In this document: piece by piece, positions 1 through 64,000 of the stretch
How positions within the stretch are numbered: position 1 is the first letter of the stretch
How the letters are laid out: each line of letters starts with the position of its first letter
NCBI GenBank assembly: GCA_031459715.1
Contig: JAVKIA010000004.1
Span: forward strand, 2,755 to 66,754
Length of the DNA stretch: 64,000 nucleotides
Source of the DNA: Candidatus Humicultor tengchongensis
Lineage (GTDB): Bacteria > Sysuimicrobiota > Sysuimicrobiia > Sysuimicrobiales > Humicultoraceae
Direction: 5' to 3'
Program-made: the position numbers and the translations under genes
The notes under the pieces: model-generated
Database searches by the model: none
What the model saw: the letters and a program-made list of their open reading frames with translations, nothing else
What the model was told of the DNA's origin: nothing

Positions 1-800
1 CCGGCCTCCTCCCAAGTCAGGGCCAGGAGCGAGCGCACATCGTCGAGGCGGTCTTCCGCCGTGGGGAAGAACGTCGGCCCTGGCAGGCCCGCTGCGCCCG
101 CGGAGTGTCGCGCGATCAGGGTGAGGGTGCGCTGCGGGCCACCGGCGAGCTCCAGGTGCAGCGTCCCCGTCCAGCGGGTGGCGTCGCTGTTTGGCCGCTC
201 GCCAGAGGTGCCCAGCACCTCTGCGCCGAGCGCGATCCGGCCCCCGGGCCAGACGCGTCCCAGGCGAAGACGCGCTCCGGCGCTCCCGAAGCTGCCGCCT
301 CCCACGGAGTAGCCGGACCGCGCGGACGATCGCGTCCGCACCGAGATCACCCCGCCCAGCGCGTTCCCATAGATCGCGGAGTAGGACCCGCGCAGCACCT
401 CTATCCGTTCCACCTCCGCGAGGGAGATGGTGCTCAGGTTGACCCCGAACTGGGCGGTGGCGTTCAGGGGCACGCCGTCGACCAGCACCAGCACCTGCTG
501 TGGGGTGGAGCCGCGGATGGAGGCCTGGGTGAACCCACCGGGGCCACCGCCGGCGGCGCGGGTGGAGACCTCCGCCAGGAAGCGCAGGGCGTCGCCCAAC
601 GTGGCGAACCCCAGCCGGCGCAACTCCTCCCCGTCCAGGACGCTGACGAGGGCGGGCGTCGTGGTCGAGAGCTGGGGACGAAGGCCGGGGACGGTCACCT
701 CCTCCCCCTCGAACGTGGGGACCTGGCCCCGGGCCGGGGCCACCAGGAAAAGCAAAATACCCACGACGGCAATCCCCGTGGGCACAGTACATAGAGCCAT
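1..800 (-). CDS. TonB-dependent outer-membrane receptor, BtuB-like, N-terminal part (runs off the left edge; 3' end outside window)
   Basis: Not in the ORF track because there is no stop in the window. My own translation of the minus strand from the ATG at 800-798 gives a signal peptide (MALCTVPTGIAVVGILLFLVAPARGQV), a TonB-box-like EEVTVPG, and a classic plug domain (…DGVPLN…IERIEVLRGSYSAIYGNALGGVISV…). A Shine-Dalgarno GGAAAGGGGAG lies upstream. It is preceded by a cobalamin riboswitch. Confidence 0.8.
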   Translation of the reverse strand, partial: MALCTVPTGIAVVGILLFLVAPARGQVPTFEGEEVTVPGLRPQLSTTTPALVSVLDGEELRRLGFATLGDALRFLAEVSTRAAGGGPGGFTQASIRGSTPQQVLVLVDGVPLNATAQFGVNLSTISLAEVERIEVLRGSYSAIYGNALGGVISVRTRSSARSGYSVGGGSFGSAGARLRLGRVWPGGRIALGAEVLGTSGERPNSDATRWTGTLHLELAGGPQRTLTLIARHSAGAAGLPGPTFFPTAEDRLDDVRSLLALTWEEA

Positions 801-820
801 CGGACCCACTCCCCTTTCCG

Positions 821-1000
821 CGAAGGTGTGAGGGCCACGGCGGCAGGCAGGTCTTCTGGCTCCGGTTCATCGCGCGGCCGGCCTTCCCGGGCGGCAGGGT
901 GATCGCCCTCGCCCAGTGGCCCCCTGGCCACACTCCCCGTTACAGCGGCGGGACCGCGCCGGATTCCCTGCGACCTCCGCAAGGCCTGCAGGTCACCGGC
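821..1000 (-). ncRNA. Cobalamin (B12) riboswitch in the 5' leader of the TonB-dependent receptor
   Basis: The minus-strand sequence contains GGGAAUCCGGCGCGGUCCCGCCGCUGUAACGGGG, then GGCCACUGGG, CCCGGGAAGGCCGG and GAAGACCUGCC. These match, in the same order, the conserved blocks of the E. coli btuB leader as I recall them (AGGGAAUCCAGUGCG…GCGGUAAGG, GCCAUUC…GGGAAGUC, GAAGACCUGCCGGCC). The element ends about 20 nt before the SD/ATG of the receptor gene. Boundaries are approximate. Confidence 0.75.
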
Positions 1001-1158
1001 TTCCCTCTTCCGACGGAGCGGCGCTCCGTCAACCTGCGCCGTTCACTGGGGTATTCCCGGCCGGGTGGCCGATTCCTCCCGGGGAGTTATCTCAGCGTGG
1101 ATGTGGCGCATCACCGTGCCCGTTGACGACTTGCCCGTAGGGAACCGCCTCGCCTGGG

Positions 1159-2088
1159 TCAGATGCGCGGGCGGAAAGAGACGCGCAGGGGGCCGACGGT
1201 GTATACGTCCTGCGTCACCACCACGTCCACACGAACTGGGCGGCGGGCCTGGGTGATGGCGCTCACCACGCGGCGCAGGGCGTCCAGCTCCGTCTCCACC
1301 AGCGGGGGGTCGGTGATGCGGGCGAACGGCGGCGAGAGGACCTCGCGGCGGGCGGCGGGGGCAGACTGGTCGAGCAGTTCCAGCAACTGTCGCCCCACCT
1401 CGTCACGGGAGCGCCGACCGTCGACCTGACCCGACCCCAGCACCCGGCCCCGCGGGAAGACCAGCCGGTTGTCCACCAGTTGAACCGAGACCTCCAGGGG
1501 CTCGCCCACCAGGGTGTTCTCGTTGGCCACGATGCGCACCACGGTCTCCCCTGGGTGCTGCTTGACCAGCTCCGCCACCTGGTCCCAGGTCAGGGCGGGA
1601 GGAAAGAGGCGCAGCACCGACCCCGTCGTCCCGTCGACGCCGATGCCGCTGGCCAGCGCCTGGTCCACCGCGCGCAGGCGCAGCGTGTCCACCTCTACCG
1701 CCACCTGTACCAGGGGGAGGCGGGCGTCGATGATCCCCCGCAGCACCTCCTGGTTGCGCAGGTAAGCTATGTCTCCCTGCTTCAACTGCTTCAGCCGACT
1801 CTCCGCCCCCCGGATTTCCCCCTGCAGGCTGTCGAGCTGGGCCTGGAGGCTGCGGAACTGGAAGAGCGCCTGGCGGGCGTCCTGCGAGACCAGCAGCACC
1901 GCGGCCACGGTGAGGACGGTGATGAGCATGCCGGTGGCCACAGTGATGATCTGGGCGGTGTGGCGGGGGCGCAATCCGAGGAGGGTGAGCCGGCGCCGCC
2001 CGATGGCCCGGCCGACCAGGTTTCCCACGAAGGCGATCCCCCCGCTAACCAGGATGAGCAGGGGAACCAGGATGATGCCGAACTCCAT
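1159..2088 (-). CDS. DUF3084-like membrane protein (N-terminal TM helices plus coiled-coil); last gene of the long minus-strand operon
   Basis: 309-aa ORF with N-terminal hydrophobic segments (MEFGIILVPLLILVSGGIAFVGNL…, ITVATGMLITVLTVAAVLLV) followed by a coiled-coil stretch (LQAQLDSLQGEIRGAESRLKQLKQ). Its start overlaps the stop of the upstream GT2 gene at 2088. Confidence 0.5.
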   Translation of the reverse strand: MEFGIILVPLLILVSGGIAFVGNLVGRAIGRRRLTLLGLRPRHTAQIITVATGMLITVLTVAAVLLVSQDARQALFQFRSLQAQLDSLQGEIRGAESRLKQLKQGDIAYLRNQEVLRGIIDARLPLVQVAVEVDTLRLRAVDQALASGIGVDGTTGSVLRLFPPALTWDQVAELVKQHPGETVVRIVANENTLVGEPLEVSVQLVDNRLVFPRGRVLGSGQVDGRRSRDEVGRQLLELLDQSAPAARREVLSPPFARITDPPLVETELDALRRVVSAITQARRPVRVDVVVTQDVYTVGPLRVSFRPRI

Positions 2089-2777
2089 CAGCGGGAGACC
2101 AGCAGGCGGCCGAGCAGCCGCAGGTAGGCGATGACCTCTCGCGGTGAGAGTTTGCTGCGCCCGGTGGCGCGGTCGGTGAAGGTGTAGCCCACCTCCACCA
2201 CGGTCAGCCCGGGGTTGCGCGCCAGGATCTCCAGCAGGATCTTGAACCCCAGGCCCCAGTAGTCGCCGGCGAGCACCTCACGGCGTGCGGCGAAGTAGCC
2301 CGAGAGCGGGTCGCGCACAGCCAGGCGCAGGAGGAGGCGTGCTCCGGCCGTCGCCACCATGCTGGCCAGGCGCCGCCAGGCGGGCCACCGCTGGATCCTC
2401 CCGCCCGGCACGTAGCGCGAGGCCACCGCCAGATCCGCGCCTCTCTGCACCGCCGCCACCAGGGCCGGCAGGACCTCCGGAGGGTGGGAGCCGTCGCAGT
2501 CCATCACCGCGACCACCGGCGCGGAGGCGACCGCCGCTCCCGCCAGCACCGCCGAGGCCAGCCCCGCCTTCCCCGGCCGGCGGATCACACGTATGGGCAC
2601 GGGACCATCCGCGGCCAGGGCCGCGGCCACCTCCGCCGTCCCGTCGGGGGAGGCGTCGTCCACGACGATCACCTCCAGGTCCATCACCGGGACCAGCGGA
2701 CGCAGGGCGGCCACCAGCCGGGGCAGGGCCTCTCGCTCGTTGTAGGTGGGCAGGATCAGGGCGGTCCGGGCCGTCAT
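2088..2777 (-). CDS. GT2 polyprenol-phosphate glycosyltransferase (Dpm1/Ppm1/ArnC-like)
   Basis: The true start is the ATG at 2777 (MTARTALILPTYNEREALPRLV…); the 292-aa track ORF carries an N-terminal extension. It has a DxD-type motif (VIVVDDASPDGT), a CDGSHPP motif and …SRYVPGG…, typical of dolichol-phosphate mannose synthase and ArnC. ATGA overlap with the upstream GT39 stop (2774-2777). Confidence 0.8.
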   Translation of the reverse strand: MTARTALILPTYNEREALPRLVAALRPLVPVMDLEVIVVDDASPDGTAEVAAALAADGPVPIRVIRRPGKAGLASAVLAGAAVASAPVVAVMDCDGSHPPEVLPALVAAVQRGADLAVASRYVPGGRIQRWPAWRRLASMVATAGARLLLRLAVRDPLSGYFAARREVLAGDYWGLGFKILLEILARNPGLTVVEVGYTFTDRATGRSKLSPREVIAYLRLLGRLLVSR

Positions 2778-4420
2778 GGCGAGGCGCACGGAAGGGGCTG
2801 CGCCGTCCGCAGCACAAGCAGCTCGCCCCTCGATGCCATCGGTACCAGCTCCCCGGCAAAGGCCCGCCGCGCCCAGCGGTCGTAGTCGCCGCGCTCGAGT
2901 ACCAGGAAGGCGCGTCCCGGGCCGCACAGTGCCCGCCGGGCTTCCGCCTCGCGAGGCGCGACCCACCGGACCGGGTGCCCGCTGTAGAAGACCAGGGAGG
3001 CCCGATCGCTCAGGCCGGCAGCGACGATGCGGTCACCCGGCTGGATCCGGGCCCCCAGTACCAGGGCCAGCGGCTTCATCGGCTTGAGGGTCTCCGCCGC
3101 AGGGAGGACGACGAAGACCAGGACCCCCAGGGTGACCGCCATGGTGGTAACCAGGGCGGCCAGAGCAGGCGCGTGCCTCCGCCAGGCCATCAACCCCGCT
3201 GCCACCGCCACGCCCCCGACCACCGGGAGGGCCAGCAGGCGGAGCTGCAGCCGCAAGGAGGCGTAATGCGCCGGTGATTGCCGCGCGCCCAGCACTGCCA
3301 CAGCCACGACCAGAAACCCGGCAACGGACAGCAGCACCGCGCCGCTCCAGCGCAGGAGGCCATCGGCCCGGGGGTCGCCCTCCCACAGCGCAGCAGCACA
3401 CAGGCGGGCGACGGCGACGGCGGCCACCGGCAGGAGAGGGAGGATGTAGTTAGGCAGCTTCGTACCCGCGGCGGAGTAGAACAGGAGCACAGTCCCCATC
3501 CACAGCAGCAGGAGGAGGCTGCTGTCCTTCTGGCGGGCCCTCCGCCAGTGGTAGACGCAGGCTGAGGGCAGCAGCGCGCTCCAGGGAAAGGCGCCGGCGG
3601 CCAGCACGGGCAGGTAGTAGTACCAAGGCCCGGGCTGGTTCTCCACGACGCCGAAGAAGCGGGTGAACAGGTAATAGCCCACCGCCGTGCGCAGGAACGC
3701 CCGGCCGTGGAGGGCGGTCTCGATGCCGTACCAGGAGAGGCCGATCAGGCCGTAGAGGAGCAGGCCCTCCCAGGGAAGCTCCCGCAGGCGCTCCCGAAGC
3801 CTTCCCCGCACCAGCCACCAGATCCCCAGCGCCATCCCCGGCAGCAGCAGGGCGATCGGACCTTTGGTCAGCGTCCCCAGGCCAGCCCAGACGAACAACC
3901 AGCGGTAGGCGCTCCTCCGATCCGGCCCGCTCCTGGCCTGCTCCGCCGCCACCGCCATCGAGAGTGCCAGAAGCATGAAGACCACAAGCGGGACGTCGAA
4001 GACGGCCATGCGGGACAGCAGGAAGTACTCCAGCATGGTCATCAGGATCAGCCCGGCCAGCAGCCCCGTGCGCAGGTCATAAAACCGGCGGGCAAGCAGC
4101 ACGGTAACGAGCACGCCGGAGGCCCCAAAGAGCGCCGACCAGATCCGCGCGGTGAACTCCGTGAAACCAAACAGAGCACCGGTGGCGGCAACCAGCCACA
4201 TATACAGAGGCGGGTGGACGAACCAGGGTGCGCCGTTGCTGTACAGGGTGAAGGGATCTCCCCGCTGGACGATGGCGCGGGCCACCTCGGTGTATTTCGC
4301 CTCGTCCTGGTCCCACAGGCTCCCCTGCCCCAGGGCAACAGTGAAGAAGGCCAGGGCGGCCGCCGCCAGCAGCAGGGGAGCAGCCCGCTCCGGCAGCCGG
4401 ACGGTCAGCGCACCCGCCAC
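2774..4420 (-). CDS. ArnT/PMT-family (GT39/GT83) polytopic membrane glycosyltransferase using a polyprenol-phosphate-sugar donor
   Basis: The C-terminal ~550 aa of the 780-aa track ORF show multiple TM helices and PMT_2/ArnT-like motifs (…DEAKYTEVARAIVQRGD…, YYYLPVLAAGAFPWS, KLPNYILPL). The N-terminal Pro/Arg/Gly-rich 230 aa is an artefactual extension. My proposed start is the GTG at 4420 (VAGALTVRLPERAAPLLLAAA…), 16 nt inside the LptFG 3' end; the start is uncertain. Confidence 0.7.
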   Translation of the reverse strand: MAGALTVRLPERAAPLLLAAAALAFFTVALGQGSLWDQDEAKYTEVARAIVQRGDPFTLYSNGAPWFVHPPLYMWLVAATGALFGFTEFTARIWSALFGASGVLVTVLLARRFYDLRTGLLAGLILMTMLEYFLLSRMAVFDVPLVVFMLLALSMAVAAEQARSGPDRRSAYRWLFVWAGLGTLTKGPIALLLPGMALGIWWLVRGRLRERLRELPWEGLLLYGLIGLSWYGIETALHGRAFLRTAVGYYLFTRFFGVVENQPGPWYYYLPVLAAGAFPWSALLPSACVYHWRRARQKDSSLLLLLWMGTVLLFYSAAGTKLPNYILPLLPVAAVAVARLCAAALWEGDPRADGLLRWSGAVLLSVAGFLVVAVAVLGARQSPAHYASLRLQLRLLALPVVGGVAVAAGLMAWRRHAPALAALVTTMAVTLGVLVFVVLPAAETLKPMKPLALVLGARIQPGDRIVAAGLSDRASLVFYSGHPVRWVAPREAEARRALCGPGRAFLVLERGDYDRWARRAFAGELVPMASRGELLVLRTAQPLPCASP

Positions 4421-5475
4421 AGGAGGGCACCCCCCAGCGAGGCCAGCAATAGGTTGGGCGTCCACGCGGCCAGCAGGGGCGGCAGGCGACCGGTCTGGCC
4501 CAGGGCAAGTGTGGCGTTGGTCAGCAGGTAGTAAATCAGGATGATCAGCACGGTCAGGCCCAGGCCGATGGAGGGCCCGCCGCGGTGCGGACGCAGCCCC
4601 AGGGGGATGGCCAGGAGGGCAAAGGGCAGGCTGCTGCTGGGCAGCGCCATCCGGGCGTGCATCCACACCAGGTACTCGACGACGACCTCCCCCGTACGCC
4701 GCAGGACGGCGATATAGGCGCGCAGCTCCCGGATGGTCATCTGCGAGGGGTCTTTGTGCTGGGCCAGGATCTCCCGCGGCGTGCGCCGGATCTGGGCCTC
4801 CAGGCGGTGGAAGCTCATCTCCACCGGTGGGCTCGCCGAAAGCAGGTGGACGGTCCCCTCCTCGAACTCCCACCGGCCGCCGCTGTAGCGGGCCCGCCTG
4901 GCCTCGATGACCCGGACCAGGCGCTCCGCCTCGAACTGGTTGACCACCAGCCCTTCCAGGACCTCGCCGCCCCCGGCCATGCGGCGGGCGTAGTAGACGG
5001 AGACGCGGGAGCCTTCCACCTCGCGGAAGAGGACGTAGCCGCGTGGAGACGGGGGCTGCCTGGTGGCGCGGCTTATCTCCTGGGCGAAGCGATCCTCCGC
5101 CAGGGGTACCGTCCACTCGCCAAGCACCGCTCCCCCTACCGCCACCAGCGCCGCCACCACCAGGACCGGCAGGCTCATCCTTCCCAGGCTGATCCCTCCT
5201 GTGCGCATGGCCACCACCTCGTTGTGCTCTGAGAGGCGGCCCGCGGTCATCAGCACCGCCAGCAGCAGGGCCATGGGCAGGGAGGCCACGGCCAGGTTGG
5301 GCAGCCGCAGCAGGAGCAGCCGCAGGACGGTGGGGAGGGCGATGTGCTGGCTGACGGCGATCCGCACCAGCCCGAAGATGTCGTTCACCGCCAGCAGGAC
5401 GGTGAACAGGCCCACCCCAAAGAGGAAGAGGCCCAGCACCTGCTTCAGGATGTACCGATCCAGGATGGAGATCAC
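4405..5475 (-). CDS. lptF: LPS export ABC permease, LptF/LptG (YjgP/YjgQ) family
   Basis: 356 aa beginning MISILDRYILKQVLGLFLFGVGLFTVL…, with a periplasmic beta-jellyroll insert followed by C-terminal TM helices, typical of LptF/G. 4-nt overlap with upstream lptB. Confidence 0.8.
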   Translation of the reverse strand: MISILDRYILKQVLGLFLFGVGLFTVLLAVNDIFGLVRIAVSQHIALPTVLRLLLLRLPNLAVASLPMALLLAVLMTAGRLSEHNEVVAMRTGGISLGRMSLPVLVVAALVAVGGAVLGEWTVPLAEDRFAQEISRATRQPPSPRGYVLFREVEGSRVSVYYARRMAGGGEVLEGLVVNQFEAERLVRVIEARRARYSGGRWEFEEGTVHLLSASPPVEMSFHRLEAQIRRTPREILAQHKDPSQMTIRELRAYIAVLRRTGEVVVEYLVWMHARMALPSSSLPFALLAIPLGLRPHRGGPSIGLGLTVLIILIYYLLTNATLALGQTGRLPPLLAAWTPNLLLASLGGALLWRVR

Positions 5476-6188
5476 AGCTGGAAGGTCTCTCCCAGGTAGA
5501 AGCGCCGTGCCTCCTCGCTCTCCATGATCTCCCGCGCTGTACCCGCCAGGAGGACGGAGCCCTGGTGGATGATCATGGAGCGGTCGGTGATGGCCAGGGT
5601 CTCCCGCACGTTGTGGTCGGTGACCACCACACCCAGGCCGCGGGCCCGCAGACCGCGCACCACCTCCTGGAGCTCCGACACGGACTTGGGGTCGATTCCG
5701 GTAAACGGCTCGTCCAGCAGGATGTAGGACGGCTCCATGGCCATGACCCGGGCGATCTCCACGCGCCGCCGCTCCCCTCCGGAAAGGGAGACTCCCACCT
5801 GGCGGCGCAGGTGGGTGAGGCCGAACTCCACCAGCAGCCGCTCCACCGTCTCCCGCCGCGCGGCGCGCGGCCGCCCGGCGGCCTCCAGGACGATGAGGAT
5901 GTTCTCCTCCACGGTGAGCCCGCGGAAGATCGAGGGCTCCTGGGCCAGGTAGCCGATGCCCAGGCGCGCCCGCCTGTGCACGGGCAGGTGAGTCAGCTCC
6001 AGACCGTCCAGCCAGACCTCCCCGGCATTGGGCCGTACCAGGCCTACCATCATGTAAAAGGTCGTGGTCTTCCCGGCGCCGTTGGGCCCCAGCAGGCCGA
6101 TGATCTCACCCCGCTCCACCTCCAGCGTCACGCCGTTGACCACGGTGCGCGCCCCGTACCGTTTGACCAGGTTGCGTGTCCGCAGCAC
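5472..6188 (-). CDS. lptB: LPS export ABC transporter ATP-binding protein LptB
   Basis: 238 aa with Walker A GPNGAGKTT, signature LSGGERRRVEIARV, Walker B ILLDEPF and an LptB-like C-terminus. Confidence 0.85.
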   Translation of the reverse strand: MLRTRNLVKRYGARTVVNGVTLEVERGEIIGLLGPNGAGKTTTFYMMVGLVRPNAGEVWLDGLELTHLPVHRRARLGIGYLAQEPSIFRGLTVEENILIVLEAAGRPRAARRETVERLLVEFGLTHLRRQVGVSLSGGERRRVEIARVMAMEPSYILLDEPFTGIDPKSVSELQEVVRGLRARGLGVVVTDHNVRETLAITDRSMIIHQGSVLLAGTAREIMESEEARRFYLGETFQL

Positions 6189-6207
6189 GGCCGACCACTC
6201 CCCGGGG

Positions 6208-7149
6208 TTACTGCCCCGGCCCGCCCAGAGTCAGACGGGGACCGCCGGTTGCGGTCACCCGCCGCGCCCGCAGCTCCACTCTCACCACCTCGGCGGTCAG
6301 GGTATGGGAGCCGCGGCGCACCACCACCCCGCCGCTCAGGGTGACCACTCCGGCACGCCCGTCCGCTACCGCCAGCGGCGCGCGCGCCAGCAGCTCCCCG
6401 GCGGTGAGGCGGACGTCGTCCACAGCCGTCGCCCGCTCCTCCGCAAGGCGGGCCTCTACCCTACCCGCCTGCAGGCGCCCCTCCGGAAGGGTGAGGTCCG
6501 CGTCCCCGGCGGCGGTCCCCACCTCCGCCGCCGCGTCAAACTCCAGCCGCCGCCCTGCCAGCCGCATTTGCCCGAAGGTGAGGAGGGGACTGCCCTCGGC
6601 CATCACCCGCCTCCTGGCCAGGTCCACCTCGATCCGCCCCGCCGTCAGACGCACCAGGTCGGCGCCGCGCTGCGCGGTCACCTCCACGCCCTCCTCAGCC
6701 ACGACAAGGTTGCTCCGCAGCCAGGCTGCGGTACGGGACGCCCGCAGGACCAGCGTCTCCTGCCGCAGGACCACGCCGCCGGACGCTTCCACCAAACCCC
6801 GCCGCTCATCGTAGCGAACCTCCGGGGCCTCCAGCCTGGCCGGGCCCCAGGCCACTACCACCGGGAAGCCTCGCAGGAGCCAGGTGCCGGCAGCACGGTC
6901 GTACTCGGCGTACGAGGCGCCGGTGACCTCTACGGGCGGTCCTCCCTGGGCCGCGGCGGGCTGGCCTGCGGCAAACGGCGCCCTCGCCGCAGCAGAGGGG
7001 CTGGCGGCACAGGTCAGGGTGGCCGCGAGCACCAGGGTGGCGGCCAGGGCCAGGGTGCCAGTGAGGGTCAGGGCCGCACCCGGGAGTGGAGCAGCGGCCA
7101 CAGCGGTGCGCGACGAGACTGCGGGGGCGGGGAAAGGGCGACCGCGCAC
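6208..7149 (-). CDS. LptA/OstA-like periplasmic LPS-transport protein (start uncertain)
   Basis: The C-terminal ~250 aa of the 435-aa track ORF has a signal-like segment (AVAAAPLPGAALTLTGTLALAATLVLAATLTCAAS) followed by an OstA-fold-like beta-rich region (…LRGFPVVVAWGPARLEAPEVRYDERRGLVEASGGVVL…, …VRLTAGELLARAP…). A candidate GTG start at 7149 abuts the LptC-like stop. Confidence 0.55.
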   Translation of the reverse strand: MRGRPFPAPAVSSRTAVAAAPLPGAALTLTGTLALAATLVLAATLTCAASPSAAARAPFAAGQPAAAQGGPPVEVTGASYAEYDRAAGTWLLRGFPVVVAWGPARLEAPEVRYDERRGLVEASGGVVLRQETLVLRASRTAAWLRSNLVVAEEGVEVTAQRGADLVRLTAGRIEVDLARRRVMAEGSPLLTFGQMRLAGRRLEFDAAAEVGTAAGDADLTLPEGRLQAGRVEARLAEERATAVDDVRLTAGELLARAPLAVADGRAGVVTLSGGVVVRRGSHTLTAEVVRVELRARRVTATGGPRLTLGGPGQ

Positions 7150-7151
7150 AG

Positions 7152-7766
7152 CTACTCCCGCACAGTCACGCGGATGTTCCCGCTCAGCCTGGCCCTGCGT
7201 AGCTCGATGTCGCTCTCCAGGCGGTCGGCGCGGACGGTAATCCGGTCCTGCACCAGCACCACGCCGCCGGTCGCCACTAGGAGGCGGCGAGCGGGCAACC
7301 ACTGCACGCGCCCCGCCGCCAGAGACCGTCCCTGGGCACGGGCGCGTACCTCGCCCCACAGCGTCAGTACCTGCGCCCCAATAGAGAAGACGGCGCTGGC
7401 CGCGGCAACCGTCAGCACCGCCCTGCCCCGCTCGTAAAATGTTCCGTCCACGCCCTCCAGCCGCACCTCCTGTCGGGCGGCATCCGTCTCCAGAGTCCTG
7501 GCCCGCAGCTCCCACCGGATAGTGCCCGCCGCATCACCTCCGGTGAGGCGGCCGCCCACAACGGAGACCTCCGGCGGGGCAGTTTCAGAGGTGGGCGCGG
7601 GCGCACCGCGTACCGAGCCAGGCGCAGGCGTGGAAACAGGCGCAGGTGGGGAGGCGCCGGACGACGGGCCGGGATCGCCGGCGGACCCTCCGCGGCCCAG
7701 CCAGGTCAGGCCGGCCAGCCCCAGCACGGCGACCACCGCTGCGGCCGTCCACCACCTCACGCGCAT
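7152..7766 (-). CDS. LptC-like membrane-anchored OstA-fold protein
   Basis: The ATG at 7766 gives MRVRWWTAAAVVAVLGLAGLTWLG (a TM anchor), a Pro/Ser-rich linker, then a beta-rich domain ending …DRITVRADRLESDIELRRARLSGNIRVTVRE, which is LptC/LptA-like. It sits between lpxB and lptA/lptB. Confidence 0.55.
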   Translation of the reverse strand: MRVRWWTAAAVVAVLGLAGLTWLGRGGSAGDPGPSSGASPPAPVSTPAPGSVRGAPAPTSETAPPEVSVVGGRLTGGDAAGTIRWELRARTLETDAARQEVRLEGVDGTFYERGRAVLTVAAASAVFSIGAQVLTLWGEVRARAQGRSLAAGRVQWLPARRLLVATGGVVLVQDRITVRADRLESDIELRRARLSGNIRVTVRE

Positions 7767-7824
7767 CTGTGCCGGGGCTCCGTCTCCCCGCCTGAGCCGG
7801 CTCGTCGCCCTCTCCCCGCAGTCG

Positions 7825-9012
7825 TCAGATCGTCTGTATGGTACTCGAGCCCTCTCTGCCCAGCAAGCGCGCCAGGCGGAGGACCTCTGCTGCGGCGCGC
7901 TCCGCAGCGCCACCGTCCGCCAGCCCCAGGCGAAGCGCCCGCAGCTCCTCCTGCTGGCGGGTGCGCCGCGGCGTATCCGCCAGCCAGTCCGCTAGCGTCG
8001 CGGCCAGACGTCGGGGCGTCAGAGCGTCCTGCAGCAGCTCCGGCATCACCTCCCGTCCGGCCAGGAGGGAAGGCAGGCCGGCCCACTGCACAGCTGCGAT
8101 CCGCCTGGCTATCCAGTAGTCCAGGCGGGAGGTCTTGTAGATGACGACGCCGGGGATGCCCAGGCAGAGCGCTTCCAGCGTGGCGGTCCCTGAGGCGATC
8201 ACAGCGAAGTCGGAGGAGGCCAGGGCGTCGTATCCCGCCTGCGTCCCGCCCTCCACGACGGTGACTTGAAGACCCGCAGGCCGCAGCGCGGCTTCTACCT
8301 GCGTCCTGTAGTGGGGCGCGGCCAGCAGGAGGACAGCACGCAGCGCAGGGAGGCGCGCCCGAACGGAGGCCAGGGCGCCGGCGATGACGGGGAGGTGGCG
8401 GCGCAGCTCCTGGCGGCGGCTTCCTGGCAGAAGCGCCAGCAGCGGCGCCTGCAGGGGAATCCCCAGGCGACTGCGGACTACCTCGGGCGGTGCAGACGGC
8501 CGGACGCGGTCAACGGCGGGATGGCCGACGTAGCGGACGTCGGCGCCCGCCGCGCGGTACGCCTGGGCCTCGAAGGGAAAGGCCGCCAGCAGGCGCAGGC
8601 CCAGCTTGGCCACCCCACAGGCCCGCCGCCCTCGCCGTGTGGAGACCATGGGTGGCAGGAAGTAGGCGACGGGCACCCTGCCCTGAAGGCGACGGGCCAG
8701 GGCCAGGTTGAAACCGGGGAAGTCGATCAGGACCACCGCCCGGGGAGCGGCGGCGGCGATCGCCCGATGCACCCGGGAGAGCCGGGCCAGAAAGGCCGGC
8801 AGGCGAGGGAGCACCTCCAGCCACCCCACCACGCCCCACCCGGAGCTGTCCAGCAGCAGGCGCGCGCCCGCCGCAGCCATCCTCGGCCCTCCCACCGCTG
8901 GCAGATCCACATCGGGACGGAAGCGGCGCAGAGCGGCGACCAGGTCAGCCCCGTAGATGTCTCCCGAGACCTCTCCCGCCACCAGGAAGATACGGGGCCC
9001 CACTGCGGCCAT
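7825..9012 (-). CDS. lpxB: Lipid-A-disaccharide synthase LpxB
   Basis: From the ATG at 9012: MAAVGPRIFLVAGEVSGDIYGADLVAAL…, with GT19 motifs (…FLPPMVSTRRGRRA…, …GTATLEALCLGIPGVV…). Confidence 0.85.
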   Translation of the reverse strand: MAAVGPRIFLVAGEVSGDIYGADLVAALRRFRPDVDLPAVGGPRMAAAGARLLLDSSGWGVVGWLEVLPRLPAFLARLSRVHRAIAAAAPRAVVLIDFPGFNLALARRLQGRVPVAYFLPPMVSTRRGRRACGVAKLGLRLLAAFPFEAQAYRAAGADVRYVGHPAVDRVRPSAPPEVVRSRLGIPLQAPLLALLPGSRRQELRRHLPVIAGALASVRARLPALRAVLLLAAPHYRTQVEAALRPAGLQVTVVEGGTQAGYDALASSDFAVIASGTATLEALCLGIPGVVIYKTSRLDYWIARRIAAVQWAGLPSLLAGREVMPELLQDALTPRRLAATLADWLADTPRRTRQQEELRALRLGLADGGAAERAAAEVLRLARLLGREGSSTIQTI

Positions 9013-9076
9013 GGACTGCCCTGGGACAGTGTGACCGCTCACCTCTGCCTGGGGCCCAGGGGGAACGAGGGCCCGC

Positions 9077-9913
9077 TCACTCGGCGCCCGACGCCCAGCG
9101 AACCACGCCGCGCGGCCGCTCGCGGGCGGCGCGGAGGAAGGCCACCAGCTCCCCCACCAGCGGGTGATCGCCCAGCTCGGCCTGCAACCGCTCCAGCGCC
9201 TGACCCAATCCCAGCGCGGACTGGTACAGGATGCGAAATGCCCGGCGCAGCACGGCGCGGTCGCCCGCACTGATTCCCTGCCGCTGCAGGCCGACGCGGT
9301 TCAGACTGCGGCAGCGCGCGGGACGCCCTTCCGCCAGCATGAACGGCGGGCAGTCCTGGCGCAGCAGGCTGAATCCGCCGATCATGGCCAGGCGGCCGAT
9401 GTGCACGAACTGGTGGATCCCGGTCATCCCGCCGATGTACGCGCCGTCGTCCACCTGCACGTGCCCGGCCATCTGCACGCCGTTGACCACCACAACCCGA
9501 TCCCCCAGACGGCAGTTGTGCCCGATGTGGGCGGAGCACATGATGAGGCACTCGTTGCCCACCACGGTGGCCGCACCCTCCCCGGTGGCCCGGCTGATGT
9601 TCACGTACTCCCGGATGCGGTTGCGGTCGCCGATCACCAGGTAGCTGCGCTCGCCCTGGAAGTGCCGGTCCTGCGGAATGGTGCCCAGGGTGGCACCGCT
9701 GGAGATCTCGTTGTCCATCCCGATGCGCACCCCGTCCTCGATGACCACGTGGGGGCCGATGCGGGTCCCCGGGCCGACGACCACGTCGCTGCCGACCACG
9801 GCGTAGGGCCCTACCACCACGCCGGGGTGCAGGCGGGCGCCGGGATGGACCACGGCGGTCGGGTGCACCTCCACCGAGTCCCGAGCATGATCCCTTCCCC
9901 GGGGGGTGCTCAT
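9077..9913 (-). CDS. lpxA: UDP-N-acetylglucosamine O-acyltransferase LpxA
   Basis: 278 aa with left-handed beta-helix hexapeptide repeats ([26 protein letters not shown]…) and an LpxA-like C-terminal helical domain. Confidence 0.85.
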   Translation of the reverse strand: MSTPRGRDHARDSVEVHPTAVVHPGARLHPGVVVGPYAVVGSDVVVGPGTRIGPHVVIEDGVRIGMDNEISSGATLGTIPQDRHFQGERSYLVIGDRNRIREYVNISRATGEGAATVVGNECLIMCSAHIGHNCRLGDRVVVVNGVQMAGHVQVDDGAYIGGMTGIHQFVHIGRLAMIGGFSLLRQDCPPFMLAEGRPARCRSLNRVGLQRQGISAGDRAVLRRAFRILYQSALGLGQALERLQAELGDHPLVGELVAFLRAARERPRGVVRWASGAE

Positions 9914-9929
9914 AGTGAGTGCAACCCCA

Positions 9930-10829
9930 TCACCGCGCCTCCCCCGGCCGTGGCCCCAGCGGCGAGGCCTCTACGGCGAACACGCTGATCCCCGCCTCCT
10001 CCGCACGGGCGGCCAGCCGCAGCCGCTCCAGGACGATGGTGCGGAAGGCCTCCACCGCCAGCACCCGTGCCCGTCCCGCCCGCATCACCTCCACGGTTTC
10101 CGGACCCACGGTGGGAAGATCGAAGCGGGGGTCTTGCTGCGGCCGGCTCACCTTCACCACTACTGCGCCCGGTGCCATGGCCGTGCCCCGCCGGATGGCG
10201 GCATCGGTCCCCTCCGCCGCCTCCACGGCCAGGATCGCCCCGTGCTTGAGAACCACGGTCTGGCCCACTTCGTGGGCCGCCAGTGCACGGCCCACGGCCA
10301 GGCCGATGCGCACGTCGCGCTCTTCCGCAGGGCTAAGTGGGGTGCCGGCCAGCAGCCCGGGCGGGGCCACAAGGTCGGGGACGTAGGCGAGCTGGTCCAG
10401 GACGCGGATCCCCTGCGCGGCCAGGCGGCGGGCCAGGGCGTCCAGGATCTGCTGGTCACCCCGTTCCGGCAGTCGCTCCAGGAACCCGCGCAGGTCGGAC
10501 CCGGAGGCGAGCAGCCGCGCCACCATCTCTCCGCGGCGAAACCGCCCGGCCAGCAGTACCTCGCGCACTGCATGCCGGTGCCACAGGGCCTCCAGCTCCT
10601 CCCACTGCTCCGGGGCCAGCCTGGCGAAGACGTGGGCCAGGTGCTCCAGAGCCGGAGTCTCCCCCGCCATCTGCACGCAGACGAGGCGGCGGCCCCGCGC
10701 CCGCACCGCCCTGGCCAGCACCTCTGGCAGGCGCCCCTCGCCCGCCAGCAGTCCCACGGCACCGCGCAGTGCCTCCCCACCGCCTGGGGCGGCCCTGGGG
10801 AATCGTCTCTGGGGCCGGGCCGCGGTCAC
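9930..10829 (-). CDS. lpxI: UDP-2,3-diacylglucosamine hydrolase LpxI (DUF1009)
   Basis: DUF1009/LpxI-like core ([27 protein letters not shown]…[25 protein letters not shown]). The start GTG at 10829 overlaps the fabZ stop in a GTGA overlap that I checked in the DNA. The 397-aa track ORF is an N-terminally over-extended artefact. Confidence 0.7.
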
Positions 10830-11332
10830 CTCTCGCCGACCAGCGGCTCCGCGGAGGGTGCGGGCGCCACCTGTTCCTCCGGCAGGAGGGCAGTCGCCGT
10901 CTCTTCCCGGGGAAGGGCAAACGCGATCTCCGCTTCTGCCGCCACCTCCTCCCCCACCCGGGCCACTCCCCAGACCTTTCCCAGCCGCCCGCGCAGGGCC
11001 CGCACCTCCACCTCGATGCGCAGGGTGTCGCCGGGTACCACCGGGCGGCGGAAACGACAGCGGTCGATCCCGGCCAGGTAGGCCAGGTGCCCGCGCAGGC
11101 GGGGGACGTTGAGGATCAGGCACGCCGCCACCTGGGCCATCGCCTCCACCACCAGCACCCCCGGCATAACCGGATAGCCCGGGATGTGACCGGCGAAGAA
11201 GGGTTCGTTGACGGTCACGTTCTTGATGCCGACGATGCGCCGCTCCTCCATCTCCACGATCCGGTCCACGAGGAGAAAGGGGTAGCGGTGGGGCAGGATG
11301 GCAAGGATCTGCTCAAGGCTCAGTGCGGGCAT
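10826..11332 (-). CDS. fabZ: 3-hydroxyacyl-ACP dehydratase FabZ
   Basis: From the ATG at 11332: [60 protein letters not shown]…, the canonical FabZ hot-dog fold. 20-nt overlap with the lpxC 3' end. Confidence 0.9.
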
Positions 11333-12149
11333 TTCTCTCCCCCCAGCGGCGCGCAATCTCCCGGGCCAGGGCCACGTGCAAGGCGTGGCCTCCGCGGACG
11401 ACCTCCACGTATCCATGCAGGCGAGCACCCAGCAGGGCCAGGTCCCCCAGCAGGTCGAGGATCTTGTGCCGGACCGGCTCGTCGGCGAACCGGGGCGGGT
11501 TCAGGTAGCCGCCCGCGGCAATGACCAGGACGTTCCCCGGCCCGGCCCCCCGAGCCAGTCCCGCGGCGCGCAGCGTCGCGGCTTCGTCAACAAATCCCCA
11601 GGTCCGCGCCGGAGCAATCGCGGTGGCGAACACCGAGAGGTCGGCGGTGGCCACCTGACGGCCCAGGGGCGGCGGCAGGTCCACGATGTAGCGGACGCGG
11701 AGCTCGCCGCCCGCCCGGGTGACGGCGCGGGCATCCCCGACCGTCACCTCCACCTCGCCGAGTTCGATCACCCGGGCAGGCTCTTCCTGCTCCACGATGC
11801 CGGCCCCGGCCAGCGCCTCCACGTACCCGGCCGCGCTGCCGTCGAGGGCAGGCAGCTCCGGCCCTTCCACCTCCACCTGCAGGTTGTCGATGCAAAGACC
11901 CGCCGCCGCCGCCAGCAGGTGCTCCACGGAGGCCACGGTCACGCCGTCTCCCAGGGTGACCCCGCGGCGCGTGCTGCGCACGTTCTCCAGTGTCGCCCGA
12001 AGGGCGCCAGGGCCGAGGTCGCAGCGGGAGAAGATGACACCCGCACCGGGAGGCGCGCCCAGAAGGCGCACGCGTACCGCCGCGCCGCTGTGTACCCCCA
12101 CGCCACTTAGGGAGACGGCTCTAGTGATGGTGCGCTGGCGGATGGGCAT
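11313..12149 (-). CDS. lpxC: UDP-3-O-acyl-N-acetylglucosamine deacetylase LpxC
   Basis: From the ATG at 12149: [29 protein letters not shown]…, with LpxC motifs (…[18 protein letters not shown]…, …[14 protein letters not shown]…). Confidence 0.85.
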
Positions 12150-12165
12150 CCTCCCCCGGGCGATG

Positions 12166-13968
12166 CTACTCCTTCGGTCGCAGCAGGAGGCGCACAGGGT
12201 AATAGGAGCCGGCCGCGGGCATGGTAACGACGCCGACCTGCACGCTCTGCCCAGCCGGCACGGTGAGGGTACCAAGGACGCGCTCCTCGCCCGGCCGGTA
12301 GATGGCGATCTCCACCGGGCGGCCATCCACCAGGAAGGTTCCGCGCGCCGGACCGCCGGCGGCGACGGCCACCAGCTCCGCCTGCACCTCGGTCGGCCCG
12401 CCGGCCACTGTGAGCAGCAGGCGGTAGACGACGCCGTAGTCTCCCACCAGCGGCTCGGCCGTGCGCACGTCCTGCAGTCCGGCCGCCGCCCCCAGGTCCA
12501 CCAGGGGCACCGGCCCGCCCAGCTCCACCCGTCGATGGACGGTCACCGTGGGCAAGGGGAAGACGCCCCGGGGATGGGGGTAGGCCACCTGGTACACGGG
12601 CAGGGGGACCGTGCCCTCCAGCAGCCAGGGGAGGCGGACTTGCACCCGGACCTCGAGCTCCTCTCCCCGCAGCAACTGGAGCTGCAGGATACCCGAGACC
12701 AGCTGCCGGGGAGCCATCGTCTGGACGGTGAAGGCATAGGCGGAGTTTGGCGGAACCTCCAGCACGTAGCCCCGGCCGGCAGCCAGGTTCCGCAGGAAGC
12801 GCGCCGCGGCGGCATGCCCCACAAACAGAGAATCGGGGGAGGGACCGGCCAGGCCACTGATCAGCAGCATCTCTGAGGGCTGCGTGCTGCGGTTCCACAG
12901 CATAACGGAGAGGATGCGAGGGCACGCCGGGGTCCCGTTCATGTGGTGGTAGAGCAGGCGGATCGGGTGGCGCGCGTCTACCGCTTCGGAGAAGAGGATC
13001 CCGTCGGCGTCCACGACCTCGGGTCGGTTGCTCACTAACAGCAGTGCCGGATCCGCCACCTGCACCCGTTCCCGCAGCACAACCACGCGCGCCACCCCGT
13101 CCACCGGCAGCGCATATGGGCTGCGTACCACCACCGGGACGGCCAGCTCCACCCGGTCGGCGTCCGCGGCCATCCCCTCCAGGGACGGGAAGGGACCCAC
13201 GGCCAGCGTGGCCCCGGGCCCCCGGCGCACCACCTGGTCGATGCGCCGCCGTACCGCCTCCCTGATCAGTGCCGCATCCGTCAGGTCGCCGCTGACCCGT
13301 ACCGTAACCTCCTCGGGGATGGTTCCGGCAAGCGGTCGCACCACCACCGGCAGCAAGACCCGCCCTCCTCCCACGGCCACCGGCACCACCGTGGAGCCCA
13401 CCGCACGGGCCTCCACCACCACAGTGCCTCCTTCCACCCGCACAGAAGCGATGCGCCGGTCGAAAGGCCCAAGCCTCACCGCTCCCGGGAGGAAGGCCTG
13501 GACGGAGACGCTTGCCCTCTCTCCGGGCGAAAGCCGCAGCAGCGGCGGAAACAGACGGACGGTGTTGCGGGCCAGGGCCTGCTGCAGCCGCGCCGCCCAC
13601 TGCGCGGCCAGCGCCTCCGGGGTGGTCCGGTTGAGCCGCGCCAGCTCTCCGTCGGCAGTGACCAGGTGCCGCTCGTTCACCAGCAGGTCCGCGGCTCCGG
13701 GACGGGGGCGCACGGCGACGGTGTATGGGCCCCCCGCCGCTACCAGCGCGCCGAGTCGGCGCACCACTTCCGCCGCCCGCAGCGCCGCCCCCGGCCCGCG
13801 CACCCGTAGCACCACCACCTCCTGCAGGACGACCGCCACCGCAGGCTCCGCACCGGTCTGCGGGAGCAGACGCACCGGAGCCTCCGCCCTCCCCCCGGCG
13901 GCGAGGAGGGTGAGGCTCACCGTGCAGGCCAGGAGGGTCGTCAGAGGCAGCCGCAGGGACAGCATCAC
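12166..13968 (-). CDS. Hypothetical secreted protein (600 aa) inserted between lpxD and lpxC
   Basis: N-terminal signal peptide ([30 protein letters not shown]), then a long beta-rich, Val/Arg/Pro-rich sequence with no motif I recognise. Its coordinate spans overlap lpxD by 4 nt upstream and leave 16 nt before lpxC downstream, so it appears to sit in the lpx operon. Confidence 0.6.
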
Positions 13969-15005
13969 CGCTTCGAGCGGGAGCGCGCGCGCCGGGTCGC
14001 CAGCTCAGCCAGGCGCCGTTGCAGCGCCTCAAATCCGGCGAAAAGCTCGGGCAGCCGCCGCAGGTATGCCTGCACCCGCAGCTCCTGCCGGTGCGGCCAG
14101 GCCGGGAAGCCGGAGACGACCTGCCGCGCGGGGATGTTCTTGGTCACCCCGGCCTGAGCCAGCACCGTGGCTCCGGCGCCGATGCGGGTGTGGTCCCGCA
14201 CTCCCACCTGCCCGGCCAGGACAGCGCCGTCCTCCACGGTCACGCTGCCGGCCAGGCCCACCTGGCCGGCGATCAGCACCCCGCGGCCGATGCGCACGTT
14301 GTGGGCCACCTGCACCAGGTTGTCGATCTTGGTGCGCGCCCCGATGCGCGTCTCCCCCAGGGTGCCCCGGTCCACCGCGGTGTTGGCTCCGATCTCCACG
14401 TCGTCCTCAATGACCACCCGGCCCAGGTGAGGGATCTTCACCGGCCCGCTCTCGCCCTGCGCATAGCCAAACCCGTCGCTACCCACCACCACCCCCGGGT
14501 GAAGGATGACGCGGTGGCCGAGGACGCAGCCGGCGCGCACGGTCACCTGGGGACCGAGGATACAGTCCTCCCCCACACGCGCGTCGCTCTCCACCACGGT
14601 TCCGGCCAGCAGCGCGCTGCGCGCCCCCACGCGCGCCCGATCGCCAAGCACCACGTGCGGCCCCACGTGCACGCCGTCCCCCAGGACGACATCGGTCCCC
14701 AGCACCGCGGTGGGATGGACTCCCGGAGGATAGGCAGGCGCGGGGGAGAAGAGGGCCAGCAGGCGGGCAAAGGCCAGGCGGGCGTTAGCCGCGCGGATCG
14801 CCGGCTTTCGCCCGGGAGGCAGCTCCGCAGGGAGGAGGACGGCGGCAGCGGCGCTGGCCTCGGCCGCGCGCAGGGCGTCGGCATCAGCGGCGTAGACGAT
14901 GGTCCCCGGGCTCGCCGCCTCGGGCTCCCCCACCCCGCTGATCTCCACGGCGGGGTCGCCGGCCAGAGTACCGCCCAGGTGAGTGGCCAGGTCGCCCAGT
15001 CTCAT
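13965..15005 (-). CDS. lpxD: UDP-3-O-acylglucosamine N-acyltransferase LpxD
   Basis: 346 aa with an N-terminal LpxD domain ([25 protein letters not shown]…) followed by extensive hexapeptide repeats. Confidence 0.85.
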
Positions 15006-15011
15006 CGCCGG

Positions 15012-15449
15012 TCACCGCAGTCTGGCGATCACCTCTTCGGTGATGTCGACGGTACGGCCGGGGAGAGCGTACACCACGGGGCTCTTCACCAGCACGGCGC
15101 CCCGCAGCCCTCGCTCCCGAACTATCTGGCCCACCACGTCGCGGATCTCCTTGTTCAGCCGGTCCTCCAGCTCCCCCTTCAGCTGCGCCAGCTCCCGCAG
15201 GTACTGGTTGCGCCGCGCCTCCAGATCCGCGGGGGAGAGCTGCCCTGCTAGCAGCTGCAGATCCAGGGCCATGGCCTTCTCTCGCTCGTCCAGCTGTCGC
15301 TGGTAGGAGAGCGCCCGAACGCTCTCGTTGAGGATGCGGTTTGTGTCTACGAGGGCGAGCCTGCCCCCGCCGCAGGCAGCCAGCCCCACGGCGGCCGAAA
15401 GCAGGAGCACCATGGCCGTGACCATCGAGGTGCGGCGCCGCGCAGGCAC
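15012..15449 (-). CDS. OmpH/Skp-family periplasmic chaperone, possible lipoprotein
   Basis: 145 aa with a signal peptide and an LAAC lipobox-like motif, then an OmpH-like coiled coil (…NESVRALSYQRQLDEREKAMALDLQLLAGQL…). Confidence 0.65.
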   Translation of the reverse strand: MPARRRTSMVTAMVLLLSAAVGLAACGGGRLALVDTNRILNESVRALSYQRQLDEREKAMALDLQLLAGQLSPADLEARRNQYLRELAQLKGELEDRLNKEIRDVVGQIVRERGLRGAVLVKSPVVYALPGRTVDITEEVIARLR

Positions 15450-15453
15450 GGTC

Positions 15454-16563
15454 CTACCGCTTCAGCCGGGCGAGCACCTCGGTGGTGAGGTCCTCGCCCG
15501 TCAGGTTGCTCAGGTAGCGGGTCAGCACTACATCGAAGCCCCGGGCGGCAGCCAGGGCGGCCACCTCGATCTTCACGTCGGAGAGGATCACGTCCTCCAG
15601 GCGGGAGCGCTGCTCGGTGAGCGCCTGCCGCTCTGCCAGGAGCTGCTGCTCCCGCTCCCGCAGCCCCTCCGCATACCGGTTCTGGGCGGCGGCCAGCTGG
15701 CCTTCGGCCAGGCTGAGCAGGCGGCGACGGAAGGCCTCCAGCTGCGCCTCGAAGGCCCGCTGCCTGGCCGTCATCAGGCGTCGTGTCCCGGCCTCCAGCT
15801 CCTGCCTCTTTGCCTCCACCATCCGGGCGAACTCTCGCTCCGCCTCCCGCTGCGCCCTGGCCAGCCGGCCGTTGGCCTCGGCCACGCGGGCCTTCTCGAA
15901 GTCGCGCAGGATCACCTCCACCAGCTCAGCCCTGGCGCGGACCTTGGCATCCCGCTCTGTGAGCAGCCGGTCCAGCTCTTCCGTGAGCTGGCGCAGCTCC
16001 TCCTCCGAGGCCACGCCGATGACGGCCGCCTTCAGCCGCAGGTTGGCGATGGGGAAGCGGTACTCGTCCAGGACCTCGGCCTCATAGCGGCGCAGCTCGG
16101 CACGCAGCTCCGCCGCCCGGGCCTCCACCGCCTGTTTCAACTCCGCGTGTATCTGCGCGCGCAGCCGCTCCAGCTTCGCCGTCTGCTCCTCTCGCAGGGA
16201 AGCGGCGTAGCGCTCCAGGGCGGCCTCCTGCCGCTGCCGCAGGGAAGCCATCTCCGCCTGGAACTCCGCCTCCAGGCGCTTGGCCTGGGTGCGCAGCTGC
16301 GCCTCCAGGCGGTCCTGCAAAAGCGGCGGAGCCTGCGGCGGGACGGCGAGCTGCGCCTCCAGGTCGGCCAGCTTTGTATTCAGGGCGTCCAGCTCCGGCC
16401 AGCGTGGATGCGCCCGTGCCACCCGGTCCACGTCCACGACGCCCACACGCAGCCCCCCCCTGCCTGTGGGCGTCGGCTGCGGCCGGACCGCCGCGCCCTG
16501 AGGCCGACAGCCAGCCGCCCCCAGGAACGCCAGGAGCAGGAACACGGAGAGGCGCCGGAGCAT
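15454..16563 (-). CDS. Long OmpH/Skp-like coiled-coil periplasmic protein (369 aa)
   Basis: Signal peptide MLRRLSVFLLLAFLGAAGC, an OmpH-type N-terminus (VGVVDVDRVARAHPRWPELDALNTKLADLEAQ…) and about 250 aa of Arg/Glu/Ala/Leu-rich coiled coil, with a second OmpH-like C-terminal segment (…VKIEVAALAAARGFDVVLTRY…). Confidence 0.6.
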   Translation of the reverse strand: MLRRLSVFLLLAFLGAAGCRPQGAAVRPQPTPTGRGGLRVGVVDVDRVARAHPRWPELDALNTKLADLEAQLAVPPQAPPLLQDRLEAQLRTQAKRLEAEFQAEMASLRQRQEAALERYAASLREEQTAKLERLRAQIHAELKQAVEARAAELRAELRRYEAEVLDEYRFPIANLRLKAAVIGVASEEELRQLTEELDRLLTERDAKVRARAELVEVILRDFEKARVAEANGRLARAQREAEREFARMVEAKRQELEAGTRRLMTARQRAFEAQLEAFRRRLLSLAEGQLAAAQNRYAEGLREREQQLLAERQALTEQRSRLEDVILSDVKIEVAALAAARGFDVVLTRYLSNLTGEDLTTEVLARLKR

Positions 16564-16567
16564 GCGG

Positions 16568-17047
16568 CTACTTGCCCGCCACCTTCTGGATCACCTGATC
16601 GGTGAGATCCACCCCGCCGAAGAGCACCACCGAGCGCTCCAGGACAATGGCCACCCCCTGCGCCCTGGCTACCTCCTCGATCGCCGCGCGGATCTCCCGG
16701 TCCAGGCCACCGAACAGCTCCTGGCGCTTGGCCAGCACCTGCTGCTGCAGCTGCCGGTCCAGCAGCTGCCGCTGCTCCGCCGTCATCCCCTTGGATCGCT
16801 CCCGGAACTCCCGCTGCTTGGCCGCAAAGAACTCCTGCAGGGCGCGCTCGGAGGCCGCCCGCCGCGGGTGCGCGTCCAGCGCCCGCTGCATGTCCACGAT
16901 GCCGATGGCGAAGCTCTGGCCGAAGGCGGGCACTCCACCTCGGGACAGCGTCCACACCACGGCCGCGACCAGCAGCAGCACTCCCCCGCCGAGGGCGAAC
17001 CACCAGCTCCGCCGCAGCGTCCGTACGCCATCCAGCCGCGTCCTCAC
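16568..17047 (-). CDS. OmpH/Skp-family periplasmic chaperone
   Basis: 159 aa with an N-terminal TM/signal segment, then IGIVDMQRALDAHPRRAASERALQEF…KRQELFGGLDREIRAAIEEVARAQGVAIVLERS, an OmpH signature. Confidence 0.7.
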   Translation of the reverse strand: MRTRLDGVRTLRRSWWFALGGGVLLLVAAVVWTLSRGGVPAFGQSFAIGIVDMQRALDAHPRRAASERALQEFFAAKQREFRERSKGMTAEQRQLLDRQLQQQVLAKRQELFGGLDREIRAAIEEVARAQGVAIVLERSVVLFGGVDLTDQVIQKVAGK

Positions 17048-17128
17048 CTTTCTCCCTCCCTCCTGGGCCGCCGGTAACTACCGGCGGTCAAACACTCCAA
17101 TTGTAGCCGCCGTCAAGGCCGGCCGCAG

Positions 17129-18430
17129 CTACAGGTTGCTGATCAGGCGCACCCAGTACTCGCCCCCCGACCTGCCGACAATCTCGCCGGAGAGGAATTC
17201 GGTGAAGCGGTATCGCACGCTCCCCTCCACCTGCTGGGCCGGCAGCAGGTATGCCAGGCGCACGCTCACATCCGGCCCCACCCGGTAGGTGACGAACCCG
17301 GTGACCTCCCCGGTGTTCAGCGTATAGGCCGCCCCCAGGTCCCAGACCGCATCCGGCGCGTAGCGCAGCCCCAGGTCGTAGCGGGCGGAGAGGGTGTTGG
17401 GCAGCAGCCCCACCTCGGCGAACGTCTCCAGGCGGCCGAAGAGACGGCCGAGGTGGGCCCGCAGTTCCGGACCCGGGGCCCGCGTGCCCACGTTGAGCTG
17501 CGCCTCGACCCGCCCCAGCCAGAGGAGCGAATCGGCCACCACGGTCACATACGTCGTCTCCCCCACGGAGAGGACGGGCCGGGCCACGACGCGGTACTCG
17601 GCCGCAGGTGGATATGCCCGCAATCGCTCTGCCAAAAGCCGCTCCAGCGTTTCGCGCTGCCCCTGGACGAAGGCGACGGGCAGTCCGCGGATGGGCCCGG
17701 CCATGGACAGGACCGCCGGGGCGTGCTGCTCCAGCAGGAGGAACGGGATGGAGCTGGAGCGGAAGCGCACGCCGATGTCCCGCACCACGCGGCCATCGCG
17801 GGGCAGGAGGTCCACATCCACTCGGGCCACCCTCCCCGCCCGCACCCGCGCCGCTCCGCTGAACCCGGGCAACGCCTCCTCTACGGCGCGGCGGACCTCC
17901 TGGGCGACAAGCGGCCCGGCCCAGTCCAGGGACTGCACCGGCAGGCCCACGAGCATTGCCCGCACAGCCGACGCCACCGCCTGCTGCACCGGCTGCAGGA
18001 CCAGGGGGGCCACGGCGGAATCCACGTCGCTGTGCGGGAGGACCTCGACCTCGTGGACCAGCGGCGGTGCGGGGCGCAGGCGCACCGCCACCACGGCGGT
18101 GGGCCCCACCTCCACGCGGGCCTCGGCGACGGTGTAGCCGCCCACCACCCGGTCCACCACTGTGGTCAGCGTGGCCCGCAGCTGCGTCAGGCCCGGACGG
18201 AGCTGGTCCACCGGGCGGCCGACCAGCAACCGCTGCGCCACCGTCTCCACGGTGCTCTGCAGGCGGGCCTGAACCACGGGGGGGACGCCGCCGTCCACGG
18301 CCAGGTGCACTTCCACCGCCTCGACCACCGCGCCGCTGGCTGCGGCCCACGGGACCAGCAGCAGGAGCAGGGCCAGGCTGCAGACCGCTCGCCCGGCCGC
18401 GGCTAGAACGGGTGTCCCAGGTTGAGCCAC
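17129..18430 (-). CDS. Hypothetical secreted/envelope protein immediately downstream of bamA (start uncertain)
   Basis: This is the frame of the 473-aa track ORF 17129..18550, which gives a coherent protein (signal-like AAAGRAVCSLALLLLLVPWAAASG, then Val/Arg/Ala-rich repeats). The overlapping 527-aa ORF 17088..18671 in another frame is compositional junk. A candidate GTG start at 18430 lies 28 nt inside the bamA 3' end. No family assignment. Confidence 0.45.
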   Translation of the reverse strand: MAQPGTPVLAAAGRAVCSLALLLLLVPWAAASGAVVEAVEVHLAVDGGVPPVVQARLQSTVETVAQRLLVGRPVDQLRPGLTQLRATLTTVVDRVVGGYTVAEARVEVGPTAVVAVRLRPAPPLVHEVEVLPHSDVDSAVAPLVLQPVQQAVASAVRAMLVGLPVQSLDWAGPLVAQEVRRAVEEALPGFSGAARVRAGRVARVDVDLLPRDGRVVRDIGVRFRSSSIPFLLLEQHAPAVLSMAGPIRGLPVAFVQGQRETLERLLAERLRAYPPAAEYRVVARPVLSVGETTYVTVVADSLLWLGRVEAQLNVGTRAPGPELRAHLGRLFGRLETFAEVGLLPNTLSARYDLGLRYAPDAVWDLGAAYTLNTGEVTGFVTYRVGPDVSVRLAYLLPAQQVEGSVRYRFTEFLSGEIVGRSGGEYWVRLISNL

Positions 18431-20331
18431 GTCTGGGTCCCGGCGGGGCCAAAGGCGAAGTCCAGGCGGAGCACGCCCAGGGGAGACCTGAAGGCCACGC
18501 CCACGCCGTAGTTGGCCACGAAACCGGGGGTGCTGAGCGCCGTCCCCCACGCCGCCCCGCCGTCGACGAAAACGATGCCGGTGAAGTCCTTGAAGAAGGG
18601 AGCGATGCCGCCAAGCGGCGCGCGGTACTCGACGTTGGCCAGCGCCATGGCGGTACCGCGGTACTGGCCACCGCTGAACCCGCGCAGCGTGGTGGGGCCG
18701 CCCAGGGCGAACAGCTCCTGCCCGGGGATGGCGCCGCTGCCCAGCCCGGCGCCGACCCGCCCCGCGATCAGGGATTCCCCGCCCAGGGGGATGTACTGGA
18801 CGTACTCGGCAAAATACTTCTGGAAGTTGAACTCACTGCCCAGCGGCGGCAGGGCGAACTCCAGGGAGAGCATCTGCCGGCTGCCTCGGGTGGGGTTGAT
18901 GCGGCTGTCCCGCAGGTCCCTGCTCCCGCTTACCGTCACCGACACTGTCCGCCCCGGGGAGAAGAAGGCGGGCGGAGCGCAGGGGTCGGGCGGGCAGGTC
19001 CCGCTGGGGTCGATGGGCAAGGGGGTGATGGCGGCGCGCTCCGAGCGCAGCCGCAGGCTCACGGTGGTGTGGGCGTCCATCGGCCGCATCACCTCAGCCA
19101 GGCTGCCGACCCGCTCCAGGTCGAAGCGGGCCGTCGTCGCCCCCCCGCTGACCTCAGTCTGCGTGGCCACGGTCTGGTAGAGGTTGAGGTCCAGCGAGGT
19201 CTGGTGTGGGTCCAGGAACGGCTCGCGGAAGCTCAGGACGAAGGTGAACTTGGCGGCCTGGGTTGCCGTGGGGGAGAAACCCCGCTCCGCCCTCAGGGCG
19301 ACGGTCTGCGCCCGTCCCCGCCAGTTCCGCTCCCGGTATGCGATCTGCCCCGTCAATCCTTCGGTGGTACTGTAGCCGGCACCGAAGCTGAGCTCGCCGG
19401 TGCGGGCCTCTTTCACTTCGATCTCGATGACGGCGGCCTCGGGGGTGGACCCTGGCTGGGGGCGGGCCTGTACCGACTCGAAGAGGCCCGTCTCGAAGAG
19501 GCGCTGCAGGTCGGCGTTCATCTGCCGCACGTTGAAGACGTCGCCCCGCTGCAGCCGCACATAGCGCCGGGCCACGGCGGGCCGGGTCTTGGTCAGCCCG
19601 CGGAAGACCACATCCTCCACCCGCCCCTCGGCCAGGCGCACGCGGAGCCGGCCGTCGTCCGCGGGGTCCAGCCCGATATCCACCACGCGGGCCAGCACAT
19701 ACCCCCGTTCTTCGTAGAGCTTCTCCACGGCGCGCACCCCGTCGCGGGCGCGCTTCGTGTTCAGCACCTCCCCCATGGGAATGTCCAGGGCCCGGACGAT
19801 ATCCGCCGTGGCGACCACCGTGTTGCCCTGCACCACCACCGCCACCACCCGCGGGTTCTCCACGACCAGGAAGACCACCCGCAGGCCCGCCGGGTCGGTC
19901 TCCACGCGGACGGAGACGTCGGCGAACCATCCCAGGTCTGCAATAGCCTGAACGTCCCGCCGCAGCTGCTCGGGGGTGGGTACATCGCCCACCTTGATGG
20001 TGACCACCGCCAGGATCTGCGCGGTGGGAATGTACCTGTTGCCCACCACCTCAACGGCCGCCACCCGCGGAGATGGCGTGGGTGAAGGGGCCGGTGTGGG
20101 CGATTGCGTCGGCGCCGGTGTGGGTGCAGGGACGGGAGCCGGTGCAGACTCCGGCGCGGGCGAAGGTGGGGGCACGGGCGACGGTGAGGGTACGGGCGAC
20201 GGTGACGGCGCGGGCGATGGCGCCTGCGCGTGGGAGGTGGAAATGATCCCCGGCGCCGCCAGTAGGAACAGCAGGGCGATCAGGGCACAGGACACATGAA
20301 GCGCGCAGCGCCGGCAGAGGAGGACAGGCAT
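18403..20331 (-). CDS. bamA: Outer-membrane protein assembly factor BamA (Omp85) with a Pro/Ala/Ser-rich linker
   Basis: 642 aa, in order: a signal peptide; a 51-aa low-complexity linker (PSPAPSPSPVPSPSPVPPPSPAPESAPAPVPAPTPAPTQSPTPAPSPTPSP); POTRA-like repeats (…VAAVEVVGNRYIPTAQILAVVTIKVGDV…); a beta-barrel with the Omp85 VRGF-like motif (TLRGFSGGQY); and a C-terminal aromatic residue (…WLNLGHPF). Confidence 0.85.
   Translation of the reverse strand: MPVLLCRRCALHVSCALIALLFLLAAPGIISTSHAQAPSPAPSPSPVPSPSPVPPPSPAPESAPAPVPAPTPAPTQSPTPAPSPTPSPRVAAVEVVGNRYIPTAQILAVVTIKVGDVPTPEQLRRDVQAIADLGWFADVSVRVETDPAGLRVVFLVVENPRVVAVVVQGNTVVATADIVRALDIPMGEVLNTKRARDGVRAVEKLYEERGYVLARVVDIGLDPADDGRLRVRLAEGRVEDVVFRGLTKTRPAVARRYVRLQRGDVFNVRQMNADLQRLFETGLFESVQARPQPGSTPEAAVIEIEVKEARTGELSFGAGYSTTEGLTGQIAYRERNWRGRAQTVALRAERGFSPTATQAAKFTFVLSFREPFLDPHQTSLDLNLYQTVATQTEVSGGATTARFDLERVGSLAEVMRPMDAHTTVSLRLRSERAAITPLPIDPSGTCPPDPCAPPAFFSPGRTVSVTVSGSRDLRDSRINPTRGSRQMLSLEFALPPLGSEFNFQKYFAEYVQYIPLGGESLIAGRVGAGLGSGAIPGQELFALGGPTTLRGFSGGQYRGTAMALANVEYRAPLGGIAPFFKDFTGIVFVDGGAAWGTALSTPGFVANYGVGVAFRSPLGVLRLDFAFGPAGTQTWLNLGHPF
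20095..20250 (-). repeat. Short imperfect tandem DNA repeats encoding the BamA Pro/Ala/Ser-rich linker
   Basis: Repeated units such as ggtgagggtacgggcgacggtgacggcgcgggcgatgg are visible on the plus strand. They lie within bamA codons. Confidence 0.6.
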
Positions 20332-20346
20332 CTCGCTGGATACTGC

Positions 20347-21051
20347 CTACCGGCGCTCCCCGCGAAGCGACCGCTCCGCTGCAATGACCAGATCGATGAG
20401 CTCGGCATCGGAGACCAGGGTGGGAGGCGCCGAGGTCAGGGTGGCCGCAGCGGCGGTCCGGGGTGTCGGCGCCGGCCTGGCAGCAGGCCGCATGGAGGGA
20501 CGCCCAACCCGCTTCACCTGCAGGGGCGACGCGACCCGCGCCTGCGGCACCACGCGCGGAATAGGGGCCGCGACGGCCGGCGGGGCAGCCGTCTCCTCCG
20601 GGGTAAGCACCGCCGGCACCAGCGCCAGCATGATGCCCGGCTGCCTGAACCTGACCACAGCGGGCGGGGGAGCCAGCCCGGGAGCCACCTCTACCCGGGT
20701 AGCCAGCAGCGACCGGCCGCCCAGGAGCAGGGCCAGCAGGGCAGCGGCGCCCAGCACCGTCATCACCGCCGGGGAGCGAGGAAGCACCTCCTCCCGTGCA
20801 GGGAAGGTGCGCTCGCGGGCGTGGTGCACCTCCGCTTCGGCCAGCAGCAAGGTGAGGATGCCGCGGGCGAGCCGCCCGTCCGTCACCTCCTGCCTGGCCC
20901 GGGCCAGCCACCGTTCGGCGAAGCCGATGTGGCGCACCAGGTGCTCCTGCGCAGCGTCTCGCTCACTGGCCTGTGATTGCACAGCGCCTCCCTCCTCAAC
21001 GGTAGCAGGCAGGCGAACCTTCCGATAGTTACTATCCGCAGGCGGCGCCAC
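20347..21051 (-). CDS. Putative membrane-anchored anti-sigma factor / hypothetical protein downstream of the sigma factor
   Basis: 234 aa with a cytoplasmic N-terminus, a single TM (VMTVLGAAALLALLLGG) and a Pro/Ala-rich extracytoplasmic tail. It lies 35 nt downstream of the sigma gene in the same orientation. The anti-sigma function is inferred from context only. Confidence 0.4.
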   Translation of the reverse strand: MAPPADSNYRKVRLPATVEEGGAVQSQASERDAAQEHLVRHIGFAERWLARARQEVTDGRLARGILTLLLAEAEVHHARERTFPAREEVLPRSPAVMTVLGAAALLALLLGGRSLLATRVEVAPGLAPPPAVVRFRQPGIMLALVPAVLTPEETAAPPAVAAPIPRVVPQARVASPLQVKRVGRPSMRPAARPAPTPRTAAAATLTSAPPTLVSDAELIDLVIAAERSLRGERR

Positions 21052-21085
21052 TCAATCGCATATCGGCTGCAGCACTCCCGCGCGG

Positions 21086-21715
21086 TCAGGAGGTCTCCGG
21101 CCGCGGCGCCGAGGGGTTCAGCGCAGCCCTGACCCGGGCGATAGCCTGCTTCTGCAGCCGGTAGAAGTGGGAGAGGCTGATACGCAGCGCACCGGCCACC
21201 TGTCGTGGGTCCTGGCGGGTGAGGAACGCCCGCAGGATGGCCCGCTCCCGCCCCGGGAGGTCGGCCACGACCGCCCGGATCTGCTCGTAGAGGACCCGAT
21301 CCTCCACCCGCAGCAGGGAGAGCTCCGCCTCCAGGTCGCCCAGCGCACCCCCCGGCACCAGTTCCTCCGCCAGGAGCTGGTCCAGGGAAAGCTCGCCGGT
21401 GCGGCGGGCGAAGGCGTTGAGCATGCGGCCGCGAATGCGGTAGGCAGCGAAGGTGCTGAAGCGGACCCCGCGGCCCGGGTCGAAGCGCTCCACCGCCTCG
21501 ATCAGGCCCACTGTCCCCTCCTGAATCGTGTCCATCAGGAGCGCCTGCGGCGGACGCAGCTGCATGGCCAGCTTGAAAACCAGCGGCTGGTAAGCCTCGA
21601 TCAGGCGGAGGCGACTGGCCGCATCGCCGCTGCGGTACTGCGCCCACAGCCCTGCCTCCTCATCGGGGCGGAGCAGGTTGACCTTTTGGAGCTCACGCAG
21701 ATACTCCTCAAACAT
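21086..21715 (-). CDS. Sigma-70-family RNA polymerase sigma factor (group-3 / sporulation- or FliA-like size)
   Basis: 209 aa with region 2 (LIEAYQPLVFKLA…DTIQEGTVGLIEAVERFDPGRGVRFSTFAAYRIRGRMLNAF) and a region 4 HTH (RQVAGALRISLSHFYRLQKQAIARVR). Confidence 0.75.
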   Translation of the reverse strand: MFEEYLRELQKVNLLRPDEEAGLWAQYRSGDAASRLRLIEAYQPLVFKLAMQLRPPQALLMDTIQEGTVGLIEAVERFDPGRGVRFSTFAAYRIRGRMLNAFARRTGELSLDQLLAEELVPGGALGDLEAELSLLRVEDRVLYEQIRAVVADLPGRERAILRAFLTRQDPRQVAGALRISLSHFYRLQKQAIARVRAALNPSAPRPETS

Positions 21716-21799
21716 GGCGCGCCTCTGTGCGCCTGTCCTCTCCCGCTTGGGGCGAATTCGTCCGCCCGGGGCGAAATCCTGCGCCCGGGCCCGCCGGAA

Positions 21800-24700
21800 T
21801 CAAAAGCGGAGGGTGTACTGGAGCAGGGCGCCGCTCCGGCCGGCGTTGTCCACGGAGAACGCCAGCATCACGTTGCGCAGGAAGCGCCACTCCAGGGACC
21901 AGACGAAACGGGTCTCCTGCTCGAAGATGGTGGTCAGCCGCAGGTAGAGGTCGCGCACCAGCAGCCGGCCCACGCGCAGTTGCAGCGGCCGGGCGAAGTC
22001 GTACTGCACGGTGAACTCGCCGAGCCCCAGAGCGCGGGCGATGGCCGCCTCCACCCCGCCGAACAGCGCCCGCCCCAGCTCGGCCCGCAGCAGCGCCTGC
22101 ACGTCGGCACCTGGCTCTGCCACCGCGCCACCGGCCAGTAGCCCGACGATCTGCTCCCGACTGTGTGGGGGATCCGACCGCAGGACCACCCGGTCGACGA
22201 TCTCTTCGGGGAAGACCTGCCGCGCTTCCAGGAAGACCTTGGTGGTGCTGCCGTCCGCCAGCAGGAGGTCCGTCTCGGCATCCAGCGAGATCAGGGGGCG
22301 CATCCCCAGCTGCGGGAGGAAACGAGCTTCCCCTTCGCGCAGGGTGAAGGTGCGACCGAACACGGTCACCGCTCCCCGTTGCGCCGTCAACCGTCCGGTG
22401 ACGCTGGGCTGGCGTAGGGTCCCGCCCACGGAGAGCGTATCTCCCGGGGCAAGCTCCACGCGCATCCGCCCCAGGTGCACGGTCAGGTCCTCCCCGCTGG
22501 TCAGGCGCAGGTCGCGCAGGCGCAGGTCCGGGCCCCGGGAGGCGGCCTGCCGCCCTGGCGCGGGCAGCAGCCCCAGGGCGTCCAGGTCGCCCCGCTTCAC
22601 CGTCACCTCCCCGGTCAGCTCGGGCGGGGCCTGCGCACCGGTGAGGGATCCGGTGAGGACGAGGTCGGCATCCACCGCCCCGGTGAAGAACGGCGGCGCC
22701 TCGATCCGGGCGTCGCGCGCCCGCACCGCCAGCCGCTCCACCCGGTCCGGTCGGAAGTGGGCGATGGCCACAGACCCCGTGGCCTCCAGCCTCCCCTCGC
22801 CCAGGCGGGCAGTGAAGGATGAGAGCGAGAGGCGATCCTGGCTGAAGCTGATCCCGGCCTGCACCGCCTCCAGCGGGGGGTTCAGGCCGCGCAGGCGGAT
22901 GTGCCCGTCACGCACGGTCATCCCGCCGCTCATTACCGGGCGGCCGGGGGTCCCTGAGAGGAGCACCTGCCCCTCCAGCCTGCCGGTGGACTCCTGCACC
23001 GGGGGGAGGAGCAGCGCCAAGATGCTGAGGTCGGCCTGCACCAGGGAGACTTCAAAGCGCATGGGCCGTTCGGCCAGGACCCCGCGCCCCGGGCCAAGAG
23101 GGATGACCCCCACCCCCTTGACCCGGTGCCCGTCCTGGCTGAGCAGCGCCTGCTCCACGTGGAGCTGCCCGTCCCGGTAGAAGGCGTTCGCCACCAGCGA
23201 GTCGAACCGCAGGCCGTTGACGCTGCCGCGGCGCACGTCCAGGGACAGCCCGACCTCCGGGTCCTGCCAGCGGCCGTTGATCTGCGTGGTGAAGGTGAGC
23301 GTGCCGGCCAGCGGCCGCTCCGGGCGCAGCAGCGGCCGGAGCAGCGCCAGGTTCAGGTCGGTGCCCCCGACCTCCAGCTGGCTATCCCCGTGCAGTACCA
23401 CCTGCCCCCGCGCAGCGAAGATCCCCTCTCCGGAGCGCCCGCGCAGCCTGTCCACCCTGACCACGTCGTTGCGGAAGCTGAGCCCGACGTCCACTTCATC
23501 GATGGGCTGGTCGCCCAGCCTACCCCGGGTCAGGCGCGCCTGCAGCGCCGCCGACGGGCGGGCCCGCGTCCCCTGCACCGTGACGATGCCGTCGAGGCGC
23601 CCATCCAGCGGGACCGGCGCCCGCAGCCGCCCCAGGGAGAGCAGCGTGGCCAGGCTGCCGCGGGAGACCTCACCGTGCAGGTCAAGCACAGGGGGGCGCA
23701 ACCCCAGGATCCCGCGGACGGTGTATGTGCCCTCGCCCTGGGAGAGCGTGACGGGCTCGAGGGCCAGCCGGCCAGAGGCCCAGCGCACGACGCCGTCGGC
23801 GCGGTCGAACGGCTGCCGGTTCAACACCAGGTCCCGCGCCGAAAACGCGGCCACTACCGCCGGATCAGCGGCGGTGCCCTCGACGCGCCCCTGCAGGTCC
23901 AGGTGCCCTGCCATCTGGACCACCTCAGCGGGCAGCGCGGTCAGGTGCTTCAGGTCCAGGTCCCGCACGGCGAAGCTGAGGCTCAGGGCTCCCGTCCGAT
24001 CCACAGTGCCGCGCGCCGTGAGCACGGAGTCCCCCACGCGGGCGCGTAGCGCCTCCAGGGTCAGCGCTCCACCCTGCCAGCGAAACGTGGCCGCGGCTTC
24101 GTCTACCCGCTGCCTCTGGACGCTGCCCTCGAGCAGGGTCACCCGGCCGCTGGCCAGGGGCCGGGTCACCGTTCCTCCGACGGTGAGCCGGCCGGAGAGG
24201 CGGCCGGTGAGGTGCAGCGGCACGGCGGCGGAGCGGATCAGGCTGGCTGCGGGGATGCCCTCTGCCTGAACCGTGAGTGCCACGGAAGATGGGTCTTTCC
24301 ATCGCACCGTTCCCGACACCAGGTAGGTCCCCCTCCCCTCCCGCAGCACCAGGCCGGGCGTGGCCAGGGCGTGACGGGACACCCGCAGCGGCCCCTGTGC
24401 GCTGTCGAACTCCAGCGAGGCCAGGGTCCCGGGGCCAGAGAGGACGGTGCCGTTGAACACTGGCTCGGACCGCGTCCCGGTTACCCTCCCGGCAGCCTCC
24501 ACCGTCGCCTGCAGGCGCGGAGGCGCCCCGATCTGGCGAGCGACCTCCCGCAGGTCCAATCCGGTGGCCGCGGCGTCGACATCCAGTATGCCCCGGCGCG
24601 AGACGGAGCCTGCTGCACGCAGCACCGTCTTGCCGCGGCCGGCGACGAGATACGGGAAGGCGACCTCGGCGTCCGCGTACCACCCGCCGGCGCGCAGGTA

Positions 24701-26263
24701 GTCCACGTGCAGCCCGCCGGCCTGGCCCGGGCCCATCCTCCCCGCAGCCTCCGCGAACAGTGCCTTGGGGGCGCGGCCCAGCACGACGCTCCCCTGCAGC
24801 CGACCGCTCAGGGGGAGGCGCAGCCCGGCACGGGCCAGCAGCTCCGGCGGGAGGTTCTCGACCTCCGCCGCGGCCAGCAGCGTCCCGCCGCTGCCCATGG
24901 CCAGGCGCAGCTCGCCCTGCAGGCGGGCGTCTCCTGCCACCGCGGTGACGTCCCGCAGGACGAGGAGGTCGCCCAGGAGGGAAAGCCCCGCCGACTCCAC
25001 GGCCACGGGCTGTCGGTTCACCGCGCCACGAGCCCTGATGATCGTCCCCTGAATCAGCGGAGCGGACCAGGAGCCGGTGATGCGCACGTCCGCGCCCGTG
25101 GTGCCCTCAAGGCGGACTCGCGCTGTGGGGAAGAGGAGGCGCTGCACCGCGGCCAGGTCCAGCCGCGGCGAGGTCACCACCAGGTCCAGCCGGCGGCCGA
25201 AGCGCAACGCCGCTTCCCCGCGTAGACGTAGCCACGACCCATCGACCTTAAGGCTCAGAGCGTCGGTAGCCACACGGTCGTTGTCCACACGGAGCAGGCC
25301 GGACATCCCGTACAGGCGGGTCCGCTGCGGCAGCAGCGTTGCCGCCCCGTCCACAAGGCGCACGCTGCCCCGGTAGTCCAGAGTACGCCTCCCTCCCCAC
25401 GGCGCCCTCAGCAGGTGGAGTTGCGCGTCCGCTGCCCCCCCGGTGAAGACCAGGGCTGGCGTGCGCACGAGGTACGGCCCCCACTGTACCAGGGGGGCGC
25501 CCTCCGCCCGCAGGTCGGCGTCCAGCACGCCGCGGTCGAGGAGGTACCTCCCCTGCAAGGTGACCGGCGTGCGCCTGCCCGTGTGCAGGCTGACCAGAGC
25601 CGCCTCCAGCTCCACGGTCGGCGCCAGGCGGAAGTCTGCCCGGCCGCTGACCTGGACGAAACGCGCGCGGAACGGATACGGCGGCCCGGAGTGGTCGGTG
25701 AGAGTAACCCTCCCATCCCGCACGACGACCAGAGGCGCCAGGCCCGCGCCCTTCATGGCCGGGGCACCCGGCTGGGCTACCAGGTCCAGCACGTTCCACC
25801 GCCCGGCGGAGGAGATCTCCAGCCAGATCTCCGGACGGACCAGGGTGATGGTGGTGATGCTGCGCAGGACACCGCGGCGGCGCAGCAGGTCGCCCAGCAG
25901 GGCGGCGGGACGGAAGGAGACGACGATCTGCGCGGCCGTAATGATGGCACCCTCGGCCGTGGGCTCTCTGCGGCCGACGGTCACCCCTTCAAGGACCACG
26001 CCTCGCAGCGGGTCGCCGCGCAGGGCGCCGATCTGCACCGGCCGCTGGAACTGGCGCGCGGCCGCCGCCTGCACCGCCCGGCGGGCCTGCTCGTGCAGCC
26101 GCCCCGAAGTCGCGACGGCGTACAGGACGGCTCCGCCCGCGGTTAGGAGGACAACGGCCAGGACGAAGGATCGACGAAACATGGGCGGCTTGGCTCCACC
26201 AGACACTATGCCCTGCTGTCCTGAAAACGGAACTCTGCGCCCGCCTTTCAGAAAAACGGCCAC
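21800..26263 (-). CDS. tamB: TamB/AsmA-like translocation-and-assembly module protein (1487 aa)
   Basis: Giant ORF with an N-terminal TM anchor (FRRSFVLAVVLLTAGGAVLYAV), a long repetitive beta-rich body and a DUF490-like C-terminus (…FTVQYDFARPLQLRVGRLL…SLEWRF). It lies directly upstream of the sigma gene, anti-sigma candidate and bamA, on the same strand. Confidence 0.8.
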   Translation of the reverse strand: MAVFLKGGRRVPFSGQQGIVSGGAKPPMFRRSFVLAVVLLTAGGAVLYAVATSGRLHEQARRAVQAAAARQFQRPVQIGALRGDPLRGVVLEGVTVGRREPTAEGAIITAAQIVVSFRPAALLGDLLRRRGVLRSITTITLVRPEIWLEISSAGRWNVLDLVAQPGAPAMKGAGLAPLVVVRDGRVTLTDHSGPPYPFRARFVQVSGRADFRLAPTVELEAALVSLHTGRRTPVTLQGRYLLDRGVLDADLRAEGAPLVQWGPYLVRTPALVFTGGAADAQLHLLRAPWGGRRTLDYRGSVRLVDGAATLLPQRTRLYGMSGLLRVDNDRVATDALSLKVDGSWLRLRGEAALRFGRRLDLVVTSPRLDLAAVQRLLFPTARVRLEGTTGADVRITGSWSAPLIQGTIIRARGAVNRQPVAVESAGLSLLGDLLVLRDVTAVAGDARLQGELRLAMGSGGTLLAAAEVENLPPELLARAGLRLPLSGRLQGSVVLGRAPKALFAEAAGRMGPGQAGGLHVDYLRAGGWYADAEVAFPYLVAGRGKTVLRAAGSVSRRGILDVDAAATGLDLREVARQIGAPPRLQATVEAAGRVTGTRSEPVFNGTVLSGPGTLASLEFDSAQGPLRVSRHALATPGLVLREGRGTYLVSGTVRWKDPSSVALTVQAEGIPAASLIRSAAVPLHLTGRLSGRLTVGGTVTRPLASGRVTLLEGSVQRQRVDEAAATFRWQGGALTLEALRARVGDSVLTARGTVDRTGALSLSFAVRDLDLKHLTALPAEVVQMAGHLDLQGRVEGTAADPAVVAAFSARDLVLNRQPFDRADGVVRWASGRLALEPVTLSQGEGTYTVRGILGLRPPVLDLHGEVSRGSLATLLSLGRLRAPVPLDGRLDGIVTVQGTRARPSAALQARLTRGRLGDQPIDEVDVGLSFRNDVVRVDRLRGRSGEGIFAARGQVVLHGDSQLEVGGTDLNLALLRPLLRPERPLAGTLTFTTQINGRWQDPEVGLSLDVRRGSVNGLRFDSLVANAFYRDGQLHVEQALLSQDGHRVKGVGVIPLGPGRGVLAERPMRFEVSLVQADLSILALLLPPVQESTGRLEGQVLLSGTPGRPVMSGGMTVRDGHIRLRGLNPPLEAVQAGISFSQDRLSLSSFTARLGEGRLEATGSVAIAHFRPDRVERLAVRARDARIEAPPFFTGAVDADLVLTGSLTGAQAPPELTGEVTVKRGDLDALGLLPAPGRQAASRGPDLRLRDLRLTSGEDLTVHLGRMRVELAPGDTLSVGGTLRQPSVTGRLTAQRGAVTVFGRTFTLREGEARFLPQLGMRPLISLDAETDLLLADGSTTKVFLEARQVFPEEIVDRVVLRSDPPHSREQIVGLLAGGAVAEPGADVQALLRAELGRALFGGVEAAIARALGLGEFTVQYDFARPLQLRVGRLLVRDLYLRLTTIFEQETRFVWSLEWRFLRNVMLAFSVDNAGRSGALLQYTLRF

Positions 26264-26392
26264 CCGCGGGCGCCGGGTTCGGGCCGGCGCAGCACGAAGG
26301 GACGGAGGCGACCGCCCCCGTCCCTAGTGTCCGCAGGCTAACCTTCCCGCCCTCGCCGCCCGGGCGGGGCCGTGCCCGGGCGGCCCGCCGCC

Positions 26393-28225
26393 TCAGCGCA
26401 CATGAATGGGGACCCGGAACTCCCCCTGGATCACCCAGTTGGTCCGGATCAACCGGCCGGCGAAGACGTCGAACTTAGTGAACTCCGCTCCGGTCGCCGG
26501 CAGGCCGAAGGGGACCAGGCGGATCAGGATCTGGTTGTTGGTCCCCAGGCTCTCAAAGATCTCCACCGCCTCCTCCAGGGTGTCCCCGGGGAAGGGGGGC
26601 TGCTCGGTGAGCAGGTCTCGTACGATCACGTCTTCCGGGCTGGTTCCAGTCAGGTCGATCCCCGCCGAGCTGACGAGGAGCACCGCCGGGCCCCGCGGGT
26701 AATTCCGCGGCACAGGGACCTCGATGACCCGAGAGACCTGCTGGTCCTGCTGGTAGGGGCGGACGGTGATCCGGACGCGGATGGTCCCTCCCGGGTCGAC
26801 CTCCCGTGTCTCCGCCTCAACGTTGGTGATCTCCGCTGTCTCCCGCTTGCGGGAGAGGGTCATCTCCACCTTCAGGTCAAACGGGTCCAGGTCGGCGAAG
26901 GGATTGAAGAAGAGGAACTGGACTGCCGTGGAGATGTCCAGTACTGAGGCCAGGGCCACGTCCTGCTGGCTGTAGAAGATATTCTCCCGGGAGATGACTC
27001 CGGGCAGCCGCCTGGCGCGCACCGCCATCTTTACCCGGGCCGACCCCTCCCCCTGGACCTGGTCGCGTCCCCGCTCTGCGGCGACGAAGGCCACCAGGGG
27101 CGCGAAGAGGCGCACCAGATCGGCGCGGCGCACCACCTGGGCCGCCCGGCTCACCGTCTTTCCTGAGTCGGCGTCGTTGACGGTGACTCGGACGGTGAAC
27201 ATGCGGGGGAACTTCCCCACCAGGCCGCGGATGCCTGGCCCGCGGTCCTCGTCGATCTGCCCGACCAGCGGTCCCAGGTTGCCCTCCAGGAAGGGACGCT
27301 GCAGCGTCTGCACCACGGTGACGATCTCGGCGGTGGTCAGGCCGTAGGCCACCGACCCCAGGTTCTCCCAGGGGTGACCGCAGATGAGCAGCTTGCTCCC
27401 CACCCGCAGCGTCGTGGTGCAGATGCCGCCGAACTCCACGTCGCCCAGCACCTGGAGGATCCCCACCGGCGAGCCGGCGCGGATCTGCGCCGCCTCCCCG
27501 GCGGCCTGCCCTCCGCCATACTGCACCAGCGGCCGCTGGGCCAGCCGCTCGCCCATCACCTTCTGCAGGAGGGTGAAGGCGCGGGGGGTCAGGCCTCCGG
27601 CCAGGGTCACCGGCTGCGCCGGGAGGAAGGCCAGGGTGCCGGGCAGTGCCGCCGCCTGGCGGGCCTGGGCGGGAGTGCGGGCCACCACCACCCGGTGGAC
27701 CGGCTTCCCGTCCACCACCAGCGGGGTGGTGGGGGAGAAGACGGTGGGCCAGGGAGCGGCTGCAGCCTGCGGCTGCTCCAGCAGCGGCAGCATGTACTCG
27801 ATGGGGGTGCCCAGCCCCAGGTCCTTCCTGGTCTGGAAGAGATAGCTGGCGCTGTGGGCGCCCACCAGCTTCCCGTTGATGTACAAGGGGCTGCCGCTCA
27901 TCCCCGCAGCGGTGCCGCCTGTCTGCTCCATCAGGGGGCCGTAGGTCCGGTAGAGAATCAGGTGCTTCACCGGGATGGCGCCGCCACCTCCCGCCAGCAG
28001 CGCCATTACCTCGAAGTTGAACTCCGCGATCTGCGGGCTCTTCACCGTGGTCCGGCCCACGCCCCGCATCCCCGGCTTGATCTCCGCCACCTTCATGATC
28101 GGGGGCAGCCCCTCCTGGGCGCTGCCCACCGCCGCCGGCGGCAGGAGGACCGCCAGGGCCAACCCGCATACCATGACCGCTCGCCACACACGTGTCACGT
28201 CCCTCTCTCCTCTCTCACTCCCCAC
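26393..28225 (-). CDS. SpoIVB-like peptidase S55 family protein (610 aa), secreted
   Basis: Signal peptide, then the S55/SpoIVB-type serine motif GMSGSPLYINGKLVG, and a long C-terminal extension. It is the gene immediately upstream of tamB. Confidence 0.6.
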   Translation of the reverse strand: MGSERGERDVTRVWRAVMVCGLALAVLLPPAAVGSAQEGLPPIMKVAEIKPGMRGVGRTTVKSPQIAEFNFEVMALLAGGGGAIPVKHLILYRTYGPLMEQTGGTAAGMSGSPLYINGKLVGAHSASYLFQTRKDLGLGTPIEYMLPLLEQPQAAAAPWPTVFSPTTPLVVDGKPVHRVVVARTPAQARQAAALPGTLAFLPAQPVTLAGGLTPRAFTLLQKVMGERLAQRPLVQYGGGQAAGEAAQIRAGSPVGILQVLGDVEFGGICTTTLRVGSKLLICGHPWENLGSVAYGLTTAEIVTVVQTLQRPFLEGNLGPLVGQIDEDRGPGIRGLVGKFPRMFTVRVTVNDADSGKTVSRAAQVVRRADLVRLFAPLVAFVAAERGRDQVQGEGSARVKMAVRARRLPGVISRENIFYSQQDVALASVLDISTAVQFLFFNPFADLDPFDLKVEMTLSRKRETAEITNVEAETREVDPGGTIRVRITVRPYQQDQQVSRVIEVPVPRNYPRGPAVLLVSSAGIDLTGTSPEDVIVRDLLTEQPPFPGDTLEEAVEIFESLGTNNQILIRLVPFGLPATGAEFTKFDVFAGRLIRTNWVIQGEFRVPIHVR

Positions 28226-28333
28226 GCTTCCGCGCCGGGTTGGAAAAAAATTCGGGAAGAGAGGACCTCTCCCCTACGCCGCGGACCTGTGCCCCTGGAT
28301 GTCACACCACCGTCACCCCGGCGGGAAACTTTC

Positions 28334-28642
28334 TCACCTGGGCCGCAGGTGGGCGACCACCATCCCCCGTTCCCGGATCTGCTGCCCCGGGCGCACCAGC
28401 ACCTCCACCACCGTGCCGTCAGCGGGCGCGCGGGCGGCAACCGCCCTGCCCACCAGGGCACGGACGTAGACCAGGGGGTCGCCGTCGCGCACCTCCTGTC
28501 CGGGCCGGACCAGGCCGTCCGCCAGCACCTCGCCCGTGAGGGTGGCCCGCACCTCCAGCACACCCGCCGCAGCCGCAGCGGCCGAGGCCAGCGGCAGGAG
28601 CAGCGAAACGCCAAGGACAAGGATGCGCACCGGTCTCCTCAT
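28334..28642 (-). CDS. Small secreted protein with a biotin/lipoyl-attachment-like (HlyD-type hybrid) beta domain
   Basis: 102 aa with a signal peptide (MRRPVRILVLGVSLLLPLASAAAAAAG), then …GEVLADGLVRPGQEVRDGDPLVYV…APADGTVVEVLVRPGQQIRERGMVVAHL, a lipoyl-like hammerhead pattern. Confidence 0.5.
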   Translation of the reverse strand: MRRPVRILVLGVSLLLPLASAAAAAAGVLEVRATLTGEVLADGLVRPGQEVRDGDPLVYVRALVGRAVAARAPADGTVVEVLVRPGQQIRERGMVVAHLRPR

Positions 28643-28648
28643 CCTCCA

Positions 28649-29845
28649 TTATGCCCGGCGACGGGCGGCGCGGCTACGCTGGCTCGGCCGGGGTGCGGGT
28701 TGGCCAAACTCCTCCGGCGGGGAGGGCCGGCGGCCGAAGTAGAAACGCAGGGCCTCCACGATCCGTTCGGCAGCCCGCCCGTCGCCGTAGGGGTTCTGCC
28801 TGCGGGCCATCGCCTCGTACGCCGCCGGGTCGGAGAGCAGCCGACCGGCCTCGGCCACGATGCGCGCCCGGTCCGTTCCCACCAGGCGGGCCGTTCCCGC
28901 CTGGATTCCCTCCGGTCGCTCCGTCACCTGTCGCAGGACGAGGACGGGCTTGCCCAGCGCGGGCGCCTCCTCCTGGATGCCTCCGGAGTCGGTGAGGATG
29001 AGGTGGGCGCGGCGCATCAAGGCTACCCAGGGGACGTACTCCGGCGGCTCCAGCAGGTGCGCCCGGGGGTGGCCGCGCAGGACCTGGTGCACCACGCGGC
29101 GCACCGCCGGGTTGGGGTGCACGGAGAAGACCAGCTCCACGTCGGGATATCGCTCCAGCAGGTCCAGCAGGGCCAGGTAGATCTGACGCAGCGGCTCTCC
29201 CCAGTTCTCCCGGCGGTGAGTGGTCACCAGCAGGAGGCGGCGGCCCTCCAGCGGCGGGATCTGCGGGGGCAGCGCCCCGGTCGCACGTGTGGCTACAGCC
29301 TGCAGGGCGTCGATCACCGTGTTGCCGGTGACAAAGATGCGCCCGGGGTCCACCGCTTCGCGCAGCAGGTTCTGCCGCGCCTGCTCGGTGGGGGCAAAGT
29401 GCAGGTCGGCCAGCACCGAAACCAGCCGCCGGTTCATCTCCTCGGGGAAGGGCTGGTACTTGTCGGCGGTGCGCAACCCCGCCTCCACGTGCCCAACCGG
29501 CAGGCGGTGGTAGTAGGCGGCCAGCGCGCCCACGAAGCAGGTGTGGGCGTCCCCCTGCACCAGGACCATGGCCGGCCGCAGCCTTTCCAGCAGGGATGAC
29601 AGCCCCTGCAGCGACCGGGTGACGATGTCGCTGAGGCCCTGTTCGGGGAGCATGATGTCCAGGTCGTGGTCGGGGACGATGTCGAAGACGGAGAGCACCT
29701 GGTCCAACATCTCCCGGTGCTGCCCGGTGACCACCACCAGGGGCTGGAAGTCGCCGCACTGACGCAGCGCCTCTACCAGCGGGGCCATCTTCACGGCTTC
29801 GGGCCTTGTGCCGAAGATGGTGACGACGCGCAGGGGGTCGGGCAC
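28649..29845 (-). CDS. wecB: UDP-N-acetylglucosamine 2-epimerase (non-hydrolysing), WecB/MnaA
   Basis: 398 aa: MPDPLRVVTIFGTRPEAVKMAPLV…HVEAGLRT…DSGGIQEEAPALGKPVLVLR, which is diagnostic. Confidence 0.9.
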   Translation of the reverse strand: MPDPLRVVTIFGTRPEAVKMAPLVEALRQCGDFQPLVVVTGQHREMLDQVLSVFDIVPDHDLDIMLPEQGLSDIVTRSLQGLSSLLERLRPAMVLVQGDAHTCFVGALAAYYHRLPVGHVEAGLRTADKYQPFPEEMNRRLVSVLADLHFAPTEQARQNLLREAVDPGRIFVTGNTVIDALQAVATRATGALPPQIPPLEGRRLLLVTTHRRENWGEPLRQIYLALLDLLERYPDVELVFSVHPNPAVRRVVHQVLRGHPRAHLLEPPEYVPWVALMRRAHLILTDSGGIQEEAPALGKPVLVLRQVTERPEGIQAGTARLVGTDRARIVAEAGRLLSDPAAYEAMARRQNPYGDGRAAERIVEALRFYFGRRPSPPEEFGQPAPRPSQRSRAARRRA

Positions 29846-29848
29846 GCG

Positions 29849-30979
29849 CTACGCCGGGCGGCCTCCGCCGCGGGTGTCCCGCACCGCCGCCGCCTTCCGC
29901 TCCAGCAGCCCCATGCGCCGCGCCCCGACGTACAGGGCGGCGGCGATCACCGCCAGGGTGACCACCGAGGCCGTGCGGTTGACGCCGGCCACCGCCAGCG
30001 CACCCACGCCGAAGAAGGCGCTGACCAGGTAGAGGAGGAGGACCGTCTGCCGCTGGGAGAGCCCCCGGTCCAGCAGCCGATGGTGCAGGTGCCCGCGGTC
30101 CGGCAGGTAGATGGGCTGGCGGCTGCGGAAGCGGCGGACGATGGCGAAGGCGGTATCCACGATGGGCACGGCCAGCGCCAGCAGGGGGACCGCCAGAGAG
30201 AGGGCGGTGTAGGACTTGTACAGGCCCATCACCGAGATGCCGCCCAGGACGTAGCCCACGAACATGGAGCCGGAGTCGCCCATGATGATGCGCGCCGGGT
30301 TGAAGTTGTGCCGCAGGAAACCCAGCATGCTGCCGATGAGGCACGCCGCCAGGAGCATGGAGGTGGCGTCCCCCTTGACCATGGCCGTGAGCAGGAGCGT
30401 GGTCCCGGCGATGGCGGCGATGCCCGAGGCCAGGCCGTCCACCCCGTCGATGAAGTTGGTGGCGTTGACCACTCCCACCACCCAGACGATGGTGAACAGC
30501 GGCCCCAGCGGACCTACCGCCACCGTCCGCCCCGTCAGGGGGTGGGTGACGAACTGCGTGCTAAGTCCGAAGGGGATGAGCACGGCCCCCGCGGCCACCT
30601 GCAGCAGGAATTTGAGAGCCGGATGCAGCCCCCTGGCGTCGTCCCAGATCCCCACCAGGAAAAGGAAGGTCGATCCCAGGAGGATCCCCAAGACCGCCTG
30701 GTCGGCGCGCGGGCTGAGGGGGATGCGGATGGTGAGGACGTCGCCGCGGTGGGTGAAGACGATGTCCCGCGTGATGACCGTAGCCACCAGGAGGGCGGCG
30801 AGGAAGCCGACGTAGATGGCCACCCCGCCCAGCCGCGGCATGGGGCGCACGTTGATCCGCCGCCCGCCGGGGTAGTCTATGGCACCGATGCGCCGGGCAA
30901 AGCGCCGCAGCCCCGGAGTCAGGGCGTTGGTCACCACCAGGGCGACCAGGGCGGCGGCAATCCAGGAGGGGAGGATCAT
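29849..30979 (-). CDS. Undecaprenyl-phosphate N-acetylhexosamine-1-phosphate transferase (WecA/TagO, GT4 MraY-like)
   Basis: 376 aa polytopic membrane protein with NATNFIDGVDGLASG and the HHRLL motif (DRGHLHHRLLDRG). Confidence 0.85.
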   Translation of the reverse strand: MILPSWIAAALVALVVTNALTPGLRRFARRIGAIDYPGGRRINVRPMPRLGGVAIYVGFLAALLVATVITRDIVFTHRGDVLTIRIPLSPRADQAVLGILLGSTFLFLVGIWDDARGLHPALKFLLQVAAGAVLIPFGLSTQFVTHPLTGRTVAVGPLGPLFTIVWVVGVVNATNFIDGVDGLASGIAAIAGTTLLLTAMVKGDATSMLLAACLIGSMLGFLRHNFNPARIIMGDSGSMFVGYVLGGISVMGLYKSYTALSLAVPLLALAVPIVDTAFAIVRRFRSRQPIYLPDRGHLHHRLLDRGLSQRQTVLLLYLVSAFFGVGALAVAGVNRTASVVTLAVIAAALYVGARRMGLLERKAAAVRDTRGGGRPA

Positions 30980-31011
30980 GGCCAGACCATTGTACCGTTT
31001 CTGGGGTGGCC

Positions 31012-31980
31012 CTAGACCGGCTGGGGCTGCGGCCGGGCCTCGAAGAGGTCGCTCACCGAGCGGTCCTCGTGGATGCGACGGATGGCCTCCCCCAGCAGCG
31101 GAGCCACGGAGATGACGCGGATCTTCTCGCCGCGCTTCTCCGCCGGCAGGGCCACGGTGTTGGTCACCACCAGCTCGCGCAGCGGGCTCTGGGCGATGCG
31201 CGCCAGCGCCGGCCCGGAGAGGATAGCGTGGGTCACGTACGCCGCCACCTCCTCCACGCCACGCCGCAGCAGGGCCTGCGCGGCCATGGTCAGCGTCCCC
31301 GCTGTGTCGGCGATGTCGTCCACGATGACAGCCCGGCGGCGGTAGACCTTGCCGATGACGTGCACCACCTCCCGCACCTGGTTGGGCTGGTCCCGCCGCT
31401 TGTCGATGATGGCCAGGGGAGCGCCCAGCAGCGCGGCGAACTCCCGCGCCCGCTGCGTCCCCCCGATGTCTGGGGAGACGATGACCAGGTTCTCCGGCCG
31501 CTGCCGCCGCAGGTCTTCAGCCAGGAGCATACGCGAGGGGAGGTGGTCCAGCGGGATGTCGAAGAAACCCCAGATTTGGCCGGCGTGCAGGTCCACGGCC
31601 AGGATGCGGTGCGCCCCGGCGGCGACAAGCAGGTTGGCCACCAGCTTGCTGCTTATGGGTTCGCGCGGCCGGATCTTGCGGTCCTGCCGCGCGTAGCCAA
31701 AGTAGGGTATCACCGCCGTGATCCGCGCCGCAGAGGCACGGCGCAGCGCGTCGATGATCACCAGCAGCTCCATCAGGTGCTCGTTGACCGGCGGCGACGT
31801 GGGCTGGATGATGAAGACATCCTCGCCGCGCACGCTCTCCTCGATGGTGATACGCACCTCGCCGTCGGCGAAGCGGGCCAGGGTGATCTCCCCCAGAGGG
31901 ATGTCCAGGTAGTCGGCCACCTCCTGAGCCAGCGCCGGATTGGCCGATCCGCTGAAGACCTTGAGGGTGCGCCCACCCAT
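31012..31980 (-). CDS. prs: Ribose-phosphate pyrophosphokinase
   Basis: 322 aa: MGGRTLKVFSGSANPALAQEVADYLDIPLGEITLARFADGE…DLHAGQIWGFFDIPLDHL…, with the PRPP-binding motif VIVDDIADTAGTL. Confidence 0.95.
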   Translation of the reverse strand: MGGRTLKVFSGSANPALAQEVADYLDIPLGEITLARFADGEVRITIEESVRGEDVFIIQPTSPPVNEHLMELLVIIDALRRASAARITAVIPYFGYARQDRKIRPREPISSKLVANLLVAAGAHRILAVDLHAGQIWGFFDIPLDHLPSRMLLAEDLRRQRPENLVIVSPDIGGTQRAREFAALLGAPLAIIDKRRDQPNQVREVVHVIGKVYRRRAVIVDDIADTAGTLTMAAQALLRRGVEEVAAYVTHAILSGPALARIAQSPLRELVVTNTVALPAEKRGEKIRVISVAPLLGEAIRRIHEDRSVSDLFEARPQPQPV

Positions 31981-31987
31981 GGCCCCC

Positions 31988-33346
31988 TCACCTGCCCACC
32001 CGGCTGTGCCGGATTACCCGCGCGGGGACCCCCACGGCCACGGCGCCGGCGGGGACGTCCCTGGTCACCACCGAGCCCGCACCCGTGCTGGCCCCCCTGC
32101 CGATACGCACCGGCGCCACCAGCATGGTGTCGCTGCCGATGAAGGCCTCGTCCTCGATGACCGTGGGCCATTTCTTCCCGGAGCGGTCGCGCAGGTTGCA
32201 GGTGATGGTACCCGCGCCGATGTTCACCCGCTCCCCCACGGTGGCGTCCCCCAGGTAGGACTTGTGGTGCACCTTGGTCCCGTCGCCGATGGTGCTGTTC
32301 TTCACCTCGGCGAAGTTGCCGATCTCCACCCGCCGCCCGATGCGCGAGCCGGGGCGGAGGTGGCTGTAAGGGCCGACGCGGCTGCCCTCGCCCACCGTAG
32401 ACTGCACCACGGTGGAGGCCACCACGGTCACCCTGTCGGCGATGACGGCATCAACCAGGCGGGCCTGCGGACCGATGGTGCAGCCGCGACCGATGCGGGT
32501 CTGCCCTTCCAGGGAGCTGCCCGGGTGGATTACCGTCTCCTCCCCCACTACCACCCCCGCGTGGATGTAGGTGGCCTGGGGGTCCACCACGGTGACGCCG
32601 CCGTCCATGAGACGCTCCAGCAGCCGGGCGCGCATGGCCGCCTCCGCCCGGGCCAGATCGCGTCGCGAATTCACGCCCAGCACCTCCAGGGGGTCGTCCG
32701 CCGCCAGGGCGTCCACCCGGGCGCCGACCCGCAGCGCCCAGGCGACGACGTCGGTCAGGTAGTACTCGCCCTGGACATTGGCCGGCCGCACGTGTCCCAG
32801 CCCTTCCCGCAGAAGGGCCAGGTCGAAGACGTAGGTGCCGGCATTGATCTCCTGAATGGCCCGCTCCCCAGGGGTGGCGTCGGCCTCCTCCACGATGCGC
32901 TGCACCCCTCCGCCGGAGTCGCGGAGGACGCGGCCGTAGCCGGTAGGGTCGGACAGGTGGGCCGTGAGCAGGGTGATCCCGGGCCGGGCGTCCTCATGGT
33001 GCGACACCAGGCGTCGCAGCGTCCGGGCGGTGAGCAGAGGGACATCCCCGTAGAGCACCAGCACGGCCTCCGCCTCCTCCACCGCCTGCAGCCCCACCAG
33101 CACCGCGTCTGCTGTCCCTTTCTGCTCTGCCTGCACGACGAAGGAAGCACCGTCGCCGACCTCCGCCTGTACCGCCTCTGCGCCCCGGCCGACGACCACC
33201 ACCGGCTGGATCAGGCCCGCCTCTTCCAGGGTCGCCAGGACGTAGCGGACCATCGGCCGCCCGCAGATGGGGTGCAGAACCTTGGGAAGGCTGGAACGCA
33301 TGCGCTTGCCCACGCCGGCGGCAAGGACGATGGGACGGACGGTCAT
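31988..33346 (-). CDS. glmU: Bifunctional GlmU (GlcNAc-1-P uridyltransferase / GlcN-1-P acetyltransferase)
   Basis: The true start is the ATG at 33346 (MTVRPIVLAAGVGKRMRSSLPKVLHPICGRPMV…). It has an N-terminal nucleotidyltransferase domain plus a C-terminal hexapeptide acetyltransferase domain. The 737-aa track ORF is an N-terminal over-extension. Confidence 0.9.
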   Translation of the reverse strand: MTVRPIVLAAGVGKRMRSSLPKVLHPICGRPMVRYVLATLEEAGLIQPVVVVGRGAEAVQAEVGDGASFVVQAEQKGTADAVLVGLQAVEEAEAVLVLYGDVPLLTARTLRRLVSHHEDARPGITLLTAHLSDPTGYGRVLRDSGGGVQRIVEEADATPGERAIQEINAGTYVFDLALLREGLGHVRPANVQGEYYLTDVVAWALRVGARVDALAADDPLEVLGVNSRRDLARAEAAMRARLLERLMDGGVTVVDPQATYIHAGVVVGEETVIHPGSSLEGQTRIGRGCTIGPQARLVDAVIADRVTVVASTVVQSTVGEGSRVGPYSHLRPGSRIGRRVEIGNFAEVKNSTIGDGTKVHHKSYLGDATVGERVNIGAGTITCNLRDRSGKKWPTVIEDEAFIGSDTMLVAPVRIGRGASTGAGSVVTRDVPAGAVAVGVPARVIRHSRVGR

Positions 33347-33548
33347 CTGTGGAAGGCCTTTACGGGAACCTCCTGCCGCACAGAAGTTCTTGACCCCCCG
33401 GAGCAATCCTTCCCCAGCCCGCCGCCCCCCGGCGGCAGGTCTTCCGCCAAGCCTGACGCCGCCGCAGCACCGGCACCGCTTGCCGCCGGCGGGAAATCGG
33501 CTATCCGCCCGATAGCGGAGCCTTACCGCCATTTCTAAACTCCACGGC

Positions 33549-34090
33549 GTGCGCGGGCTTGCTGCTGCGGTCATCGTCTTGCTGCTTTCCGCCTTGAACT
33601 TCCCGGCATCTGCCGGCGACGATTCCGCGCGTCCTGCCTCCCTGGAGGAGCGCATGGCCGGGCTTGCGGTGCGCACTGGCGCCCGGGCCGTGCTGCTCCT
33701 GCTGTGCTGCACGCCCTGTCCCGTCAGGAGGTAGGCGTTCGCCACCAGCCCGACGCATTGGACCGGGCACTGGCCGCCAGCGCCTACGCCCGGCTGGCCG
33801 AGGAGATTGCGGCGGCCATGGGTGAGGCCCTGCGCGACTTGGGACACCCGGTGCTGGAGTCGCTGGCGGAGGCAGCCGGCCGGCTGCTGGACGACCTCGT
33901 TACCTTCGTGGAGGGAGCGGACTTCATCGGCGAGGACGCCCGAGAGTGGACAGCTTCCGACCTGCTGGCCCTGGCCGCGGGGTCGGGGTCGCGCAGCGAG
34001 ACTCTCTACCTGCTGTACAACAACCGGAATGGGGATACCGGCGGGTACGCTGTGGACCTGACGGTGACCGCCCGCCAGGCCACGCCGTAG
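33549..34090 (+). pseudogene. Small secreted hypothetical protein split over two frames (possible frameshift or two tiny ORFs)
   Basis: The 33549..33734 ORF encodes a signal peptide (MRGLAAAVIVLLLSALNFPASAGDDS…). The 33704..34090 ORF (GTG start, another frame) continues with a soluble domain. The two would join across a ctgctcctgctgtgctgc repeat tract. This is the only plus-strand coding signal in a 200-bp interval flanked by minus-strand genes. Confidence 0.35.
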
Positions 34091-34307
34091 GCAGGACCGG
34101 GGCGAAGGGCCCCTGGCCAGGATCCCGGTAAGGAAGCGCTTTGGGCACAGGCAGAAGCGTGGCTGGGGGGGCAGGCTTCGATCCTGCGCTGCCGGAGTCA
34201 AAGTCCGGTGTCCTCCCGATTAGACGACCCCCCAGCGCACCTGTATTGTCCTGAGGAGCGGGAAGCCGGTCAACCCCTGGGGGCCCGGTGGGGCGGGCCC
34301 GTCCTCA

Positions 34308-34706
34308 TCATGTGACCCGCCCCTCTCCCGCAAGGGCGACCACGTCTATCTCCACCAGCGCCCCGCGCGGCAGGCGGCTGACCGCCACCGTGGTCCGCGC
34401 CGGCGGCTCCTCCTGGAAGAACGCACCGTATTCCTCGTTCATCGGACCGAAGTCGTCCATCTGCGCCAGGAAGACCGTGCACTTGACCACGCGCCGCAAC
34501 GACGACCCCGAGGCCTCCAGGATGGCCCGGACGTTCTCCAGGACCTGACGGGTCTGCTGCTTGATGTCCGTCCCCACCAGCTGGCCGGTCTGGGGGTCCA
34601 GGGCGATCTGGCCCGAGAGGAAGAGCAGTCCTCCTGCCCGCACCGCCTGAGCGTAGGGGCCGATGGCCCGCGGCGCCCGGTCCGTGCTGATGATCTCCCG
34701 CTGCAT
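34308..34706 (-). CDS. ridA: RidA/YjgF-family reactive-intermediate deaminase
   Basis: 132 aa: …APRAIGPYAQAVRAGGLLFLSGQIALDPQTGQLVG…TVFLAQMDDFGPMNEEYGAFF…RTTVAVSRLPRGALVEID. Confidence 0.9.
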   Translation of the reverse strand: MQREIISTDRAPRAIGPYAQAVRAGGLLFLSGQIALDPQTGQLVGTDIKQQTRQVLENVRAILEASGSSLRRVVKCTVFLAQMDDFGPMNEEYGAFFQEEPPARTTVAVSRLPRGALVEIDVVALAGEGRVT

Positions 34707-34854
34707 ACCTCAAACCTCCCCGTGTGACCTGGAGCAGGACCCGGCACAGGCCGTCTCCCGCCGCGTCGATTATACGCGCGACGCGTCACCGCGCGCACGA
34801 TGCACGATCCCGACGCGCGCACCGGTGCACCATGGGAAAGGGCAGAGGGGGTGG

Positions 34855-35088
34855 CTACAGGGCCTGCAGCATGGCCTGCAGGCGGCGGCGCAGCGGCTCT
34901 GGGGCGGGCCGCCCCGCGCACCGCTGCCTGATGACCTCCCGGAGCCTCAGCTCGAACTCGTGGCGCGGTCCGCAGTCGCGGCACAGCCGCAGGTGTTCCT
35001 GGATCAGGTGGGAGGTCTGGGGATCGAGCTCCCGGTCCATGTACTGCCACAGCAGACGCACGACCTCTTCGCAGTGCACCGCGCTCAT
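34855..35088 (-). CDS. Zinc-binding (ZAS, HX3CX2C) anti-sigma factor, RsrA-like
   Basis: From the ATG at 35088: MSAVHCEEVVRLLWQYMDRELDPQTSHLIQEHLRLCRDCGPRHEFE…, with the HLIQEHLRLCRDC ZAS motif. ATGA overlap with the ECF sigma gene stop. Confidence 0.8.
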   Translation of the reverse strand: MSAVHCEEVVRLLWQYMDRELDPQTSHLIQEHLRLCRDCGPRHEFELRLREVIRQRCAGRPAPEPLRRRLQAMLQAL

Positions 35089-35693
35089 CGCCCCTCCCCT
35101 CCCTCGCCGGAGGGAAGCCGCCGCGCCCGCAGGGCGTACTCCCAAAGCGCCCGCTGCAGCAGCCATCGTCCGCGGAAGAGGCGGGACATCACCGTGCCAA
35201 TGGGGACTCCCAGGATGCGGGCGATCTCTTTGTAGGTGAACCCTTCCAGGTCCGCCAGGATGACCGCGGTGCGGAAAGCCTCCGGCAGCGAGGCCAGGGC
35301 CGCCTCCACGTCGGCGTCCATGATCGTCTGCAGGATGACCTCTTCCGGGTTCCCCTGGCGGCGCAGCTCCTCACTGGCCCGGACGCGGCTGTAGAGGTAC
35401 TGTGTCTCCATGTCCTCCTGGTCCACCACCTCTGGTTCGCGGTCCGTCTTGCGGTAGGCGTCGATGTAGGCGTTCATCAGGATGCGGTACAGCCAGGCGC
35501 GGGCGTTGGAGCCCGGCTGGAAGGTGTGAAAGGAGCGCCAGGCCTTGAGGAAAGTCTCCTGCACCAGGTCCTCCGCGGCGTCCCGGTCGCGGGTTAGGCG
35601 CAAAGCCGCGCTGTAGAGACGGTGGAGGTGCTCCTCCGCCAGCGCCGCAAACTCCCGGGCGGCCGGGGTCTGTGGCGAAGGCTGGTTCACCAT
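35085..35693 (-). CDS. ECF (group 4) RNA polymerase sigma factor, SigR/SigE-like
   Basis: 202 aa with region 2 (…LVQETFLKAWRSFHTFQPGSNARAWLYRILMNAYIDAYRK) and region 4 (EAFRTAVILADLEGFTYKEIARILGVPIGTVMSRLFRGR). Confidence 0.9.
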   Translation of the reverse strand: MVNQPSPQTPAAREFAALAEEHLHRLYSAALRLTRDRDAAEDLVQETFLKAWRSFHTFQPGSNARAWLYRILMNAYIDAYRKTDREPEVVDQEDMETQYLYSRVRASEELRRQGNPEEVILQTIMDADVEAALASLPEAFRTAVILADLEGFTYKEIARILGVPIGTVMSRLFRGRWLLQRALWEYALRARRLPSGEGGEGR

Positions 35694-35988
35694 CGGTGAA
35701 GGGGACCCCCCAGCGACCTCCCCACGTCCCGCTCAACGTGCGGCTGCGGGAGAAGATTCCAGGACTGCGGCGGGCGGATAACGGAAAGGACAAGGCACCC
35801 CCGACAATCGCGCCCATTTGGGGCCCTCGCCCCGCCCTTTGATGGTCGGGCCAGACCTGCGTGTCCGGGGTGCCCTGCCCTGCTATGAACCTTCGACCAG
35901 GGGGGAGCGTTGTCCTGCCGCAGGTAGGCCGGCGGGCATAGCCCAGCCCCCGGCAGGCATCGCGGTCCTCAGGCGGGAGATTTGGGCT

Positions 35989-36411
35989 CTACTCTGCGCC
36001 GGGGGCGTGCCCGTAGATCATGTCGTGCAGGGTGAGGCGTTCCAGCACCCCTTCAGCCGCGGCCTTCATGGCCATCCAGATGGGGCGGATGCCGCAGCCC
36101 GGGAGGTAAGCGCAGTTGGGATCCTCCACCCCCACGCACCACCACGGCGCTGCTCCCTCCTCCAGGACCTCGAAGGCCTCCCGCAGGGTAATCTGGGCTG
36201 GAGGGCGGGAGAGGGTGTGTCCACCGGCCGGCCCCCGTTTGCTGGCCACCAGCCCGGCCCGGCGCAGCGAGGCCATGATCTGGTTGAGGTAGGATTCGGG
36301 CAGGCCCTGCCGGGCGGCGATCTCGTGGCTCTGGACGTACCCCTCGCCGTAGTGGCGGGCCAGATCCACCAGCGCGCGCAGGCCGTACTCTGCGCGGCTG
36401 CTCACCTTCAC
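35989..36411 (-). CDS. Rrf2-family transcriptional regulator (IscR/CymR-like)
   Basis: The GTG at 36411 gives VKVSSRAEYGLRALVDLARHYGEGYVQSHEIAARQGLPESYLNQIMASLRRAGLVASKRGPAGG…, a canonical Rrf2 wHTH. It lies just downstream of the Cys/sulfur-carrier operon. Confidence 0.8.
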   Translation of the reverse strand: MKVSSRAEYGLRALVDLARHYGEGYVQSHEIAARQGLPESYLNQIMASLRRAGLVASKRGPAGGHTLSRPPAQITLREAFEVLEEGAAPWWCVGVEDPNCAYLPGCGIRPIWMAMKAAAEGVLERLTLHDMIYGHAPGAE

Positions 36412-36446
36412 CGCGCGTGCGCCGTGATCGATCCGGGTACGTACCC

Positions 36447-36848
36447 TCACTGCACGACCACGTCCTCTTCGCTCACCCGGCCGTCGACAATGCGGAAGCC
36501 CCGCACCTCTGGCCGCTGCGCCTGTTGCAGCGATATTATCACATAGACCGCCTCCGGGTAGAATGCCCTGGCCACGTCCGTGCGCGAGGGCGCGGCCTGG
36601 CTGGCGGTGTGCGAGTGGTAGATGCCCACGATCTCCAGTCCTTCCCGGTCCATCTCCCGCAGGAACTGCAAGAGCTGCCGGTCGTCCAGTCGGTAGGTGT
36701 AGGGGCTCTGATCGACGTTGTGCCCGCGGTAGACGCGGAGGACCTGCCCGTCCCGCCCTGCCAGCAACCCACAGCACTCCAGGGGAAAGGTCTCCCGCGC
36801 GTGGGCGATCATCTCTTCCAGGTGCTCCCGCGTCAGCCGCAGCGTCAT
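36447..36848 (-). CDS. JAMM/MPN+ metalloprotease (Mec+-like, sulfur-carrier C-terminal peptidase)
   Basis: 133 aa with JAMM motifs E…(ECCGLLAG)…HSHTASQAAPSRTD, i.e. HxHx7Sx2D. Its start codon abuts the cysM-like stop. Confidence 0.85.
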   Translation of the reverse strand: MTLRLTREHLEEMIAHARETFPLECCGLLAGRDGQVLRVYRGHNVDQSPYTYRLDDRQLLQFLREMDREGLEIVGIYHSHTASQAAPSRTDVARAFYPEAVYVIISLQQAQRPEVRGFRIVDGRVSEEDVVVQ

Positions 36849-37802
36849 CTATCCGAACACCCCGGTGGAGAGGTAGCGGCCGCCGCCGTCGGGCAGAACC
36901 ACCACAATCACCCCCTGGCCGATCTCGCGGGCCACCTGCAGCGCCGCCAGCATGGCCGCGCCGGCCGAGGGGCCGACCAGCCAGCCTTCCTCCCGTGCCA
37001 GGCGCCGAGTCATGGCGTAGGCGGCCTCGGTGGTAACGGCGATCACCCGGTGGTGCACGGAGGGGTCATAGATGCCCGGGACGATGGAGGTGGCCATGTG
37101 CTTCAGCCCCTCCAGGCCGTGCAGCGGGCCGTCGGGCTCCACGGCGATGATCTGCACGTGTGGCCGCTCCTCCCGCAGCCGCCGTCCCACCCCCACCAGG
37201 GTGCCCGAGGTGCCCAGGCCGGCGATGAAGTGGGTGAGGCGGCCCTCGCTCTGGGCGATGATCTCCGCTCCCGTGGTCTCGTAGTGGGCGCGCCAGTTGG
37301 CGGGATTGTTGTACTGATCCAGCAGGAGGTAACGGTACGGCGCGGCGGCAAACAGCTGCCGCGCCAGGCGGATGGCTCCGTCGGACCCCTCCAGCGGGTC
37401 GGAGGGGATGACCGTGGCCCCGAAGGCCTGGATGATCCGCCGTCGCTCCACGCTCACGTTCTGCGGCATGACCAGCTCCACCCGGTAGCCCTTGGCCGCT
37501 CCGATCATGGCGTAGGCGATGCCCGCGTTCCCCGAGGTGGCATCCAGGAGGACCTTCCCCGGGGTGAGCCGGCCCTCGCGCTCCGCCTCCTCGATCATCC
37601 GCAGCACGGGCCGGTCCTTCACCGACCCTCCGGGATTGAACCACTCCGCCTTGGCCAGGATCTCCACCCCGGGGGGGACACCGCCCAGGCGCGTCACCCG
37701 CAGCAGCGGCGTGCGACCGATGCACCCCAGGAGGTGGCTGCCGAGACGGTGGGCGGGCGAGACCGGGCGGGTGGACACTCCTGCCGTCACCTCAGTCGTC
37801 AA
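36849..37802 (-). CDS. cysM: Cysteine synthase B-like PLP enzyme (CysM / CysO-dependent type)
   Basis: 317 aa: …LLRVTRL…ILAKAEWFNPGGSVKDRPVLRMIEEAEREGRL…TSGNAGIAYAM…, PLP fold-type II. Confidence 0.8.
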   Translation of the reverse strand: MTTEVTAGVSTRPVSPAHRLGSHLLGCIGRTPLLRVTRLGGVPPGVEILAKAEWFNPGGSVKDRPVLRMIEEAEREGRLTPGKVLLDATSGNAGIAYAMIGAAKGYRVELVMPQNVSVERRRIIQAFGATVIPSDPLEGSDGAIRLARQLFAAAPYRYLLLDQYNNPANWRAHYETTGAEIIAQSEGRLTHFIAGLGTSGTLVGVGRRLREERPHVQIIAVEPDGPLHGLEGLKHMATSIVPGIYDPSVHHRVIAVTTEAAYAMTRRLAREEGWLVGPSAGAAMLAALQVAREIGQGVIVVVLPDGGGRYLSTGVFG

Positions 37803-38631
37803 AGAGGACCGTGGGCTCCGGGTAGAGACGCACCCGATGGGCCAGCAGGCGCGCGTGGATCAGATCGCGCAGGGCGGCGTTCTTCTCCTCCACCGTGCCG
37901 GGCGCACGCAGCACCTCCAGCGGCAGGTTGACTCGCAGCGCGCGGTTGGGGATGACATGGCGGGTGATCCCGGTGGGCAGCTTCTGCGGGAGGACGGCCA
38001 GCCGCAGGATCTGCGCCTTGGTGAAGCGCGGGAAGACCACCAGCACGCCGATCCGGTCGTATTCGGCACGCAGGAGGCGGCGGTCCGTGGTCAGGACGCG
38101 GTAGATGGGTACGCGTCCGTTGTAGGCGTCCACCACGGCGCGCATGGCCCCCACCCGCGCGGTGAGGGACCGCTCCGCCCGCACACCCAGCACCCCCTGC
38201 TCCCAGATCAGGCCGCAGGCCAGGCGGCCGTTGCGCAGCGCGCCGGCCAGCCGGGCGGTGCTGTCCAGGGGAACCAGCGGTAGCTGTGGAAGCAGGCGCG
38301 CCAGCGCGGGGCCATCCTCCCGCAGCAGGTGGTGCCACACCTCCACGCGCACCGCAGCCGCGCCGTAATCCACGACCTGAAGGAGGTGGTGCGGGAGGCC
38401 CAGGCGCTGCAGGGCGCAGGTGCGGTTCGCCCCGTCCAGAATCACGTAGCCGCCATCCGGCAGCGCCGCGGCCAGCGGCGGGTTGCGCAGCACCCCCTCC
38501 TGCTCCAGCTGCTCCACCAGCGCGGCGACGCGCCTCGGATCGGCGTCCTCGTGCAGGTGGACCTCCGCCGCCGGGACGATGCGCAGGGTGGGGAGGACCT
38601 GGGCGGAGGAGGAACGGGCGGGAGGCGTCAT
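37792..38631 (-). CDS. ParB/Srx-like (sulfiredoxin-fold) domain protein of unknown function, embedded in the sulfur-carrier operon
   Basis: 279 aa. The N-terminal region shows a ParB/Srx-type motif (GGYVILDGANRTCALQRLGLPHHLLQVVDY). There is an 11-nt overlap with the downstream cysM-like gene and a 4-nt overlap with the upstream CBS-like gene. Confidence 0.5.
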   Translation of the reverse strand: MTPPARSSSAQVLPTLRIVPAAEVHLHEDADPRRVAALVEQLEQEGVLRNPPLAAALPDGGYVILDGANRTCALQRLGLPHHLLQVVDYGAAAVRVEVWHHLLREDGPALARLLPQLPLVPLDSTARLAGALRNGRLACGLIWEQGVLGVRAERSLTARVGAMRAVVDAYNGRVPIYRVLTTDRRLLRAEYDRIGVLVVFPRFTKAQILRLAVLPQKLPTGITRHVIPNRALRVNLPLEVLRAPGTVEEKNAALRDLIHARLLAHRVRLYPEPTVLFDD

Positions 38632-40028
38632 GGGCGACCGAGGACCCTGGCCAGGTGGTCGATGACGTCGATCTTGGTGACGATGCCGACGACGCGTCCG
38701 CTGTCGATGACCACAGCCGCGTTGGCGCTGAGGAAGATCTCCGCCAGCTCGCCCACCGGCGTCTCCGGCGTGACCACCGGGGCGCCGGGGTTAACCAGAA
38801 GGGTGATGGGGTCGTCGAGGCCGCCTCCGCCCTCCAGCAGGTAGGAGAGCAGATCCACCTCGCTGACCATGCCCACCAGGCCGCCGTCAGCCACCACCGG
38901 CAGCTGGGAGACGTCGTACTGCTTCATCTTGGCGATCACCGCGCGCACCTGCTCGTCGGGCGTCGCGGTGATCAGCGGCAGGCCCTTGGCCCGCAGCAGG
39001 TCGGCCACGGTGCCCAGCTCCGCCTCCAGGTAGCCGTTCTCCCGCATCCAGTCGTCGTCGAAGACCTTGGAGAGGTAGCGAAACCCGGAGTCGGGCAGGA
39101 TGACCACAGCCCGCTTCCCCTCTCCGTGGTCGGGCAGACCGCGCAGGTAGCGCAGGGCCCCGGCCACGGCGCTGCCGCTGCTGCCTCCGCAGAACAACCC
39201 CTCTTCCCGCACCAGGCGACGGGTCATGAGGAAGGATTCCCGGTCGGTGACCTGGACCACCTCATCCACGACGCGGAAGTCCATGGTTCCGGGAAGGAAG
39301 TCCTCGCCGATCCCTTCCACCTTGTAGGTGTGCGCCTCCCCCAGCGTGCCGCTGCGGAAGTAGTGGCTGTACACCGAGCCCACCGGGTCCACACCCACCA
39401 CCTTCACCTGAGGGTTGCGCTCCTTAAGGAAGCGTCCCACTCCGGAGATGGTCCCCCCGGTGCCCATGCCACAGACGAGGATGTCCACGCGGCCGCCGCT
39501 GTCCTCCCAGATCTCCGGGCCGGTGGTTTCGTAGTGAGCGGCGGGGTTGTCCGGGTTGTGGTACTGGTCGGCGTACCAGGCGCCGGCGGTCTCCTCCGCC
39601 AGCCGCCGGCTGACGCTGTAGTAGGAGCGCGGGTCCTGGGGCGCCACCGCCGTGGGCGTGATCACCACCCTGGCGCCGAAGGCGCGCAGGAGGCGGATCT
39701 TCTCCTCGGACATCTTATCCGGCATCACGAAGATGCAGCGGTAGCCGCGCACGGCTGCCACCAGGGCCAGGCCCATGCCGGTGTTGCCCGAGGTGGCCTC
39801 AACGATGGTCCCCCCCGGCCGCAGCCTCCCCTGCGCCTCCGCCACAGCCACCATGCGCACGCCGATGCGGTCCTTCACCGACCCTCCGGGGTTGAGGAAC
39901 TCCAGCTTGGCCACCACGTCGGCGCGCACGCCCCGGGCCACCCGGTGCAGGCGCACCAGCGGGGTCCCTCCCACCACCTCCAGGATGCTGTCGTGGATGC
40001 GTTCGCCGGCGCGCACCTGCGTCCTCAC
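38628..40028 (-). CDS. Cystathionine beta-synthase-like PLP enzyme with C-terminal tandem CBS domains
   Basis: The true start is the GTG at 40028, in a GTGA overlap with the cysO-like stop that I checked. It contains …SILEVVGGTPLVRLHRV…KLEFLNPGGSVKDRIGVRMV…TSGNTGMGLAL…, and the C-terminus has two CBS motifs (…VRAVIAKMKQYDVSQLPVV…, …GVVGIVTKIDVIDHL). The 571-aa track ORF is over-extended. Confidence 0.8.
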   Translation of the reverse strand: MRTQVRAGERIHDSILEVVGGTPLVRLHRVARGVRADVVAKLEFLNPGGSVKDRIGVRMVAVAEAQGRLRPGGTIVEATSGNTGMGLALVAAVRGYRCIFVMPDKMSEEKIRLLRAFGARVVITPTAVAPQDPRSYYSVSRRLAEETAGAWYADQYHNPDNPAAHYETTGPEIWEDSGGRVDILVCGMGTGGTISGVGRFLKERNPQVKVVGVDPVGSVYSHYFRSGTLGEAHTYKVEGIGEDFLPGTMDFRVVDEVVQVTDRESFLMTRRLVREEGLFCGGSSGSAVAGALRYLRGLPDHGEGKRAVVILPDSGFRYLSKVFDDDWMRENGYLEAELGTVADLLRAKGLPLITATPDEQVRAVIAKMKQYDVSQLPVVADGGLVGMVSEVDLLSYLLEGGGGLDDPITLLVNPGAPVVTPETPVGELAEIFLSANAAVVIDSGRVVGIVTKIDVIDHLARVLGRP

Positions 40029-40327
40029 CCCTCGGCCTCCCCCGCCGTCCCCCCGGCCATGGCCGGAATGATGGACACCTCGTCCTGCGGCCCCACCGGG
40101 GTCTCCTCCCCGCGCAGGGTGCGCATCTCGTCGCCGTTGACGAAGATGTTGATGTAGGCGCGCACGTGCCCCTGGTCGTCCAGCACCTGGGCGCCCACCC
40201 CCGGGTAGGCCGCGTGCAGGTTCGCCAGCACCTCCCGCACCGTGCTTCCCGGGATCTGCACCCGGCTCTGCCCGCCGGTCTGCCGCCGCAGCGGCGCGGG
40301 CAGGTAGACAGTTGCCATGGACATCAC
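40025..40327 (-). CDS. MoaD/ThiS/CysO-family sulfur-carrier protein with a C-terminal extension after the Gly-Gly
   Basis: 100 aa: …VRAYINIFVNGDEMRTLRGEETPVGPQDEVSIIPAMAGG-TAGEAEG*. This is a beta-grasp carrier ending in GG followed by a 7-residue tail. A JAMM protease is encoded in the same operon. Confidence 0.75.
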   Translation of the reverse strand: MMSMATVYLPAPLRRQTGGQSRVQIPGSTVREVLANLHAAYPGVGAQVLDDQGHVRAYINIFVNGDEMRTLRGEETPVGPQDEVSIIPAMAGGTAGEAEG

Positions 40328-40393
40328 CTCCTACGCACCCCACGAATTCTGTCCGCGAATTCGTGGGGACCCCCGGAACTCATCTCCCCCTTC

Positions 40394-41545
40394 CTAGGAC
40401 CCCAGCGCCTGGTCCAGGTCCGCCATCAGATCCTCCGGGTGCTCCAACCCCACCGAGAGGCGCAGCAGCCCCTCCTCCACCGCCAGGGGTGTCCCCGCCA
40501 CGCTGGCGTGAGTCATCGACGCCGGGTGATCGATCAACGACTCAACCCCGCCCAGGCTCTCCGCCAGGAGGAACAGTCGGGTCGCGGACGCGACCCGACG
40601 GGCTTCCGCCTTCCCGCCGTGGACCACGAACGAGACCATGCCGCCGAAGCAGCGCATCTGCCGCGCGGCCAGCTCGTGGCCGGGATGGTCGGCCAGCCCC
40701 GGATAGAGGACCAGGCTGACCCGCGGATGCCGGCGCAGGAAGTGAGCCACCTTCGCCGCGTTCTGCGGGTGCCGCTCCATGCGCACCGCCAGGGTGCGCA
40801 GCCCGCGCAGAACCAGCCAGCAGTCCAGCGGGCCGGGGACGGCGCCCACCGCATTTTGCAGGAACTTCAGCCGCTGGTACAGGTCGGCGCGGGAGGTGAG
40901 CACCGCCCCGCCCACTACGTCGCTGTGGCCCCCCAGGTACTTGGTCGTGGAGTGGACCACCAGGTCGGCGCCCAGGCGCAGCGGCTGCTGCCCGTAGGGG
41001 GTGGCAAAGGTATTGTCCACCGCCACCAGCGCCCCGGCGGCGTGGCCCAGCTCCGCCAGGCGGGCGATGTCCAGGATGTGCAGGTAGGGGTTGGTGGGCG
41101 TCTCCAGGAAGAGCAGCCGGGTGCTTTCCCGCATCGTCCGCTCCACCGTGGGAAGGTTGCGCATGTCCACGAAGGTGGTCTCGATGCCATAGCGCTGCAG
41201 GACACGAACGAAGAGGCGGTGTGTGCCGCCGTAGACATCATCCGGGGCCACCACGTGGTCCCCGGGGGCAAGCAGCAGGGCCACTGCGGTGATGGCCGCC
41301 ATCCCCGAGGCGAAGGCCAGCCCGTACTCCGCCTCCTCCAGAGAGGCCAGTGCCCGCTCCAGGGCGGTGCGGGTGGGGTTGGCGGTGCGGGAGTAATCGT
41401 ACCCCCGGTGCTCCCCTGGAGCCTGCTGCACGTAGGTAGAAGTCTGGTAGATGGGAGGGATCACCGCCCCGGTGGTGGGGTCGGGCGCCTGGCCATCGTG
41501 GATGGCCCGCGTCTCGAAGCGGTGGGAGGACGGCATCAGGAGCAC
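40394..41545 (-). CDS. Cys/Met-metabolism PLP enzyme (cystathionine gamma-synthase / gamma-lyase family, MetB/MetC-like)
   Basis: 383 aa: …FETRAIHDGQ…SRTANPTRTALE…, with the conserved PLP-lysine region (…HSTTKYLGGHSDVVGGAV…). Confidence 0.85.
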   Translation of the reverse strand: MLLMPSSHRFETRAIHDGQAPDPTTGAVIPPIYQTSTYVQQAPGEHRGYDYSRTANPTRTALERALASLEEAEYGLAFASGMAAITAVALLLAPGDHVVAPDDVYGGTHRLFVRVLQRYGIETTFVDMRNLPTVERTMRESTRLLFLETPTNPYLHILDIARLAELGHAAGALVAVDNTFATPYGQQPLRLGADLVVHSTTKYLGGHSDVVGGAVLTSRADLYQRLKFLQNAVGAVPGPLDCWLVLRGLRTLAVRMERHPQNAAKVAHFLRRHPRVSLVLYPGLADHPGHELAARQMRCFGGMVSFVVHGGKAEARRVASATRLFLLAESLGGVESLIDHPASMTHASVAGTPLAVEEGLLRLSVGLEHPEDLMADLDQALGS

Positions 41546-42243
41546 ACCGTCTCCGCCGCCAGCGGGGCCAGCCGCTCTTCCACCTCCGGCCGCCCCACCG
41601 GCAGCAGCTCCAGGGCGTACACTTCGGCGAACCGTCGTGCGTAGGCATCGGCCACCGCGGCAACGGAGACCTCCTGGCCCAGCAGACGGCTCATGGAGGT
41701 GACGGGGCGGTTCAGGCCGCAGGGGTTGATCCAGGTGAAGGGCTCCAGATCTGTGGTGACGTTCAGGGCCACCCCATGCATGGTCACCCGCCGCTTCACC
41801 GCCACGCCCACGGCGGCCAGTTTCGCCTCGCCTACCCAGACGCCGGGGAAGCCGCGCATCCGGACGGCGTTGATCCCGAAGTCGGCGACGGTTCGGATCA
41901 CCGACTCCTCCAGCGCTCGCATGAAGCGCACCACGTCCTCATCCATGGCCCGCAGGTCGAGGATGGGATACGCCACCAGCTGCCCCGGCCCGTGGTAGGT
42001 GACCCCGCCGCCGCGCTCGATCTGGTAGATCTCGACGCCGCGCTGCCGCAGCACCTCGGGAGGCAGCAGCAGGTGCCCCCGATCCCCGGACCGCCCCAGG
42101 GTGATCACCGGGTGATGCTGCAGCAGCAGGACCACGTCGGGGATGGCTGCCCGCTGCCGGGCGGCGACCAGCCGCCGCTGCAGCGCCCAGGCGTCGGCAA
42201 AGGGCGTCAGCCCTTCAAGGGTCACCAGCCATGCATCCCGCAT
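41536..42243 (-). CDS. lipB: Octanoyltransferase LipB
   Basis: From the ATG at 42243: MRDAWLVTLEGLTPFADAWALQRRLV…HHPVITLGRSGD…GGGVTYHGPGQLVAYPIL…, with the LipB catalytic Cys region NPCGL. Confidence 0.85.
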   Translation of the reverse strand: MRDAWLVTLEGLTPFADAWALQRRLVAARQRAAIPDVVLLLQHHPVITLGRSGDRGHLLLPPEVLRQRGVEIYQIERGGGVTYHGPGQLVAYPILDLRAMDEDVVRFMRALEESVIRTVADFGINAVRMRGFPGVWVGEAKLAAVGVAVKRRVTMHGVALNVTTDLEPFTWINPCGLNRPVTSMSRLLGQEVSVAAVADAYARRFAEVYALELLPVGRPEVEERLAPLAAETVCS

Positions 42244-42481
42244 CTTGGCTCCTATTCTAGCCGCATGCCCACGGCCAGGCGTGACCGCAGGCAGCAACGA
42301 CCCGGCACGGTCGGACGCTCATGGCAACGTCGTCTGGGCTGGTCGGGCCTGTGCAGCCCGACGGGAGGGCGAAGGCCGCTAGGCCTCCGCCCGGAGACAG
42401 ATGCAGGAGCGAGGGCGCGGAGCCAGGGGGTGCGCAGGTACTGGGCGCACAGACATGACAGCAGGCATCATAGCACGACAT

Positions 42482-43548
<1,067 letters not shown>

Positions 43549-43552
<4 letters not shown>

Positions 43553-45183
43553 CCCTCTCCCCTCCACCGCTCCTGCGCCAGCAGCAGCCACAGGGAGAGG
43601 GAGGAGAATCCCAGCAGCATCAGCGCGGGAGCGGCTGCCCGGGCGAAGAACCCTTCGGTGGCCGTGGACCAGATGCGCGTGGCCAGCGTCTCGAAGCCCG
43701 TGGGGCCAAGCAGCAGCGTCGCCGGCAGCTCCTTCATCGTGGTGAGGAAGACCAGCGCCGCCGCTGCCACCACCCCCGGGCGGACCAGCGGCAGGGTAAC
43801 GGTGCGCAGGACCTGGAAGGGGCTGCGCCCCAGGGTCTGCGCCGCCTCCTCCTGTGAGGGGCTCACCTGCGCCAGGCCCGCACGCAGCGGGCCCAGTGCC
43901 TGGGGCAGGAAGTGAACGGCGTAGGCGAAGATCAGTAGCCCCAGCGTCTGGTAGACGAACGGCAGATAGCGTGCGGCGAAGAAGACCAGCGATAGCGCCA
44001 GGACGATGCCGGGAAGGGCGAACCCGGCGTAGGTGAGGCGCGAGATCAGGCCGGCCAGCCACCCCCCGTGGCGCACGGAGAGGATGGCCACGGGCAGCGC
44101 CGCCACCACCGTGACTCCCGCCGCCAGGACGGAGGCATACAGGGAGCGAAAGGCGGGGCGCAACGCCAGAGCCAGGGGCTCACCCTGCCGTACTCCCACC
44201 ACCAGCCAGTAGCCGATGACCCCTACAGGGACAAGCACGCCCAGCACGGTCGCCAGCCCGCACAGCGTCAGGGCCGGCCACCGCCAGGGGCCCAGCCGCC
44301 GGGGGGGAAGGGCACGGGAGGTCCCCCGCAGGCGGTAGAACCGGCCCCGCCCTTGCCGATCCTCCAGGAGCACTATCAGCGAGGCCATGGCTACCAGCAC
44401 CAGGGAGAGGACGGCCGCGTAGTGCCGGTTGAAGGACGCCTGATACTGCAGGTAGATGGCCGTGGTGAAGGACTCGAACTGCATCATGGAAACGGCACCG
44501 AAGTCGCTGAGCACGTACAGCGCCACCAGCACGGCACCCGCGCCCACCCACGGCCTCAAGTGGGGGACGGTGACGCGGCAGAAGGCGCGCCAGCCTCCAT
44601 CGCCCAGGGTGCGCGCTGCCTCCTCCAGGGCCGGGTCCATCCCGCGCAGGCCCGCCCGGGCGCTTAGCAGGACGTAGGGATAGGTCACCAGGGTGAGGGT
44701 GATCCAGGCACCGGGGAACCCGTAAAGGCCCCCTGGCCGCAAGGCGATCCCCAGGCGGTCTGCCAGGTGGTGCACCACCCCCCACGGCCCGAAGACGGTA
44801 GCCACGATGATCCCGCTGATGAAGGAGGGTACCGCCAGCGGCAGAACGGTGAGTGTACTCCACAGCCGCGCGCCCGGCAGGTCGGTGCGGGTGGTCACCC
44901 AGGCCAGGGGCAGGGCGACGGCCACCGCGCTGGCGGTGACGGCCGAAGCCAGAAGCACGGTGCGCAGGAGGATGCGGAGTGTACGGGGCTGCACCAGCAG
45001 GCGCCAGATCCCTTCGTCCGCGCCGGCCGCACGCACTCCCAGGTAGAGCACGGGCAGCAGCAGCGCCCCTGCCACCAGCAGCGAGGGTAGCAGAACTAGA
45101 GGGCCGGGAGGCCGACGACGGACCGGACCGCGGACCGGGCCCTCCCTGCGCAGCGTCAGGGCAGACGGCAGGGCCACAGCCAT
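43549..45183 (-). CDS. Fe3+ ABC transporter permease, fused two-domain (FbpB-like)
   Basis: 544 aa with about 12 TM helices and two EAA-like loops (…ARTLGDGGWRAFCRVTVPHLRP…, …AAQTLGRSPFQVLRTVTLPLVRP…). Confidence 0.8.
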
Positions 45184-45188
45184 GGCCG

Positions 45189-46223
45189 CTACAGGATACC
45201 TGCCTCCCGCAGCAGGCGGAGGGTCTCCTCCAGAGCCTGCAGGTGGTTGAGGTCCACGGGCGGGGTGCTGATCTGCGCCAGCGGCCGCAGCAGGGGGTGG
45301 GCGGGAATGCCGGCGACCAGCGGGTACTCGAAAGTCTCAGTGGCGAAGTAGCGCTGCGCCTGGGGGGATAGCAGGAACTCCACCAGGCGCAGGGCCGCGG
45401 CACTGCGCGCAGTGTCTATAACGCCCACGCCGGCCACGTTGATCAGGTTGCCGGCGTCAGGCCCGGGGAAGAAGTAGTTACGCACCGGGAAGCCCTCCCC
45501 CCGCTCCTGCAGGAAGCGGAAGAGGTAGTAGTGGTTGACGAATCCCACGTCGATCTCGCCCGCGCCCAGGGCAGCGACGATGGCGGTGTTGTTGCGGTAG
45601 GCCCGTGGGGCGTTGGCCCTCATTCCCAGGAGCCACGCCCGCGTCCGCTCATTCCCCCACAGCAGGCGCATGGCCGTCACGTGCGCCTGGAAGGACCCGT
45701 TGGTCGGCGCCCAGCCCATGCGCCCCCGCCAGCGGGGGTCTGTGAAGTCGCGGATAGAGGCGGGAAGATCGCGGGGGGAGAGGCGACGCGTGTTGTACGC
45801 GACGACGCGGGCCCGGCCGCTAATCCCCACCCACAGCCCCTCGCCAGAGCGAAAGCGGGGTTCCACCTTCTGCAGAAGCCCCTCCGGCAGGCGCTGCAGC
45901 CGGCCGGCGTAGGCCAGCGCCCCCAGCGCACCGGCATCCTGAGCGAAGTAGACGTCCGCAGGACTGTTGGCCCCCTCCTCCATGATGGTGGCGGCGAGCT
46001 CGGCCGTCTCCCCGTAACGGACGCGTAACCGGACTCCGCTGGCCTGAGCGAACCGCTCCAGCAGCGGCCCCACGAGCTCCTGATTGCGTCCGGAGTAGAC
46101 CGTGACCGTGGCCGGCTGCGCTCCCAGAGTGGCGAAGGACCCGAGGAGGAACGGCAGGAGGGCCACCAGGAGGACTATGGGGCGCGCGCACCGCAGGCAG
46201 GCACCGCTCATGGCCTCTCCCAT
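45189..46223 (-). CDS. Fe3+ ABC transporter periplasmic substrate-binding protein (FbpA/AfuA-like)
   Basis: 344 aa with a signal peptide, then …TVTVYSGRNQELVGPLLERFAQASGVRLRVRYGETAEL…, an SBP_bac_1/iron-binding fold. Confidence 0.75.
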   Translation of the reverse strand: MGEAMSGACLRCARPIVLLVALLPFLLGSFATLGAQPATVTVYSGRNQELVGPLLERFAQASGVRLRVRYGETAELAATIMEEGANSPADVYFAQDAGALGALAYAGRLQRLPEGLLQKVEPRFRSGEGLWVGISGRARVVAYNTRRLSPRDLPASIRDFTDPRWRGRMGWAPTNGSFQAHVTAMRLLWGNERTRAWLLGMRANAPRAYRNNTAIVAALGAGEIDVGFVNHYYLFRFLQERGEGFPVRNYFFPGPDAGNLINVAGVGVIDTARSAAALRLVEFLLSPQAQRYFATETFEYPLVAGIPAHPLLRPLAQISTPPVDLNHLQALEETLRLLREAGIL

Positions 46224-46310
46224 CCCTCCCCTGCTCCCGAGAGCAGGCGGACTTGGATCGCTCCGCGCGTTACGCTATCCTAATTCTTGACCATGGAACA
46301 ACAGAATCCA

Positions 46311-46327
46311 CCAACAATCGTTGTTGG
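46311..46327. promoter_or_regulatory. 7-3-7 inverted repeat CCAACAAtcgTTGTTGG in the divergent fbpA/fur promoter region: candidate Fur-family operator
   Basis: A perfect 7-bp inverted repeat centred about 20 nt upstream of the fur ATG (46342), within the 118-bp intergenic region shared with the divergent iron ABC operon. Confidence 0.4.
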
Positions 46328-46341
46328 GTACACCGTGCGGC

Positions 46342-46770
46342 ATGATCAGCGCCGCTGAGCTGCGCCAGCGCCTCCGGGAGGCCGGCCGGCGGGTCACGCC
46401 CCAGCGCGACCTGATCTTCCGCCTGCTGGAGGAGACCCAGGCCGACCACCCCTCCGCCGAGATGCTCCACCTGCGGGCCGCGCGCCAGATGCCCTCCATC
46501 TCCCTGCGCACGGTCTACGCAGTGCTGGCCGAGCTACAGGAGCTGGCCGTGGTGCGGCCCCTGGACCTGGGCACCGGCAGCACGCGATTCTGCACCAACG
46601 TCCGCAACCACCACCACCTGGTCTGCGAACGCTGCGGCCGGGTAAAGGACGTCTTCATGGAGCTGGCCTCGCTGGAGGTCCCCGAGGAACAGCGCAGCGG
46701 GTTTCTGGTCAAGGAGCAGTCGGTGGTCTTCCGCGGCCTGTGCGCCGGGTGCCGGGGCGCGGGCGCCTGA
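46342..46770 (+). CDS. fur: Fur-family metalloregulator (Fur/Zur/PerR)
   Basis: From the ATG at 46342 (the track ORF starts at an upstream TTG): MISAAELRQRLREAGRRVTPQRDLIFRLLEE…HHHLVCERCGRVKDV…, with HHH and CxxC metal sites. Confidence 0.85.
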   Translation: MISAAELRQRLREAGRRVTPQRDLIFRLLEETQADHPSAEMLHLRAARQMPSISLRTVYAVLAELQELAVVRPLDLGTGSTRFCTNVRNHHHLVCERCGRVKDVFMELASLEVPEEQRSGFLVKEQSVVFRGLCAGCRGAGA

Positions 46771-46796
46771 CCCCGGTCCAGAGGGTGCTGCCCCTT

Positions 46797-48155
46797 CTAC
46801 GGCTGCAGCGCCGCCAGCTCCCGGGTGGCCGCGGCCACCGCCTCTGCGGGATAGGCGTAGTCCTCCAGACGGCCGCTCAGGTACTCCTGGTAGGCCTGCA
46901 GGTCGAAGTGGCCGTGCCCGCTGAGGTTGAACAGGATAACCCGCGGGACCCCCAGCTCCCTCGCCTCCAGGGCCTCGTCGATGACCCGGCGCACGGCATG
47001 CGCCGACTCGGGCGCGGGGACGATCCCCTCGCTGCGGGCGAACTGCACCGCCGCCTCGAAGACCGCGCGCTGGCCGTAGGCTGCGGCCTCCACATACCCG
47101 GCATCGTAGAGCAGGCACAGCGACGGCGCGTCGCCATGGTAGCGCAGGCCGCCGGCGTGGATCCCCGGGGGGATGAAGGTGTGTCCCAGGGTGTACATCT
47201 TGAACAGGGGGGTGGTGGCCGCGGTGTCGCCGAAGTCGTAGAGGTAGCGGCCGCGGGTGAGCGAAGGGCAGGCCTCGGGCTCCACGGCCACGAAGCGGAC
47301 GTCCTTGCCCTTGAACCGGTCCCGCAGGAACGGGTAAGCCAACCCGGCGTAGTTGCTCCCCCCGCCCACGCAGCCGATGACCACGTCGGGGTACTCACCG
47401 GCCAGCTCCATCTGCCGCCTGGCCTCCAGGCCGATGACGGTCTGGTGCAGGAGGACGTGGTTGGCCACGCTGCCGATGGAGTACTTGGTGTCGTCATGCG
47501 TGGCCGCGTCCTCCACCGCCTCGCTGATGGCGATGCCCAGACTCCCCGGAGAGTGCGGGTCCCGCTGGCGGATCGTCCGCCCGGCATGGGTCCTCTCGCT
47601 GGGGCTGGGCAGGACCTCCGCCCCCCAGGTCTCCATGATCACCCGGCGGTAGGGCTTCTGCTCGTAGGAGACCCGCACCATGTACACGGTGCACTCCAGG
47701 CCGAAAAGGCGGCAGGCCAGGGCCAGCGCGCTGCCCCACTGTCCGGCGCCGGTCTCCGTGGTCAGGCGACGCACCCCCGCCTCCCGGTTGTAGAAGGCCT
47801 GGGCCACCGCGGTGTTGGGTTTGTGGCTGCCCGCGGGGCTGGTGCCCTCATACTTGTAGTAGATGTGCGCCGGCGTCCCCAGGGTCCGCTCCAGGCGGTG
47901 GGCACGGTATAGCGGCGTGGGGCGCCACAGCTGGTAGATCTCCCGCACCGGCTCGGGGATTTCCACCTCCCGCTCGGTGGAGACCTCCTGCTGGATGATC
48001 TGCGGGGGGAAGAGCGGCGCCAGGTCATCCGGACCGATGGGCTGCTTGGTGGCCGGATGGAGCACCGGGGGGAGCGGTAGCGGCAGGTCGGCCAGGATGT
48101 TGTACCAGGCCCCAGGCAGGTCGCGCTCGTCCAGCACGAATTTGGTCTGCGGCAT
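46797..48155 (-). CDS. TrpB2-type tryptophan synthase beta-chain-like PLP enzyme
   Basis: From the ATG at 48155: [25 protein letters not shown]…[18 protein letters not shown]…, the TrpB2 (indole-salvaging) subgroup. Confidence 0.8.
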
Positions 48156-48331
48156 GCAGCCTCCACCTCCGGACAGGGAATGCGCTGGATGTAGTGCCGA
48201 AGACAACGGATAGCGGTTCGTCTCCGTGAGGGGAAATCCCTGCGCCGGATGGCGGGGAGCGGACCCAGGAGCTTCCGTCCCCTGCGGCCCTCGTCCCCAG
48301 AAATCCGCGGCACCGGACTGCCGGGGTGGGC

Positions 48332-50053
48332 CTACTCCATCTGGCGCACAGCCAGGGTGCGCAGGCGGTTGATGGCGGCGGCCAGCTCGTAGCGACGGGG
48401 CAGAGCGTAGTCGCCGGGGTGCCCCTCAAACCCCGAGAGGACCTCCAGACCCCGCTGCGCCACGTCCGCCAGCACCATATCCAGCACCGCGCCCAGGGGG
48501 CGCTCGCCGTCGAAGTAGCCTTTCTCCAGCGCGTAGAAGATGGCGTCGCCGATGGCACGGGTCTGGCTGGGATCCACCACCTGCTCCACCGCCGAAAGGT
48601 CGATGGTCTCGCGGCCGAAGACGATGGTGCGCAGCCCCTTGGCGTCCACGCGCAGGCGTCGTTCGCGGTAGGGATTAAACCCATGGGGCAGGGGGATGCG
48701 GGAGCGCACGCGCTCGAAGGGCCGTCCCTCGCTTGCCCGCCCGGAGGGCCGCGCGGCGGCGATGCGCCGCGCCTCCTCGGTGACCACGCGGGGGGCGAAG
48801 CTCTCCATTAGGATGACAGTGTCAGCCACCGCGAAGTAGTCACCCGAGCCGCCCATGACCAGCACCGTGGAGACGCCGTGGGCCTGGTAGAGGTGCCGCA
48901 CCTGGTCGATGAAGGGGGTGATGGGTTCCAGGGCCTTGGGTACCAGCCGCTGCATGGCCTCGTCGCGAATCATGAAATTGGTGGCGCTGGTGTCCTCGTC
49001 GACGAGCAGGACTCGCGCCCCCACCTCCAGCGCCTCCATGATGTTGGCCGCCTGGGAGGTGCTGCCGCTGGCGTTGTCCGTGGAGAAGGCCTGCGTCTCC
49101 TGCCCGAAGGGGAGGTTGGTGATGAACGGGCTGATGTCCACCCGGGCAACCCGGCGGCCGTCCTCGGCGCGGATCTTCACCGTGTCGGGGTGCGTGGCCA
49201 CGTACTCCCGCCCGTCGCCGGGGATGTGGGGGTAGATGCCGCGGGCCAGAGCGGCCAGCAGCGTGGACTTGCCGTGGAAGCCACCACCCACGATCAGGGT
49301 GATCCCCGCGGGGATGGCCATGCCGCTGACCGCACCGAGGTGCGGCGCCTGCAGCGTCACCGCCAGCTGCGGAGGGGCCCGGAAGGGGACAGCCCGGTGG
49401 GCCGGAAGGGGAAGGTCGGAAGCGCCGCTCTCCCGGGGGAGGATGGCCCCGTCGGCGATGAAAGCAACCAGCCCTCTGGCCCGCACAGCCTCCTGCAGGG
49501 CAGCATGATCCTCCGCCACCTCCACGTGGCGCCGCGCCGCCCGGGCGTCCAGGTTCGCCCACATCAACGCCCCTTCCACGGCGGCCGGGAGATCTTCGAA
49601 GAAGATGGCCAGCGCCTGCCTGGCCTGGATCTTCCGCCCCTCCGCGGGCAGGCCCAGGGCCAGGCGCAGCTCCACGAAGTCCTCGTGCAGGCGACAGGCG
49701 GTCCGCGGCAGGATTTCCTGTCCGCCGGCGTCCACCAGGAGCACGCCGCTGCGACCCGGCCCCCCGCCGCGCCGTCCCTGGCGGCGGGTCACCTCGCGGA
49801 AGCGGCGGGCCAGGAAGTCCTCCAGGGCCACGCGCCGCACGACCCCGTCGCGCAGGTCGGGGGGAATCTGCGCCTCTGCCATGTCCACCCGGACGCGCAG
49901 CAGGGAGGGCGGGGCGAAGGGGTCGGGCTGCACGTGATCGATGAAGAGGACGAAACGGGGGAAGCGGTAGGCCCCGGCGATGGCCTTGTAGGCGGCGTAC
50001 CCTTTGCCCTCCAGCGTCAGCAACTTGTCCCGCAGGCGGTCGGCCGGCAGCAT
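48332..50053 (-). CDS. Predicted ABC-class ATPase of unknown function (COG3044 / ABC_ATPase family)
   Basis: 573 aa. The N-terminus [50 protein letters not shown]… is characteristic of this family. Walker A-like GGFHGKST. Confidence 0.6.
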
Positions 50054-50075
50054 GGTCAGCAGGGGCGGCTCGGCC

Positions 50076-51281
50076 TCACCGCTGCGGCCGGAGCAGGCGC
50101 GCCGCCACCTGCGCGTAGAACTTCGCCGCCATCACCGCCTCGTCCAGGTCCACGTACTCGTCGGCGGAGTGGGCCAGGTCGGGGATGCCCGGCCCAAAGA
50201 GGATGGTGGGGATGCCGCGGGCGGCGAAGAAGCGGCCGTCGCTGGCCTGCTGGTAGCCCACCGGAGTGGAGTCCAGCCCCAGCCCGGCGGCTACCTCTCG
50301 GGCGGCGAGCACCAGCGGCGCGTCGGCCGGGGTTTCGATGGGCGGTCCCTGCTGCAGCGGCTCCACGGTCACGTCCAGGTCGGGGTCCTCCTCCCGCAGC
50401 CTGGCCACCACCCGATCGATCTCCGCCAGGGCCTCGGCCGGGTGCTCGTGGGGCAGGGTGCGCCGGTCGACGGTGGCCTCGCAGCGGTCGGGGACCACAT
50501 TGGTGGCGATCCCGCCGCTGATGGTCCCCACGGAGAGTGAGGGAGGCGGGGTGAGCGGATGCCTCTCCCGGGCCAGCCGCGCGCCGATCTCCTGCTCCAG
50601 GGCGGTGAGCACCTTGACCATGGAGCGGATGGCGTTGACCCCGCGCCACGGAGTGGAACCGTGGGCGGTGCGGCCGCGAGTGACCAGGCGCACCCACAGC
50701 AGACCTTTCTCCGCGATGGCGATGCGGTTGTGGGTGACCTCGCCGACGATGACCTGGTCGGGCCGCAGCAGACCCCGCTCCACCAGCATCTCTGTGCCCC
50801 TGGCCCCGCCCACCTCCTCGTCGCTTACCAGGGAGAGCAGCAGCGACCCCGCCAGCGGTACCTCCAGACGCAACAGCGCCTCCACCGCCGTTACCATGGC
50901 CGCCACCGATGCCTTGGGGTCGGCCGCCCCCCGGCCGTAGAGGCGCGTCCCCTCGATCTGCGCACCCAGGGGGTCGTGGCGCCAGGCGCGGCGGTCTCCG
51001 GGAGGCACTGTGTCCAGGTGGCTGTTCAGCAGGAGCTCCGGGCGTCCCGACCCCAGGCGCAGCAGGAGGTTGGGCTTCTTGGGCTCCTCCGCCAGGACCT
51101 GGAAGTCCACCCCCAGCCTGCGCAGGCGTGCCCCAATCAGGTCCACGGCGCGGCGGGTGTCGCCCGGAGGGTTGGTGGTGTCAGTGCGCACCAGCGAGGC
51201 AAGCAACCCCACCAGGGAGGACCGCTGCCGCTCGACCTCCCCGGTCAGCACGGGGGCATCGGAGGGCGTCGCAGAGCTCAT
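50076..51281 (-). CDS. M20-family metallopeptidase / deacylase (ArgE/DapE-like)
   Basis: From the ATG at 51281. It contains …NSHLDTVPPGD…, …GRGAADPKASVAAMV… and …SDEEVGG…, the M20 metal-binding motifs. Confidence 0.8.
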   Translation of the reverse strand: MSSATPSDAPVLTGEVERQRSSLVGLLASLVRTDTTNPPGDTRRAVDLIGARLRRLGVDFQVLAEEPKKPNLLLRLGSGRPELLLNSHLDTVPPGDRRAWRHDPLGAQIEGTRLYGRGAADPKASVAAMVTAVEALLRLEVPLAGSLLLSLVSDEEVGGARGTEMLVERGLLRPDQVIVGEVTHNRIAIAEKGLLWVRLVTRGRTAHGSTPWRGVNAIRSMVKVLTALEQEIGARLARERHPLTPPPSLSVGTISGGIATNVVPDRCEATVDRRTLPHEHPAEALAEIDRVVARLREEDPDLDVTVEPLQQGPPIETPADAPLVLAAREVAAGLGLDSTPVGYQQASDGRFFAARGIPTILFGPGIPDLAHSADEYVDLDEAVMAAKFYAQVAARLLRPQR

Positions 51282-51327
51282 CGGGCCAGAAGTAGGTTCT
51301 CCGCAGGCGGGAGCGTTGCCTGCGGGG

Positions 51328-52677
51328 TCAGCGGGTGGGAGCCGGGGCGGGCGGGGAAGTGGCCGGGCGGGCCACCCGCTGTCGGGCAATCTCCACTGCC
51401 TTCGCCAGCTGGGCATCGTGGCCGCGAAGGAAGTCCTCCGAGGTGAGGTCGAGGATCACATCCGGGGTCACCCCCGCCCCTTCCAGCCGCCGCCCCTTCC
51501 CGCTGGTGAGCCGGCGGATGGTCACGCTGAGCGCGGAGCCGTCGGAGAGCTCGAACAGCGTGCTGGCCTCCACCGCTCCCGCGGTCTTCACCCCCACCAG
51601 CGTCCCCCGCCGGTGCTCCACCACCGCCGCCGCCAGCAGCTCCGCCGCGGAGGCGGTCCCTTCGTTCACCAGCACCACCAGGGGAGTGGCCCCAGGCAGC
51701 AGGGGGCCGCGCTCGGTGTACACCACCTCCGTCCCCCGGCTGGTGACCTGCTGGTAAATGGGGAGACCGCGGGGGACAAGCAGGTTCAGGGCCTCCCGCA
51801 GCTCGTGGAGGAAGCCGCCGATGTTGCTGCGCAGATCCAGCACCAGGGCGCGCATCCCCTGCCCCAGCAGGCGCTGCAGCGCGGTGCGCAGCTCTCTCGC
51901 CGAACCCTGCGTGAACTCGTAAAGGTAGATGTAAGCAATCCCCGGCTCGACCATCCGCGCGGCGAACAGCGGCGGGACCACGATGGGCGCCCGGGTGATG
52001 GCGCGCATCAGCGGTGCCGGGTAGCCGGGACGTTCGAAGGTAACCGTCACGGTGCTGCCGGCGGGGCCGCGGATCATGTTGACCACCTGCTCGGCGGTGA
52101 GGCCCCCGGTGGGCGTGTCGTTCACGCGGACGATTCGGTCGAACGGACGCACGTCCAGGCGCTGCGCCGGACTGCCCGGTATGACCTGCCACACGTAGAA
52201 GCGCCCGTCCTTGGGCAAAAGGACCATGCCCACGCCGGCGAAGCCGGCCTGCTGCCGCTGCCGGGCGATGCGCTCGCGGTACTGCTCGGGGGTGAGGAAA
52301 CCGGTATGCGAGTCGTTGAGGCTGGCGGTGACCGCGGTGATGGCGGCGTAGGCCAGATCACGGGCCGACACCTTGCCCTGCGCAGCGGTGAGGGCTGCGG
52401 CAAACGCGGCACGGAAGATCCTCTCCGCCTCGTCGGGAGCGGTGCCCCTGGGGATGACGGCGAACCGGGCGGGGACGCCGGCGCTGCTCAGAGACGCCGT
52501 GATCCCCTCCAGGGCGGCGTTGAGCAGGCGCACCCGGTCCACCAGTGCCTGCTCCACGTACTCCGCATCCAGCACCTGGATCGCTTCCAGAACCAGCCCG
52601 GCGTCGGCGGCAGCGCGCGCGGGAGCGGGCAGCACGGCCACCGCTGCCACGACAGCCAGCAGGAGCAGGCGCTTCAT
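51328..52677 (-). CDS. ctpA: C-terminal processing peptidase, S41 family (CtpA-like) with PDZ domain
   Basis: From the ATG at 52677: signal peptide MKRLLLLAVVAAVAVLPAPARA; a PDZ domain (…GVGMVLLPKDGRFYVWQVIPGSPAQRLDVRPFDRIVRVND…); and the S41 catalytic region (…LVLDLRSNIGGFL…, …LVNEGTASAAELLA…). Confidence 0.85.
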   Translation of the reverse strand: MKRLLLLAVVAAVAVLPAPARAAADAGLVLEAIQVLDAEYVEQALVDRVRLLNAALEGITASLSSAGVPARFAVIPRGTAPDEAERIFRAAFAAALTAAQGKVSARDLAYAAITAVTASLNDSHTGFLTPEQYRERIARQRQQAGFAGVGMVLLPKDGRFYVWQVIPGSPAQRLDVRPFDRIVRVNDTPTGGLTAEQVVNMIRGPAGSTVTVTFERPGYPAPLMRAITRAPIVVPPLFAARMVEPGIAYIYLYEFTQGSARELRTALQRLLGQGMRALVLDLRSNIGGFLHELREALNLLVPRGLPIYQQVTSRGTEVVYTERGPLLPGATPLVVLVNEGTASAAELLAAAVVEHRRGTLVGVKTAGAVEASTLFELSDGSALSVTIRRLTSGKGRRLEGAGVTPDVILDLTSEDFLRGHDAQLAKAVEIARQRVARPATSPPAPAPTR

Positions 52678-52728
52678 CCTCGCGGCGAACCTCAGGCGCA
52701 TACCTCCACCCTCAGTCTGGCCATCCGC

Positions 52729-53448
52729 TCACAGCGCCGGACGGAACGGCACCAGACGCAGGATCCAGGTGTTCAGGACAAAGAGAGCGTCGCTGGCCAG
52801 GGCCAGGCCCATGATCAGGAGGAAGACGCCGCTCAGGGTGGTGATGGACCGGCTGTAGCGGCGCAGCCAGGAGAGGTCCAGGGTCAGCGTGAGCAGCAGG
52901 GCCGCCAGCAGGAAGGGTACACCCATACCCAGGGCATAGGTGAACAGGAGGAGCGCGCCGCGCTGCGTGCTCTGCTCCTGCGCCGCCAGCGTCAGCACCG
53001 CGGTGAGCACCGGACCGATGCACGGCGTCCAGGCGAAGCCGAAGGCCATCCCCACGGGGACCGCTCCTGCCAGGCCCCAGGGGCGGCGGCTGAAGTGGAA
53101 GCGGTGCTCCCGGTACAGCAGGGGCGCCCGCAGCAGGACGGCCAGGCCCAGGGCGATGATCAGCAGGCCGCCGACACGGCTGAGCCAGATGCGGTTGGAC
53201 AGGACGAAACCGCCCAGCAGCGACGCCGAGGCCCCCAGGGCTGTGAAGACGAGGGCGAAGCCCCCGACGAACAGCCCGGTGGCCAGGAGCACCCGCCCTG
53301 CGTGGCGGCGCCTCTGGGCCGCTTCCATCTCCTGGAGAGAGAGCCCGGAGACGAAGGAGATGTACCCGGGGATCAAGGGGACGACGCAGGGCGAGAGAAA
53401 CCCCAGCACGCCTGCGGCGAACGCAACGGGAAAGCTGACATCAGGCAC
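52729..53448 (-). CDS. ccdA: Cytochrome c-type biogenesis / thiol-disulfide electron-transfer membrane protein CcdA (DsbD-beta-like)
   Basis: The GTG at 53448 is a candidate start. It has the motifs FLSPCVVPLIPGY and WTPCIGPVL in a six-TM protein. Confidence 0.75.
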   Translation of the reverse strand: MPDVSFPVAFAAGVLGFLSPCVVPLIPGYISFVSGLSLQEMEAAQRRRHAGRVLLATGLFVGGFALVFTALGASASLLGGFVLSNRIWLSRVGGLLIIALGLAVLLRAPLLYREHRFHFSRRPWGLAGAVPVGMAFGFAWTPCIGPVLTAVLTLAAQEQSTQRGALLLFTYALGMGVPFLLAALLLTLTLDLSWLRRYSRSITTLSGVFLLIMGLALASDALFVLNTWILRLVPFRPAL

Positions 53449-53498
53449 CGCACCGTCTCCGCCTTGGGCCCATTGTACATTCCCCCAAACGCCCGCGC

Positions 53499-54290
53499 CT
53501 ACGCCCTTCTTCTCCTGCGCAGCGGATGCAGGCGCACAGCCGATCCGGCGCGAAGGCCGGTGCGCGTCGCAGCGCTGCCCTCGCGCACAGCGATCTCCAG
53601 CAGGCCCTCGCTGCCGGGGAGGAGGAGGAGCTCTCCCCGCCTGCCGCTGCCGTAGGTGGCCTGCAGGCGGAGGGGCCATGCGCCGCGGGCGGTGCGCAGG
53701 GTGAAGGCAGGGTGCGGCGCGGCCAGCTCCGGCGGGATGCTGGTGACCAGGTTGCCGAAAGGGTCGACGTAGAGGATCTCACCGACCAGCACCTCCCCAC
53801 GCCACTCTGCGTGCGGTGCGGGCAGCTCCACCGGATCATCGATAGGACGGCCCAGACGGGCAGGCGGTTCGCCCAGGAGCAGCCGGGCCGCCGCCGGCGC
53901 GAAGAGGTCGCGACCGTGGAAGGTGCTGGAGGCAGACGGCAGGGCGACCGCGGGGTCGAGGTGAAAGACCCGCGGCCACCCCAGGCGGCGCGCCGCAGGC
54001 AGGAGCAGACCGTTGTCGGGCCCGACGAAGCACTGCCCGCCCGAAGCCACCACCAGCGGGCGCCGCTCGGTACCCACGCCCGGATCGACCACGGCCAGGT
54101 GGACGGTGCCGGCCGGGCAGAATGGCGCCACGGCGGCCAGCAGGAACGCCCCCTGCCGCACATCGTGACGGCGCACATCGTGGCTGATGTCCAGGAAGCA
54201 TGTCTCCACGCGCGCCGCCACCACCGCCTTCATGGCGGCGGGGTAGGGGGAGCGGCTACCGAAGTCGGACAGCAGGGTCAACAGGCGCAT
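53499..54290 (-). CDS. SAM hydroxide adenosyltransferase (DUF62; fluorinase/chlorinase-related family)
   Basis: From the ATG at 54290: MRLLTLLSDFGSRSPYPAAMKAVV…HLAVVDPGVGTERRPLVV…GPDNGLL…, a DUF62 signature. Confidence 0.75.
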   Translation of the reverse strand: MRLLTLLSDFGSRSPYPAAMKAVVAARVETCFLDISHDVRRHDVRQGAFLLAAVAPFCPAGTVHLAVVDPGVGTERRPLVVASGGQCFVGPDNGLLLPAARRLGWPRVFHLDPAVALPSASSTFHGRDLFAPAAARLLLGEPPARLGRPIDDPVELPAPHAEWRGEVLVGEILYVDPFGNLVTSIPPELAAPHPAFTLRTARGAWPLRLQATYGSGRRGELLLLPGSEGLLEIAVREGSAATRTGLRAGSAVRLHPLRRRRRA

Positions 54291-54360
54291 GGCGTCGTCG
54301 CAGCACTGCCGGACTGTCTGCCGGGCCCGCCGCTCCTGAGCCGGCTGAAGGGTCCGTCGC

Positions 54361-55515
54361 TCATCCCTCCTCCGCCCAGGAGACCACAAACCGGGCCAGC
54401 ACCTCAGCGGTGGCCGCCACCGAGGCCAGGTCCACCCACTCCTCCGCAGCGTGCGCACCCGACCCTGCAGGACCGAAGATCACCGTGGGGATACCGGCGG
54501 CGGCCAGCAGCGCCGAGTCCATCCAGGGGGAGGCCCCCACCAGGGCCGGTTCCCGCCCCAGCACCGATCTGGCGGCACGCCGCAGCGCGCCGACCAGCGG
54601 CGCCTGCGGAGGACTCTCCAGGCCGGGGCGAAAGAGCGACAGCGACCAGGTGGCCTCAAAAGAGGGGTCTGCCCGGCGTAGCTCCGCCAGCAGACCCTCT
54701 ACTTCCGCGGTGACGTCCTCCGGACGCTCTGCCGGCAGAGTCCGCCGCTCCACCTGCAGCCGGCAGCGCTCCGGGTAGGTGCTCAGGCCCTGCCCTCCGG
54801 TTATCAGTGAGGCATGCACCGAGGGCCGCCCCAGGAGCGGGTGACGGCGACGCGGGTAGTGCTCGCGCTCCAGCCGCTCCAGCGCTGCCAGCACGCGGCC
54901 CATGCGGACGATGGCGTCCACACCCTCGTCGTGGCGGCTGCCGTGCGCTGCGCGGCCCGCGGTCTCGATGGTGATCCAGGCGAAGCCTTTGTGGGCGATG
55001 CACACCTCCAGGGCCGTGGGCTCGGTGACCACGGCCGCTCCCGCCGTCACCTCCCGGACGACGGCTTCGGTTCCGCGGCTGGCGTACTCCTCGTCGGCCA
55101 CCATGGCCAGCACCACGTCGCCCGGTGGGGGTCCGGCGGCTGCGGCGGCCAGCGCCGCCTCCACCATGGCCGCCACCCCTCCCTTCATGTCGAAGGCGCC
55201 ACGCCCGTACAGCCGCCCCTCGCGGATGACCGGCTCAAAGGGGTCGACGGTCATCCCCTCCACGCCCACCGTGTCCAGGTGGCCGTTCAGTAGCAGAGGG
55301 GGCCGCTCCCCCCGTCCGCGCAGGCGCGCCAGGACGCTGGCCCGGCGGGGCCCCACCTGCCGTACCTCCGCCTCCAGCCCGGCGCTGCGGCAGTACTGGC
55401 AGAGGAAGGCGGCGATGGCTTCCTCTCCGGGTGCTCCGGGGACCAGATCTGGGTTCACGGAGTTGTGGCGCACCAGGTCGGCGAGCAGGCGGATCAGGCG
55501 CTGGGAGTCGATCAT
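54361..55515 (-). CDS. M20-family metallopeptidase / deacylase (second paralog)
   Basis: 384 aa: …NGHLDTVGVEGM…GRGAFDMKGGVAAMV…ADEEYASRG…. Confidence 0.8.
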   Translation of the reverse strand: MIDSQRLIRLLADLVRHNSVNPDLVPGAPGEEAIAAFLCQYCRSAGLEAEVRQVGPRRASVLARLRGRGERPPLLLNGHLDTVGVEGMTVDPFEPVIREGRLYGRGAFDMKGGVAAMVEAALAAAAAGPPPGDVVLAMVADEEYASRGTEAVVREVTAGAAVVTEPTALEVCIAHKGFAWITIETAGRAAHGSRHDEGVDAIVRMGRVLAALERLEREHYPRRRHPLLGRPSVHASLITGGQGLSTYPERCRLQVERRTLPAERPEDVTAEVEGLLAELRRADPSFEATWSLSLFRPGLESPPQAPLVGALRRAARSVLGREPALVGASPWMDSALLAAAGIPTVIFGPAGSGAHAAEEWVDLASVAATAEVLARFVVSWAEEG

Positions 55516-55588
55516 GCGTGCTCTGTGGTCACAACCGGGAGAAGCTCGAGCACGTCGGACCTCCTACTTCACGAGCACGTTGGACCTC

Positions 55589-56446
55589 CTACTTCAACAG
55601 GCGGGAGAGGCGCCGGTCGGCGTAGACCTTCCCGCCGGTCTGGCAGCCAGGGCAGTAGGAGGTCTCCCGTTCCTGGAAGTAGACGGCGGCCAGCCGCCCA
55701 CCGCAGCGAGGGCATTCTTGGCCGGCCCGACGGTGGATGCGGAAAAGGTCTTCTGGCTCGCGCAGCGGCAGGGTCTGGCCGAACCGGGCGCGGTGCTCCT
55801 CGATGGAGCGCTGCAGAACCTCGCGGATCGCCGTGTGCAGGCGCTGCTGCTCCTCCGGCTGCAGGGATCCCGTGAGGGCAAACGGCGAGAGGCGGGCTTC
55901 CCAGAGGATCTCGTCGGCCCAGGCGTTGCCGATGCCGGCCAGGTAACGCTGGCTGGTCAGGAAGCGCTTGAGCTGCATCTGCGCCTGGGCCAGCATCGCC
56001 GCCAGCACGGGGGCGGAGAACGCTTCGTCCAGCGGCTCCAGGCCCAGCGTGGACAGCGGCTCGGTCCCCTCCACTTCCTCCGCCCGCCGCAGGTACAGAC
56101 CGGCACGCTTCTTCGGCCCCCGCTCCACCAGCCGCAGGTCATTGCCGTCGTCCAGAGCGAGGGCTAGGGCCACGTCCTTGGCCAGGCGCTGTCCAGAGGG
56201 GACCACCTGCAGCCGGCCGTCACGGCCCAGGTGTACGATCATGACCAGCCCGCCGGAGAGGTCGAAGAGCAGCAGTTTCCCCCTGCGGCGCACGTCCTGG
56301 ACGGTCGCCCCCGCGAGGGCCTCAAGCGGCGGGTGAACCGACTTCAACAGGGCGGCGCTGTGCAGGTGCGTCGCGCGGATCGTCCGCCCTGACACTTGGG
56401 GCCTGAGGGCGGCGACCAACGCCTCCAGCCAGGGAATCTCAGGCAC
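55589..56446 (-). CDS. mutM: Formamidopyrimidine-DNA glycosylase (Fpg/Nei family)
   Basis: MPEIPWLEALVAAL… (N-terminal Pro2), an H2TH region (…GIGNAWADEILWEARLSP…) and a C-terminal zinc finger CPRCGG…CPGCQ. Confidence 0.85.
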   Translation of the reverse strand: MPEIPWLEALVAALRPQVSGRTIRATHLHSAALLKSVHPPLEALAGATVQDVRRRGKLLLFDLSGGLVMIVHLGRDGRLQVVPSGQRLAKDVALALALDDGNDLRLVERGPKKRAGLYLRRAEEVEGTEPLSTLGLEPLDEAFSAPVLAAMLAQAQMQLKRFLTSQRYLAGIGNAWADEILWEARLSPFALTGSLQPEEQQRLHTAIREVLQRSIEEHRARFGQTLPLREPEDLFRIHRRAGQECPRCGGRLAAVYFQERETSYCPGCQTGGKVYADRRLSRLLK

Positions 56447-57650
56447 CCGCCAGCTCCGCCGCAGCCCAGCTACTTGCCGCCTGCAGCGCCGCCGCCACCG
56501 CGCCCTCTACGATGCCCTGGGCGAATTCCGGTCTCCCCCCACCCCGCCCCCCGTACTGACGGAGCGTCCGCTGCAGCAGCGCGGCCACATCCACCCCCAC
56601 ATCGGGTGAGCGGGCGAAGACCACATGTCCCTCCTCCGTGGCCAGCAGGACAACCAGGCCGCCCTCCGAGACCAGCGCCCGGGCCAGGCCCCGCACCTCA
56701 TCGAGGGGTCGCCCCCCGAGCACCTCCGTCACCACCGCCGGGGCCTGGACGTCCCGGCGGCGCAGGCCGGCCTCCACGGCCAGGAGCCGCTGCAGCGTCT
56801 CTTCCGCCCGCCGCGCCGCCTCCTGTTCCCGCGCAGCCAGCCGCTGGACCGCGGCCACCACCTCCTCCTCCCCCGTGGAAAGCAGGCGCAGGAGGTCGGC
56901 CAGGAGGCGGCTCTGCCGGCGGCGATCCCGCAGGGCGCGCCAGCCGCAGAGGAACTGGACGCGGGTCCCACCCTTGTATCGCTCCCAGCCGGTGACGGCC
57001 ACCATCCCCACCTCGCCCGTGGCCCGCACGTGCGTCCCACCGCAGGGGGAGCGGTCGAACCCTTCGATCTCCACCAGGCGAATCGTCCCGGACTTCTGCG
57101 GCGGGCGGCGCAGCCCCCAGCGGCCCACCTCCGTCTCGTCCACGAAATGGAGGCGCACCGGCCGGTTCTCCATCACCACGGCGTTGGCAGCATCCTCCAG
57201 CCGCGCCGCCTCCGCCGGGCCGAACTGCGCGGCATCCAGGTCGACCGTGCAGCGCTCGGCGCCCAGGTGGACGGCCAGCGTGGTTGCACCCAGCTCCCGT
57301 AATGCTGCCTGGGAGAGAAGGTGCTGGCCGGTGTGCTGCTGCATGTGGTCAAAGCGGCGCTCCCAGTCCACGCGGCCCTCCACCACCTGCCCGGGGAGAG
57401 AGGCGGGATCGCCTCCGTCCAGACGGTGGAGGACGCGGCCGTCATCGGTCTCCGTCACCTCCAGGACGGGCAGGCCTCCCAGGAGGCCTGTGTCGTGCAG
57501 CTGCCCGCCGGAGGTGGGATAGAAGGCGGTGCGGTCCAGCTCCACCAGCACCCCGCCAGAGACGGGGCGTGCGGCCTGCACGCGCGCCTGAAAGGTGCGC
57601 AGGTAGGCGTCGGTCAGGTAGAGCCGTTCGGTCATCTGTGGGAGCGCCAT
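56439..57650 (-). CDS. alaX: Alanyl-tRNA editing protein AlaX-L (tRNA_SAD plus DHHA1-like C-terminus)
   Basis: 403 aa with the motifs HMQQHTGQHLL and CGGTHV, which form the AlaRS editing-domain zinc site. 8-nt overlap with fpg. Confidence 0.75.
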   Translation of the reverse strand: MALPQMTERLYLTDAYLRTFQARVQAARPVSGGVLVELDRTAFYPTSGGQLHDTGLLGGLPVLEVTETDDGRVLHRLDGGDPASLPGQVVEGRVDWERRFDHMQQHTGQHLLSQAALRELGATTLAVHLGAERCTVDLDAAQFGPAEAARLEDAANAVVMENRPVRLHFVDETEVGRWGLRRPPQKSGTIRLVEIEGFDRSPCGGTHVRATGEVGMVAVTGWERYKGGTRVQFLCGWRALRDRRRQSRLLADLLRLLSTGEEEVVAAVQRLAAREQEAARRAEETLQRLLAVEAGLRRRDVQAPAVVTEVLGGRPLDEVRGLARALVSEGGLVVLLATEEGHVVFARSPDVGVDVAALLQRTLRQYGGRGGGRPEFAQGIVEGAVAAALQAASSWAAAELAGA

Positions 57651-57655
57651 GCTGC

Positions 57656-58306
57656 CTAGCGTTTCAGGCTGAGCGTCAGGCCGTCCCGCAGCGGCAGGAG
57701 CACCGAGTGCAGACCGGGGTGGCCGAAGGCCAGCCTGTTGTACTGCCGGACCCCTTCACGGTCGGCGGCAGACCAGCGTCCCTCGGGCGCGCCGGGGACC
57801 ACCTCCCCGCCCAGCAGCGCGTTGTCGGCGACCAGCAGGCCCCCATCGGCCAGCAGGGGGAGGACCAGGTCGAAGTATGCCGGGTACTCGGTCTTCACCG
57901 CATCCAGGAAGACGAGCCCGTAGGTCATCCCGCGCAACGTCGGCAGCACCTGCAGCGCGGCGCCGGGCAGGACCTCCACCAGGTCGGAGAGGTCCGCCCG
58001 GGAGAGGTTTGCCTGCGCCCGGGCGACGCGCTCCGGGCGCAGCTCGACAGTCTGCAGCCGCCCTCCATACTCCCGCAGCGCCCGACCCATCCAGATGGCG
58101 GAGTAGCCGATGGCCGCCCCCACTTCCAGGACGCGGGAGGGACGGGCCAGGCGCACCAGCAACGCCAGGAGGCTACCCACCTGGGGGCCGCAGATGGGGA
58201 TGCGCTCCTCCCGCGCCTGCGCCTCCAGCTCCACCAGCAGTGGGTCGCGCGGCGGCAGCAGGTCGTCCAGGTACTGCAGGACCCGGCCAGACAGGAGTTC
58301 GGGCAT
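57656..58306 (-). CDS. Class I SAM-dependent O-methyltransferase (caffeoyl-CoA OMT / YrrM-like)
   Basis: 216 aa with SAM motif I (VLEVGAAIGYSAIWM) and …VFLDAVKTEYPAYFD…. Confidence 0.75.
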   Translation of the reverse strand: MPELLSGRVLQYLDDLLPPRDPLLVELEAQAREERIPICGPQVGSLLALLVRLARPSRVLEVGAAIGYSAIWMGRALREYGGRLQTVELRPERVARAQANLSRADLSDLVEVLPGAALQVLPTLRGMTYGLVFLDAVKTEYPAYFDLVLPLLADGGLLVADNALLGGEVVPGAPEGRWSAADREGVRQYNRLAFGHPGLHSVLLPLRDGLTLSLKR

Positions 58307-58488
58307 CAGCTCGTCAGCATCCCCAATGTGTCGTACAAGAGCGTAGCGTATTCCACCCCTGCAGGTACAGCGCCGGGAAGGCCACCTGAGGGTTCGTGTT
58401 TACTTCCAGCCAGGCCTGTGCTAGACTGCGCGGCGGCAGGTAGGGCGCAACGCGCAGTATCTGTACGTTTACAGAAGGGAGAAGGGTC

Positions 58489-58692
58489 TTGATGGCCACA
58501 GGCACGGTCAAGTGGTTCAGTGCGGAGAAGGGCTACGGCTTCATCTCCGTGGAAGGCGGCAAGGACGTCTTCGTGCACTACACCGCGATCCAGTCTGACG
58601 GCTTCCGCACCCTCCAGGAGGGGCAGGCCGTACAGTTCGACATCGTGGAAGGCAAGAAGGGTCCGCAGGCGGCAAACGTCACCATCCTCTAG
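58489..58692 (+). CDS. cspA: Cold-shock protein (CspA family)
   Basis: [63 protein letters not shown], with RNP1/RNP2 motifs. Confidence 0.95.
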
Positions 58693-58799
58693 ATCACGCT
58701 CGCCAGCGCCAGACGGCAGCCCGGGTATTCCCCGGGCTGCCGTGTTTCTGGCCGAAAAGCCCCAGGGGAGACCGCGGCCTGCCGCGAATCTGCATCACC

Positions 58800-59063
58800 G
58801 TGGCACTGCTTGCCCTGGTGGACTATCTCTTCCTGTTCCTCTACCTGGCACTATTGGTGCGCGTCATCCTCTCGTGGGTGCCCGGCGCGATGGACAGCGG
58901 CGCCGCCCTTTTCGTCTACAGGATCACCGACCCGCTCCTGGCCCCGCTGCGGCGGGTGATTCCCCCGGTGGGCGGGCTGGACATCACACCGCTTATCGCC
59001 TTCCTCATCCTGGGCGCGGCGCAGCGCATCGTCCGCGAGATCCTGCTTAGCCTGATGTTCTGA
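58800..59063 (+). CDS. yggT: YggT-family small membrane protein
   Basis: 87 aa with two TM helices and the YggT pattern (…LLVRVILSWVPG…VYRITDPLLAPLRRVIPPVGGLDITPLIAFLIL…). Confidence 0.8.
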   Translation: MALLALVDYLFLFLYLALLVRVILSWVPGAMDSGAALFVYRITDPLLAPLRRVIPPVGGLDITPLIAFLILGAAQRIVREILLSLMF

Positions 59064-59108
59064 TCTGCCTGAAGGGCCGGACCTGATAGGCGCAGCCCCG
59101 GTCGGTGG

Positions 59109-60344
59109 CTACGGCCGGGTGCCCGCGGGGGGATCGTGCCCCTCCCGTCCGCCGGAAGCGGCAAGACCCGCTGCGGCCACAAGCGCCGGCACGTTCAGCG
59201 CCAGGGTCAGCAGGAGTGTGTTCCGCAGGCCAATCACGTCGGCAGTGGCCCCCACCGCCGTGAGCATCAGCCCCCCGATCCCCCAGGCCAGGCCCATGAC
59301 GATGCTGGAGGCCAGGCTGGCGTGCTGCGGCAGGCTCTCCTGCGCCATAGTCACGGTCACCGGCGCGGAGGTGTACAGGAGGATCCCCGCTATGGGGAGG
59401 AGGAGGAAACCCCAGCCCAGCGGCGCCAGAAGGTAGACCGCCATGAGTGGGGCGCTCAACAGCAGCGAGAGCAACAGGACCGCCCGGCGTCCCAGCCACT
59501 CGGCCAGGATGCCGCCGGTGAACCCCCCGGCAGCTCCGATCCCCCCGAAGAGGAAGACTGCGGTTCCGCCCAGGACCAGGGAGAGCCCCCGCTCCCGCAG
59601 CAGCAGCGGCAGGAAGGTGATGAAGGAGATGGAGACGATGCTGCGCACGACCACGTAGATCCACAAAAGGAGCAGGGTACGCCGCTGCGCCCGCAGCGCC
59701 CGGCGGATGGTCCCCGCGCGGGCGGGGCGGGCCGTAGGCCAGCGCCACAGGATTGCGGCCAGGAGGACCATGACCACCGCTCCAGGGAGGCCGGCCGGAA
59801 GGGTCCAGGCGAGCCCCTGCCACTGCACCAGAGCGGCGATGTACAACGGCCCCACGGCGTAGGCCAGCTCGCCGCCGGCGACGAAGATGGCCAGCCCGGT
59901 GGCGCGGCGGGCACCGCTGTGGAACCCGGCGGAGGCCGCGCCCTGCGGGTGGAAGGCGGCCGTGCCCACCCCCGCGCAGAGCAAGGCCACGATCAGCGCC
60001 GGATACGTGGGCAGGACCCCGGTGAGGCTCATGGCCGCCACGGTGAGCAGGGGGCCCAGGGCTACCAGACGGCTGCGGCTCTGGCGGTCTGCCACCAGCC
60101 CGAAGAAGGGCTGGGAGAGCGCCGATGAGGTGTTCAGGATCGTGCCCAGCAGCCCGGCCAGCGCCAGGTTCAGGTTGAAGCGCGGCACCAGCAGCGGCAG
60201 CAGCGGGGAGAGCCAGGCCATGTGGAAGTCGTTTAGGAAGTGGGCCAGGGTAACGCCAAGCAGCCGCCGCTGCTGCATCGGCGGTACGGGAGCCACGGTG
60301 GGAGGCAGGAGATCACGGGCGGGGGCCAGCGGCACGAACGCCAT
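59109..60344 (-). CDS. MFS transporter
   Basis: Start at the ATG at 60344 (or the downstream ATG at 60278). It has 12 predicted TM helices and MFS motif A-like GLVADRQSRSR. It is divergent from the oxidoreductase gene. Confidence 0.7.
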   Translation of the reverse strand: MAFVPLAPARDLLPPTVAPVPPMQQRRLLGVTLAHFLNDFHMAWLSPLLPLLVPRFNLNLALAGLLGTILNTSSALSQPFFGLVADRQSRSRLVALGPLLTVAAMSLTGVLPTYPALIVALLCAGVGTAAFHPQGAASAGFHSGARRATGLAIFVAGGELAYAVGPLYIAALVQWQGLAWTLPAGLPGAVVMVLLAAILWRWPTARPARAGTIRRALRAQRRTLLLLWIYVVVRSIVSISFITFLPLLLRERGLSLVLGGTAVFLFGGIGAAGGFTGGILAEWLGRRAVLLLSLLLSAPLMAVYLLAPLGWGFLLLPIAGILLYTSAPVTVTMAQESLPQHASLASSIVMGLAWGIGGLMLTAVGATADVIGLRNTLLLTLALNVPALVAAAGLAASGGREGHDPPAGTRP

Positions 60345-60407
60345 TATAGCAGAGCAGCTTCCGCCGCCCGGGGGATGAGGTCGCCGCCCCTGCGGCGAAA
60401 AGAGGGC

Positions 60408-63368
60408 ATGCGTACCCGGCTCTCTCCTGTGCGCAGCGTACCCTCCTCCACAGACGCCCTGGCCGCCGGCCTGCGGGCCGCGGTGCGTGGGGAGGTGCGC
60501 TTCGACCACTTCTCCCGAGTCCTTTACAGCACCGACGCCAGCATCTACCAGATCCTCCCCCTGGGCGTGGTCCTGCCGAAGGACGATGAGGACGTGGCGG
60601 CGACACTGCGCCTGTGCGCGGACGCCGGCGTCCCCGTGCTGCCCCGCGGTGGCGGGACCAGCCTGGCCGGGCAGGCCATCGGTCGGGCGGTGATCCTGGA
60701 CTGCTCCCGCCACCTGCGGGCGATCCTCGAGGTCAACCCCGACCGCCGTCTGGCCCGGGTGCAGCCCGGCGTGGTGCAGGACGACCTGAACGCGGCGGCG
60801 TCACCCTTCGGCCTGCGCCTGGGGCCGGACACGGCCACCAGCAACAGGGCCACCCTGGGCGGGATGATAGGCAACAACTCCTGCGGCGCACGTTCCATCG
60901 TCTACGGCAAGATGGTGGACCACGTGGAGCGGCTGCGCGTCCTGCTGGCCGACGGGCAGGAGCTGGTTCTGGGGCCGCTGGACGAGGCCGCGCTTGCGGC
61001 CAAGATCCAGGAGCCCTCGCGCGAGGGGCAGCTTTACCGCACTGTCCTGGAGACGGTCCAGGCGCACCGCGAGGAGATTGAGCGGCGCTATCCCAGGCTG
61101 CTGCGGCGCGTCGCCGGTTACAACCTGCCGGAGATGCTGCTTGCTCCCTTCAACCTCTGCCGGCTGATCGTGGGCTCGGAAGGCACTCTGGCCACAGTGA
61201 CCGAGGCCACGGTGCGCTTGGTCCCTCATCCGGCGCACACGGTGCTGACCGTGCTGCACTTCGCCGACCTGCAGGAGGCGCTGGAGGCGGTTCCCCTCAT
61301 CCTGGCCCACCGGCCTTCTGCGGTGGAGCTGGTCGACCGCTTCGTCCTGGAGATGACTCGGGCGCAGCTGGAGTACGCCCGCCGCATGACCTTCGTCCAG
61401 GGGGACCCCGACGCCCTGCTGCTGGTGGAGTTGGCTGGCGACCATGGCGACGAGGTGCTGGACCGGCTGGCCGCGCTGGAACGCTCCCTGGCCGCCGGTT
61501 CCCGGCCCTACGCCGTGGGACGCGCCGTGGAAGGGGCGGAGCAGGACAACATCTGGCGCGTGCGCAAGGCCGGGCAGGGCCTGCTGCAGGGGATAAAGGG
61601 CGACGCCAAGCCCATCACCTTCGTCGAGGACACCGCCGTCCCCCCGGAGCGCCTCGCCCAGTACATCGCCCGCTTCCGCGGCATCCTGCAGGCGCACGGT
61701 GTGCGCGCCGCCTTCTACGCCCACGCCAGCGTAGGCTGCCTGCACGTCCGACCGCTCATCAACCTGAAGGACGCTCAGCAGGTCCAGACCATGCGGGCCA
61801 TCGCCGAGGCGGTGGGGGAGCTGGTCATCGAGTTCGGTGGGGCCATGAGCGGGGAGCACGGCGACGGACTGGTCCGGGGGTGGTTCCTGCAGCGCTACTT
61901 CGGCCCGGTGATCACCCAGGCCTTCCGTACCATCAAGCAGGCCTTTGACCCCCAGGGGCTGATGAATCCCGGCAAGATCGTGGATCCGCCCCTGATGACG
62001 GAGGACCTGCGGTACGGGCCGGGGTATCGCACCCTGTCCCTGCCCACCCACTTCGACTGGAGCCGCGACGGGGGCTTTGCCGCGGCGGTGGAACTGTGCA
62101 GCGGTGTGGGCGCCTGCCGCAAGACCGGAGAGGGGACCATGTGCCCGTCCTACATGGTCACCCGGGAGGAGGAGCACTCCACGCGCGGACGGGCTAACCT
62201 GCTGCGGGCGGTGCTCTCCGGCGTCCTCCCGCCGGCGGAGCTGACCGGGCGGCGTCTCTACGCGGCCCTGGACCTCTGCGTGGAGTGCAAGGGATGCAAG
62301 GCGGAGTGCCCGGCGAACGTGGACATGGCCAGGCTGAAGGCCGAGTTCCTGGCCGGCTACTATCAGGCACACGGGGTGCCGGTGCGGGCGCGCCTGTTCG
62401 CCCACGTCCACCGGCTGAACCGGCTGGGAGCGGCGCTGGCTCCCTTCTCCGGATGGCTGGTGCGCTCAGCGCCGGCCCGCCTGGCGCTGGAGCGGCTCCT
62501 GGGCATCGACCGGCGCCGTCCCCTCCCCCCGTTCGCCCGCCCCACCTTCGACGCCTGGTGGCGGCGCCGCGGCCCGGGAGGCCCCGCCCCTCCCCAGAGG
62601 GCGCAACCTGCTCAAGCTCCCGCATCCGCAGCCACTCCGCGCGCCCCCGCACCCGCAGGACGCGTCGCCCTCTTCGCGGACACTTTCCTCCGGTACAACC
62701 ACCCGGAGGTAGGGCGGGCCGCGGTTGCCGTGCTGGAACGCCTGGGCTACGACGTGATCGTCCCGGACGTGGTCTGCTGCGGCCGGCCCATGATCAGCAA
62801 GGGGCTGCTCGAGGCGGCGCGGCGCCACGCTGCGGAGAACGTACGCCGGCTGCTCCCTCTGGCCCTGGCCGGCGTGCCCATCGCCGGATGCGAGCCCTCC
62901 TGCATCCTCACGTTCCGCGACGAGGTCCCCGACCTGCTGCCCGGGGAGGACACCCGTCGCCTGGCGGCGCAGACCTTCCTCATCGACGAGTTCCTCCAGC
63001 GCCACATCCGGCAGCGCGGCTGGCCCGCCTCCGACCACAGCGGGCGCGTCCTGTTCCACGGCCACTGCCACCAGAAGGCCCTCGTCGGGACCGGCCCGGC
63101 GGTGGAGGTGCTCAGGGCCGCGGGCTATCAGGTGGAGGTCGTGGACTCAGGCTGCTGCGGCATGGCCGGCTCGTTTGGCTTCGAGCGCGACCACTACCAG
63201 ATCTCCCTGGCCATGGGAGAACGCCGCCTCCTGCCCGCCGTCCGCGCGGCGGCCCCCGAGGTGCAGGTGGTGGCTATGGGCGTCTCCTGCCGGCAACAGA
63301 TCGCCCACGGGAGCGGACGCCGCGCCCGGCACCTGGTGGAACTCCTGGCGGAGGCGCTGGACCGCTAG
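60408..63368 (+). CDS. FAD-linked oxidase fused to a 4Fe-4S / CCG-domain module (GlcD-GlpC/Dld-like, 986 aa)
   Basis: The ATG at 60408 has a good SD (AAGAGGG). It carries an FAD_binding_4 domain (…VVLPKDDEDVAATLRLCADAGVPVLPRGGGTSLAGQAIG…), then an FAD-oxidase C domain, then Cys clusters (CRKTGEGTMCPSY, CVECKGCKAECPANVD) and CCG-type Cys motifs (VVCCGRP, CCGMAG). Confidence 0.8.
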   Translation: MRTRLSPVRSVPSSTDALAAGLRAAVRGEVRFDHFSRVLYSTDASIYQILPLGVVLPKDDEDVAATLRLCADAGVPVLPRGGGTSLAGQAIGRAVILDCSRHLRAILEVNPDRRLARVQPGVVQDDLNAAASPFGLRLGPDTATSNRATLGGMIGNNSCGARSIVYGKMVDHVERLRVLLADGQELVLGPLDEAALAAKIQEPSREGQLYRTVLETVQAHREEIERRYPRLLRRVAGYNLPEMLLAPFNLCRLIVGSEGTLATVTEATVRLVPHPAHTVLTVLHFADLQEALEAVPLILAHRPSAVELVDRFVLEMTRAQLEYARRMTFVQGDPDALLLVELAGDHGDEVLDRLAALERSLAAGSRPYAVGRAVEGAEQDNIWRVRKAGQGLLQGIKGDAKPITFVEDTAVPPERLAQYIARFRGILQAHGVRAAFYAHASVGCLHVRPLINLKDAQQVQTMRAIAEAVGELVIEFGGAMSGEHGDGLVRGWFLQRYFGPVITQAFRTIKQAFDPQGLMNPGKIVDPPLMTEDLRYGPGYRTLSLPTHFDWSRDGGFAAAVELCSGVGACRKTGEGTMCPSYMVTREEEHSTRGRANLLRAVLSGVLPPAELTGRRLYAALDLCVECKGCKAECPANVDMARLKAEFLAGYYQAHGVPVRARLFAHVHRLNRLGAALAPFSGWLVRSAPARLALERLLGIDRRRPLPPFARPTFDAWWRRRGPGGPAPPQRAQPAQAPASAATPRAPAPAGRVALFADTFLRYNHPEVGRAAVAVLERLGYDVIVPDVVCCGRPMISKGLLEAARRHAAENVRRLLPLALAGVPIAGCEPSCILTFRDEVPDLLPGEDTRRLAAQTFLIDEFLQRHIRQRGWPASDHSGRVLFHGHCHQKALVGTGPAVEVLRAAGYQVEVVDSGCCGMAGSFGFERDHYQISLAMGERRLLPAVRAAAPEVQVVAMGVSCRQQIAHGSGRRARHLVELLAEALDR

Positions 63369-63414
63369 AAGCAGCAGGAGCGCCCCGCCTGCAGAGGCGC
63401 CTCAATCGAAACGT

Positions 63415-63879
63415 TCAGGCGCGAGCCTTGGACGACTCCCTGGTGGCGCGGCGCCGCCGTTTCGCCCCGTCCACGCTCCCGGGGAGCGTCTCCTCCCAGG
63501 TGACGATGCTGTGGAAGAAGACCCGGTCGCCTTCCTCCAGCCCGCGCGTCACCTCGGTGATGTGTACGTTGGTGGCGCCGAAGTCGGCCAGGGCCGACTT
63601 GACCGCCGCCTCCGGACGGGCGTCCTGGCCGCAGGTGAAGATGTCCAGGGCGACGTAGCGCAGCTCAGGCCAGGTGTGGACGGAGAGGTGAGATTCGGAG
63701 ATGACGACGACGCCGGAAACCCCGCCCGGGTTAAACCGGTGAAAAGATATGGACCAGACCTGGACCTTGGCCGCCTCCGCGGCCCGCACCAGGATCTGCT
63801 CCACCTGCTCCACCTTGCTGATGATCTCCGGATTGCATCCGGAGGCCTCGACAATGTAGTGGTGCCCGACGGCATCCAT
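63415..63879 (-). CDS. speH: S-adenosylmethionine decarboxylase proenzyme (SpeH-type)
   Basis: 154 aa: …ISFHRFNPGGVSGVVVISESHLSVHTWPELRYVALDIFTCG…, containing the ESH/S self-processing site. Confidence 0.85.
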   Translation of the reverse strand: MDAVGHHYIVEASGCNPEIISKVEQVEQILVRAAEAAKVQVWSISFHRFNPGGVSGVVVISESHLSVHTWPELRYVALDIFTCGQDARPEAAVKSALADFGATNVHITEVTRGLEEGDRVFFHSIVTWEETLPGSVDGAKRRRRATRESSKARA

Positions 63880-64000
63880 CTCCCACCTCCTCCTCCCCCG
63901 CCGCGCGCCGCGCTGGCGGTGTAGGTCCGTTTGCCGGCTCGGAGTATACGGGTGCCGTCAGGGGGTGTCAACGCGATGCGCTGGCTCGGTAGCGCCCCGG

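Follow-up and report, generated by a model that had tools for sequence, protein, structure and literature searches.

The founding cobalamin riboswitch is the btuB leader of Escherichia coli, which acts on ribosome binding. It uses a kissing loop between L5 and L13, and the tonB gene of E. coli is unlinked to btuB. A riboswitch-controlled, TonB-dependent cobalamin uptake is also known for btuB2 of the cyanobacterium Anabaena sp. PCC 7120 (PMC10878165). True diderm Firmicutes have several TonB systems, nine of them are given in PMC5491611. CSP1-3, now Sysuimicrobiota, is a separate Terrabacteria phylum placed beside Armatimonadota (PMC11604079); B12, TonB, LPS and the outer membrane or cell envelope are unmentioned in the main text of two phylum-level papers on CSP1-3/Sysuimicrobiota.

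The DNA analysed here is a stretch of 64,000 nucleotides, in the following called the window. On its minus strand, a cobalamin riboswitch precedes the gene of a TonB-dependent receptor that runs across the left edge. The locus very probably represents a cobalamin riboswitch, most likely a translational OFF switch, ahead of a BtuB/CirA-type receptor and a dedicated TonB in a diderm, LPS-bearing host of the phylum CSP1-3. Mildly novel are the platform hairpin lacking a kissing-loop partner and the co-regulated, dedicated TonB, and nothing else.

The cobalamin riboswitch aptamer

The original prediction of a cobalamin riboswitch was borne out by the covariance-model search. The Rfam scan of the whole 64-kb window yielded RF00174 (Cobalamin) as the sole riboswitch match, located at 1051-829 on the minus strand with 79.6 bits (E 5.8e-18) against a gathering score of 31.5. 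The match covers positions 1-189 of the 189 model positions, thus it is not truncated. The features of the leader and the adjacent gene are as follows:

829-1051, minus strand: aptamer, RF00174, full length (Rfam)
1032-1042, minus strand: 5' strand of P1, ACGGCGCAGGU (Rfam alignment)
837-848, minus strand: 3' strand of P1, GCCUGCCGCCGU, with one bulged C (Rfam alignment and sequence reading)
846-861, minus strand: B12 box, AGCCAGAAGACCUGCC (Rfam; invariant or nearly so in the leader alignments)
802-836, minus strand: platform hairpin directly 3' of P1, GGCCCUCAC-ACCUUCGCGGAAAGGGGA-GUGGGUCC (conserved linker and individual folds)
822-826, minus strand: invariant CCUUC, proposed anti-Shine-Dalgarno (sequence reading)
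809-814, minus strand: Shine-Dalgarno sequence (SD), GGGGAG, 8 nt before the AUG (sequence reading)
800-798, minus strand: AUG of the receptor (sequence reading)
1-800, minus strand: 5' part of the receptor gene, 266 codons, continuing past the window edge to 598 aa (ORF and domain search)

The core blocks are present in canonical order, with AGCCAGAAGACCUGCC at 861-846 together with GCCACUG, GGGAAGGC and CCGCUGUAAC. The B12 blocks that had been read from the sequence (GGGAAUCCGGCGCG, CCCGCCGCUGUAAC, GCCACUGGG, CCCGGGAAGGCC and GAAGACCUGCC) were all recovered on the minus strand in the order given at that time. The interval 821-1000 first proposed for the element was only partly right: it contains the 3' three-quarters of the aptamer and part of the linker, but misses about 50 nt at the 5' side. 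This outer part, 1001-1051, is the 5' strand of P1 and P2.

Compared to the consensus, the Rfam alignment placed an inserted hairpin of 26 nt in the P4 loop and an extended P5. The P4 insertion and the longer P5 explain that relatives obtained higher scores, up to 122.6 bits. RNAalifold on a MAFFT alignment of 23 aptamers recovered only the invariant core helices and left the other variable helices unresolved, therefore the pairs of P1 were counted explicitly. In 23 divergent leaders, 86.5 % of the P1 cells were paired, compared to 68.2 % in shuffled sets (0 of 500 shuffles reached the observed value) and 31-44 % with the partner strand slid. Both sides had changed in six of the ten pairs. The P1 helix is maintained by compensatory change. 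The aptamer is best explained as a class-I-type cobalamin riboswitch, with a corrinoid as the predicted ligand.

The expression platform

The aptamer had been placed upstream of a Shine-Dalgarno sequence, and indeed the SD at 814-809 and the AUG at 800-798 follow it directly. The aptamer ends only 28 nt before the AUG. The linker in the window reads CUCAC-ACCUUCGCGGAAAGGGGA-GUGGG. Its consensus, CCAC-AC-GCCUUCGNGGC-AGAGGAGGUGGG-N5-8-AUG, is strongly conserved, though the receptors are only 41-77 % identical; the orthologues have GGAGG at the position of the SD in the window. The CCUUC is invariant in 43 of 43 distinct platforms.

The CACAC repeat shifted the MAFFT alignments of the platforms out of register. 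These alignments were not used for pair counts, and individual folds were relied on instead. Each folded alone, most of 26 non-redundant platforms were predicted to form a hairpin of two nested helices. The outer one is CCAC:GUGG; in the inner one, the purines of the SD are paired with the invariant CCUU(C). Folding energies ranged from -11.5 to -18 kcal/mol. With -11.6 kcal/mol, the hairpin of the window consists of the outer helix CUCAC:GUGGG and the inner helix CCUU:AAGG. The mean probability of the SD to be unpaired was 0.20 for 20 leaders, compared to 0.37 with shuffled 5' halves, while the occlusion of the window's own SD was no better than that of its shuffles (0.36 versus 0.34).

A terminator-like site, a stem followed by a U-tract, was not present between aptamer and AUG in the window. 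Thus, with a linker of only 28 nt, an intrinsic terminator is excluded here. Promoter scans identified none. The unconstrained minimum free energy fold of the whole leader did not reproduce the Rfam aptamer and paired the SD with the 3' strand of P1. As evidence for a mechanism, this fold was set aside, being uninformative for a GC-rich riboswitch.

The short spacing, the lack of a terminator and the conserved hairpin of CCUUC and SD make a translational OFF switch the most likely mode of control. We infer a corrinoid as ligand, an OFF type of response, control at translation and a coupling of the aptamer to the hairpin. At sufficient corrinoid supply, the ligand would lock the aptamer including P1. 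The hairpin, beginning one nucleotide past P1, would then hold the SD region, with CCUUC on the SD purines and CUCAC on the GUGGG just 3' of the SD, and ribosome binding and receptor synthesis would fall. When corrinoids are scarce, the SD would be available, the receptor would be made, and corrinoids could be scavenged across the outer membrane. The sequestration of the SD as the OFF step is predicted with a somewhat better than even chance.

The best surviving alternative accepts the riboswitch as real and places the control mainly on the transcript, by Rho-dependent termination, by decay of the mRNA after a block of translation or by an unrecognised terminator. Related leaders of the same receptor family bear on this directly. 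These sister leaders (L056, L063, L066, L067, L072, L073, L075, L076, L078, L079, L081-L083, L089 and L095; e.g., L066 1787-1870) kept the CCUUCG hairpin, but have an outer helix GUAC:GUAC in place of CCAC:GUGG, an exchange of two compensatory pairs. In place of the SD, the hairpin is followed by a GC stem and a U-tract before the receptor, which starts 140-250 nt downstream. The terminator scan was positive for L066 and negative for L073, where the loop of 9 nt exceeds the limit of the scanner. Within a single riboswitch-receptor lineage, translational platforms thus exist beside terminator-type ones, and by the sister leaders this lineage does use transcriptional control. The insignificant SD occlusion for the window's own sequence points in the same direction, and in E. 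coli the btuB mRNA level also responds to B12 (established; cited in PMC10878165). Against this stand the 28 nt in the window, which hold no stem with U-tract, and the position of the SD within the conserved hairpin. A control mainly on the transcript is therefore considered unlikely, and translational control by SD sequestration is retained.

A kissing loop of the L5-L13 type was rejected for this clade. L5 is hypervariable (GAUGCG, AUGC, UACG, GGUU, AAC, long closed stems, often a closed tetraloop) and has no consistent complementarity to the invariant platform loop, CCUUCG. Also rejected was an anti-sequestor formed by GUGUGG of the aptamer and CACAC of the platform, a pairing that is not conserved in the orthologues. 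A complementarity exists between the invariant GCCUUC and an invariant GAAGGC in the aptamer. It suggests a competition model: a ligand-induced burial of GAAGGC would hand the anti-SD GCCUUC to the SD. Covariation for the pairing of GCCUUC with GAAGGC was absent, and the predicted ensemble of the window does not show it. A more elaborate reading would take the GCCUUCG hairpin, common to SD-type and terminator-type leaders and lacking a covarying L5 partner, as a platform without kissing loop, in which GCCUUC is contested by the SD and the GAAGGC of the aptamer and which is coupled to a dedicated TonB, under the same control, for the uptake of corrinoids by diderm Terrabacteria. In its entirety, we regard this reading as improbable.

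The TonB-dependent receptor and its predicted ligand

The fragment of the receptor in the window has a signal peptide and a Plug domain (PF07715, E 4e-26), and TonB-B12 is its top NCBIfam model. The complete gene was found on the contig JAVKJQ010000004.1 (L015), which is 99.98 % identical to the window over 1-12088; a further contig (L016) is 100 % identical over 5.9 kb. An identity look-up by the DUF3084 gene next to the receptor had led to L015 and four more contigs. At 11289-13085 of L015, the intact receptor of 598 aa has a signal peptide and the domains Plug and TonB_dep_Rec_b-barrel. The scores of the intact reading frame, 90.3 bits for Plug (cut-off 23.9) and 121.3 bits for the barrel (cut-off 27), support the claim of a BtuB-like, TonB-dependent receptor with a plug domain; a receptor of this kind implies an outer membrane. 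The result named as speaking against this claim, truncation or pseudogenisation of the receptor, was looked for; on JAVKJQ010000004.1 the gene is intact.

The N-terminus of the receptor contains the conserved motif VPTFEGEEVTVPG, a candidate TonB box. The pattern VPxFExxxVxVPGxR, with EEVTVPG in the window, is invariant across seven orthologues and resembles the box of BtuB. There are 65 complete orthologues, and those with an N-terminally complete match have a size of about 590-611 aa.

The best NCBIfam model for the receptor is TIGR01779 (TonB-B12) with 176.5 bits; next is a haem family with 123.8 bits. The cut-offs of the BtuB equivalogs were missed widely, with 176.5 versus 599.7 bits for TIGR01779 and 107.3 versus 836 bits for NF007926. 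Against the PDB, a receptor profile built from 27 non-redundant orthologues aligned end to end with CirA (238 bits) and BtuB (229 bits) of E. coli, whereas other solved receptors obtained at most 157 bits. By sequence, the protein is placed among the small BtuB/CirA-type receptors. Since BtuB and CirA tie by homology, it is the riboswitch that carries the assignment to corrinoids: the regulation predicts a receptor for corrinoids.

The level scores of BtuB and CirA, the latter a catecholate receptor, the missed equivalog cut-offs and the lack of btuFCD nearby would also fit a receptor that imports a compound other than a corrinoid, such as a siderophore of the catecholate type or a chelate of cobalt; the riboswitch would then link the supply of cobalt or of another compound to the B12 status. 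Cobalamin riboswitches also control cobalt transporters. On the other side, a cobalamin riboswitch precedes every tested member of the receptor family, even at identities as low as about 40 %, as would be expected if the receptor were dedicated to corrinoids, and TonB-B12 is the best curated model. The size and the end-to-end alignment of the receptor match BtuB, and a Fur-linked iron ABC importer is located elsewhere in the window. An import of other compounds is very improbable, and the receptor is best seen as one for corrinoids.

The TonB partner and the conserved module

The gene after the receptor encodes TonB. It is located at 13129-14130 of L015 and its product of 333 aa has a TM helix, a Pro-rich spacer and a TonB_C domain with 51.3 bits (cut-off 24.6). 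The gene starts 43 nt after the stop codon of the receptor, and the terminator scan revealed no terminator-like site between the two genes. Two gene callers differed solely on the start of TonB. Thus, one part of the transport machinery that the original prediction had asked for, TonB, is directly downstream of the receptor, but ExbBD and BtuFCD were not found. Neither the 64-kb window nor the next 8.8 kb past its edge contains these genes, cob genes or genes of B12-dependent enzymes. A single ABC importer is encoded in the window, the Fur-linked one with an SBP_bac_11-type binding protein. On L015, TonB is followed by a RuvX-like gene, an OmpM-like gene and others.

A genome scan detected six orthologous loci with receptors of 51-77 % identity, the closest in 'Armatimonadetes bacterium CSP1-3'. 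A metagenome scan added 78 loci with receptor identities down to about 40 %. All 26 further loci submitted to Rfam had an RF00174 match closely upstream of the receptor orthologue and in the same orientation, including five that the B12-box pattern had missed. Of 85 loci, 73 contained this pattern; the others mostly lacked the upstream sequence. In 48 loci, the receptor is followed on its own strand by a gene with a TonB_C domain; only four loci with at least 1.1 kb of downstream sequence lack such a gene. Riboswitch, receptor and TonB form a conserved module.

The host and its outer membrane

Contigs with 99.98-100 % identity to the window (1-12088 and about 35-46 kb) belong to the metagenome-assembled genomes (MAGs) GCA_031458875.1 and GCA_031458955.1. 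Near-identical Logan contigs were obtained from SRR27730037 and SRR27730042, both within the read set of PMC11604079. Table S2 of that study (Liu et al. 2024, PMC11604079) lists the two genomes as hot-spring MAGs of GTDB p__CSP1-3 with a GC content of 69.6 %. The nearest relative among genomes is 'Armatimonadetes bacterium CSP1-3' with 76 % protein and about 80 % DNA identity and a shared gene order.

The window contains a contiguous supercluster for the biogenesis of the outer membrane:

2774-26323, minus strand: outer-membrane biogenesis supercluster, contiguous
21800-26323, minus strand: TamB
18403-20346, minus strand: BamA
15012-17077, minus strand: three Skp/OmpH genes
2088-2789: GT2 gene after the supercluster

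The order is TamB, a sigma-70 factor, BamA, three Skp/OmpH, LpxD, LpxC, LpxI, LpxA, LpxB, LptC, an LptA-like protein, LptB, LptF/G and a PMT-type glycosyltransferase. The lpt genes are followed on the minus strand by glycosyltransferases and DUF3084, and then by the riboswitch. Beyond the left edge of the window, at a distance of about 2.9-4.3 kb (L015 14960-16393), a protein of 477 aa with SLH domain is encoded two genes after TonB. Its best solved relatives are OmpM1 of Veillonella parvula (8BYS/8BYM, E 1e-19), whose structure identifiers are confirmed in PMC10628300, and SlpA of Deinococcus. By this similarity, the protein is probably an OmpM-type outer-membrane tether and porin. The window carries a diderm LPS envelope locus of the Terrabacteria type.

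The original prediction had considered B12 uptake across an outer membrane to be unusual for a Firmicute background. This view has to be abandoned: the MAGs of the near-identical contigs belong to GTDB p__CSP1-3 and the window holds an LPS and outer-membrane gene set. With this gene set adjoining the riboswitch, an outer-membrane B12 receptor is expected here rather than unusual, and the surprise arose from a wrong taxonomic assumption. A Firmicute host with an unusual outer-membrane B12 uptake is highly improbable: NCBI gives the name 'Firmicutes bacterium' to some CSP1-3 MAGs ('Firmicutes bacterium SpSt-190' for one member in PMC11604079 Table S2), the window has a weak match to a SpoIVB/S55-like peptidase and the layout of its outer-membrane locus resembles that of diderm Firmicutes, but the matching MAGs fall into a phylum-level lineage next to Armatimonadota, the nearest relative with shared gene order is an 'Armatimonadetes bacterium', the LPS, Bam, Lpt and OmpM set is complete, and TonB systems are already known in diderm Firmicutes.

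Other genes of the window

Within the outer-membrane cluster, two open reading frames on the minus strand, 12166-14004 (612 aa) and 17129-18832 (567 aa), have a coding-like GC3 and lie between LpxC/LpxD and Skp/BamA. Pfam yielded no match at E<=1e-5 for either of them; both are candidate envelope proteins of unknown type. Directly upstream of TamB, a protein of 626 aa (26393-28273, minus strand) has a partial match to SpoIVB/peptidase S55 (32 bits, cut-off 25), a sporulation-associated family; the lineage is not known to sporulate.

At 42482-46770, a Fur-family regulator (46291-46770, plus strand) is divergent from an ABC importer with permease, ATPase and a binding protein of the SBP_bac_11 type. 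The region resembles an iron-type uptake system and has no connection to the B12 element. The region of about 35000-41600 on the minus strand encodes a Cys/Met PLP enzyme, a ThiS-like protein, a PALP enzyme with CBS domain, a second PALP enzyme, a JAB-family peptidase and an Rrf2 regulator. This cluster of sulfur-carrier style suggests a ThiS/JAB-dependent synthesis of cysteine or methionine. The sole tRNA in the window is tRNA-Gln(UUG) at 34160-34234 on the minus strand. A SAM hydroxide adenosyltransferase with the N and C domains of SAM_HAT (53499-54479, minus strand) is located among peptidase and DsbD-like genes, and an AdoMet decarboxylase is encoded at 63415-63957.

Significance

A riboswitch-controlled btuB is a textbook case, and the locus alone matters little. 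It adds a predicted scavenging of B12, by way of a dedicated TonB, to what is known of the uncultured phylum CSP1-3/Sysuimicrobiota and could inform the design of cultivation media. The presence of a Terrabacteria-type diderm locus (TamB-BamA-Skp-Lpx-Lpt-OmpM) in CSP1-3 bears on the debate on diderm and monoderm bacteria. One conserved hairpin in translational and in terminator contexts provides a compact comparative set for the coupling of aptamer and platform.

Comparison with known systems

The closest resemblance is to the btuB leaders of E. coli and Salmonella, where an RF00174 aptamer likewise occupies the 5' leader of a gene for a TonB-dependent receptor of some 600 aa. As in these leaders, a hairpin immediately after the aptamer contains the SD, and an OFF logic acting on ribosome binding is expected. 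The receptor of the window aligns end to end with BtuB of E. coli, but it is only a distant relative that misses the equivalog cut-offs. In contrast to E. coli, the TonB gene is co-located downstream of the receptor. An L5 complementary to the platform loop, as used by E. coli btuB, was not found in the leaders studied here, and unlike the aptamers of E. coli and Salmonella, that of the window has extra hairpins in P4 and P5.

With btuB2 of Anabaena, the locus shares a riboswitch-controlled, TonB-dependent uptake in a diderm member of the Terrabacteria, dependent on a TonB (PMC10878165). In Anabaena the riboswitch heads a longer operon including btuFCD-type genes, whereas here it is followed by receptor and TonB only, with no ABC importer nearby. 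The relevant tonB3 of Anabaena is not described as adjacent (PMC10878165).

The envelope genes have their counterpart in the locus of diderm Firmicutes (Negativicutes, Halanaerobiales; PMC5007114), with which the window shares TamB-BamA-three Skp, the lpx genes including lpxI and the lpt genes. The OmpM tether of diderm Firmicutes (PMC10628300) is matched by the SLH-porin (OmpM-like) neighbour. Differences are the phylum, CSP1-3, and the TonB, which is unmentioned for the diderm-Firmicute locus in PMC5007114. Here, a B12-controlled pair of receptor and TonB is positioned between the lpt/glycosyltransferase genes and the OmpM-like gene.

Follow-up and report, generated by a model that had tools for sequence, protein, structure and literature searches.

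A predicted polyprenyl-phosphate mannose synthase and an ArnT-family glycosyltransferase coupled to lptB-lptFG: a candidate lipopolysaccharide mannosylation module in Candidatus Humicultor tengchongensis

Three-component periplasmic glycosylation systems (GtrA/B/C, CsbB/GtcA/YfhO) combine a GT2 polyprenyl-phosphate sugar synthase with a GT-C glycosyltransferase that acts outside the cytoplasmic membrane. ArnC and ArnT, which place L-Ara4N on lipid A (PDB 5ezm, 5f15, 9bhc), follow a two-enzyme logic, with ArnT encoded in the PmrA-regulated arn operon. In Francisella novicida, lipid A receives mannose without phosphate through FlmF1 (Dpm1-like) and FlmK, which is homologous to ArnT (PMC2233673). 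FlmF1, a GT2 resembling Dpm1/PmrF, is the proposed source of undecaprenyl-P-mannose, and FlmK transfers the mannose to the lipid A backbone periplasmically, handling galactosamine too. Modification of this type can be a prerequisite for export, as Burkholderia cenocepacia survives deletion of arnT only if a suppressor mutation in lptG permits export of unmodified LPS (PMC5377068). The gene pair described here is a further example of this already known type of system, a lipid-linked sugar synthase together with an ArnT-type transferase. It comes from an uncultured, hot-spring-associated lineage for which we know of no work on LPS chemistry; NCBI places this lineage under Armatimonadota, and its relatives have been named Sysuimicrobiota (CSP1-3).

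We analyzed a 64,000-nucleotide stretch of DNA (the window), in which minus-strand genes in the order lptB, lptFG, ArnT-like, GT2 and DUF3084 follow one another with a stop/start overlap at every junction. The features of this region are as follows.

829..1051, minus strand: cobalamin riboswitch (Rfam RF00174, 79.6 bits against a gathering score of 31.5; full-length model match)
1159..2088, minus strand: DUF3084 membrane protein gene, 309 aa, the final gene of the unit, joined by TGATG coupling
2088..2777, minus strand: GT2 gene, 229 aa, ATG 2777 to TGA 2088 (Pfam Glycos_transf_2)
2774..4420, minus strand: ArnT-like GT-C gene, 548 aa, GTG 4420 to TGA 2774
4405..5475, minus strand: single LptF/LptG-family LPS-export permease gene, lptFG (Pfam LptF_LptG, 287.5 bits)
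5472..6188, minus strand: lptB-like ABC ATPase gene (Pfam ABC_tran), overlapping the start of lptFG as GTGA
6208-7149, minus strand: LptA-like gene, in the upstream, strand-continuous cluster (Pfam)
7152-7766, minus strand: LptC gene, same cluster (Pfam)
7825-9012, minus strand: LpxB gene, same cluster (Pfam)
Further upstream of the LpxB gene, 5' part of the cluster: lpxA, lpxI, fabZ, lpxC, lpxD, three skp genes, bamA and tamB (Pfam)

Gene calls for the upstream cluster were taken from locus L081, which is 99.98% identical to window positions 1-12088. The lptFG stop codon (TGA 4407-4405) lies inside the ArnT-like gene, giving a 16-nt overlap, and the ArnT-like stop overlaps the GT2 start as ATGA; the first-pass annotation had described both overlaps, with the same coordinates. 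Absent from it were the GTGA overlap of lptB with lptFG and the TGATG at 2090-2086, where the GT2 stop overlaps the DUF3084 ATG. Because of this last overlap, the transcription unit extends to 1159. The cobalamin riboswitch is the start of the next, separate unit, that of a TonB-dependent receptor, and so marks the 3' boundary of the lpt/glycosyltransferase unit. The product of lptFG scores 214 bits against NCBIfam LptG and 158 bits against LptF. GTG 4420 is the only in-frame ATG, GTG or TTG start downstream of lptFG that retains transmembrane helix 1 of the ArnT-like protein (residues 13-27 in the model), and an independent gene caller picked it as well; in the NCBI annotation the GT2 gene begins 12 nt farther upstream, at a GTG (233 aa), and still overlaps the ArnT-like gene. 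The same large cluster (~30 kb) contains a UDP-GlcNAc 2-epimerase and a WecA/TagO-like GT4 at 28649-30979, BamA, TamB, Skp, and DUF3084 and RuvX-like orphans, and an SLH-domain porin is encoded downstream of it.

From its homology, the GT2 protein (Glycos_transf_2, 112.5 bits) is predicted to be a Dpm1/Ppm1-type GDP-mannose:polyprenyl-phosphate mannosyltransferase. Its best PDB match is P. furiosus DPMS (5mlz; 1.3e-53, 44% identity), with residues 4-226 aligned to 24-247, an alignment that spans the entire catalytic domain and its interface helices. Fifteen of the 16 DPMS active-site residues named in PMC5526996 are kept (Y10, E12, D39, G68, L69, D89, D91, H94, R117, R131, S135, F177, K178, R202, K208); the metal ligand Q93 is replaced by Ser and A90 by Cys, which turns the DXD motif from DAD into DCD. 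The protein ends after the interface helices without a transmembrane domain, a catalytic-domain-only size shared with human DPM1 and the mycobacterial Ppm1 domain, and PfDPMS shortened by its transmembrane domain remains active and membrane-targeted (PMC5526996). It adjoins no DPM3-like or Ppm2/Lnt-like membrane-anchor partner, and its partner is an ArnT-type GT-C rather than Pmt (GT39) or GT87. A 100%-identical protein is named "polyprenol monophosphomannose synthase" by NCBI. The earlier label for this protein, Dpm1/ArnC-like, thus holds in its Dpm1 part and fails in its ArnC part: the NCBIfam ArnC score is 51.5 bits against a cut-off of 529, PDB ArnC chains match at ~1e-11 over the N-terminal half only, and, at 229 aa against a 316-position ArnC model and PDB ArnC chains of 322-363 residues, the protein has no C-terminal transmembrane helices. 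Because the GT2 is of the Dpm1/Ppm1 mannose synthase type, the transferred sugar, which had been left unassigned, is probably plain mannose. If so, an absence of ArnA/B/D-type or deacetylase genes is expected, and indeed no ArnA/B/D-type or LgmC-type gene occurs among the scanned ORFs of the 64-kb window, in keeping with the first-pass annotation, which had seen none nearby.

The product of 2774..4420 is, by profile and modeled fold, a predicted ArnT-family GT-C that would use polyprenyl-P-mannose. It matches Pfam PMT_2 (70.5 bits) and PMT (54.3 bits), neither of which we used for telling the ArnT and Pmt families apart. Its top NCBIfam match is ArnT (159.7 bits), its sole phmmer match in the PDB is the ArnT 5ezm (1.2e-28), and a profile of the family finds the same chain among PDB sequences at 3.6e-59. 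The AF2 model (pLDDT 94.6) has 13 transmembrane helices and a C-terminal periplasmic alpha/beta domain, and Foldseek superposes it on C. metallidurans ArnT (5f15) at TM 0.81/0.82 (E 1e-22), the ArnT-type C-terminal domain included; the next best GT-C reaches TM 0.55. The family-invariant residues D39/E40/Y43, D142, R254 and Y325 align with CmArnT D55/E56, D158, R270 and Y345, and Y43 and R254 also with Y43 and R254 of BcArnT; the catalytic and donor-phosphate residues D39, Y43, D142, R254 and Y325 are invariant across 117 homologues. By contrast, the lysine of the YFEKP loop (CmArnT K85, BcArnT K69), at which K69A and K69E abolish Ara4N transfer in B. cenocepacia ArnT (PMC5377068), is His69 here, within a nearly invariant V68-H69, and the CmArnT zinc site (E84, H265, H267) is absent, its positions taken by V68, Y249 and L251. 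The protein does not rank as an L-Ara4N transferase orthologue: its ArnT score lies far below the equivalog cut-off of 567 bits, and the ORFs scanned across the 64-kb window contain no arnA/B/D-type domains.

All homologues that share at least 41% identity and have sufficient flanking sequence fall into one of two gene contexts. In context A (38 loci) the ArnT-like gene directly follows lptB-lptFG, at spacings from a 16-nt overlap with lptFG to a gap of ~220 nt, and the lptB-like gene keeps its position before lptFG in all loci. In context B (13 loci, in another lineage) it directly follows LpxB-like and TIGR03492 "lipid-A-disaccharide synthase-related" genes, with MsbA-like exporter, GT2 and SIS/GHMP-kinase genes nearby. 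Because ~40 loci show the arrangement although their proteins share only 41-88% identity, the placement of the pair is not a chance juxtaposition. The GT2 gene is present in 19 context-A loci and missing from 17, and in one locus (L083) it stands alone, without the GT-C, in the slot between lptFG and DUF3084; adjacency of the two genes is therefore not obligatory. Another locus (L013) carries a second ArnT-like paralogue in the place of the GT2. More distant homologues (28-38% identity; cyanobacteria, Eremiobacterota) showed neither context by tblastn, and two of the cyanobacterial loci, checked with Pfam, had no LPS genes.

With moderate confidence, we read the gene pair as a periplasmic-face mannosylation module for lipopolysaccharide, situated within the LPS-export operon. 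That the acceptor is LPS (a lipid A phosphate, a lipid A hydroxyl or a core sugar) we infer from gene neighborhood: the confinement of homologues of at least 41% identity to two lipid A/LPS contexts supports it, and context B, a second and independent one in another lineage, strengthens the LPS role first proposed from this window alone. The GT2, held at the membrane through amphipathic interface helices, would move mannose from GDP-mannose onto polyprenyl phosphate at the cytoplasmic face, a step for which the homology is strong, yielding polyprenyl-P-beta-mannose. The lipid-linked mannose would then be flipped to the periplasmic face; unlike Gtr-type systems, which share the combination of GT2 and GT-C, the operon (genes from lpxB to the riboswitch) encodes no GtrA- or ArnE/F-type flippase. 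Its other genes are all assigned, and the DUF3084 protein, with two transmembrane helices, a long coiled coil and an alpha/beta domain, has no flippase-like fold. At the outer leaflet of the inner membrane, once the lipid has been flipped but not yet extracted by the co-expressed LptB-LptFG, the ArnT-family GT-C, whose fold and catalytic residues are those of ArnT, would attach the mannose either to lipid A or to the inner core. Given the translational coupling of the pair to lptB and lptFG, the modification probably occurs constitutively rather than as a regulated resistance response, and, because the predicted sugar is neutral and not cationic, a role in polymyxin/CAMP resistance is doubtful.

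By analogy, the closest precedent is Francisella lipid A mannosylation by FlmF1/FlmK, which fits better than the amino-sugar systems (Ara4N, GlcN, GalN) that the first-pass annotation had invoked. The likeness is one of described function, not of sequence comparison, and extends to the dispensability of sugar-modifying enzymes. The Francisella genes differ in that flmF1 lies far from flmK by locus tags and no link to lpt genes is reported, FlmK in its additional use of galactosamine, and FlmF1 from the window GT2, a 229-aa form without transmembrane helices that is closest to archaeal and eukaryotic DPMS. Relative to ArnC/ArnT, the window pair lacks an ArnC and any arnA/B/D/E/F genes, and its GT-C gene sits in an lpt operon. 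In B. cenocepacia arnT and lptG do not share an operon, and Ara4N is the sugar transferred, whereas the window couples both functions translationally; an export dependence of the ArnT-LptG type in this lineage is speculation by analogy.

Because envelope-polymer and protein genes (epimerase, GT4, BamA, TamB, SLH porin) lie in or near the cluster, other acceptors are conceivable. The GT-C might mannosylate a non-LPS envelope glycopolymer or glycolipid, such as an SLH-porin-anchoring secondary cell-wall polymer or a lipomannan-like lipoglycan, its adjacency to lptFG then reflecting general clustering of envelope genes. The mixture of envelope functions across the ~30 kb, the cluster genes beyond defined envelope roles (the DUF3084 and RuvX-like orphans) and the supply of lipomannan synthesis in Actinobacteria by Ppm1-type synthases are all compatible with this. 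We nevertheless consider it unlikely, as the adjacency is specific, directly after lptFG or after the LpxB-like and TIGR03492 genes, and both fold and profile are nearest to ArnT, the one GT-C known to act on lipid A. Protein O-mannosylation of secreted, periplasmic or outer-membrane proteins by a Ppm1 plus Pmt-like system appears very improbable. Actinobacterial Pmt is supplied by a Ppm1-type donor synthase, the same type as the window GT2, both Pfam PMT families match the GT-C, and several homologues are labeled "glycosyltransferase family 39" by NCBI; however, the NCBIfam Pmt score is 40 bits against a cut-off of 800 (ArnT, 160 bits), the family profile finds no Pmt among PDB chains with E below 1, the Foldseek TM is 0.29-0.49 for Pmt1/2/4 and 0.81 for ArnT, and no candidate glycoprotein gene is conserved beside the GT-C. 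The protein is thus not a Pmt (GT39) member, and the clustering with Pmt proteins that had been set beforehand as evidence against the ArnT-like assignment was not seen.

Little credence attaches, too, to the idea that the two enzymes are not donor and user, the GT2 supplying polyprenyl-P-mannose to other pathways and the GT-C taking a different lipid-linked sugar, such as a uronic acid or amino sugar produced elsewhere. The 17 context-A loci without an adjacent GT2, the L013 paralogue and the lone GT2 of L083 would fit such a separation. Yet lineages that share only 44-60% identity again show ATGA or 4-nt coupling between GT-C and GT2, the neighborhood contains no further gene for a polyprenyl-P sugar synthase or for sugar modification, and unlinked synthase genes are normal in such systems, as the distant tags of flmF1 (FTN_1403) and flmK (FTN_0546) illustrate. 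The reading that we prefer agrees with the original proposal in its probable action on LPS and in its architecture, and Pfam, NCBIfam and the gene junctions bear out the latter: a polyprenyl-phosphate sugar synthase and a GT-C of the ArnT family, joined by coupling to the lpt operon at its 3' end.

In the literature that we searched, no paper mentioned ArnT together with diderm or Terrabacteria. A broader view, built on analogy and in our judgment decidedly unlikely, would treat ArnT-type mannosylation in this lineage and its relatives not as optional but as a constitutive part of LPS biogenesis that is tied to export. Mannose on a phosphate-poor or Kdo-poor lipid A would then be among the features that the single-gene LptFG permease recognizes, in the way that LPS export in B. 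cenocepacia requires Ara4N, and the conserved lptFG-arnT-like-DUF3084 unit would represent an ancestral means, within Terrabacteria, of delivering modified lipid A to the Lpt bridge. For the organism itself, the predicted trait is an added hexose (+162 Da, mannose) that lipid A or the inner core would carry constitutively, unlikely to be a determinant of cationic-peptide resistance, and its predicted maker is a hybrid system that joins a mannose carrier synthase of the actinobacterial/archaeal type to a lipid A transferase of the proteobacterial type. Two annotated members and a firm 3' boundary are added to the conserved outer-membrane gene cluster by which the evolution of Terrabacteria diderms is traced, and the locus provides a natural case for asking whether LptFG extraction and lipid A modification are coupled.

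The genes around the glycosyltransferase pair all lie on the minus strand, in a region of 69-75% G+C. In minus-strand order, 5' to 3', the operon and the features that follow it are:

7825-9012, minus strand: lpxB
7152-7766, minus strand: lptC
6208-7149, minus strand: LptA-like gene
5472-6188, minus strand: lptB
4405-5475, minus strand: single lptF/G-family gene (lptFG)
2774-4420, minus strand: ArnT-like (GT-C) gene, 548 aa
2088-2777, minus strand: GT2 gene, 229 aa
1159-2088, minus strand: DUF3084 gene, 309 aa
829-1051, minus strand: cobalamin riboswitch matching RF00174 over its full length (79.6 bits); the TonB-dependent receptor ORF follows directly
3-866: TonB-dependent receptor ORF, followed by TonB in the source contig

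Four junctions in a row overlap: lptB/lptFG (GTGA), lptFG/ArnT-like (16 nt), ArnT-like/GT2 (ATGA) and GT2/DUF3084 (TGATG). These junction sequences confirm the overlapping arrangement reported in the first-pass annotation and lengthen the unit by one coupled gene, DUF3084. The ArnT-like gene starts at GTG 4420, the sole in-frame start 3' of lptFG that retains transmembrane helix 1 and the one also picked by independent gene calls on identical contigs. Because the riboswitch precedes the next gene, the transcription unit ends with DUF3084; riboswitch and receptor together suggest a B12-regulated BtuB-like importer. A scan of 700-9400 returned no consensus promoters and four weak terminator-like sites (2.0 expected), counts that are uninformative in DNA of 72% GC. 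Neither glycosyltransferase gene has a paralogue elsewhere in the window. Here and in every related locus, the operon holds one lptF/G-family gene only, scoring higher on the LptG than on the LptF model; either the permease is a homodimer, then, or the genome carries another copy at a different site.

The window contains an outer-membrane biogenesis cluster of ~30 kb, ordered tamB, a sigma-factor gene, bamA, three skp/ompH genes, lpxD, a 600-aa secreted orphan, lpxC, fabZ, lpxI, lpxA, lpxB, lptC, lptA, lptB, lptFG, the two glycosyltransferase genes and DUF3084. A cluster of the same kind is on record for diderm Firmicutes (PMC5007114), with DUF3084 (COG4372) and a RuvX-like gene singled out as orphans that are conserved; both are found here too. 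Three further features of the window are:

12166-13968, minus strand: gene for the 600-aa protein, between lpxD and lpxC, which has a hydrophobic, signal-like stretch at its N terminus and matches no Pfam or NCBIfam family
28649-30979, minus strand: UDP-GlcNAc 2-epimerase and WecA/TagO-like GT4 genes, beside the TamB/BamA part of the cluster
34160-34234, minus strand: tRNA-Gln (anticodon TTG), directly followed by the glmU-prs genes

Two related loci, L003 and L004, carry unannotated genes of 598-600 aa at the position of the orphan. The order fabZ-lpxI-lpxA-lpxB at 9077-10781 (minus strand) differs from that in L003, L004 and a further locus, L006 (fabZ-lpxA-lpxI-lpxB or lpxC-lpxA-lpxI-lpxB), and therefore reflects a local lpxA/lpxI swap. 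Farther along the source contig, 3' of TonB, comes an SLH-domain porin-like gene (L081 14960-16393); this gene and the epimerase and GT4 genes would fit a Terrabacteria-type, SLH-tethered outer membrane. Over positions 1-12088 the window shares 99.98% identity with contig JAVKJQ010000004.1 of GCA_031458875.1, a record filed as Armatimonadota, uncultured bacterium; species-level relatives bear Sysuimicrobiota (CSP1-3) names.

The GT-C protein has Pfam PMT_2 and PMT matches, which we did not use to separate ArnT from Pmt. Its top NCBIfam model is ArnT at 159.7 bits, far under the 567-bit equivalog cut-off, with Pmt at 40 bits. The ArnT of Cupriavidus metallidurans (CmArnT) was its sole match in a PDB sequence search (1.2e-28 with the single sequence, 3.6e-59 with a 117-sequence family profile), and no Pmt chain was retrieved at E < 1 with the profile. 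An AlphaFold2 model built from the 117-sequence alignment (pLDDT 94.6, pTM 0.93) superposes over its whole length on ArnT 5f15 (TM 0.81, E 1e-22), compared with TM ~0.55 for ALG12 and STT3 and 0.29-0.49 for Pmt1/2/4. On NCBIfam scores, family profile and fold comparison we reject a Pmt/GT39 identity. Family-invariant residues coincide with CmArnT functional sites (D39/E40 with D55/E56, D142 with D158, R254 with R270, Y325 with Y345). Four residues were shown to be required for function in Burkholderia cenocepacia ArnT (BcArnT; PMC5377068), and Y43 and R254 represent two of them here; the essential lysine (CmArnT K85, BcArnT K69) is replaced by a nearly invariant His69 in the GT-C family, and the CmArnT zinc ligands are not present. 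The protein is therefore an ArnT-family enzyme, ArnT-like as first proposed, without being orthologous to the Ara4N transferase.

The GT2 enzyme, initially labeled Dpm1/ArnC-like, has as its closest solved relative the dolichyl-phosphate mannose synthase (DPMS) of Pyrococcus furiosus (1.3e-53, 44% identity over the whole protein), whereas PDB ArnC chains match at ~1e-11 and over the N-terminal half only. It scores 51.5 bits on the NCBIfam ArnC model against a cut-off of 529, and we reject the ArnC identity on these grounds. The DPMS structure paper names 16 residues for binding of guanine, mannose, metal-diphosphate and acceptor phosphate (PMC5526996). GT2 keeps 15 (Y10, E12, D39, G68, L69, D89, D91, H94, R117, R131, S135, F177, K178, R202 and K208), Q93 alone being replaced, by Ser. 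Its 229 residues comprise the catalytic domain and two interface helices, and P. furiosus DPMS cut back in exactly this way retained membrane targeting and activity (PMC5526996). In NCBI the identical protein is listed as 'polyprenol monophosphomannose synthase', and both genes of the pair are already sensibly auto-annotated in public records.

The enzyme families, folds and catalytic residues of the pair are shown, and we hold the biochemical assignment of both enzymes with high confidence. By homology to DPMS, the sugar carried by the GT2 product is most likely mannose, and we strongly infer a mannose donor for the pair. The first-pass annotation had left the sugar unspecified while remarking on the lack of ArnA/B/D- or deacetylase-type genes. 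That lack holds, and is no longer puzzling if the sugar is mannose: no sugar-modifying enzyme, lpxK, waaA, kds or msbA was found among 48 scanned ORFs of the 64-kb window, a set picked by codon-position GC content that lacks only a handful at 17.1-18.4 kb, at 20.3-21.1 kb and past 59 kb.

We then surveyed GT-C neighborhoods in one genome per species and in the contigs of database homologues, with about 10 kb of flanking DNA per locus and neighbors re-mapped by tblastn. All homologues at 41% identity or more whose flank suffices fall into one of two contexts. In context A (38 loci), GT-C directly follows lptB-lptFG, from a 16-nt overlap to a gap of ~220 nt, and is followed by DUF3084, the TonB-dependent receptor and TonB. 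Where downstream flank suffices, a Dpm1-type GT2 lies between GT-C and DUF3084 in 19 loci and is missing in 17. One of the latter, L013, has two ArnT-like paralogues in tandem between lptFG and DUF3084 (7986-11236); the second stands where GT2 would be, and its loop FDKPP is nearer the ArnT YFEKP motif than is the FVHPP of the window protein; the two transferases could serve two acceptor positions. In context B (13 loci, from MAGs labeled Bacillota, Firmicutes or simply bacterium), GT-C comes directly after an LpxB-like gene and a TIGR03492 'lipid-A-disaccharide synthase-related' gene (282 bits, cut-off 219). In the two such loci with full gene calls, L077 and L078, where the LpxB-like gene scores 44 bits on the lpxB model, SIS and GHMP-kinase genes, which may be heptose-pathway-like, are divergently transcribed, and genes for an MsbA-like exporter and for two or three GT2 enzymes converge on GT-C; L078 (5811-16221) also has a phosphomannomutase-family gene nearby. 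Both look like an uncharacterized lipid A/core locus.

Only gene context bears on the acceptor and the position modified, and the main argument for LPS is that one orthologous group occupies two independent lipid A/LPS neighborhoods. On this basis we lean slightly toward LPS; the lipid A/LPS glycosylation proposed at first pass is a reasonable core interpretation, with synthase type and sugar revised. A non-LPS polymer or lipoglycan is an unlikely acceptor. Among cyanobacteria, Eremiobacterota and others, homologues sharing 28-38% identity showed neither LPS context by tblastn, and Pfam detected no LPS genes at two cyanobacterial loci (L063, L064); lacking that context, these distant homologues are uninformative on the acceptor. 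Protein O-mannosylation of the Pmt kind is contradicted by the profile and fold comparisons, and we consider it improbable. We give equally little credence to the idea that the two genes are not donor and user, although a further locus, L083 (4869-8237), carries a Dpm1-type GT2 and then a small 23S_rRNA_IVP-family gene between lptFG and DUF3084 and lacks an ArnT-like gene there, so GT2 and GT-C genes can occupy the site independently.

With LPS as acceptor, GT2 would act at the cytoplasmic face, taking mannose from GDP-mannose to load polyprenyl phosphate, and a flippase, for which the operon encodes no gene, would carry polyprenyl-phosphate-mannose across the membrane. On the inner membrane's outer leaflet, GT-C would pass the mannose to lipid A or inner core immediately before the molecule is extracted by the co-translated LptB-LptFG machine. 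In the closest precedent, Francisella novicida, a phosphate-free mannose on lipid A depends on the Dpm1/PmrF-like FlmF1 and the ArnT homologue FlmK; mannose-bearing lipid A is also cited for Bdellovibrio and purple sulfur bacteria (PMC2233673). ArnC/ArnT follows the same logic with the same GT-C fold but differs in synthase type, sugar and regulation. In B. cenocepacia, loss of arnT is tolerated only alongside an lptG suppressor mutation that lets unmodified LPS be exported (PMC5377068), which provides a precedent for functionally linking ArnT-type modification to LptFG; by analogy, one might speculate on such a dependence in this lineage. The pair belongs to a known kind, a polyprenyl-phosphate-sugar synthase with an ArnT-family transferase, and is distinguished by being hard-wired into the operon for LPS export in a little-known lineage.

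Follow-up and report, generated by a model that had tools for sequence, protein, structure and literature searches.

A predicted exported protein encoded between lpxD and lpxC in Armatimonadota: a candidate accessory factor of lipopolysaccharide biogenesis

Location and coding frame of gene X

The window analyzed here is a DNA stretch of 64,000 nucleotides, and the gene under study (gene X) occupies positions 12166–13968 of its minus strand. Gene X encodes a putatively secreted multidomain protein of 599 or 600 aa that belongs to an uncharacterised Armatimonadota family. Translation may start at a GTG at 13968, which gives 600 aa, or at an ATG at 13965, which gives 599 aa and is the start used in the public annotation; the stop codon, TAG, lies at 12168–12166. 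The public record identical to the gene X protein (P0001) is entitled “hypothetical protein QN209_08340 [Armatimonadota bacterium]”. On the same strand, lpxD (13965–15005; Pfam Hexapep, 3.9e-29, and LpxD, 2.5e-12) lies directly upstream of gene X, and lpxC (11313–12149; Pfam LpxC, PF03331, 1.6e-76; 278 aa in the public call) lies directly downstream. The stop codon of lpxD, TGA, occupies positions 13967–13965, and its junction with the start of gene X reads GTGATG, giving an overlap of 4 nt (GTGA) from the GTG start and of 1 nt from the ATG start. Gene X is translationally coupled to lpxD. At the other end, the stop codon is separated from the ATG of lpxC (12149) by a spacer of exactly 16 nt (12150–12165), CATCGCCCGGGGGAGG, the last 8 nt of which (12150–12157) form the Shine-Dalgarno-like GGGGGAGG. 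The original prediction, which was made from the letters of this DNA, had described a 4-nt overlap with lpxD and a distance of 16 nt to lpxC, and the junction sequence agrees on both.

The GC content of the window is approximately 72%, and that of gene X is the same as that of its flanks. Long chance ORFs are common in the window because of this high GC content; gene X itself is overlapped by a same-strand ORF of 641 aa in a different frame and by ORFs of 385–461 aa on the opposite strand. The codon-position GC of gene X was 0.81/0.50/0.86, and the values for lpxD, lpxC, bamA, and lpxA were about 0.80/0.53/0.88, which those of the alternative overlapping ORFs did not resemble. Furthermore, the gene X protein has full-length homologues with identities as low as 25%. 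Together with the confident AlphaFold model described below, the codon-position GC and the full-length homologues indicate that the frame of gene X is the coding one. Gene X is a genuine gene under long-term constraint.

Gene cluster surrounding gene X

We assigned the genes of the surrounding cluster using Pfam and the public gene calls on the same contig. The minus-strand order begins with TamB, an ECF sigma factor, an unknown gene, BamA, and an unknown gene of 433 aa, which are followed by three Skp/OmpH-like genes and then by LpxD, gene X, and LpxC. FabZ, LpxI, LpxA, and LpxB come after LpxC, and the cluster continues with LptC, an LptA-like gene, LptB, and a single LptF/G, followed by a PMT_2 glycosyltransferase and a GT2 glycosyltransferase. 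A scan from bamA to lpxB for promoters and terminators gave no site above the shuffled expectation, and no LptD was found within the 64 kb window. The cluster in the window is the familiar Terrabacteria-type outer-membrane/LPS cluster plus an extra, conserved exported component.

Export of the gene X protein

The N-terminus of the gene X protein is hydrophobic at residues 4–24, and residues 1–27 are disordered in the AlphaFold2 model. A putative signal peptide spans residues 1–28 (13882–13965, minus strand), with AEA|P as the likely cleavage site. A hydrophobic, signal-peptide-like N-terminus was also present in 173 of the 184 full-length family members. Such an N-terminus is typical of a Sec signal and suggests that the protein is Sec-exported. 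A lipobox-like motif occurred in only 20 of the same 184 sequences. Because signal-like N-termini are usual in the family and the lipobox is rare, the protein is most likely exported and released rather than lipid-anchored. The LLAC of the window protein was considered as a lipobox and rejected; its Cys is not conserved and sits inside the hydrophobic core of the signal peptide.

Domain architecture

The AlphaFold2 model of the gene X protein was built from 25 homologues and had a mean pLDDT of 85.9 and a pTM of 0.76. Five domains, all encoded on the minus strand, follow the signal peptide. Domain 1 (residues 31–132; 13570–13875; pLDDT 85–96) is an alpha/beta domain in which three strands, a helix, three strands, and two helices follow one another; the last helix is conserved throughout the family, and across 142 distant members the conservation of A109, L119, A120, and W123 is 89% or higher. 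This domain gave no Pfam match and no PDB sequence match. Domain 2 (residues 136–209; 13339–13560) is a beta domain of the bacterial Ig-like type (Big_2/pilus-N-like). Both fold and profile assign it to the Big_2/T2SS-T3SS_pil_N group as an Ig-like beta-sandwich of approximately 75–80 residues, and nine of 37 diverse family members matched the pilus-N domain PF13629 in this region. Domain 3 (residues 219–299; 13069–13311; pLDDT 88–97) is a second alpha/beta domain, consisting of a strand, a helix, and three strands.

The C-terminal half is a tandem of beta-sandwiches. Domain 4 (residues 308–444; 12634–13044), the first beta-sandwich, contains one inserted helix of 17 residues and carries the motifs SNRPE (13018–13032) and YHHMNG (12934–12951). 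Domain 5 (residues 466–597; 12175–12570), which the AlphaFold2 model shows as the second beta-sandwich, opens with the clade-specific HPRGVF (12559–12576) and carries GDYGVVYR (12421–12444) and a 10-residue motif (12190–12219). G508, G511, Y514, P583, S587, Y589, and P590 in this domain are 92–100% conserved.

Whether the protein would form a beta-barrel, a beta-jellyroll, or neither had been raised with the original prediction, and the AlphaFold model is neither: it contains no beta-barrel, membrane segment, or Lpt-type jellyroll. In profile searches against PDB sequences, the Ig-like domain was the sole match, and no enzyme fold was recognised in the protein. The Ig-like domain resembles the Big_2-type domains of the SbsC S-layer protein and of the phage Hoc and lambda gpV C-terminal regions over approximately 75 of the 600 residues. 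It is a generic spacer or adhesion module and is uninformative about the conserved C-terminal part. The tandem beta-sandwich resembles the SIDT1/2 extracellular domain, the s3a-s3b collagen-binding domains of ColG, and the C-terminal domain of Clostridium perfringens enterotoxin in fold class only, with identities of 7–13%, TM-scores not exceeding 0.27, and none of the family motifs shared.

Protein family of gene X

Searches of Pfam, NCBIfam, PHROGs, and PADLOC with the gene X protein returned no match, which for the window protein bears out the earlier observation that it has no recognisable motif; by PHROGs and PADLOC it belongs to neither a phage nor a defence-system family. An exhaustive HMM search covering 1.84 billion cluster representatives gave 1,893 family representatives at E≤1e-3, 906 at ≤1e-10, and 571 at ≤1e-30. 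A much smaller family of 39 relatives, obtained by a word-indexed search, was discarded as an index artefact in light of this result. Among the best 150 of the 1,893 representatives, nearly all were approximately 600 aa long and matched end to end, and approximately 8 belonged to the clade of the window. Named members are called “hypothetical protein” or “Ig-like domain-containing protein”, and the named hosts are Armatimonadota, Fimbriimonadales, and Abditibacteriota, together with single MAGs labelled Bacillota and Chloroflexota. The family is nearly confined to Armatimonadota, broadly defined, and no literature on it was found in the searched library.

Conservation, calculated over 192 sequences (50 close and 142 distant family members), was highest in the two C-terminal domains. 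Residues conserved at 86–100% were N313, P315, E316, R336, H340, H341, N343, N358, and S424 in the region of domain 4, and G508, G511, Y514, N522, P583, S587, Y589, and P590 in the region of domain 5. The corresponding family motifs are SNxPE, RLLYHHxN, G(N/D)YGxxY, NPT, and PxxGSxYP. The near-invariant polar residues sit in loops of the tandem beta-sandwich. The window protein is a member of this family of approximately 600 aa and has all of its motifs except the Asn of NPT, the otherwise invariant N522, where it carries Gly (G522).

The closest curated family is DUF3370 (PF11850), and the similarity is remote and sub-threshold. Weak matches were obtained for 25 of the 37 diverse members (16–22 bits, all below the gathering score of 25 bits; best E, 1.7e-5), and the window protein itself gave no match at E≤1, so that neither it nor its relatives qualify as members. 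The matched part of the profile, approximately positions 292–332 of 422, covers the G(N/D)YGxxY...NPT stretch of the second beta-sandwich. DUF3370 differs from the gene X protein in length (422 profile positions against approximately 600 residues). From the position of these matches, DUF3370 and the C-terminal module of the gene X family are probably distantly homologous. DUF3370 was not mentioned in the searched literature.

Conservation of the lpxD-X-lpxC order

We scanned one genome per GTDB species for gene X, which gave 40 loci, and typed the neighbours by tblastn using the Lpx proteins of the window. lpxC lay immediately downstream of gene X in 25 of 25 lpx-linked loci (L013–L036 and L044), in which the identity of the gene X protein ranged from 28 to 69%, and lpxD lay immediately upstream in all 19 of these loci where the contig extends that far. 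In most of the 25, the upstream side also includes, at a greater distance, a Skp-like gene and bamA, and the downstream side lpxA, lpxI, and lpxB. Loci reached from single proteins with identities of 54, 46, 43, and 29% likewise showed the lpxD-X-lpxC order. In a quick neighbour-joining tree of the C-terminal 430 residues, the 25 lpx-linked loci formed two deep clades. Clade A1 contains the window, Ca. Fervidifonticultor, Ca. Geohabitans, Ca. Nitrosymbiomonas, and CSP1-3, and clade A2 consists of L032–L035. Synteny within a clade is inherited and not independent, and the functional evidence for gene X is entirely guilt by association.

Metagenomes were scanned for relatives of LpxC, which gave 80 loci. 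Gene X was present in one of these (a clade A1 locus, L056, with the lpxD-X-lpxC order), and lpxD abutted lpxC without gene X in seven. The latter loci agree with the original prediction that the lpx block is normally contiguous. One of the loci with lpxD-lpxC and no gene X (L071) encodes LpxC and LpxD that are 51–54% identical to those of the window; since such similarly related lineages do without it, gene X is not universally required.

Absence from the syntenic loci of close relatives had been named as the sign of a recent insertion, and the position is instead kept in 25 of 25 species-level loci. Because the lpxD-X-lpxC order is retained across these species and the composition of gene X is like that of its neighbours, gene X is not a recent insertion. 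These results indicate that gene X, although restricted to certain lineages, is an old and stable insertion in the lpx block, and a vertically inherited, fixed member of the lipid A operon in its lineage. Being conserved, co-oriented, and tightly spaced among LPS genes, it is in operational terms a component of the LPS gene cluster.

Other genomic contexts of the family

In the remaining 15 of the 40 loci, lpx genes were absent within 5 kb. One clade accounts for nine of these loci (HRbin16, SKYG bins, a Chthonomonadia MAG, and others), and in it a heptose-pathway gene adjoins gene X in 9 of 9 loci. One or two GT9 heptosyltransferase genes follow gene X on the same strand in six of the nine (Pfam, 1e-38; NCBIfam heptosyltransferase II, 133.7 bits against a cut-off of 134.6), and in four of these six the two genes overlap by 4 nt. 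A heptose-7-phosphate kinase of the rfaE domain I type precedes gene X in five of the nine loci (316.6 bits against a cut-off of 345), and an rfaE domain II adenylyltransferase lies nearby in three (181.7 bits against a cut-off of 181.5). This heptose/heptosyltransferase clade represents a second LPS context, that of the inner core, which is independent of the lpx context.

In regards to the other contexts, the Fimbriimonadaceae copies of gene X were followed by a TPR protein four times, a DUF885 gene preceded gene X in two sampled members, and Peptidase_S13 was found near gene X twice. Other sampled members lay beside GHL10, a weak PMT_2 match, or a GDSL lipase with NPCBM. The PMT_2 gene following gene X in locus L010 had no detectable similarity to the PMT_2 gene of the window cluster, and a link to ArnT-like PMT_2 glycosyltransferases was dropped. 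Most of the diversity of the family lies outside LPS gene clusters.

Putative role in LPS biogenesis

We favour the reading that the gene X protein is exported and serves as an accessory factor that acts on LPS or together with it, and hold this at slightly under an even chance. According to this proposal, the protein would be an extracytoplasmic accessory factor of LPS biogenesis, produced in step with the lipid A enzymes, with the lipid A-inner core portion of LPS as its target or partner and the periplasm or outer membrane as its site of action. We infer both the connection to LPS and the site of action from gene neighbourhood and the predicted export. The simplest explanation for an exported protein coupled to cytoplasmic LPS enzymes would be that it is needed in proportion to LPS flux. 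A comparable arrangement is the Escherichia coli operon kdsD-kdsC-lptC-lptA-lptB, in which exported Lpt proteins are encoded among cytoplasmic LPS enzymes and a periplasmic component is co-transcribed and translationally coupled with them. Unlike E. coli LptC and LptA, the gene X protein is without the OstA/Lpt beta-jellyroll, and the cluster of the window contains separate lptC and lptA-like genes at another place. The envelope/LPS role put forward in the original prediction is strengthened by the 25 of 25 lpx loci and by the heptose clade; the part of that prediction that cast the protein as a stand-in for LptD or LptE is not supported, as set out below.

Several other explanations were weighed. 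That the ORF is open merely by chance at this high GC content, or is a recent foreign or mobile insertion, might be suspected from the long overlapping ORFs in all frames and from the empty result in curated libraries; the codon-position GC, the hundreds of full-length homologues, the confident fold, the position kept in 25 of 25 loci, and a GC content like that of the flanks leave almost no probability for it, and we consider a spurious ORF and a recent insertion to be excluded by the coding signal, the homologues, the conserved position, and the GC content. The original suggestion that the protein functionally replaces LptD and/or LptE in the outer-membrane LPS translocon, where it would take LPS from the LptC-LptA bridge and help to insert it into the outer leaflet, is very unlikely to hold. 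It draws on a cluster shared with lptC, the LptA-like gene, lptB, and the single lptF/G in a window of 64 kb with no lptD, on the genetic coupling of a predicted exported protein to lipid A synthesis, and on the poor conservation of LptE-type partners outside Proteobacteria (PMC5491611). Diderm Firmicutes carry lptD away from the outer-membrane cluster (PMC5491611, PMC13018214); for LptD of Armatimonadota, nothing relevant was found in the searched literature. What stands against the translocon function is the protein itself, which has no barrel, no Lpt fold, no conserved lipobox (20 of 184 members), and the wrong size. We found no match to the LptD barrel (LptD/OstA_C, PF04453) and none to the OstA-type beta-jellyroll of LptD, LptA, and LptC (PF03968 or PF06835), and neither an Lpt/OstA jellyroll nor an LptE chain was among the best structural matches. 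LptE is an outer-membrane lipoprotein of approximately 170–200 aa with a lipobox Cys and an alpha/beta fold. The gene X protein, at 599 aa and with no Pfam match, did not match this small lipoprotein (PF04390). The closest functional analogues would be LptE, LptM, and LptY, which are likewise extracytoplasmic, non-barrel proteins tied to LPS assembly, as the gene X protein is predicted to be exported and is tied to LPS genes. However, these three are small outer-membrane lipoproteins, whereas the gene X protein has 600 aa and no conserved lipobox, shows no sequence or detected fold similarity to them, and has paralogues in non-LPS contexts; it fails every testable feature of LptE.

A less probable account than the one we favour, but one of real weight, is that the gene X protein is a general envelope or glycan exoprotein, that is, a binding protein or hydrolase for a non-LPS polymer such as peptidoglycan, an exopolysaccharide, or a pilus- or secretin-associated structure, and that it came to lie in the lipid A operon by historical accident and has been retained there by the tight packing of the operon. 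The size of the family (1,893 representatives) with most sampled clades away from LPS genes, the resemblance of its folds to adhesin, CBM, or S-layer-type modules, and the lpxD-lpxC blocks that function without gene X in other lineages all speak for such a protein. An accidental passenger, however, would be unlikely to persist while its sequence diverged to 28% identity over two deep clades, and unlikely to recur, with a 4-nt overlap, in a heptose/heptosyltransferase cluster. The S-layer resemblance could also be taken to indicate a structural surface protein that is anchored to LPS and owes its place among LPS genes to this anchoring, which we regard as very unlikely: the S-layer-type matches stem solely from the single Ig-like domain of 75 residues, the protein has no SLH or other anchoring domain, and an abundant structural protein is not expected to be coupled between low-abundance enzymes without a promoter of its own.

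A more specific possibility, which we consider less likely than not, is that the gene X protein and its relatives are a previously unrecognised, phylum-specific extracytoplasmic LPS component: a new type of enzyme that modifies LPS in the periplasm, or an assembly factor that is not homologous to LptE but has an LptE-like job. As an enzyme, it would form its active site from loops of the tandem beta-sandwich (E316/R336/H341/N358/Y589); as an assembly factor, it would do the job that LptE-type lipoproteins do in Proteobacteria. Terrabacteria lineages either lack accessory components such as LptE, the BamB-E proteins, and Lol or have no recognisable forms of them (PMC5007114, PMC5491611, PMC13018214). 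The building and upkeep of the LPS outer membrane are poorly known outside Proteobacteria, and gene X is a concrete candidate for a step of LPS maturation or assembly that is particular to its lineage. For approximately 1,900 sequence clusters, and possibly for DUF3370, it provides a first functional lead. Should the link prove merely positional, annotation would still gain, in that the family is not to be labelled LptD- or LptE-like. DUF3370 is mainly cyanobacterial, and the DUF3370 relatives may play a similar role in Cyanobacteria.

Candidate functional residues

The working part of the gene X protein would be the C-terminal tandem beta-sandwich, which defines the family, and its loops would present the polar set N313, E316, R336, H340/H341, N343, N358, Y514, S587, and Y589. 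Because this set is invariant across clades with differing neighbours, a pattern more usual for catalytic or metal sites than for binding surfaces that set specificity, we lean slightly toward a candidate site of catalysis or metal binding. Besides this family-wide set, H464, D509, R515, and R592 are restricted to the clade of the window.

Variation among homologues of X and loci lacking X

The gene for X, the predicted secreted protein encoded between lpxD and lpxC, was compared with its homologues at related loci. Residue 522 (window 12400–12402, minus strand) is Gly in the X of the window and in the relative nearest to it, whereas Asn is essentially invariant at this position, within an NPT motif, in the rest of the X family. 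In Bacterium HR16 (L045, BEHS01000044.1, 4923–6848), the X homologue is divided into two ORFs, 4923–6059 and 6090–6848; the gene either carries a frameshift or is a pseudogene, or else the contig was misassembled there. Armatimonadota-type (bamA-)lpxD-X-lpxC clusters were found in two MAGs labelled 'Bacillota' and 'Chloroflexota' (L033, JAMDEM010000030.1, and L034, JAMCWD010000025.1, respectively). Either these bins are misclassified or they represent LPS-diderm lineages hitherto unrecognised.

The closest lpxD-lpxC locus without X was the metagenome locus L071 (Ga0209515_10001065), whose LpxC and LpxD are 51% and 54% identical, respectively, to those of the window. Its lpxD and lpxC are separated by 263 nt (1074–1337), whereas the junctions are near-abutting in the other X-less loci. 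A tblastn search for X at L071 was negative.

Genes surrounding the lpx cluster

The fabZ ORF (window 10826–11330, minus strand) gave a strong FabA-domain match (2.6e-30) and shares approximately 18 nt with the end of lpxC. The same ORF lies at 12636–13139 in L007 and L008, contigs identical to that of the window, and the public gene calls of these contigs contain no gene at its position. The Lpt set of the window (4405–7766, minus strand) consists of lptC, an LptA-like gene, lptB, and one lptF/G gene, and no lptD was found within the whole 64 kb. The LptA-like gene product is unusually long (313 aa) and gave only weak LptA/LptD_N matches. One LptF/G has likewise been reported in diderm Firmicutes.

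Three tandem Skp/OmpH-like genes (window 15012–17047, minus strand; 159, 369, and 145 aa), a trio kept in related loci, lie between lpxD and a 433-aa ORF; the 369-aa form is unusually long and rich in coiled coil. The 433-aa ORF (window 17129–18430, minus strand; 473 aa if counted from the first start codon) starts approximately 28 nt inside the end of bamA, and Pfam and NCBIfam searches with it returned no match. Counterparts follow bamA in the related loci L001 (437 aa) and L005 (413 aa), and none follows bamA in L004. The 433-aa ORF may encode a BAM partner specific to this lineage; for comparison, SonA/SonB of diderm Firmicutes also adjoin bamA (PMC13018214).

Between tamB and bamA, an ECF-type sigma factor gene (209 aa) is adjacent to a 211-aa gene, possibly encoding an anti-sigma factor (window 20347–21715, minus strand); L001, L004, and L005 all keep this pair. 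Adjoining tamB is the gene for a 610-aa protein (window 26393–28225, minus strand) with a weak SpoIVB-type Peptidase_S55 match (1.2e-7), which is followed by envelope-sugar genes, namely those for a UDP-GlcNAc 2-epimerase and a GT4 WecA/MraY-type transferase, and a GlmU-like gene.

Follow-up and report, generated by a model that had tools for sequence, protein, structure and literature searches.

The skp locus

The window, by which we mean the whole 64,000-nucleotide stretch of DNA analysed, carries three tightly packed ompH (skp) genes on its minus strand between bamA and lpxD:

18403–20331, minus strand: bamA, upstream of the trio; Omp85 barrel and POTRA domains (Pfam Omp85 130.5 bits, POTRA 107 bits)
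17129–18550, minus strand: sonA-like gene between bamA and ompH1; 433–473 aa; putative SonA ortholog
16568–17047, minus strand: ompH1 (skp paralog 1); short canonical Skp of 159 aa; Pfam OmpH
15454–16563, minus strand: ompH2 (skp paralog 2); long Skp of 369 aa with a lipobox
15012–15449, minus strand: ompH3 (skp paralog 3); short predicted Skp lipoprotein of 145 aa; Pfam OmpH
13965–15005, minus strand: lpxD, downstream of the trio; Pfam LpxD and Hexapep

The bamA–skp–lpxD linkage that is classical for Skp is present here on one strand, within a cluster ordered tamB, sigma factor, bamA, sonA-like gene, three skp genes, lpxD, lpxC, fabZ, lpxI, lpxA, and lpxB. The three ompH reading frames are separated by gaps of 4 nt, and ompH3 is separated from lpxD by 6 nt. 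Translation of ompH1 starts at GTG with an upstream ribosome-binding site (AGGAGGGAGGGAGA), that of ompH2 at ATG and that of ompH3 at GTG. With the window at 72% GC, the GC3 values of ompH1, ompH2, and ompH3 (0.92, 0.91, and 0.86) correspond to a normal coding signature, as does the GC2 of 0.45 that accompanies the high GC3 of ompH2. A scan for promoters and terminators was uninformative, as the counts equaled those in shuffled sequence. Part of the phylum has an additional 600-aa gene between lpxD and lpxC.

The original prediction had the trio directly following bamA in a diderm Firmicute. Instead, the conserved sonA-like gene intervenes, and the related genomes are those of Candidatus Sysuimicrobiota / CSP1-3. 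Other gene callers give this intervening gene a length of 433 aa (17129–18430). It had no match in Pfam, NCBIfam, or PDB sequences, and it was found in every related locus that covers the position. Its product aligns with the 434-aa protein at the sonA position of Propionispora (29% identity over 433 aa, E = 5e-47), and by this alignment and its position it is probably an ortholog of SonA, a protein described in PMC13018214.

Three distinct Skp paralogs

All three proteins reach the gathering score of the Pfam OmpH family (PF03938, 32.4 bits), which bears out the proposal of three different OmpH genes in tandem. The scores are 58.3 bits for OmpH1 (E = 1.3e-15), 40.5 bits for OmpH3 (E = 4e-10), and 32.5 bits for OmpH2 (E = 1.2e-7), the last barely above the cut-off, by 0.1 bit. 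The OmpH profile also matches 22 of 22 long homologs of OmpH2, with a best E-value of 4e-9. In profile–profile alignments with hhalign, the OmpH1 and OmpH3 families align across 112 columns (98.4%), whereas the long family matches either short family only through its C-terminal 51–67 columns (90.8 and 96%). AlphaFold2 (AF2) models of OmpH2 and OmpH3 have a common order of elements, E-H-H(hairpin)-H-E-E-H, that is, the Skp fold, in which an antiparallel helical hairpin sits between an N-terminal β-strand and the C-terminal strands and helix that complete the body. In NCBIfam, nothing above threshold matched the trio, the noise below it comprising TrbI_Ftype, por_somb, and LptM-like signal regions. 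By sequence, the 159-, 369-, and 145-aa genes are distinct and genuine Skp/OmpH paralogs, each of which presumably forms a Skp-like trimer.

N-terminal n- and h-regions are present in all three paralogs. In the two short ones, they belong to the following features:

16919–17047, minus strand: OmpH1 predicted N-terminal export signal of the Sec type, residues 1–43, ending at the conserved A-x-G/QSF site
15372–15449, minus strand: OmpH3 signal and lipobox, residues 1–26, ending in AVGLAA followed by Cys

The h-region of OmpH1 is rather long, about 20 aa, and flanked by Trp; given this and the conserved A-x-G/QSF site, the signal may be cleaved or may instead serve as an anchor. The cleavage-like motif is kept across 18 aligned OmpH1 orthologs, and orthologs from other lineages have classic signal peptides. 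The mature form would have about 116 aa and a pI of 9.8. Among PDB sequences, OmpH1 matches the OmpH entries 9nhx (2e-4), 9yjt, and 4kqt and the Skp entries 1u2m and 1sg2.

The LAAC lipobox that had been noticed in the 145-aa protein holds up well: VGLAA-C26 fits the PROSITE PS51257-type pattern, and Cys26 is invariant in a set of 19 and in a set of 23 orthologs. The first β-strand of OmpH3 begins only about 5 residues past the Cys. The OmpH3 model has a pLDDT of 86.3, and the top 10 of 10 Foldseek matches in the PDB are Skp/OmpH structures, including 8gl8 SkpA, 1sg2, 1u2m, and 4kqt. It is, however, not the only paralog with a lipobox, as had been thought. The 369-aa protein also has one (LGAAGC), giving two predicted lipoproteins, and the trio is best read as one soluble Skp and two membrane-anchored Skp paralogs. 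Because the export and anchor signals differ among the paralogs, their subfunctionalization, which the original prediction had suggested, is plausible; the set of three as such is no oddity of this genome.

The long paralog has an expanded, length-matched hairpin

OmpH2 can be divided into the following parts:

16507–16563, minus strand: lipoprotein signal peptide and lipobox, residues 1–19, MLRRLSVFLLLAFLGAAG followed by Cys; PROSITE-type pattern
16450–16506, minus strand: Pro-rich tether, residues 20–38, predicted disordered, linking the putatively lipid-modified Cys to the first β-strand
16021–16401, minus strand: descending hairpin arm, residues 55–181, with a PPxxPP break at 74–82
15997–16065, minus strand: hairpin tip, residues 167–189, with the conserved motif EYRFPIANLRLKAAVIGVASEEE
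15541–16005, minus strand: ascending arm, residues 187–341, a continuous helix in the AF2 model
15457–15540, minus strand: C-terminal Skp body module, residues 342–369, with strands 344–348 and 357–358 and helix 360–368

In the lipobox, LGAAG-C19, Cys19 is invariant and G18 nearly so in 22 homologs. The tether is variable and indel-prone in the alignment, and AF2 assigns a pLDDT below 50 to residues 14–36. The C-terminal body module is the most conserved block of the long family and is the part that aligns with the OmpH1 and OmpH3 families and with Pfam and PDB OmpH entries. Between these ends, the helical hairpin, or “tentacle”, is enlarged, with about 130 residues in each arm. The AF2 helices span residues 55–73, 83–181, and 187–341 in a monomer model built from a shallow alignment (22 sequences, pTM 0.54). 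Their approximately 273 helical residues agree with the roughly 250 aa of coiled coil originally predicted. The hydrophobic periodicity is about 3.7 residues, the mature protein is basic (pI 9.0), and the C-terminus, ending in LKR, lies within the Skp body. Foldseek matched the OmpH2 model to generic coiled coils only in the PDB. Comparison of OmpH2 with itself by BLAST revealed no internal repeats, so nothing indicates that a Skp unit was recently duplicated in tandem.

Homology to apolipoproteins A-I/E was considered and rejected. The matches of the long-family profile to these PDB sequences are weak (E = 0.018–0.75), and we attribute them to similar composition and to an amphipathic periodicity of about 11/3 residues that both have. 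The Pfam Apolipoprotein model touched 1 of the 22 long-family members (E = 0.0067).

Within the phylum, the hairpin keeps its length. No gaps interrupt residues 40–365 (326 positions) across 17 genomes, even where identity falls to about 36%. Insertions occur in a single homolog, P0035, in which 8 additional residues after residue 270 are paired with 8 after residue 96, located 86.5 and 87.5 residues from the tip, and a 4-aa deletion at residue 290 faces the PPxxPP break. Across 51 long-family members, the two arms range from 103 to 180 and from 136 to 226 aa and covary in length (r = 0.975, slope 1.16, difference 40.8 ± 5.2 aa); one outlier, in which the tip pattern had a second, chance match, was excluded from the correlation. 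A rise of 1.5 Å per residue would give OmpH2 arms of about 18–20 nm and the descending arms of the family lengths of roughly 15–27 nm.

Conservation in the long family is highest at the body and the tip (3.3–3.7 bits at the tip vs 2.3–3.0 bits in the shafts). Residues Y168, P171, L175, R176, and L177 are invariant at the tip of OmpH2, and the turn of the AF2 hairpin, at residues 182–186, lies beside the conserved Y-x3-h-x-N-L-R-L-K. The related motif Y-x3-h-x-N-L-x-L-K-L is found in about 60 of 133 full-length representatives (at least 280 aa, from the best 150 distant long-family matches), including those of Negativicutes and Halanaerobiales. Such conservation suggests that the tip is functional.

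The trio is ancestral in diderm Terrabacteria

Long spurious ORFs are numerous in high-GC DNA, as is visible in the list of ORFs from the window, and the 369-aa frame might in principle be one of them or the result of misassembly, a frameshift, or a fusion. We give this explanation practically no weight. Besides the coding signature of ompH2, gene calls on nine contigs give an identical 369-aa protein, with three separate NCBI metagenome-assembled genome (MAG) assemblies among the sources, and full-length homologs occur in 17 related genomes. The homologs form 35 clusters of 305–401 aa (most of them 363–401 aa) extending down to 34% identity, and orthologs exist in other phyla.

The bamA–trio–lpxD order is repeated in 20 Sysuimicrobiota and related loci. 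Beyond these, the short/long/short arrangement between bamA and lpxD was found as follows:

Propionispora (L024): 157/312/139 aa
Selenihalanaerobacter (L026): 174/399/140 aa
Eremiobacterota MAG (L027): 286/505/144 aa
Low-GC lineage (L028): 155/405/141 aa

The best matches between the window and Propionispora are one-to-one: OmpH1 with the 157-aa Skp (E = 7e-26), OmpH2 with the long form (E = 7e-28), and OmpH3 with the 139-aa lipobox Skp (E = 4e-14). Three Skp copies have already been reported for the outer membrane (OM) cluster of diderm Firmicutes (Antunes et al, 2016; PMC5007114), and all three Skp proteins of Veillonella parvula, Vpar_0528–0530, were detected by proteomics (PMC5491611 supplement). 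The trio had been taken as unusual; the identical order in Negativicutes, Halanaerobiales, and Eremiobacterota makes it what is expected for the clade. Gene order and sequence matches identify it as the “three Skp” block that belongs to the OM cluster of diderm Terrabacteria, ancestral and with one-to-one orthology, a known type of trio found here in the host phylum Candidatus Sysuimicrobiota.

Membrane anchoring

Among the 133 long-family representatives drawn from the best 150 distant matches, 67 have a lipobox and 55 another N-terminal hydrophobic segment, and many of the latter are 19–24 aa long and resemble transmembrane (TM) helices. The middle V. parvula paralog, Vpar_0529, has a predicted TM helix and a predicted inner-membrane location, while Vpar_0530 is a predicted lipoprotein flagged as “potential OM”, with high abundance in the OM fraction (PMC5491611 supplement). 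The anchors deviate at the Eremiobacterota locus, where the lipobox belongs to paralog 1 and the long paralog has a plain signal. No genes for Lgt, LspA, Lnt, or Lol proteins were found among the scanned ORFs of the window.

OmpH2 and OmpH3 are most likely held at the outer face of the inner membrane, because many long homologs replace the lipobox by an uncleaved-looking TM helix and because Negativicutes, which have the same trio, lack LolA and LolB (PMC5007114; PMC13018214).

A candidate periplasm-crossing Skp

On balance, we lean towards a three-paralog Skp set of the ancestral Terrabacteria OM cluster whose long member is an anchored, periplasm-crossing Skp. Paralog 1 would act as a diffusible holdase, and paralogs 2 and 3 would be membrane-held. 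A trimer of the long paralog could, if its arms do not close into a bundle, form a cage or rail leading from the Sec exit across the periplasm. On the OM side, its conserved tips would contact the inner leaflet, the SonA-like protein, or the POTRA domains of BamA. An anchored, long-armed trimer that reaches the OM side would hand over OM proteins via a tethered bridge; unfolded OM proteins would thus travel to BamA along this bridge and not by a free shuttle. There are precedents elsewhere. The Skp paralogs of Bacteroidota are non-redundant, one of them being a fixed structural part of the T9SS translocon (PMC10994853), and the Mla system of V. parvula has been proposed as a trans-envelope bridge, not a shuttle (PMC10665443). 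A more specific version, in which the middle paralog is a pan-Terrabacteria, inner-membrane-anchored Skp subfamily that docks by its tip at BamA or SonA and serves as both Sec-to-BAM bridge and periplasm ruler, is tentative and in our view doubtful. Co-immunoprecipitation and cross-linking in A. longum gave no BamA partners (PMC13018214), which disfavors a stable tip–BamA complex.

The membrane-held paralogs might alternatively be sorted to the OM, where they would sit close to BAM in place of BamB–E or SurA, with the long arms pointing to the inner membrane to collect substrates. The trio is probably translationally coupled within the bamA operon, Terrabacteria lack BamB–E and SurA, and their BamA has no known lipoprotein partners (PMC13067283); in addition, Halanaerobiales, with the same trio, possess LolA, and the annotation and fractionation of Vpar_0530 point to the OM. 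We nevertheless consider OM sorting unlikely. The TM-helix-like anchors of many long homologs fit the inner membrane only, as does the prediction for Vpar_0529; LolA and LolB are absent from Negativicutes; Skp is a known contaminant of OM fractions (PMC5491611); and the A. longum pull-down again speaks against BamA partners. A heterotrimer of the three paralogs, with one long and two short arms on a shared β-barrel body, would account for the 4-nt gene spacing, which suggests coupled translation, for the N- and C-terminal body-forming motifs common to all three, and for their invariable co-inheritance. It is very improbable given that the matched Skp/OmpH structures (1sg2, 1u2m, 9nhx, and 9yjt) contain a single sequence in 3, 6, or 12 chains, that E. 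coli Skp is described as a homotrimer (PMC10994853), and that we found no heterotrimeric Skp. The abundances of the V. parvula trio also lie about 18-fold apart (PMC5491611 supplement), and neither anchoring nor tether length (none, 19 aa, and 4 aa) is uniform within the trio.

The suggestion that the long coiled coil is a structural spacer has arguments on both sides. An anchored trimeric rod that sets the distance between the membranes, with chaperoning lost or secondary, would explain the striking constancy of arm length across the phylum, with indels compensated, and the lower conservation of the shafts relative to the ends. The predicted membrane anchor of OmpH2 would suit such a rod, and the range of long paralogs between phyla, from 312 to 505 aa, is what would be expected of a ruler fitted to differing periplasm widths; Terrabacteria, moreover, are without Braun's lipoprotein (PMC5007114). 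Comparison of TamB length with long-Skp length in three genomes gave no usable trend. Constant length is, however, also needed merely to keep the two hairpin arms in register. OmpH2 retains the whole Skp body and its conserved residues, its basic pI resembles that of the canonical-type paralog 1, and Pfam searches identified no SLH, OmpA-like, or other peptidoglycan-binding domain, no β-barrel, and no second anchor at the tip. The antiparallel hairpin with its 3.7-residue periodicity differs from the parallel coiled coil and 3.5-residue heptads of Lpp, and a peptidoglycan-attachment module of the Lpp/SLH type was likewise not found, while OmpM already serves as an OM tether in Terrabacteria. 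A pure spacer is therefore less likely than an anchored chaperone, and improbable in absolute terms as well.

Comparison with known systems

The tentacles of E. coli Skp are about 6.5 nm long. The trio resembles this jellyfish-like trimeric holdase (PDB 1SG2, 1U2M) in Pfam family, fold topology, basic pI, and bamA–skp–lpxD linkage. E. coli has a single, soluble Skp (141 residues when mature), whereas two of the three copies here are predicted lipoproteins and OmpH2 combines a 19-aa tether and a conserved tip motif with arms approximately three times the length of the E. coli tentacles.

E. coli PpiD and YfgM are inner-membrane-anchored periplasmic chaperones at Sec. Their likeness to the long Skp lies in the concept of anchored reach, and the folds are unrelated. 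The trans-envelope MlaD of V. parvula (PMC10665443) is, similarly in concept only, a biogenesis factor that is anchored in the inner membrane and spans the periplasm rather than diffusing. Its fold is also unrelated, and bridging by the long Skp is proposed from length and anchoring only.

Periplasmic coiled-coil spacers are represented by Lpp, a parallel three-helix coiled coil cross-linked to peptidoglycan via its C-terminal Lys, and by Thermotoga Omp-alpha, which carries an SLH domain. Like them, OmpH2 may be an anchored trimeric or coiled-coil rod with a length comparable to the width of the periplasm; unlike them, it is predicted to fold as an antiparallel hairpin carried by a Skp body, has no SLH match, and places its Lys-Arg end at the body.

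Bacteroidota offer a case of tandem Skp paralogs with non-redundant roles, SkpA and an essential second Skp (PDB 8GL8), and SkpA in this structure is the top Foldseek match of the OmpH3 model. One Skp is a fixed structural element of the T9SS Extended Translocon and not a free chaperone (PMC10994853). Bacteroidota have two paralogs instead of three, with neither a long form nor a lipid anchor mentioned in the text consulted, and the Skp partner SprA of the T9SS is confined to Bacteroidota.

The trio corresponds most fully to the three Skp proteins of diderm Firmicutes (Negativicutes and Halanaerobiales). The order is the same (tamB, with or without the sigma factor, bamA, with or without the sonA-like gene, skp, long skp, skp, lpxD), as are the size pattern (~155, 310–400, and ~140 aa) and the signals (signal peptide, lipobox or TM anchor, and lipobox). 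The middle paralog, 369 aa long here, is shorter in Propionispora (312 aa) and longer in Selenihalanaerobacter (399 aa). In the diderm Firmicutes literature searched, the genes are named as Skp copies only, with the long hairpin, tip motif, and anchoring not described. A search for long, lipoprotein, or periplasm-spanning Skp proteins likewise found no description, and the long subfamily, named only “Skp” or “uncharacterised”, seems to be uncharacterized in the literature searched. The Sysuimicrobiota genome papers searched contain nothing on the cell envelope. With TamB, BamA, the SonA-like protein, three Skp paralogs, Lpx enzymes, and the Lpt system, Candidatus Sysuimicrobiota carries the gene set expected of a diderm with LPS. 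Kept from Negativicutes to Eremiobacterota with a predicted anchor, length-matched arms, and a conserved tip, the long paralog is a concrete candidate for the transit of unfolded OM proteins across the Terrabacteria periplasm, where BamA is without known accessory lipoproteins. If the reading as both bridge and ruler is true, OM protein delivery in diderm Terrabacteria would be tethered, and the long Skp would link the width of the periplasm to OM protein biogenesis; Vpar_0529 of V. parvula is its genetically tractable counterpart.

Three Skp paralogs in an outer-membrane gene cluster

Upstream of lpxD, the minus strand carries three consecutive ORFs encoding proteins of 159, 369 and 145 aa (OmpH1, OmpH2 and OmpH3), with exactly the coordinates of the original prediction (15012–17047). 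In this window of 72% GC, they show the GC distribution over codon positions expected of real genes (GC3 of 0.92, 0.91 and 0.86, respectively; GC2 of 0.43–0.45). OmpH1 has a GTG start preceded by a strong AGGAGGGAGGGAGA ribosome-binding site, OmpH2 and OmpH3 each begin 4 nt past the previous stop codon, and lpxD starts 6 nt past the stop of OmpH3. This spacing suggests that the trio and lpxD are probably translationally coupled within one long operon. A scan for promoters and terminators gave nothing exceeding the level of shuffled sequence.

The genes discussed here are as follows:

12166–13968, minus strand: 600-aa protein with a signal-peptide-like N-terminus, between lpxD and lpxC
15012–15449, minus strand: OmpH3, 145 aa
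15454–16563, minus strand: OmpH2, 369 aa
16568–17047, minus strand: OmpH1, 159 aa
17129–18550, minus strand (17129–18430, 433 aa, by other gene callers): conserved gene between bamA and the first skp
20347–21051, minus strand: 234-aa protein with a central hydrophobic segment, between tamB and bamA
21086–21715, minus strand: sigma-70-family gene, region 2 match only, between tamB and bamA
26393–28225, minus strand: 610-aa protein immediately upstream of tamB, with a weak match to the SpoIVB-type S55 peptidase domain (32.5 bits)

Pfam annotation gives the gene order tamB, sigma-70-family gene, 234-aa membrane protein, bamA, a 433–473-aa gene without family match, the trio, lpxD, the 600-aa gene (also without match), lpxC, fabZ, lpxI, lpxA, lpxB, lptB and lptF/G, an outer-membrane (OM) and LPS biogenesis supercluster. 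Positions 1–30000 of the window hold the full LPS/OM set (TamB, BamA, LpxA/B/C/D/I, FabZ, LptB and LptF/G), and on this basis the phylum Sysuimicrobiota is predicted to be diderm with LPS. A term search of genome papers on CSP1-3/Sysuimicrobiota found 'outer membrane', 'diderm' and 'lipopolysaccharide' all absent.

The gene between bamA and the first skp had no match in Pfam, NCBIfam or PDB sequences. Its product aligns over 433 aa with the 434-aa protein at the same position in Propionispora (29% identity, E = 5e-47). In A. longum this position belongs to SonA, which combines three POTRA domains with a barrel of 10 strands and was reported in 2026 (PMC13018214), and the Propionispora match at the SonA position suggests that the window gene is probably a SonA ortholog outside the Firmicutes. 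The sigma factor and the 234-aa protein, which looks like an anti-sigma factor, are kept as a pair in nearly all related loci covering the region and in Propionispora (sigma factor, 44% identity; its 234-aa partner, E = 6e-7). The Propionispora partner of the sigma factor occupies the position of 'SonB', described as a predicted OM lipoprotein (PMC13018214), yet contains no cysteines. The 600-aa gene, for which Pfam, NCBIfam and PDB sequences gave no match, occurs only in a subset of the related loci (L001, L002, L003, L012 and L016); the remaining loci covering that position, ANGP1-type included, lack it and have lpxC directly after lpxD. The SpoIVB-type S55 peptidases are a sporulation-associated family, found here beside the OM cluster of a non-Firmicute genome.

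Membership of the Skp family was borne out for all three genes, as originally predicted. The Pfam OmpH scores of OmpH1, OmpH2 and OmpH3 (58.3, 32.5 and 40.5 bits) are all above the curated threshold of 32.4 bits, that of OmpH2 marginally, and OmpH was matched by 22 of the 22 aligned OmpH2 homologs. In profile–profile comparisons, the C-terminal module of the long family aligned with the two short families at 90.8% and 96% probability, and the two short families matched one another along the entire mature protein at 98.4%. The N-terminal strand motif of OmpH2 (RVGVVDVDRVARAHPRW) resembles that of OmpH1 (IGIVDMQRALDAHPRR), which itself matches solved OmpH/Skp chains directly by sequence. An AlphaFold2 model of OmpH3 (pLDDT 86.3) reproduces the elements of the OmpH2 model and their order, but with a descending helix of 24 residues, and its best ten Foldseek matches in the PDB were all Skp/OmpH structures (among them T9SS SkpA 8gl8, E. 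coli Skp 1sg2 and 1u2m, and Caulobacter 4kqt). We conclude that the three proteins are true Skp-family paralogs and that OmpH2 is a Skp whose helical insert is expanded from ~70–90 to ~290 residues.

The long paralog is a genuine gene with a conserved tip

The original prediction had allowed for the long form being an assembly or fusion artefact, and this is not so. An identical 369-aa protein was called on nine contigs, three separate NCBI MAG assemblies among them, and in the three loci displayed for it the 159- and 145-aa neighbours were called independently. Its 35 homolog clusters range from 305 to 401 aa (mostly 363–401 aa) at identities down to 34%, and across 17 related genomes residues 40–365 align without gaps except for a 4-aa deletion (two genomes) and a 2-aa insertion at 353 (one genome). 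Together, the nine identical calls, the 35 clusters and the near gap-free alignment exclude an artefactual ORF.

The AlphaFold2 monomer model of OmpH2, built from 22 sequences (mean pLDDT 85.5), consists of a strand (40–44), helices (55–73 and 83–181), a turn (182–186), a continuous helix (187–341), two strands (344–348 and 357–358) and a last helix (360–368). We refer to the turn end of this helical hairpin as the tip and to the N-terminal strand with the C-terminal strand/helix module as the body. Among the homologs, only P0035 carries insertions within the helical region: 8 extra residues follow residue 96 and another 8 follow residue 270, at distances of 87.5 and 86.5 residues to the predicted tip. 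Across the hairpin from the 4-aa deletion (residue 290) is the PPxxPP break (74–82), where a loop can accommodate the loss. Arm lengths were taken from the first strand to the tip motif and from the tip motif to the C-terminal D-h-T motif in 51 proteins of the wider family, one regex artefact being excluded. The two lengths covary (r = 0.975, slope 1.16) among these proteins, which are not phylogenetically independent and fall into at least 8 distinct length classes; the arms measure 103–180 and 136–226 residues and differ by 40.8 ± 5.2 residues. The insertions, the deletion and the covariation of the arms are evidence for a matched antiparallel hairpin.

Conservation in the long family is highest in the body (residues 41–60 and 301–350) and at the tip (161–190) and lower in the shafts; Y168, P171, L175, R176 and L177 of the tip motif EYRFPIANLRLK are invariant. 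Hydrophobic periodicity of the helices (residues 83–341) is ~3.7 residues, near 11/3, as against 3.5 for a heptad, and this probably accounts for weak matches to apolipoprotein A-I/E (family profile against PDB sequences, E = 0.018; Pfam Apolipoprotein, E = 0.0067, in one member). Straight amphipathic helices whose hydrophobic face runs unbroken may underlie both the periodicity and the matches. Assuming straight helices, an arm of ~130 residues would be ~18–20 nm long at 1.5 Å per residue.

Two paralogs carry predicted membrane anchors

The lipobox originally noticed in OmpH3 (...AVGLAA-C26) fits a PROSITE-type pattern, but it is not the only one: the N-terminus of OmpH2 (MLRRLSVFLLLAFLGAAG-C19) fits the pattern as well, and both C26 and C19 are invariant across all aligned orthologs. 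The first β-strand of OmpH3 starts ~5 residues past the Cys, so that a trimer body would lie flat on the membrane. In OmpH2, the Cys is separated from the body by a Pro-rich stretch of 19 residues with predicted disorder. OmpH1 has a basic n-region, a ~20-residue hydrophobic stretch and a conserved A-x-G|QSF site; we read it as a soluble copy because the signal peptides of its orthologs from other lineages are of the textbook type, though it may instead have a signal anchor.

A lipobox is present in 67 of 133 long-family representatives and another N-terminal hydrophobic segment in 55 of them, many of these segments being 19–24 residues long with aromatic or basic flanks (for example in the low-GC lineage locus L028 and the homologs P0163, P0164 and P0167). 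At an Eremiobacterota locus (L027, 495–3344 of MAG JBEHWN010000353.1), enlargement extends to the first paralog (286 aa), which bears a lipobox, and the middle (505 aa) and third (144 aa) paralogs have plain signal peptides. This pattern indicates that anchor and length are reshuffled among Skp paralogs in Eremiobacterota.

Distribution of the trio

The related loci found in a genome-collection scan all belong to CSP1-3/Candidatus Sysuimicrobiota or allied uncultured lineages (e.g., ANGP1 and 'Armatimonadetes bacterium CSP1-3'), and every one that covers the region has a short/long/short trio between the unnamed 433–473-aa gene and lpxD. A profile search with the long family, exhaustive over 1.84 billion representative proteins, returned 383 clusters at E ≤ 1e-3 and 164 at E ≤ 1e-10. 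Among the best 150 clusters, 133 reach a length of 280 aa or more (median 356, maximum 644), and ~60 of these full-length representatives share the tip motif. Members include proteins from Propionispora (Negativicutes; 312 aa), Selenihalanaerobacter (Halanaerobiales; 399 aa, annotated OmpH/Skp), Eremiobacterota and Xenobia (470–505 aa), an Armatimonadetes MAG (346 aa) and a Bacillota MAG.

Distant members lie in a context of bamA, a 434–437-aa gene without match (where present), short/long/short OmpH genes and lpxD. Paralogs 1, 2 and 3 of the window are one-to-one best matches of those of Propionispora (E = 7e-26, 7e-28 and 4e-14). Three OmpH genes had been taken as a departure from the diderm norm, a view at odds with the same trio in Propionispora, Selenihalanaerobacter and Eremiobacterota loci; likewise, the 369-aa protein is unusually long relative to E. 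coli Skp, but within such trios a long middle paralog is the norm. In V. parvula the trio is Vpar_0528–0530, followed by lpxD, and all three proteins were detected by mass spectrometry (intensities ~6.8e8, 6.7e7 and 1.2e9); the middle one, Vpar_0529, is 'uncharacterised' with a predicted TM helix and predicted inner-membrane location, and the third, Vpar_0530, is a predicted lipoprotein (PMC5491611 supplement). Our literature searches found no description of the long hairpin, its tip motif or the anchoring.

Discussion

The trio combines one canonical short Skp with two predicted membrane-anchored Skp paralogs, one of which combines a conserved tip with arms ~3 times as long as usual. All three presumably trimerise like Skp. 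We would place the anchored paralogs on the outer face of the inner membrane because many homologs carry TM-like anchors, and a helical anchor can reside only there, and because Negativicutes share the trio yet lack LolA/LolB (PMC5007114, PMC13018214). On this moderately favoured reading, the short lipoprotein would be a cup fixed on the membrane surface and the long paralog a tethered cage or rail with its tips extending to the OM side, so that unfolded OM proteins leaving Sec would travel along a bridge that leads towards BamA or the SonA-like protein. Two observations count against such a bridge: no BamA partners were recovered in A. longum (PMC13018214), and the anchor pattern of the Eremiobacterota locus is different.

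That the lipoprotein paralogs are instead BAM accessory proteins anchored in the OM would fit the operon with bamA and the finding that Vpar_0530 is abundant in the OM fraction (PMC5491611 supplement), but conflicts with the TM-anchored homologs of the long paralog and with the missing Lol system (Negativicutes lack LolA/LolB), and we consider it unlikely. We have stronger doubts about the long paralog being purely a spacer, as originally speculated, or a ruler. Its strictly conserved length would suit that role, but the Pfam scan found no peptidoglycan-binding or OM-insertion module in the 369-aa protein, the complete Skp body is kept, and in Terrabacteria a tether, OmpM, already exists. A single heterotrimer of the three paralogs is very improbable: each solved Skp/OmpH entry matched here contains a single sequence, a homotrimer is the form described for E. 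coli Skp (PMC10994853), and the abundances of the V. parvula trio differ ~18-fold (PMC5491611 supplement).

The long paralog represents a broad, conserved, predicted membrane-anchored Skp subfamily with matched arms, which would measure ~15–27 nm, and a conserved tip. We found no study of its function in the literature searched, and through it the passage of OM proteins across the periplasm of diderm Terrabacteria becomes open to testing. The tethered bridge proposed here is made plausible by analogy with two published cases: V. parvula Mla has been proposed to act as a trans-envelope bridge instead of a shuttle (PMC10665443), and tandem Skp paralogs of Bacteroidota are non-redundant, one being built into the T9SS translocon as a fixed structural component (PMC10994853). 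The OM cluster of Negativicutes and Halanaerobiales has been reported to contain 'three copies of Skp' (PMC5007114), and the same gene order and one-to-one matches identify the window trio with that arrangement. The arrangement itself is thus known and its member in Sysuimicrobiota is new; the point of interest is the long paralog itself.
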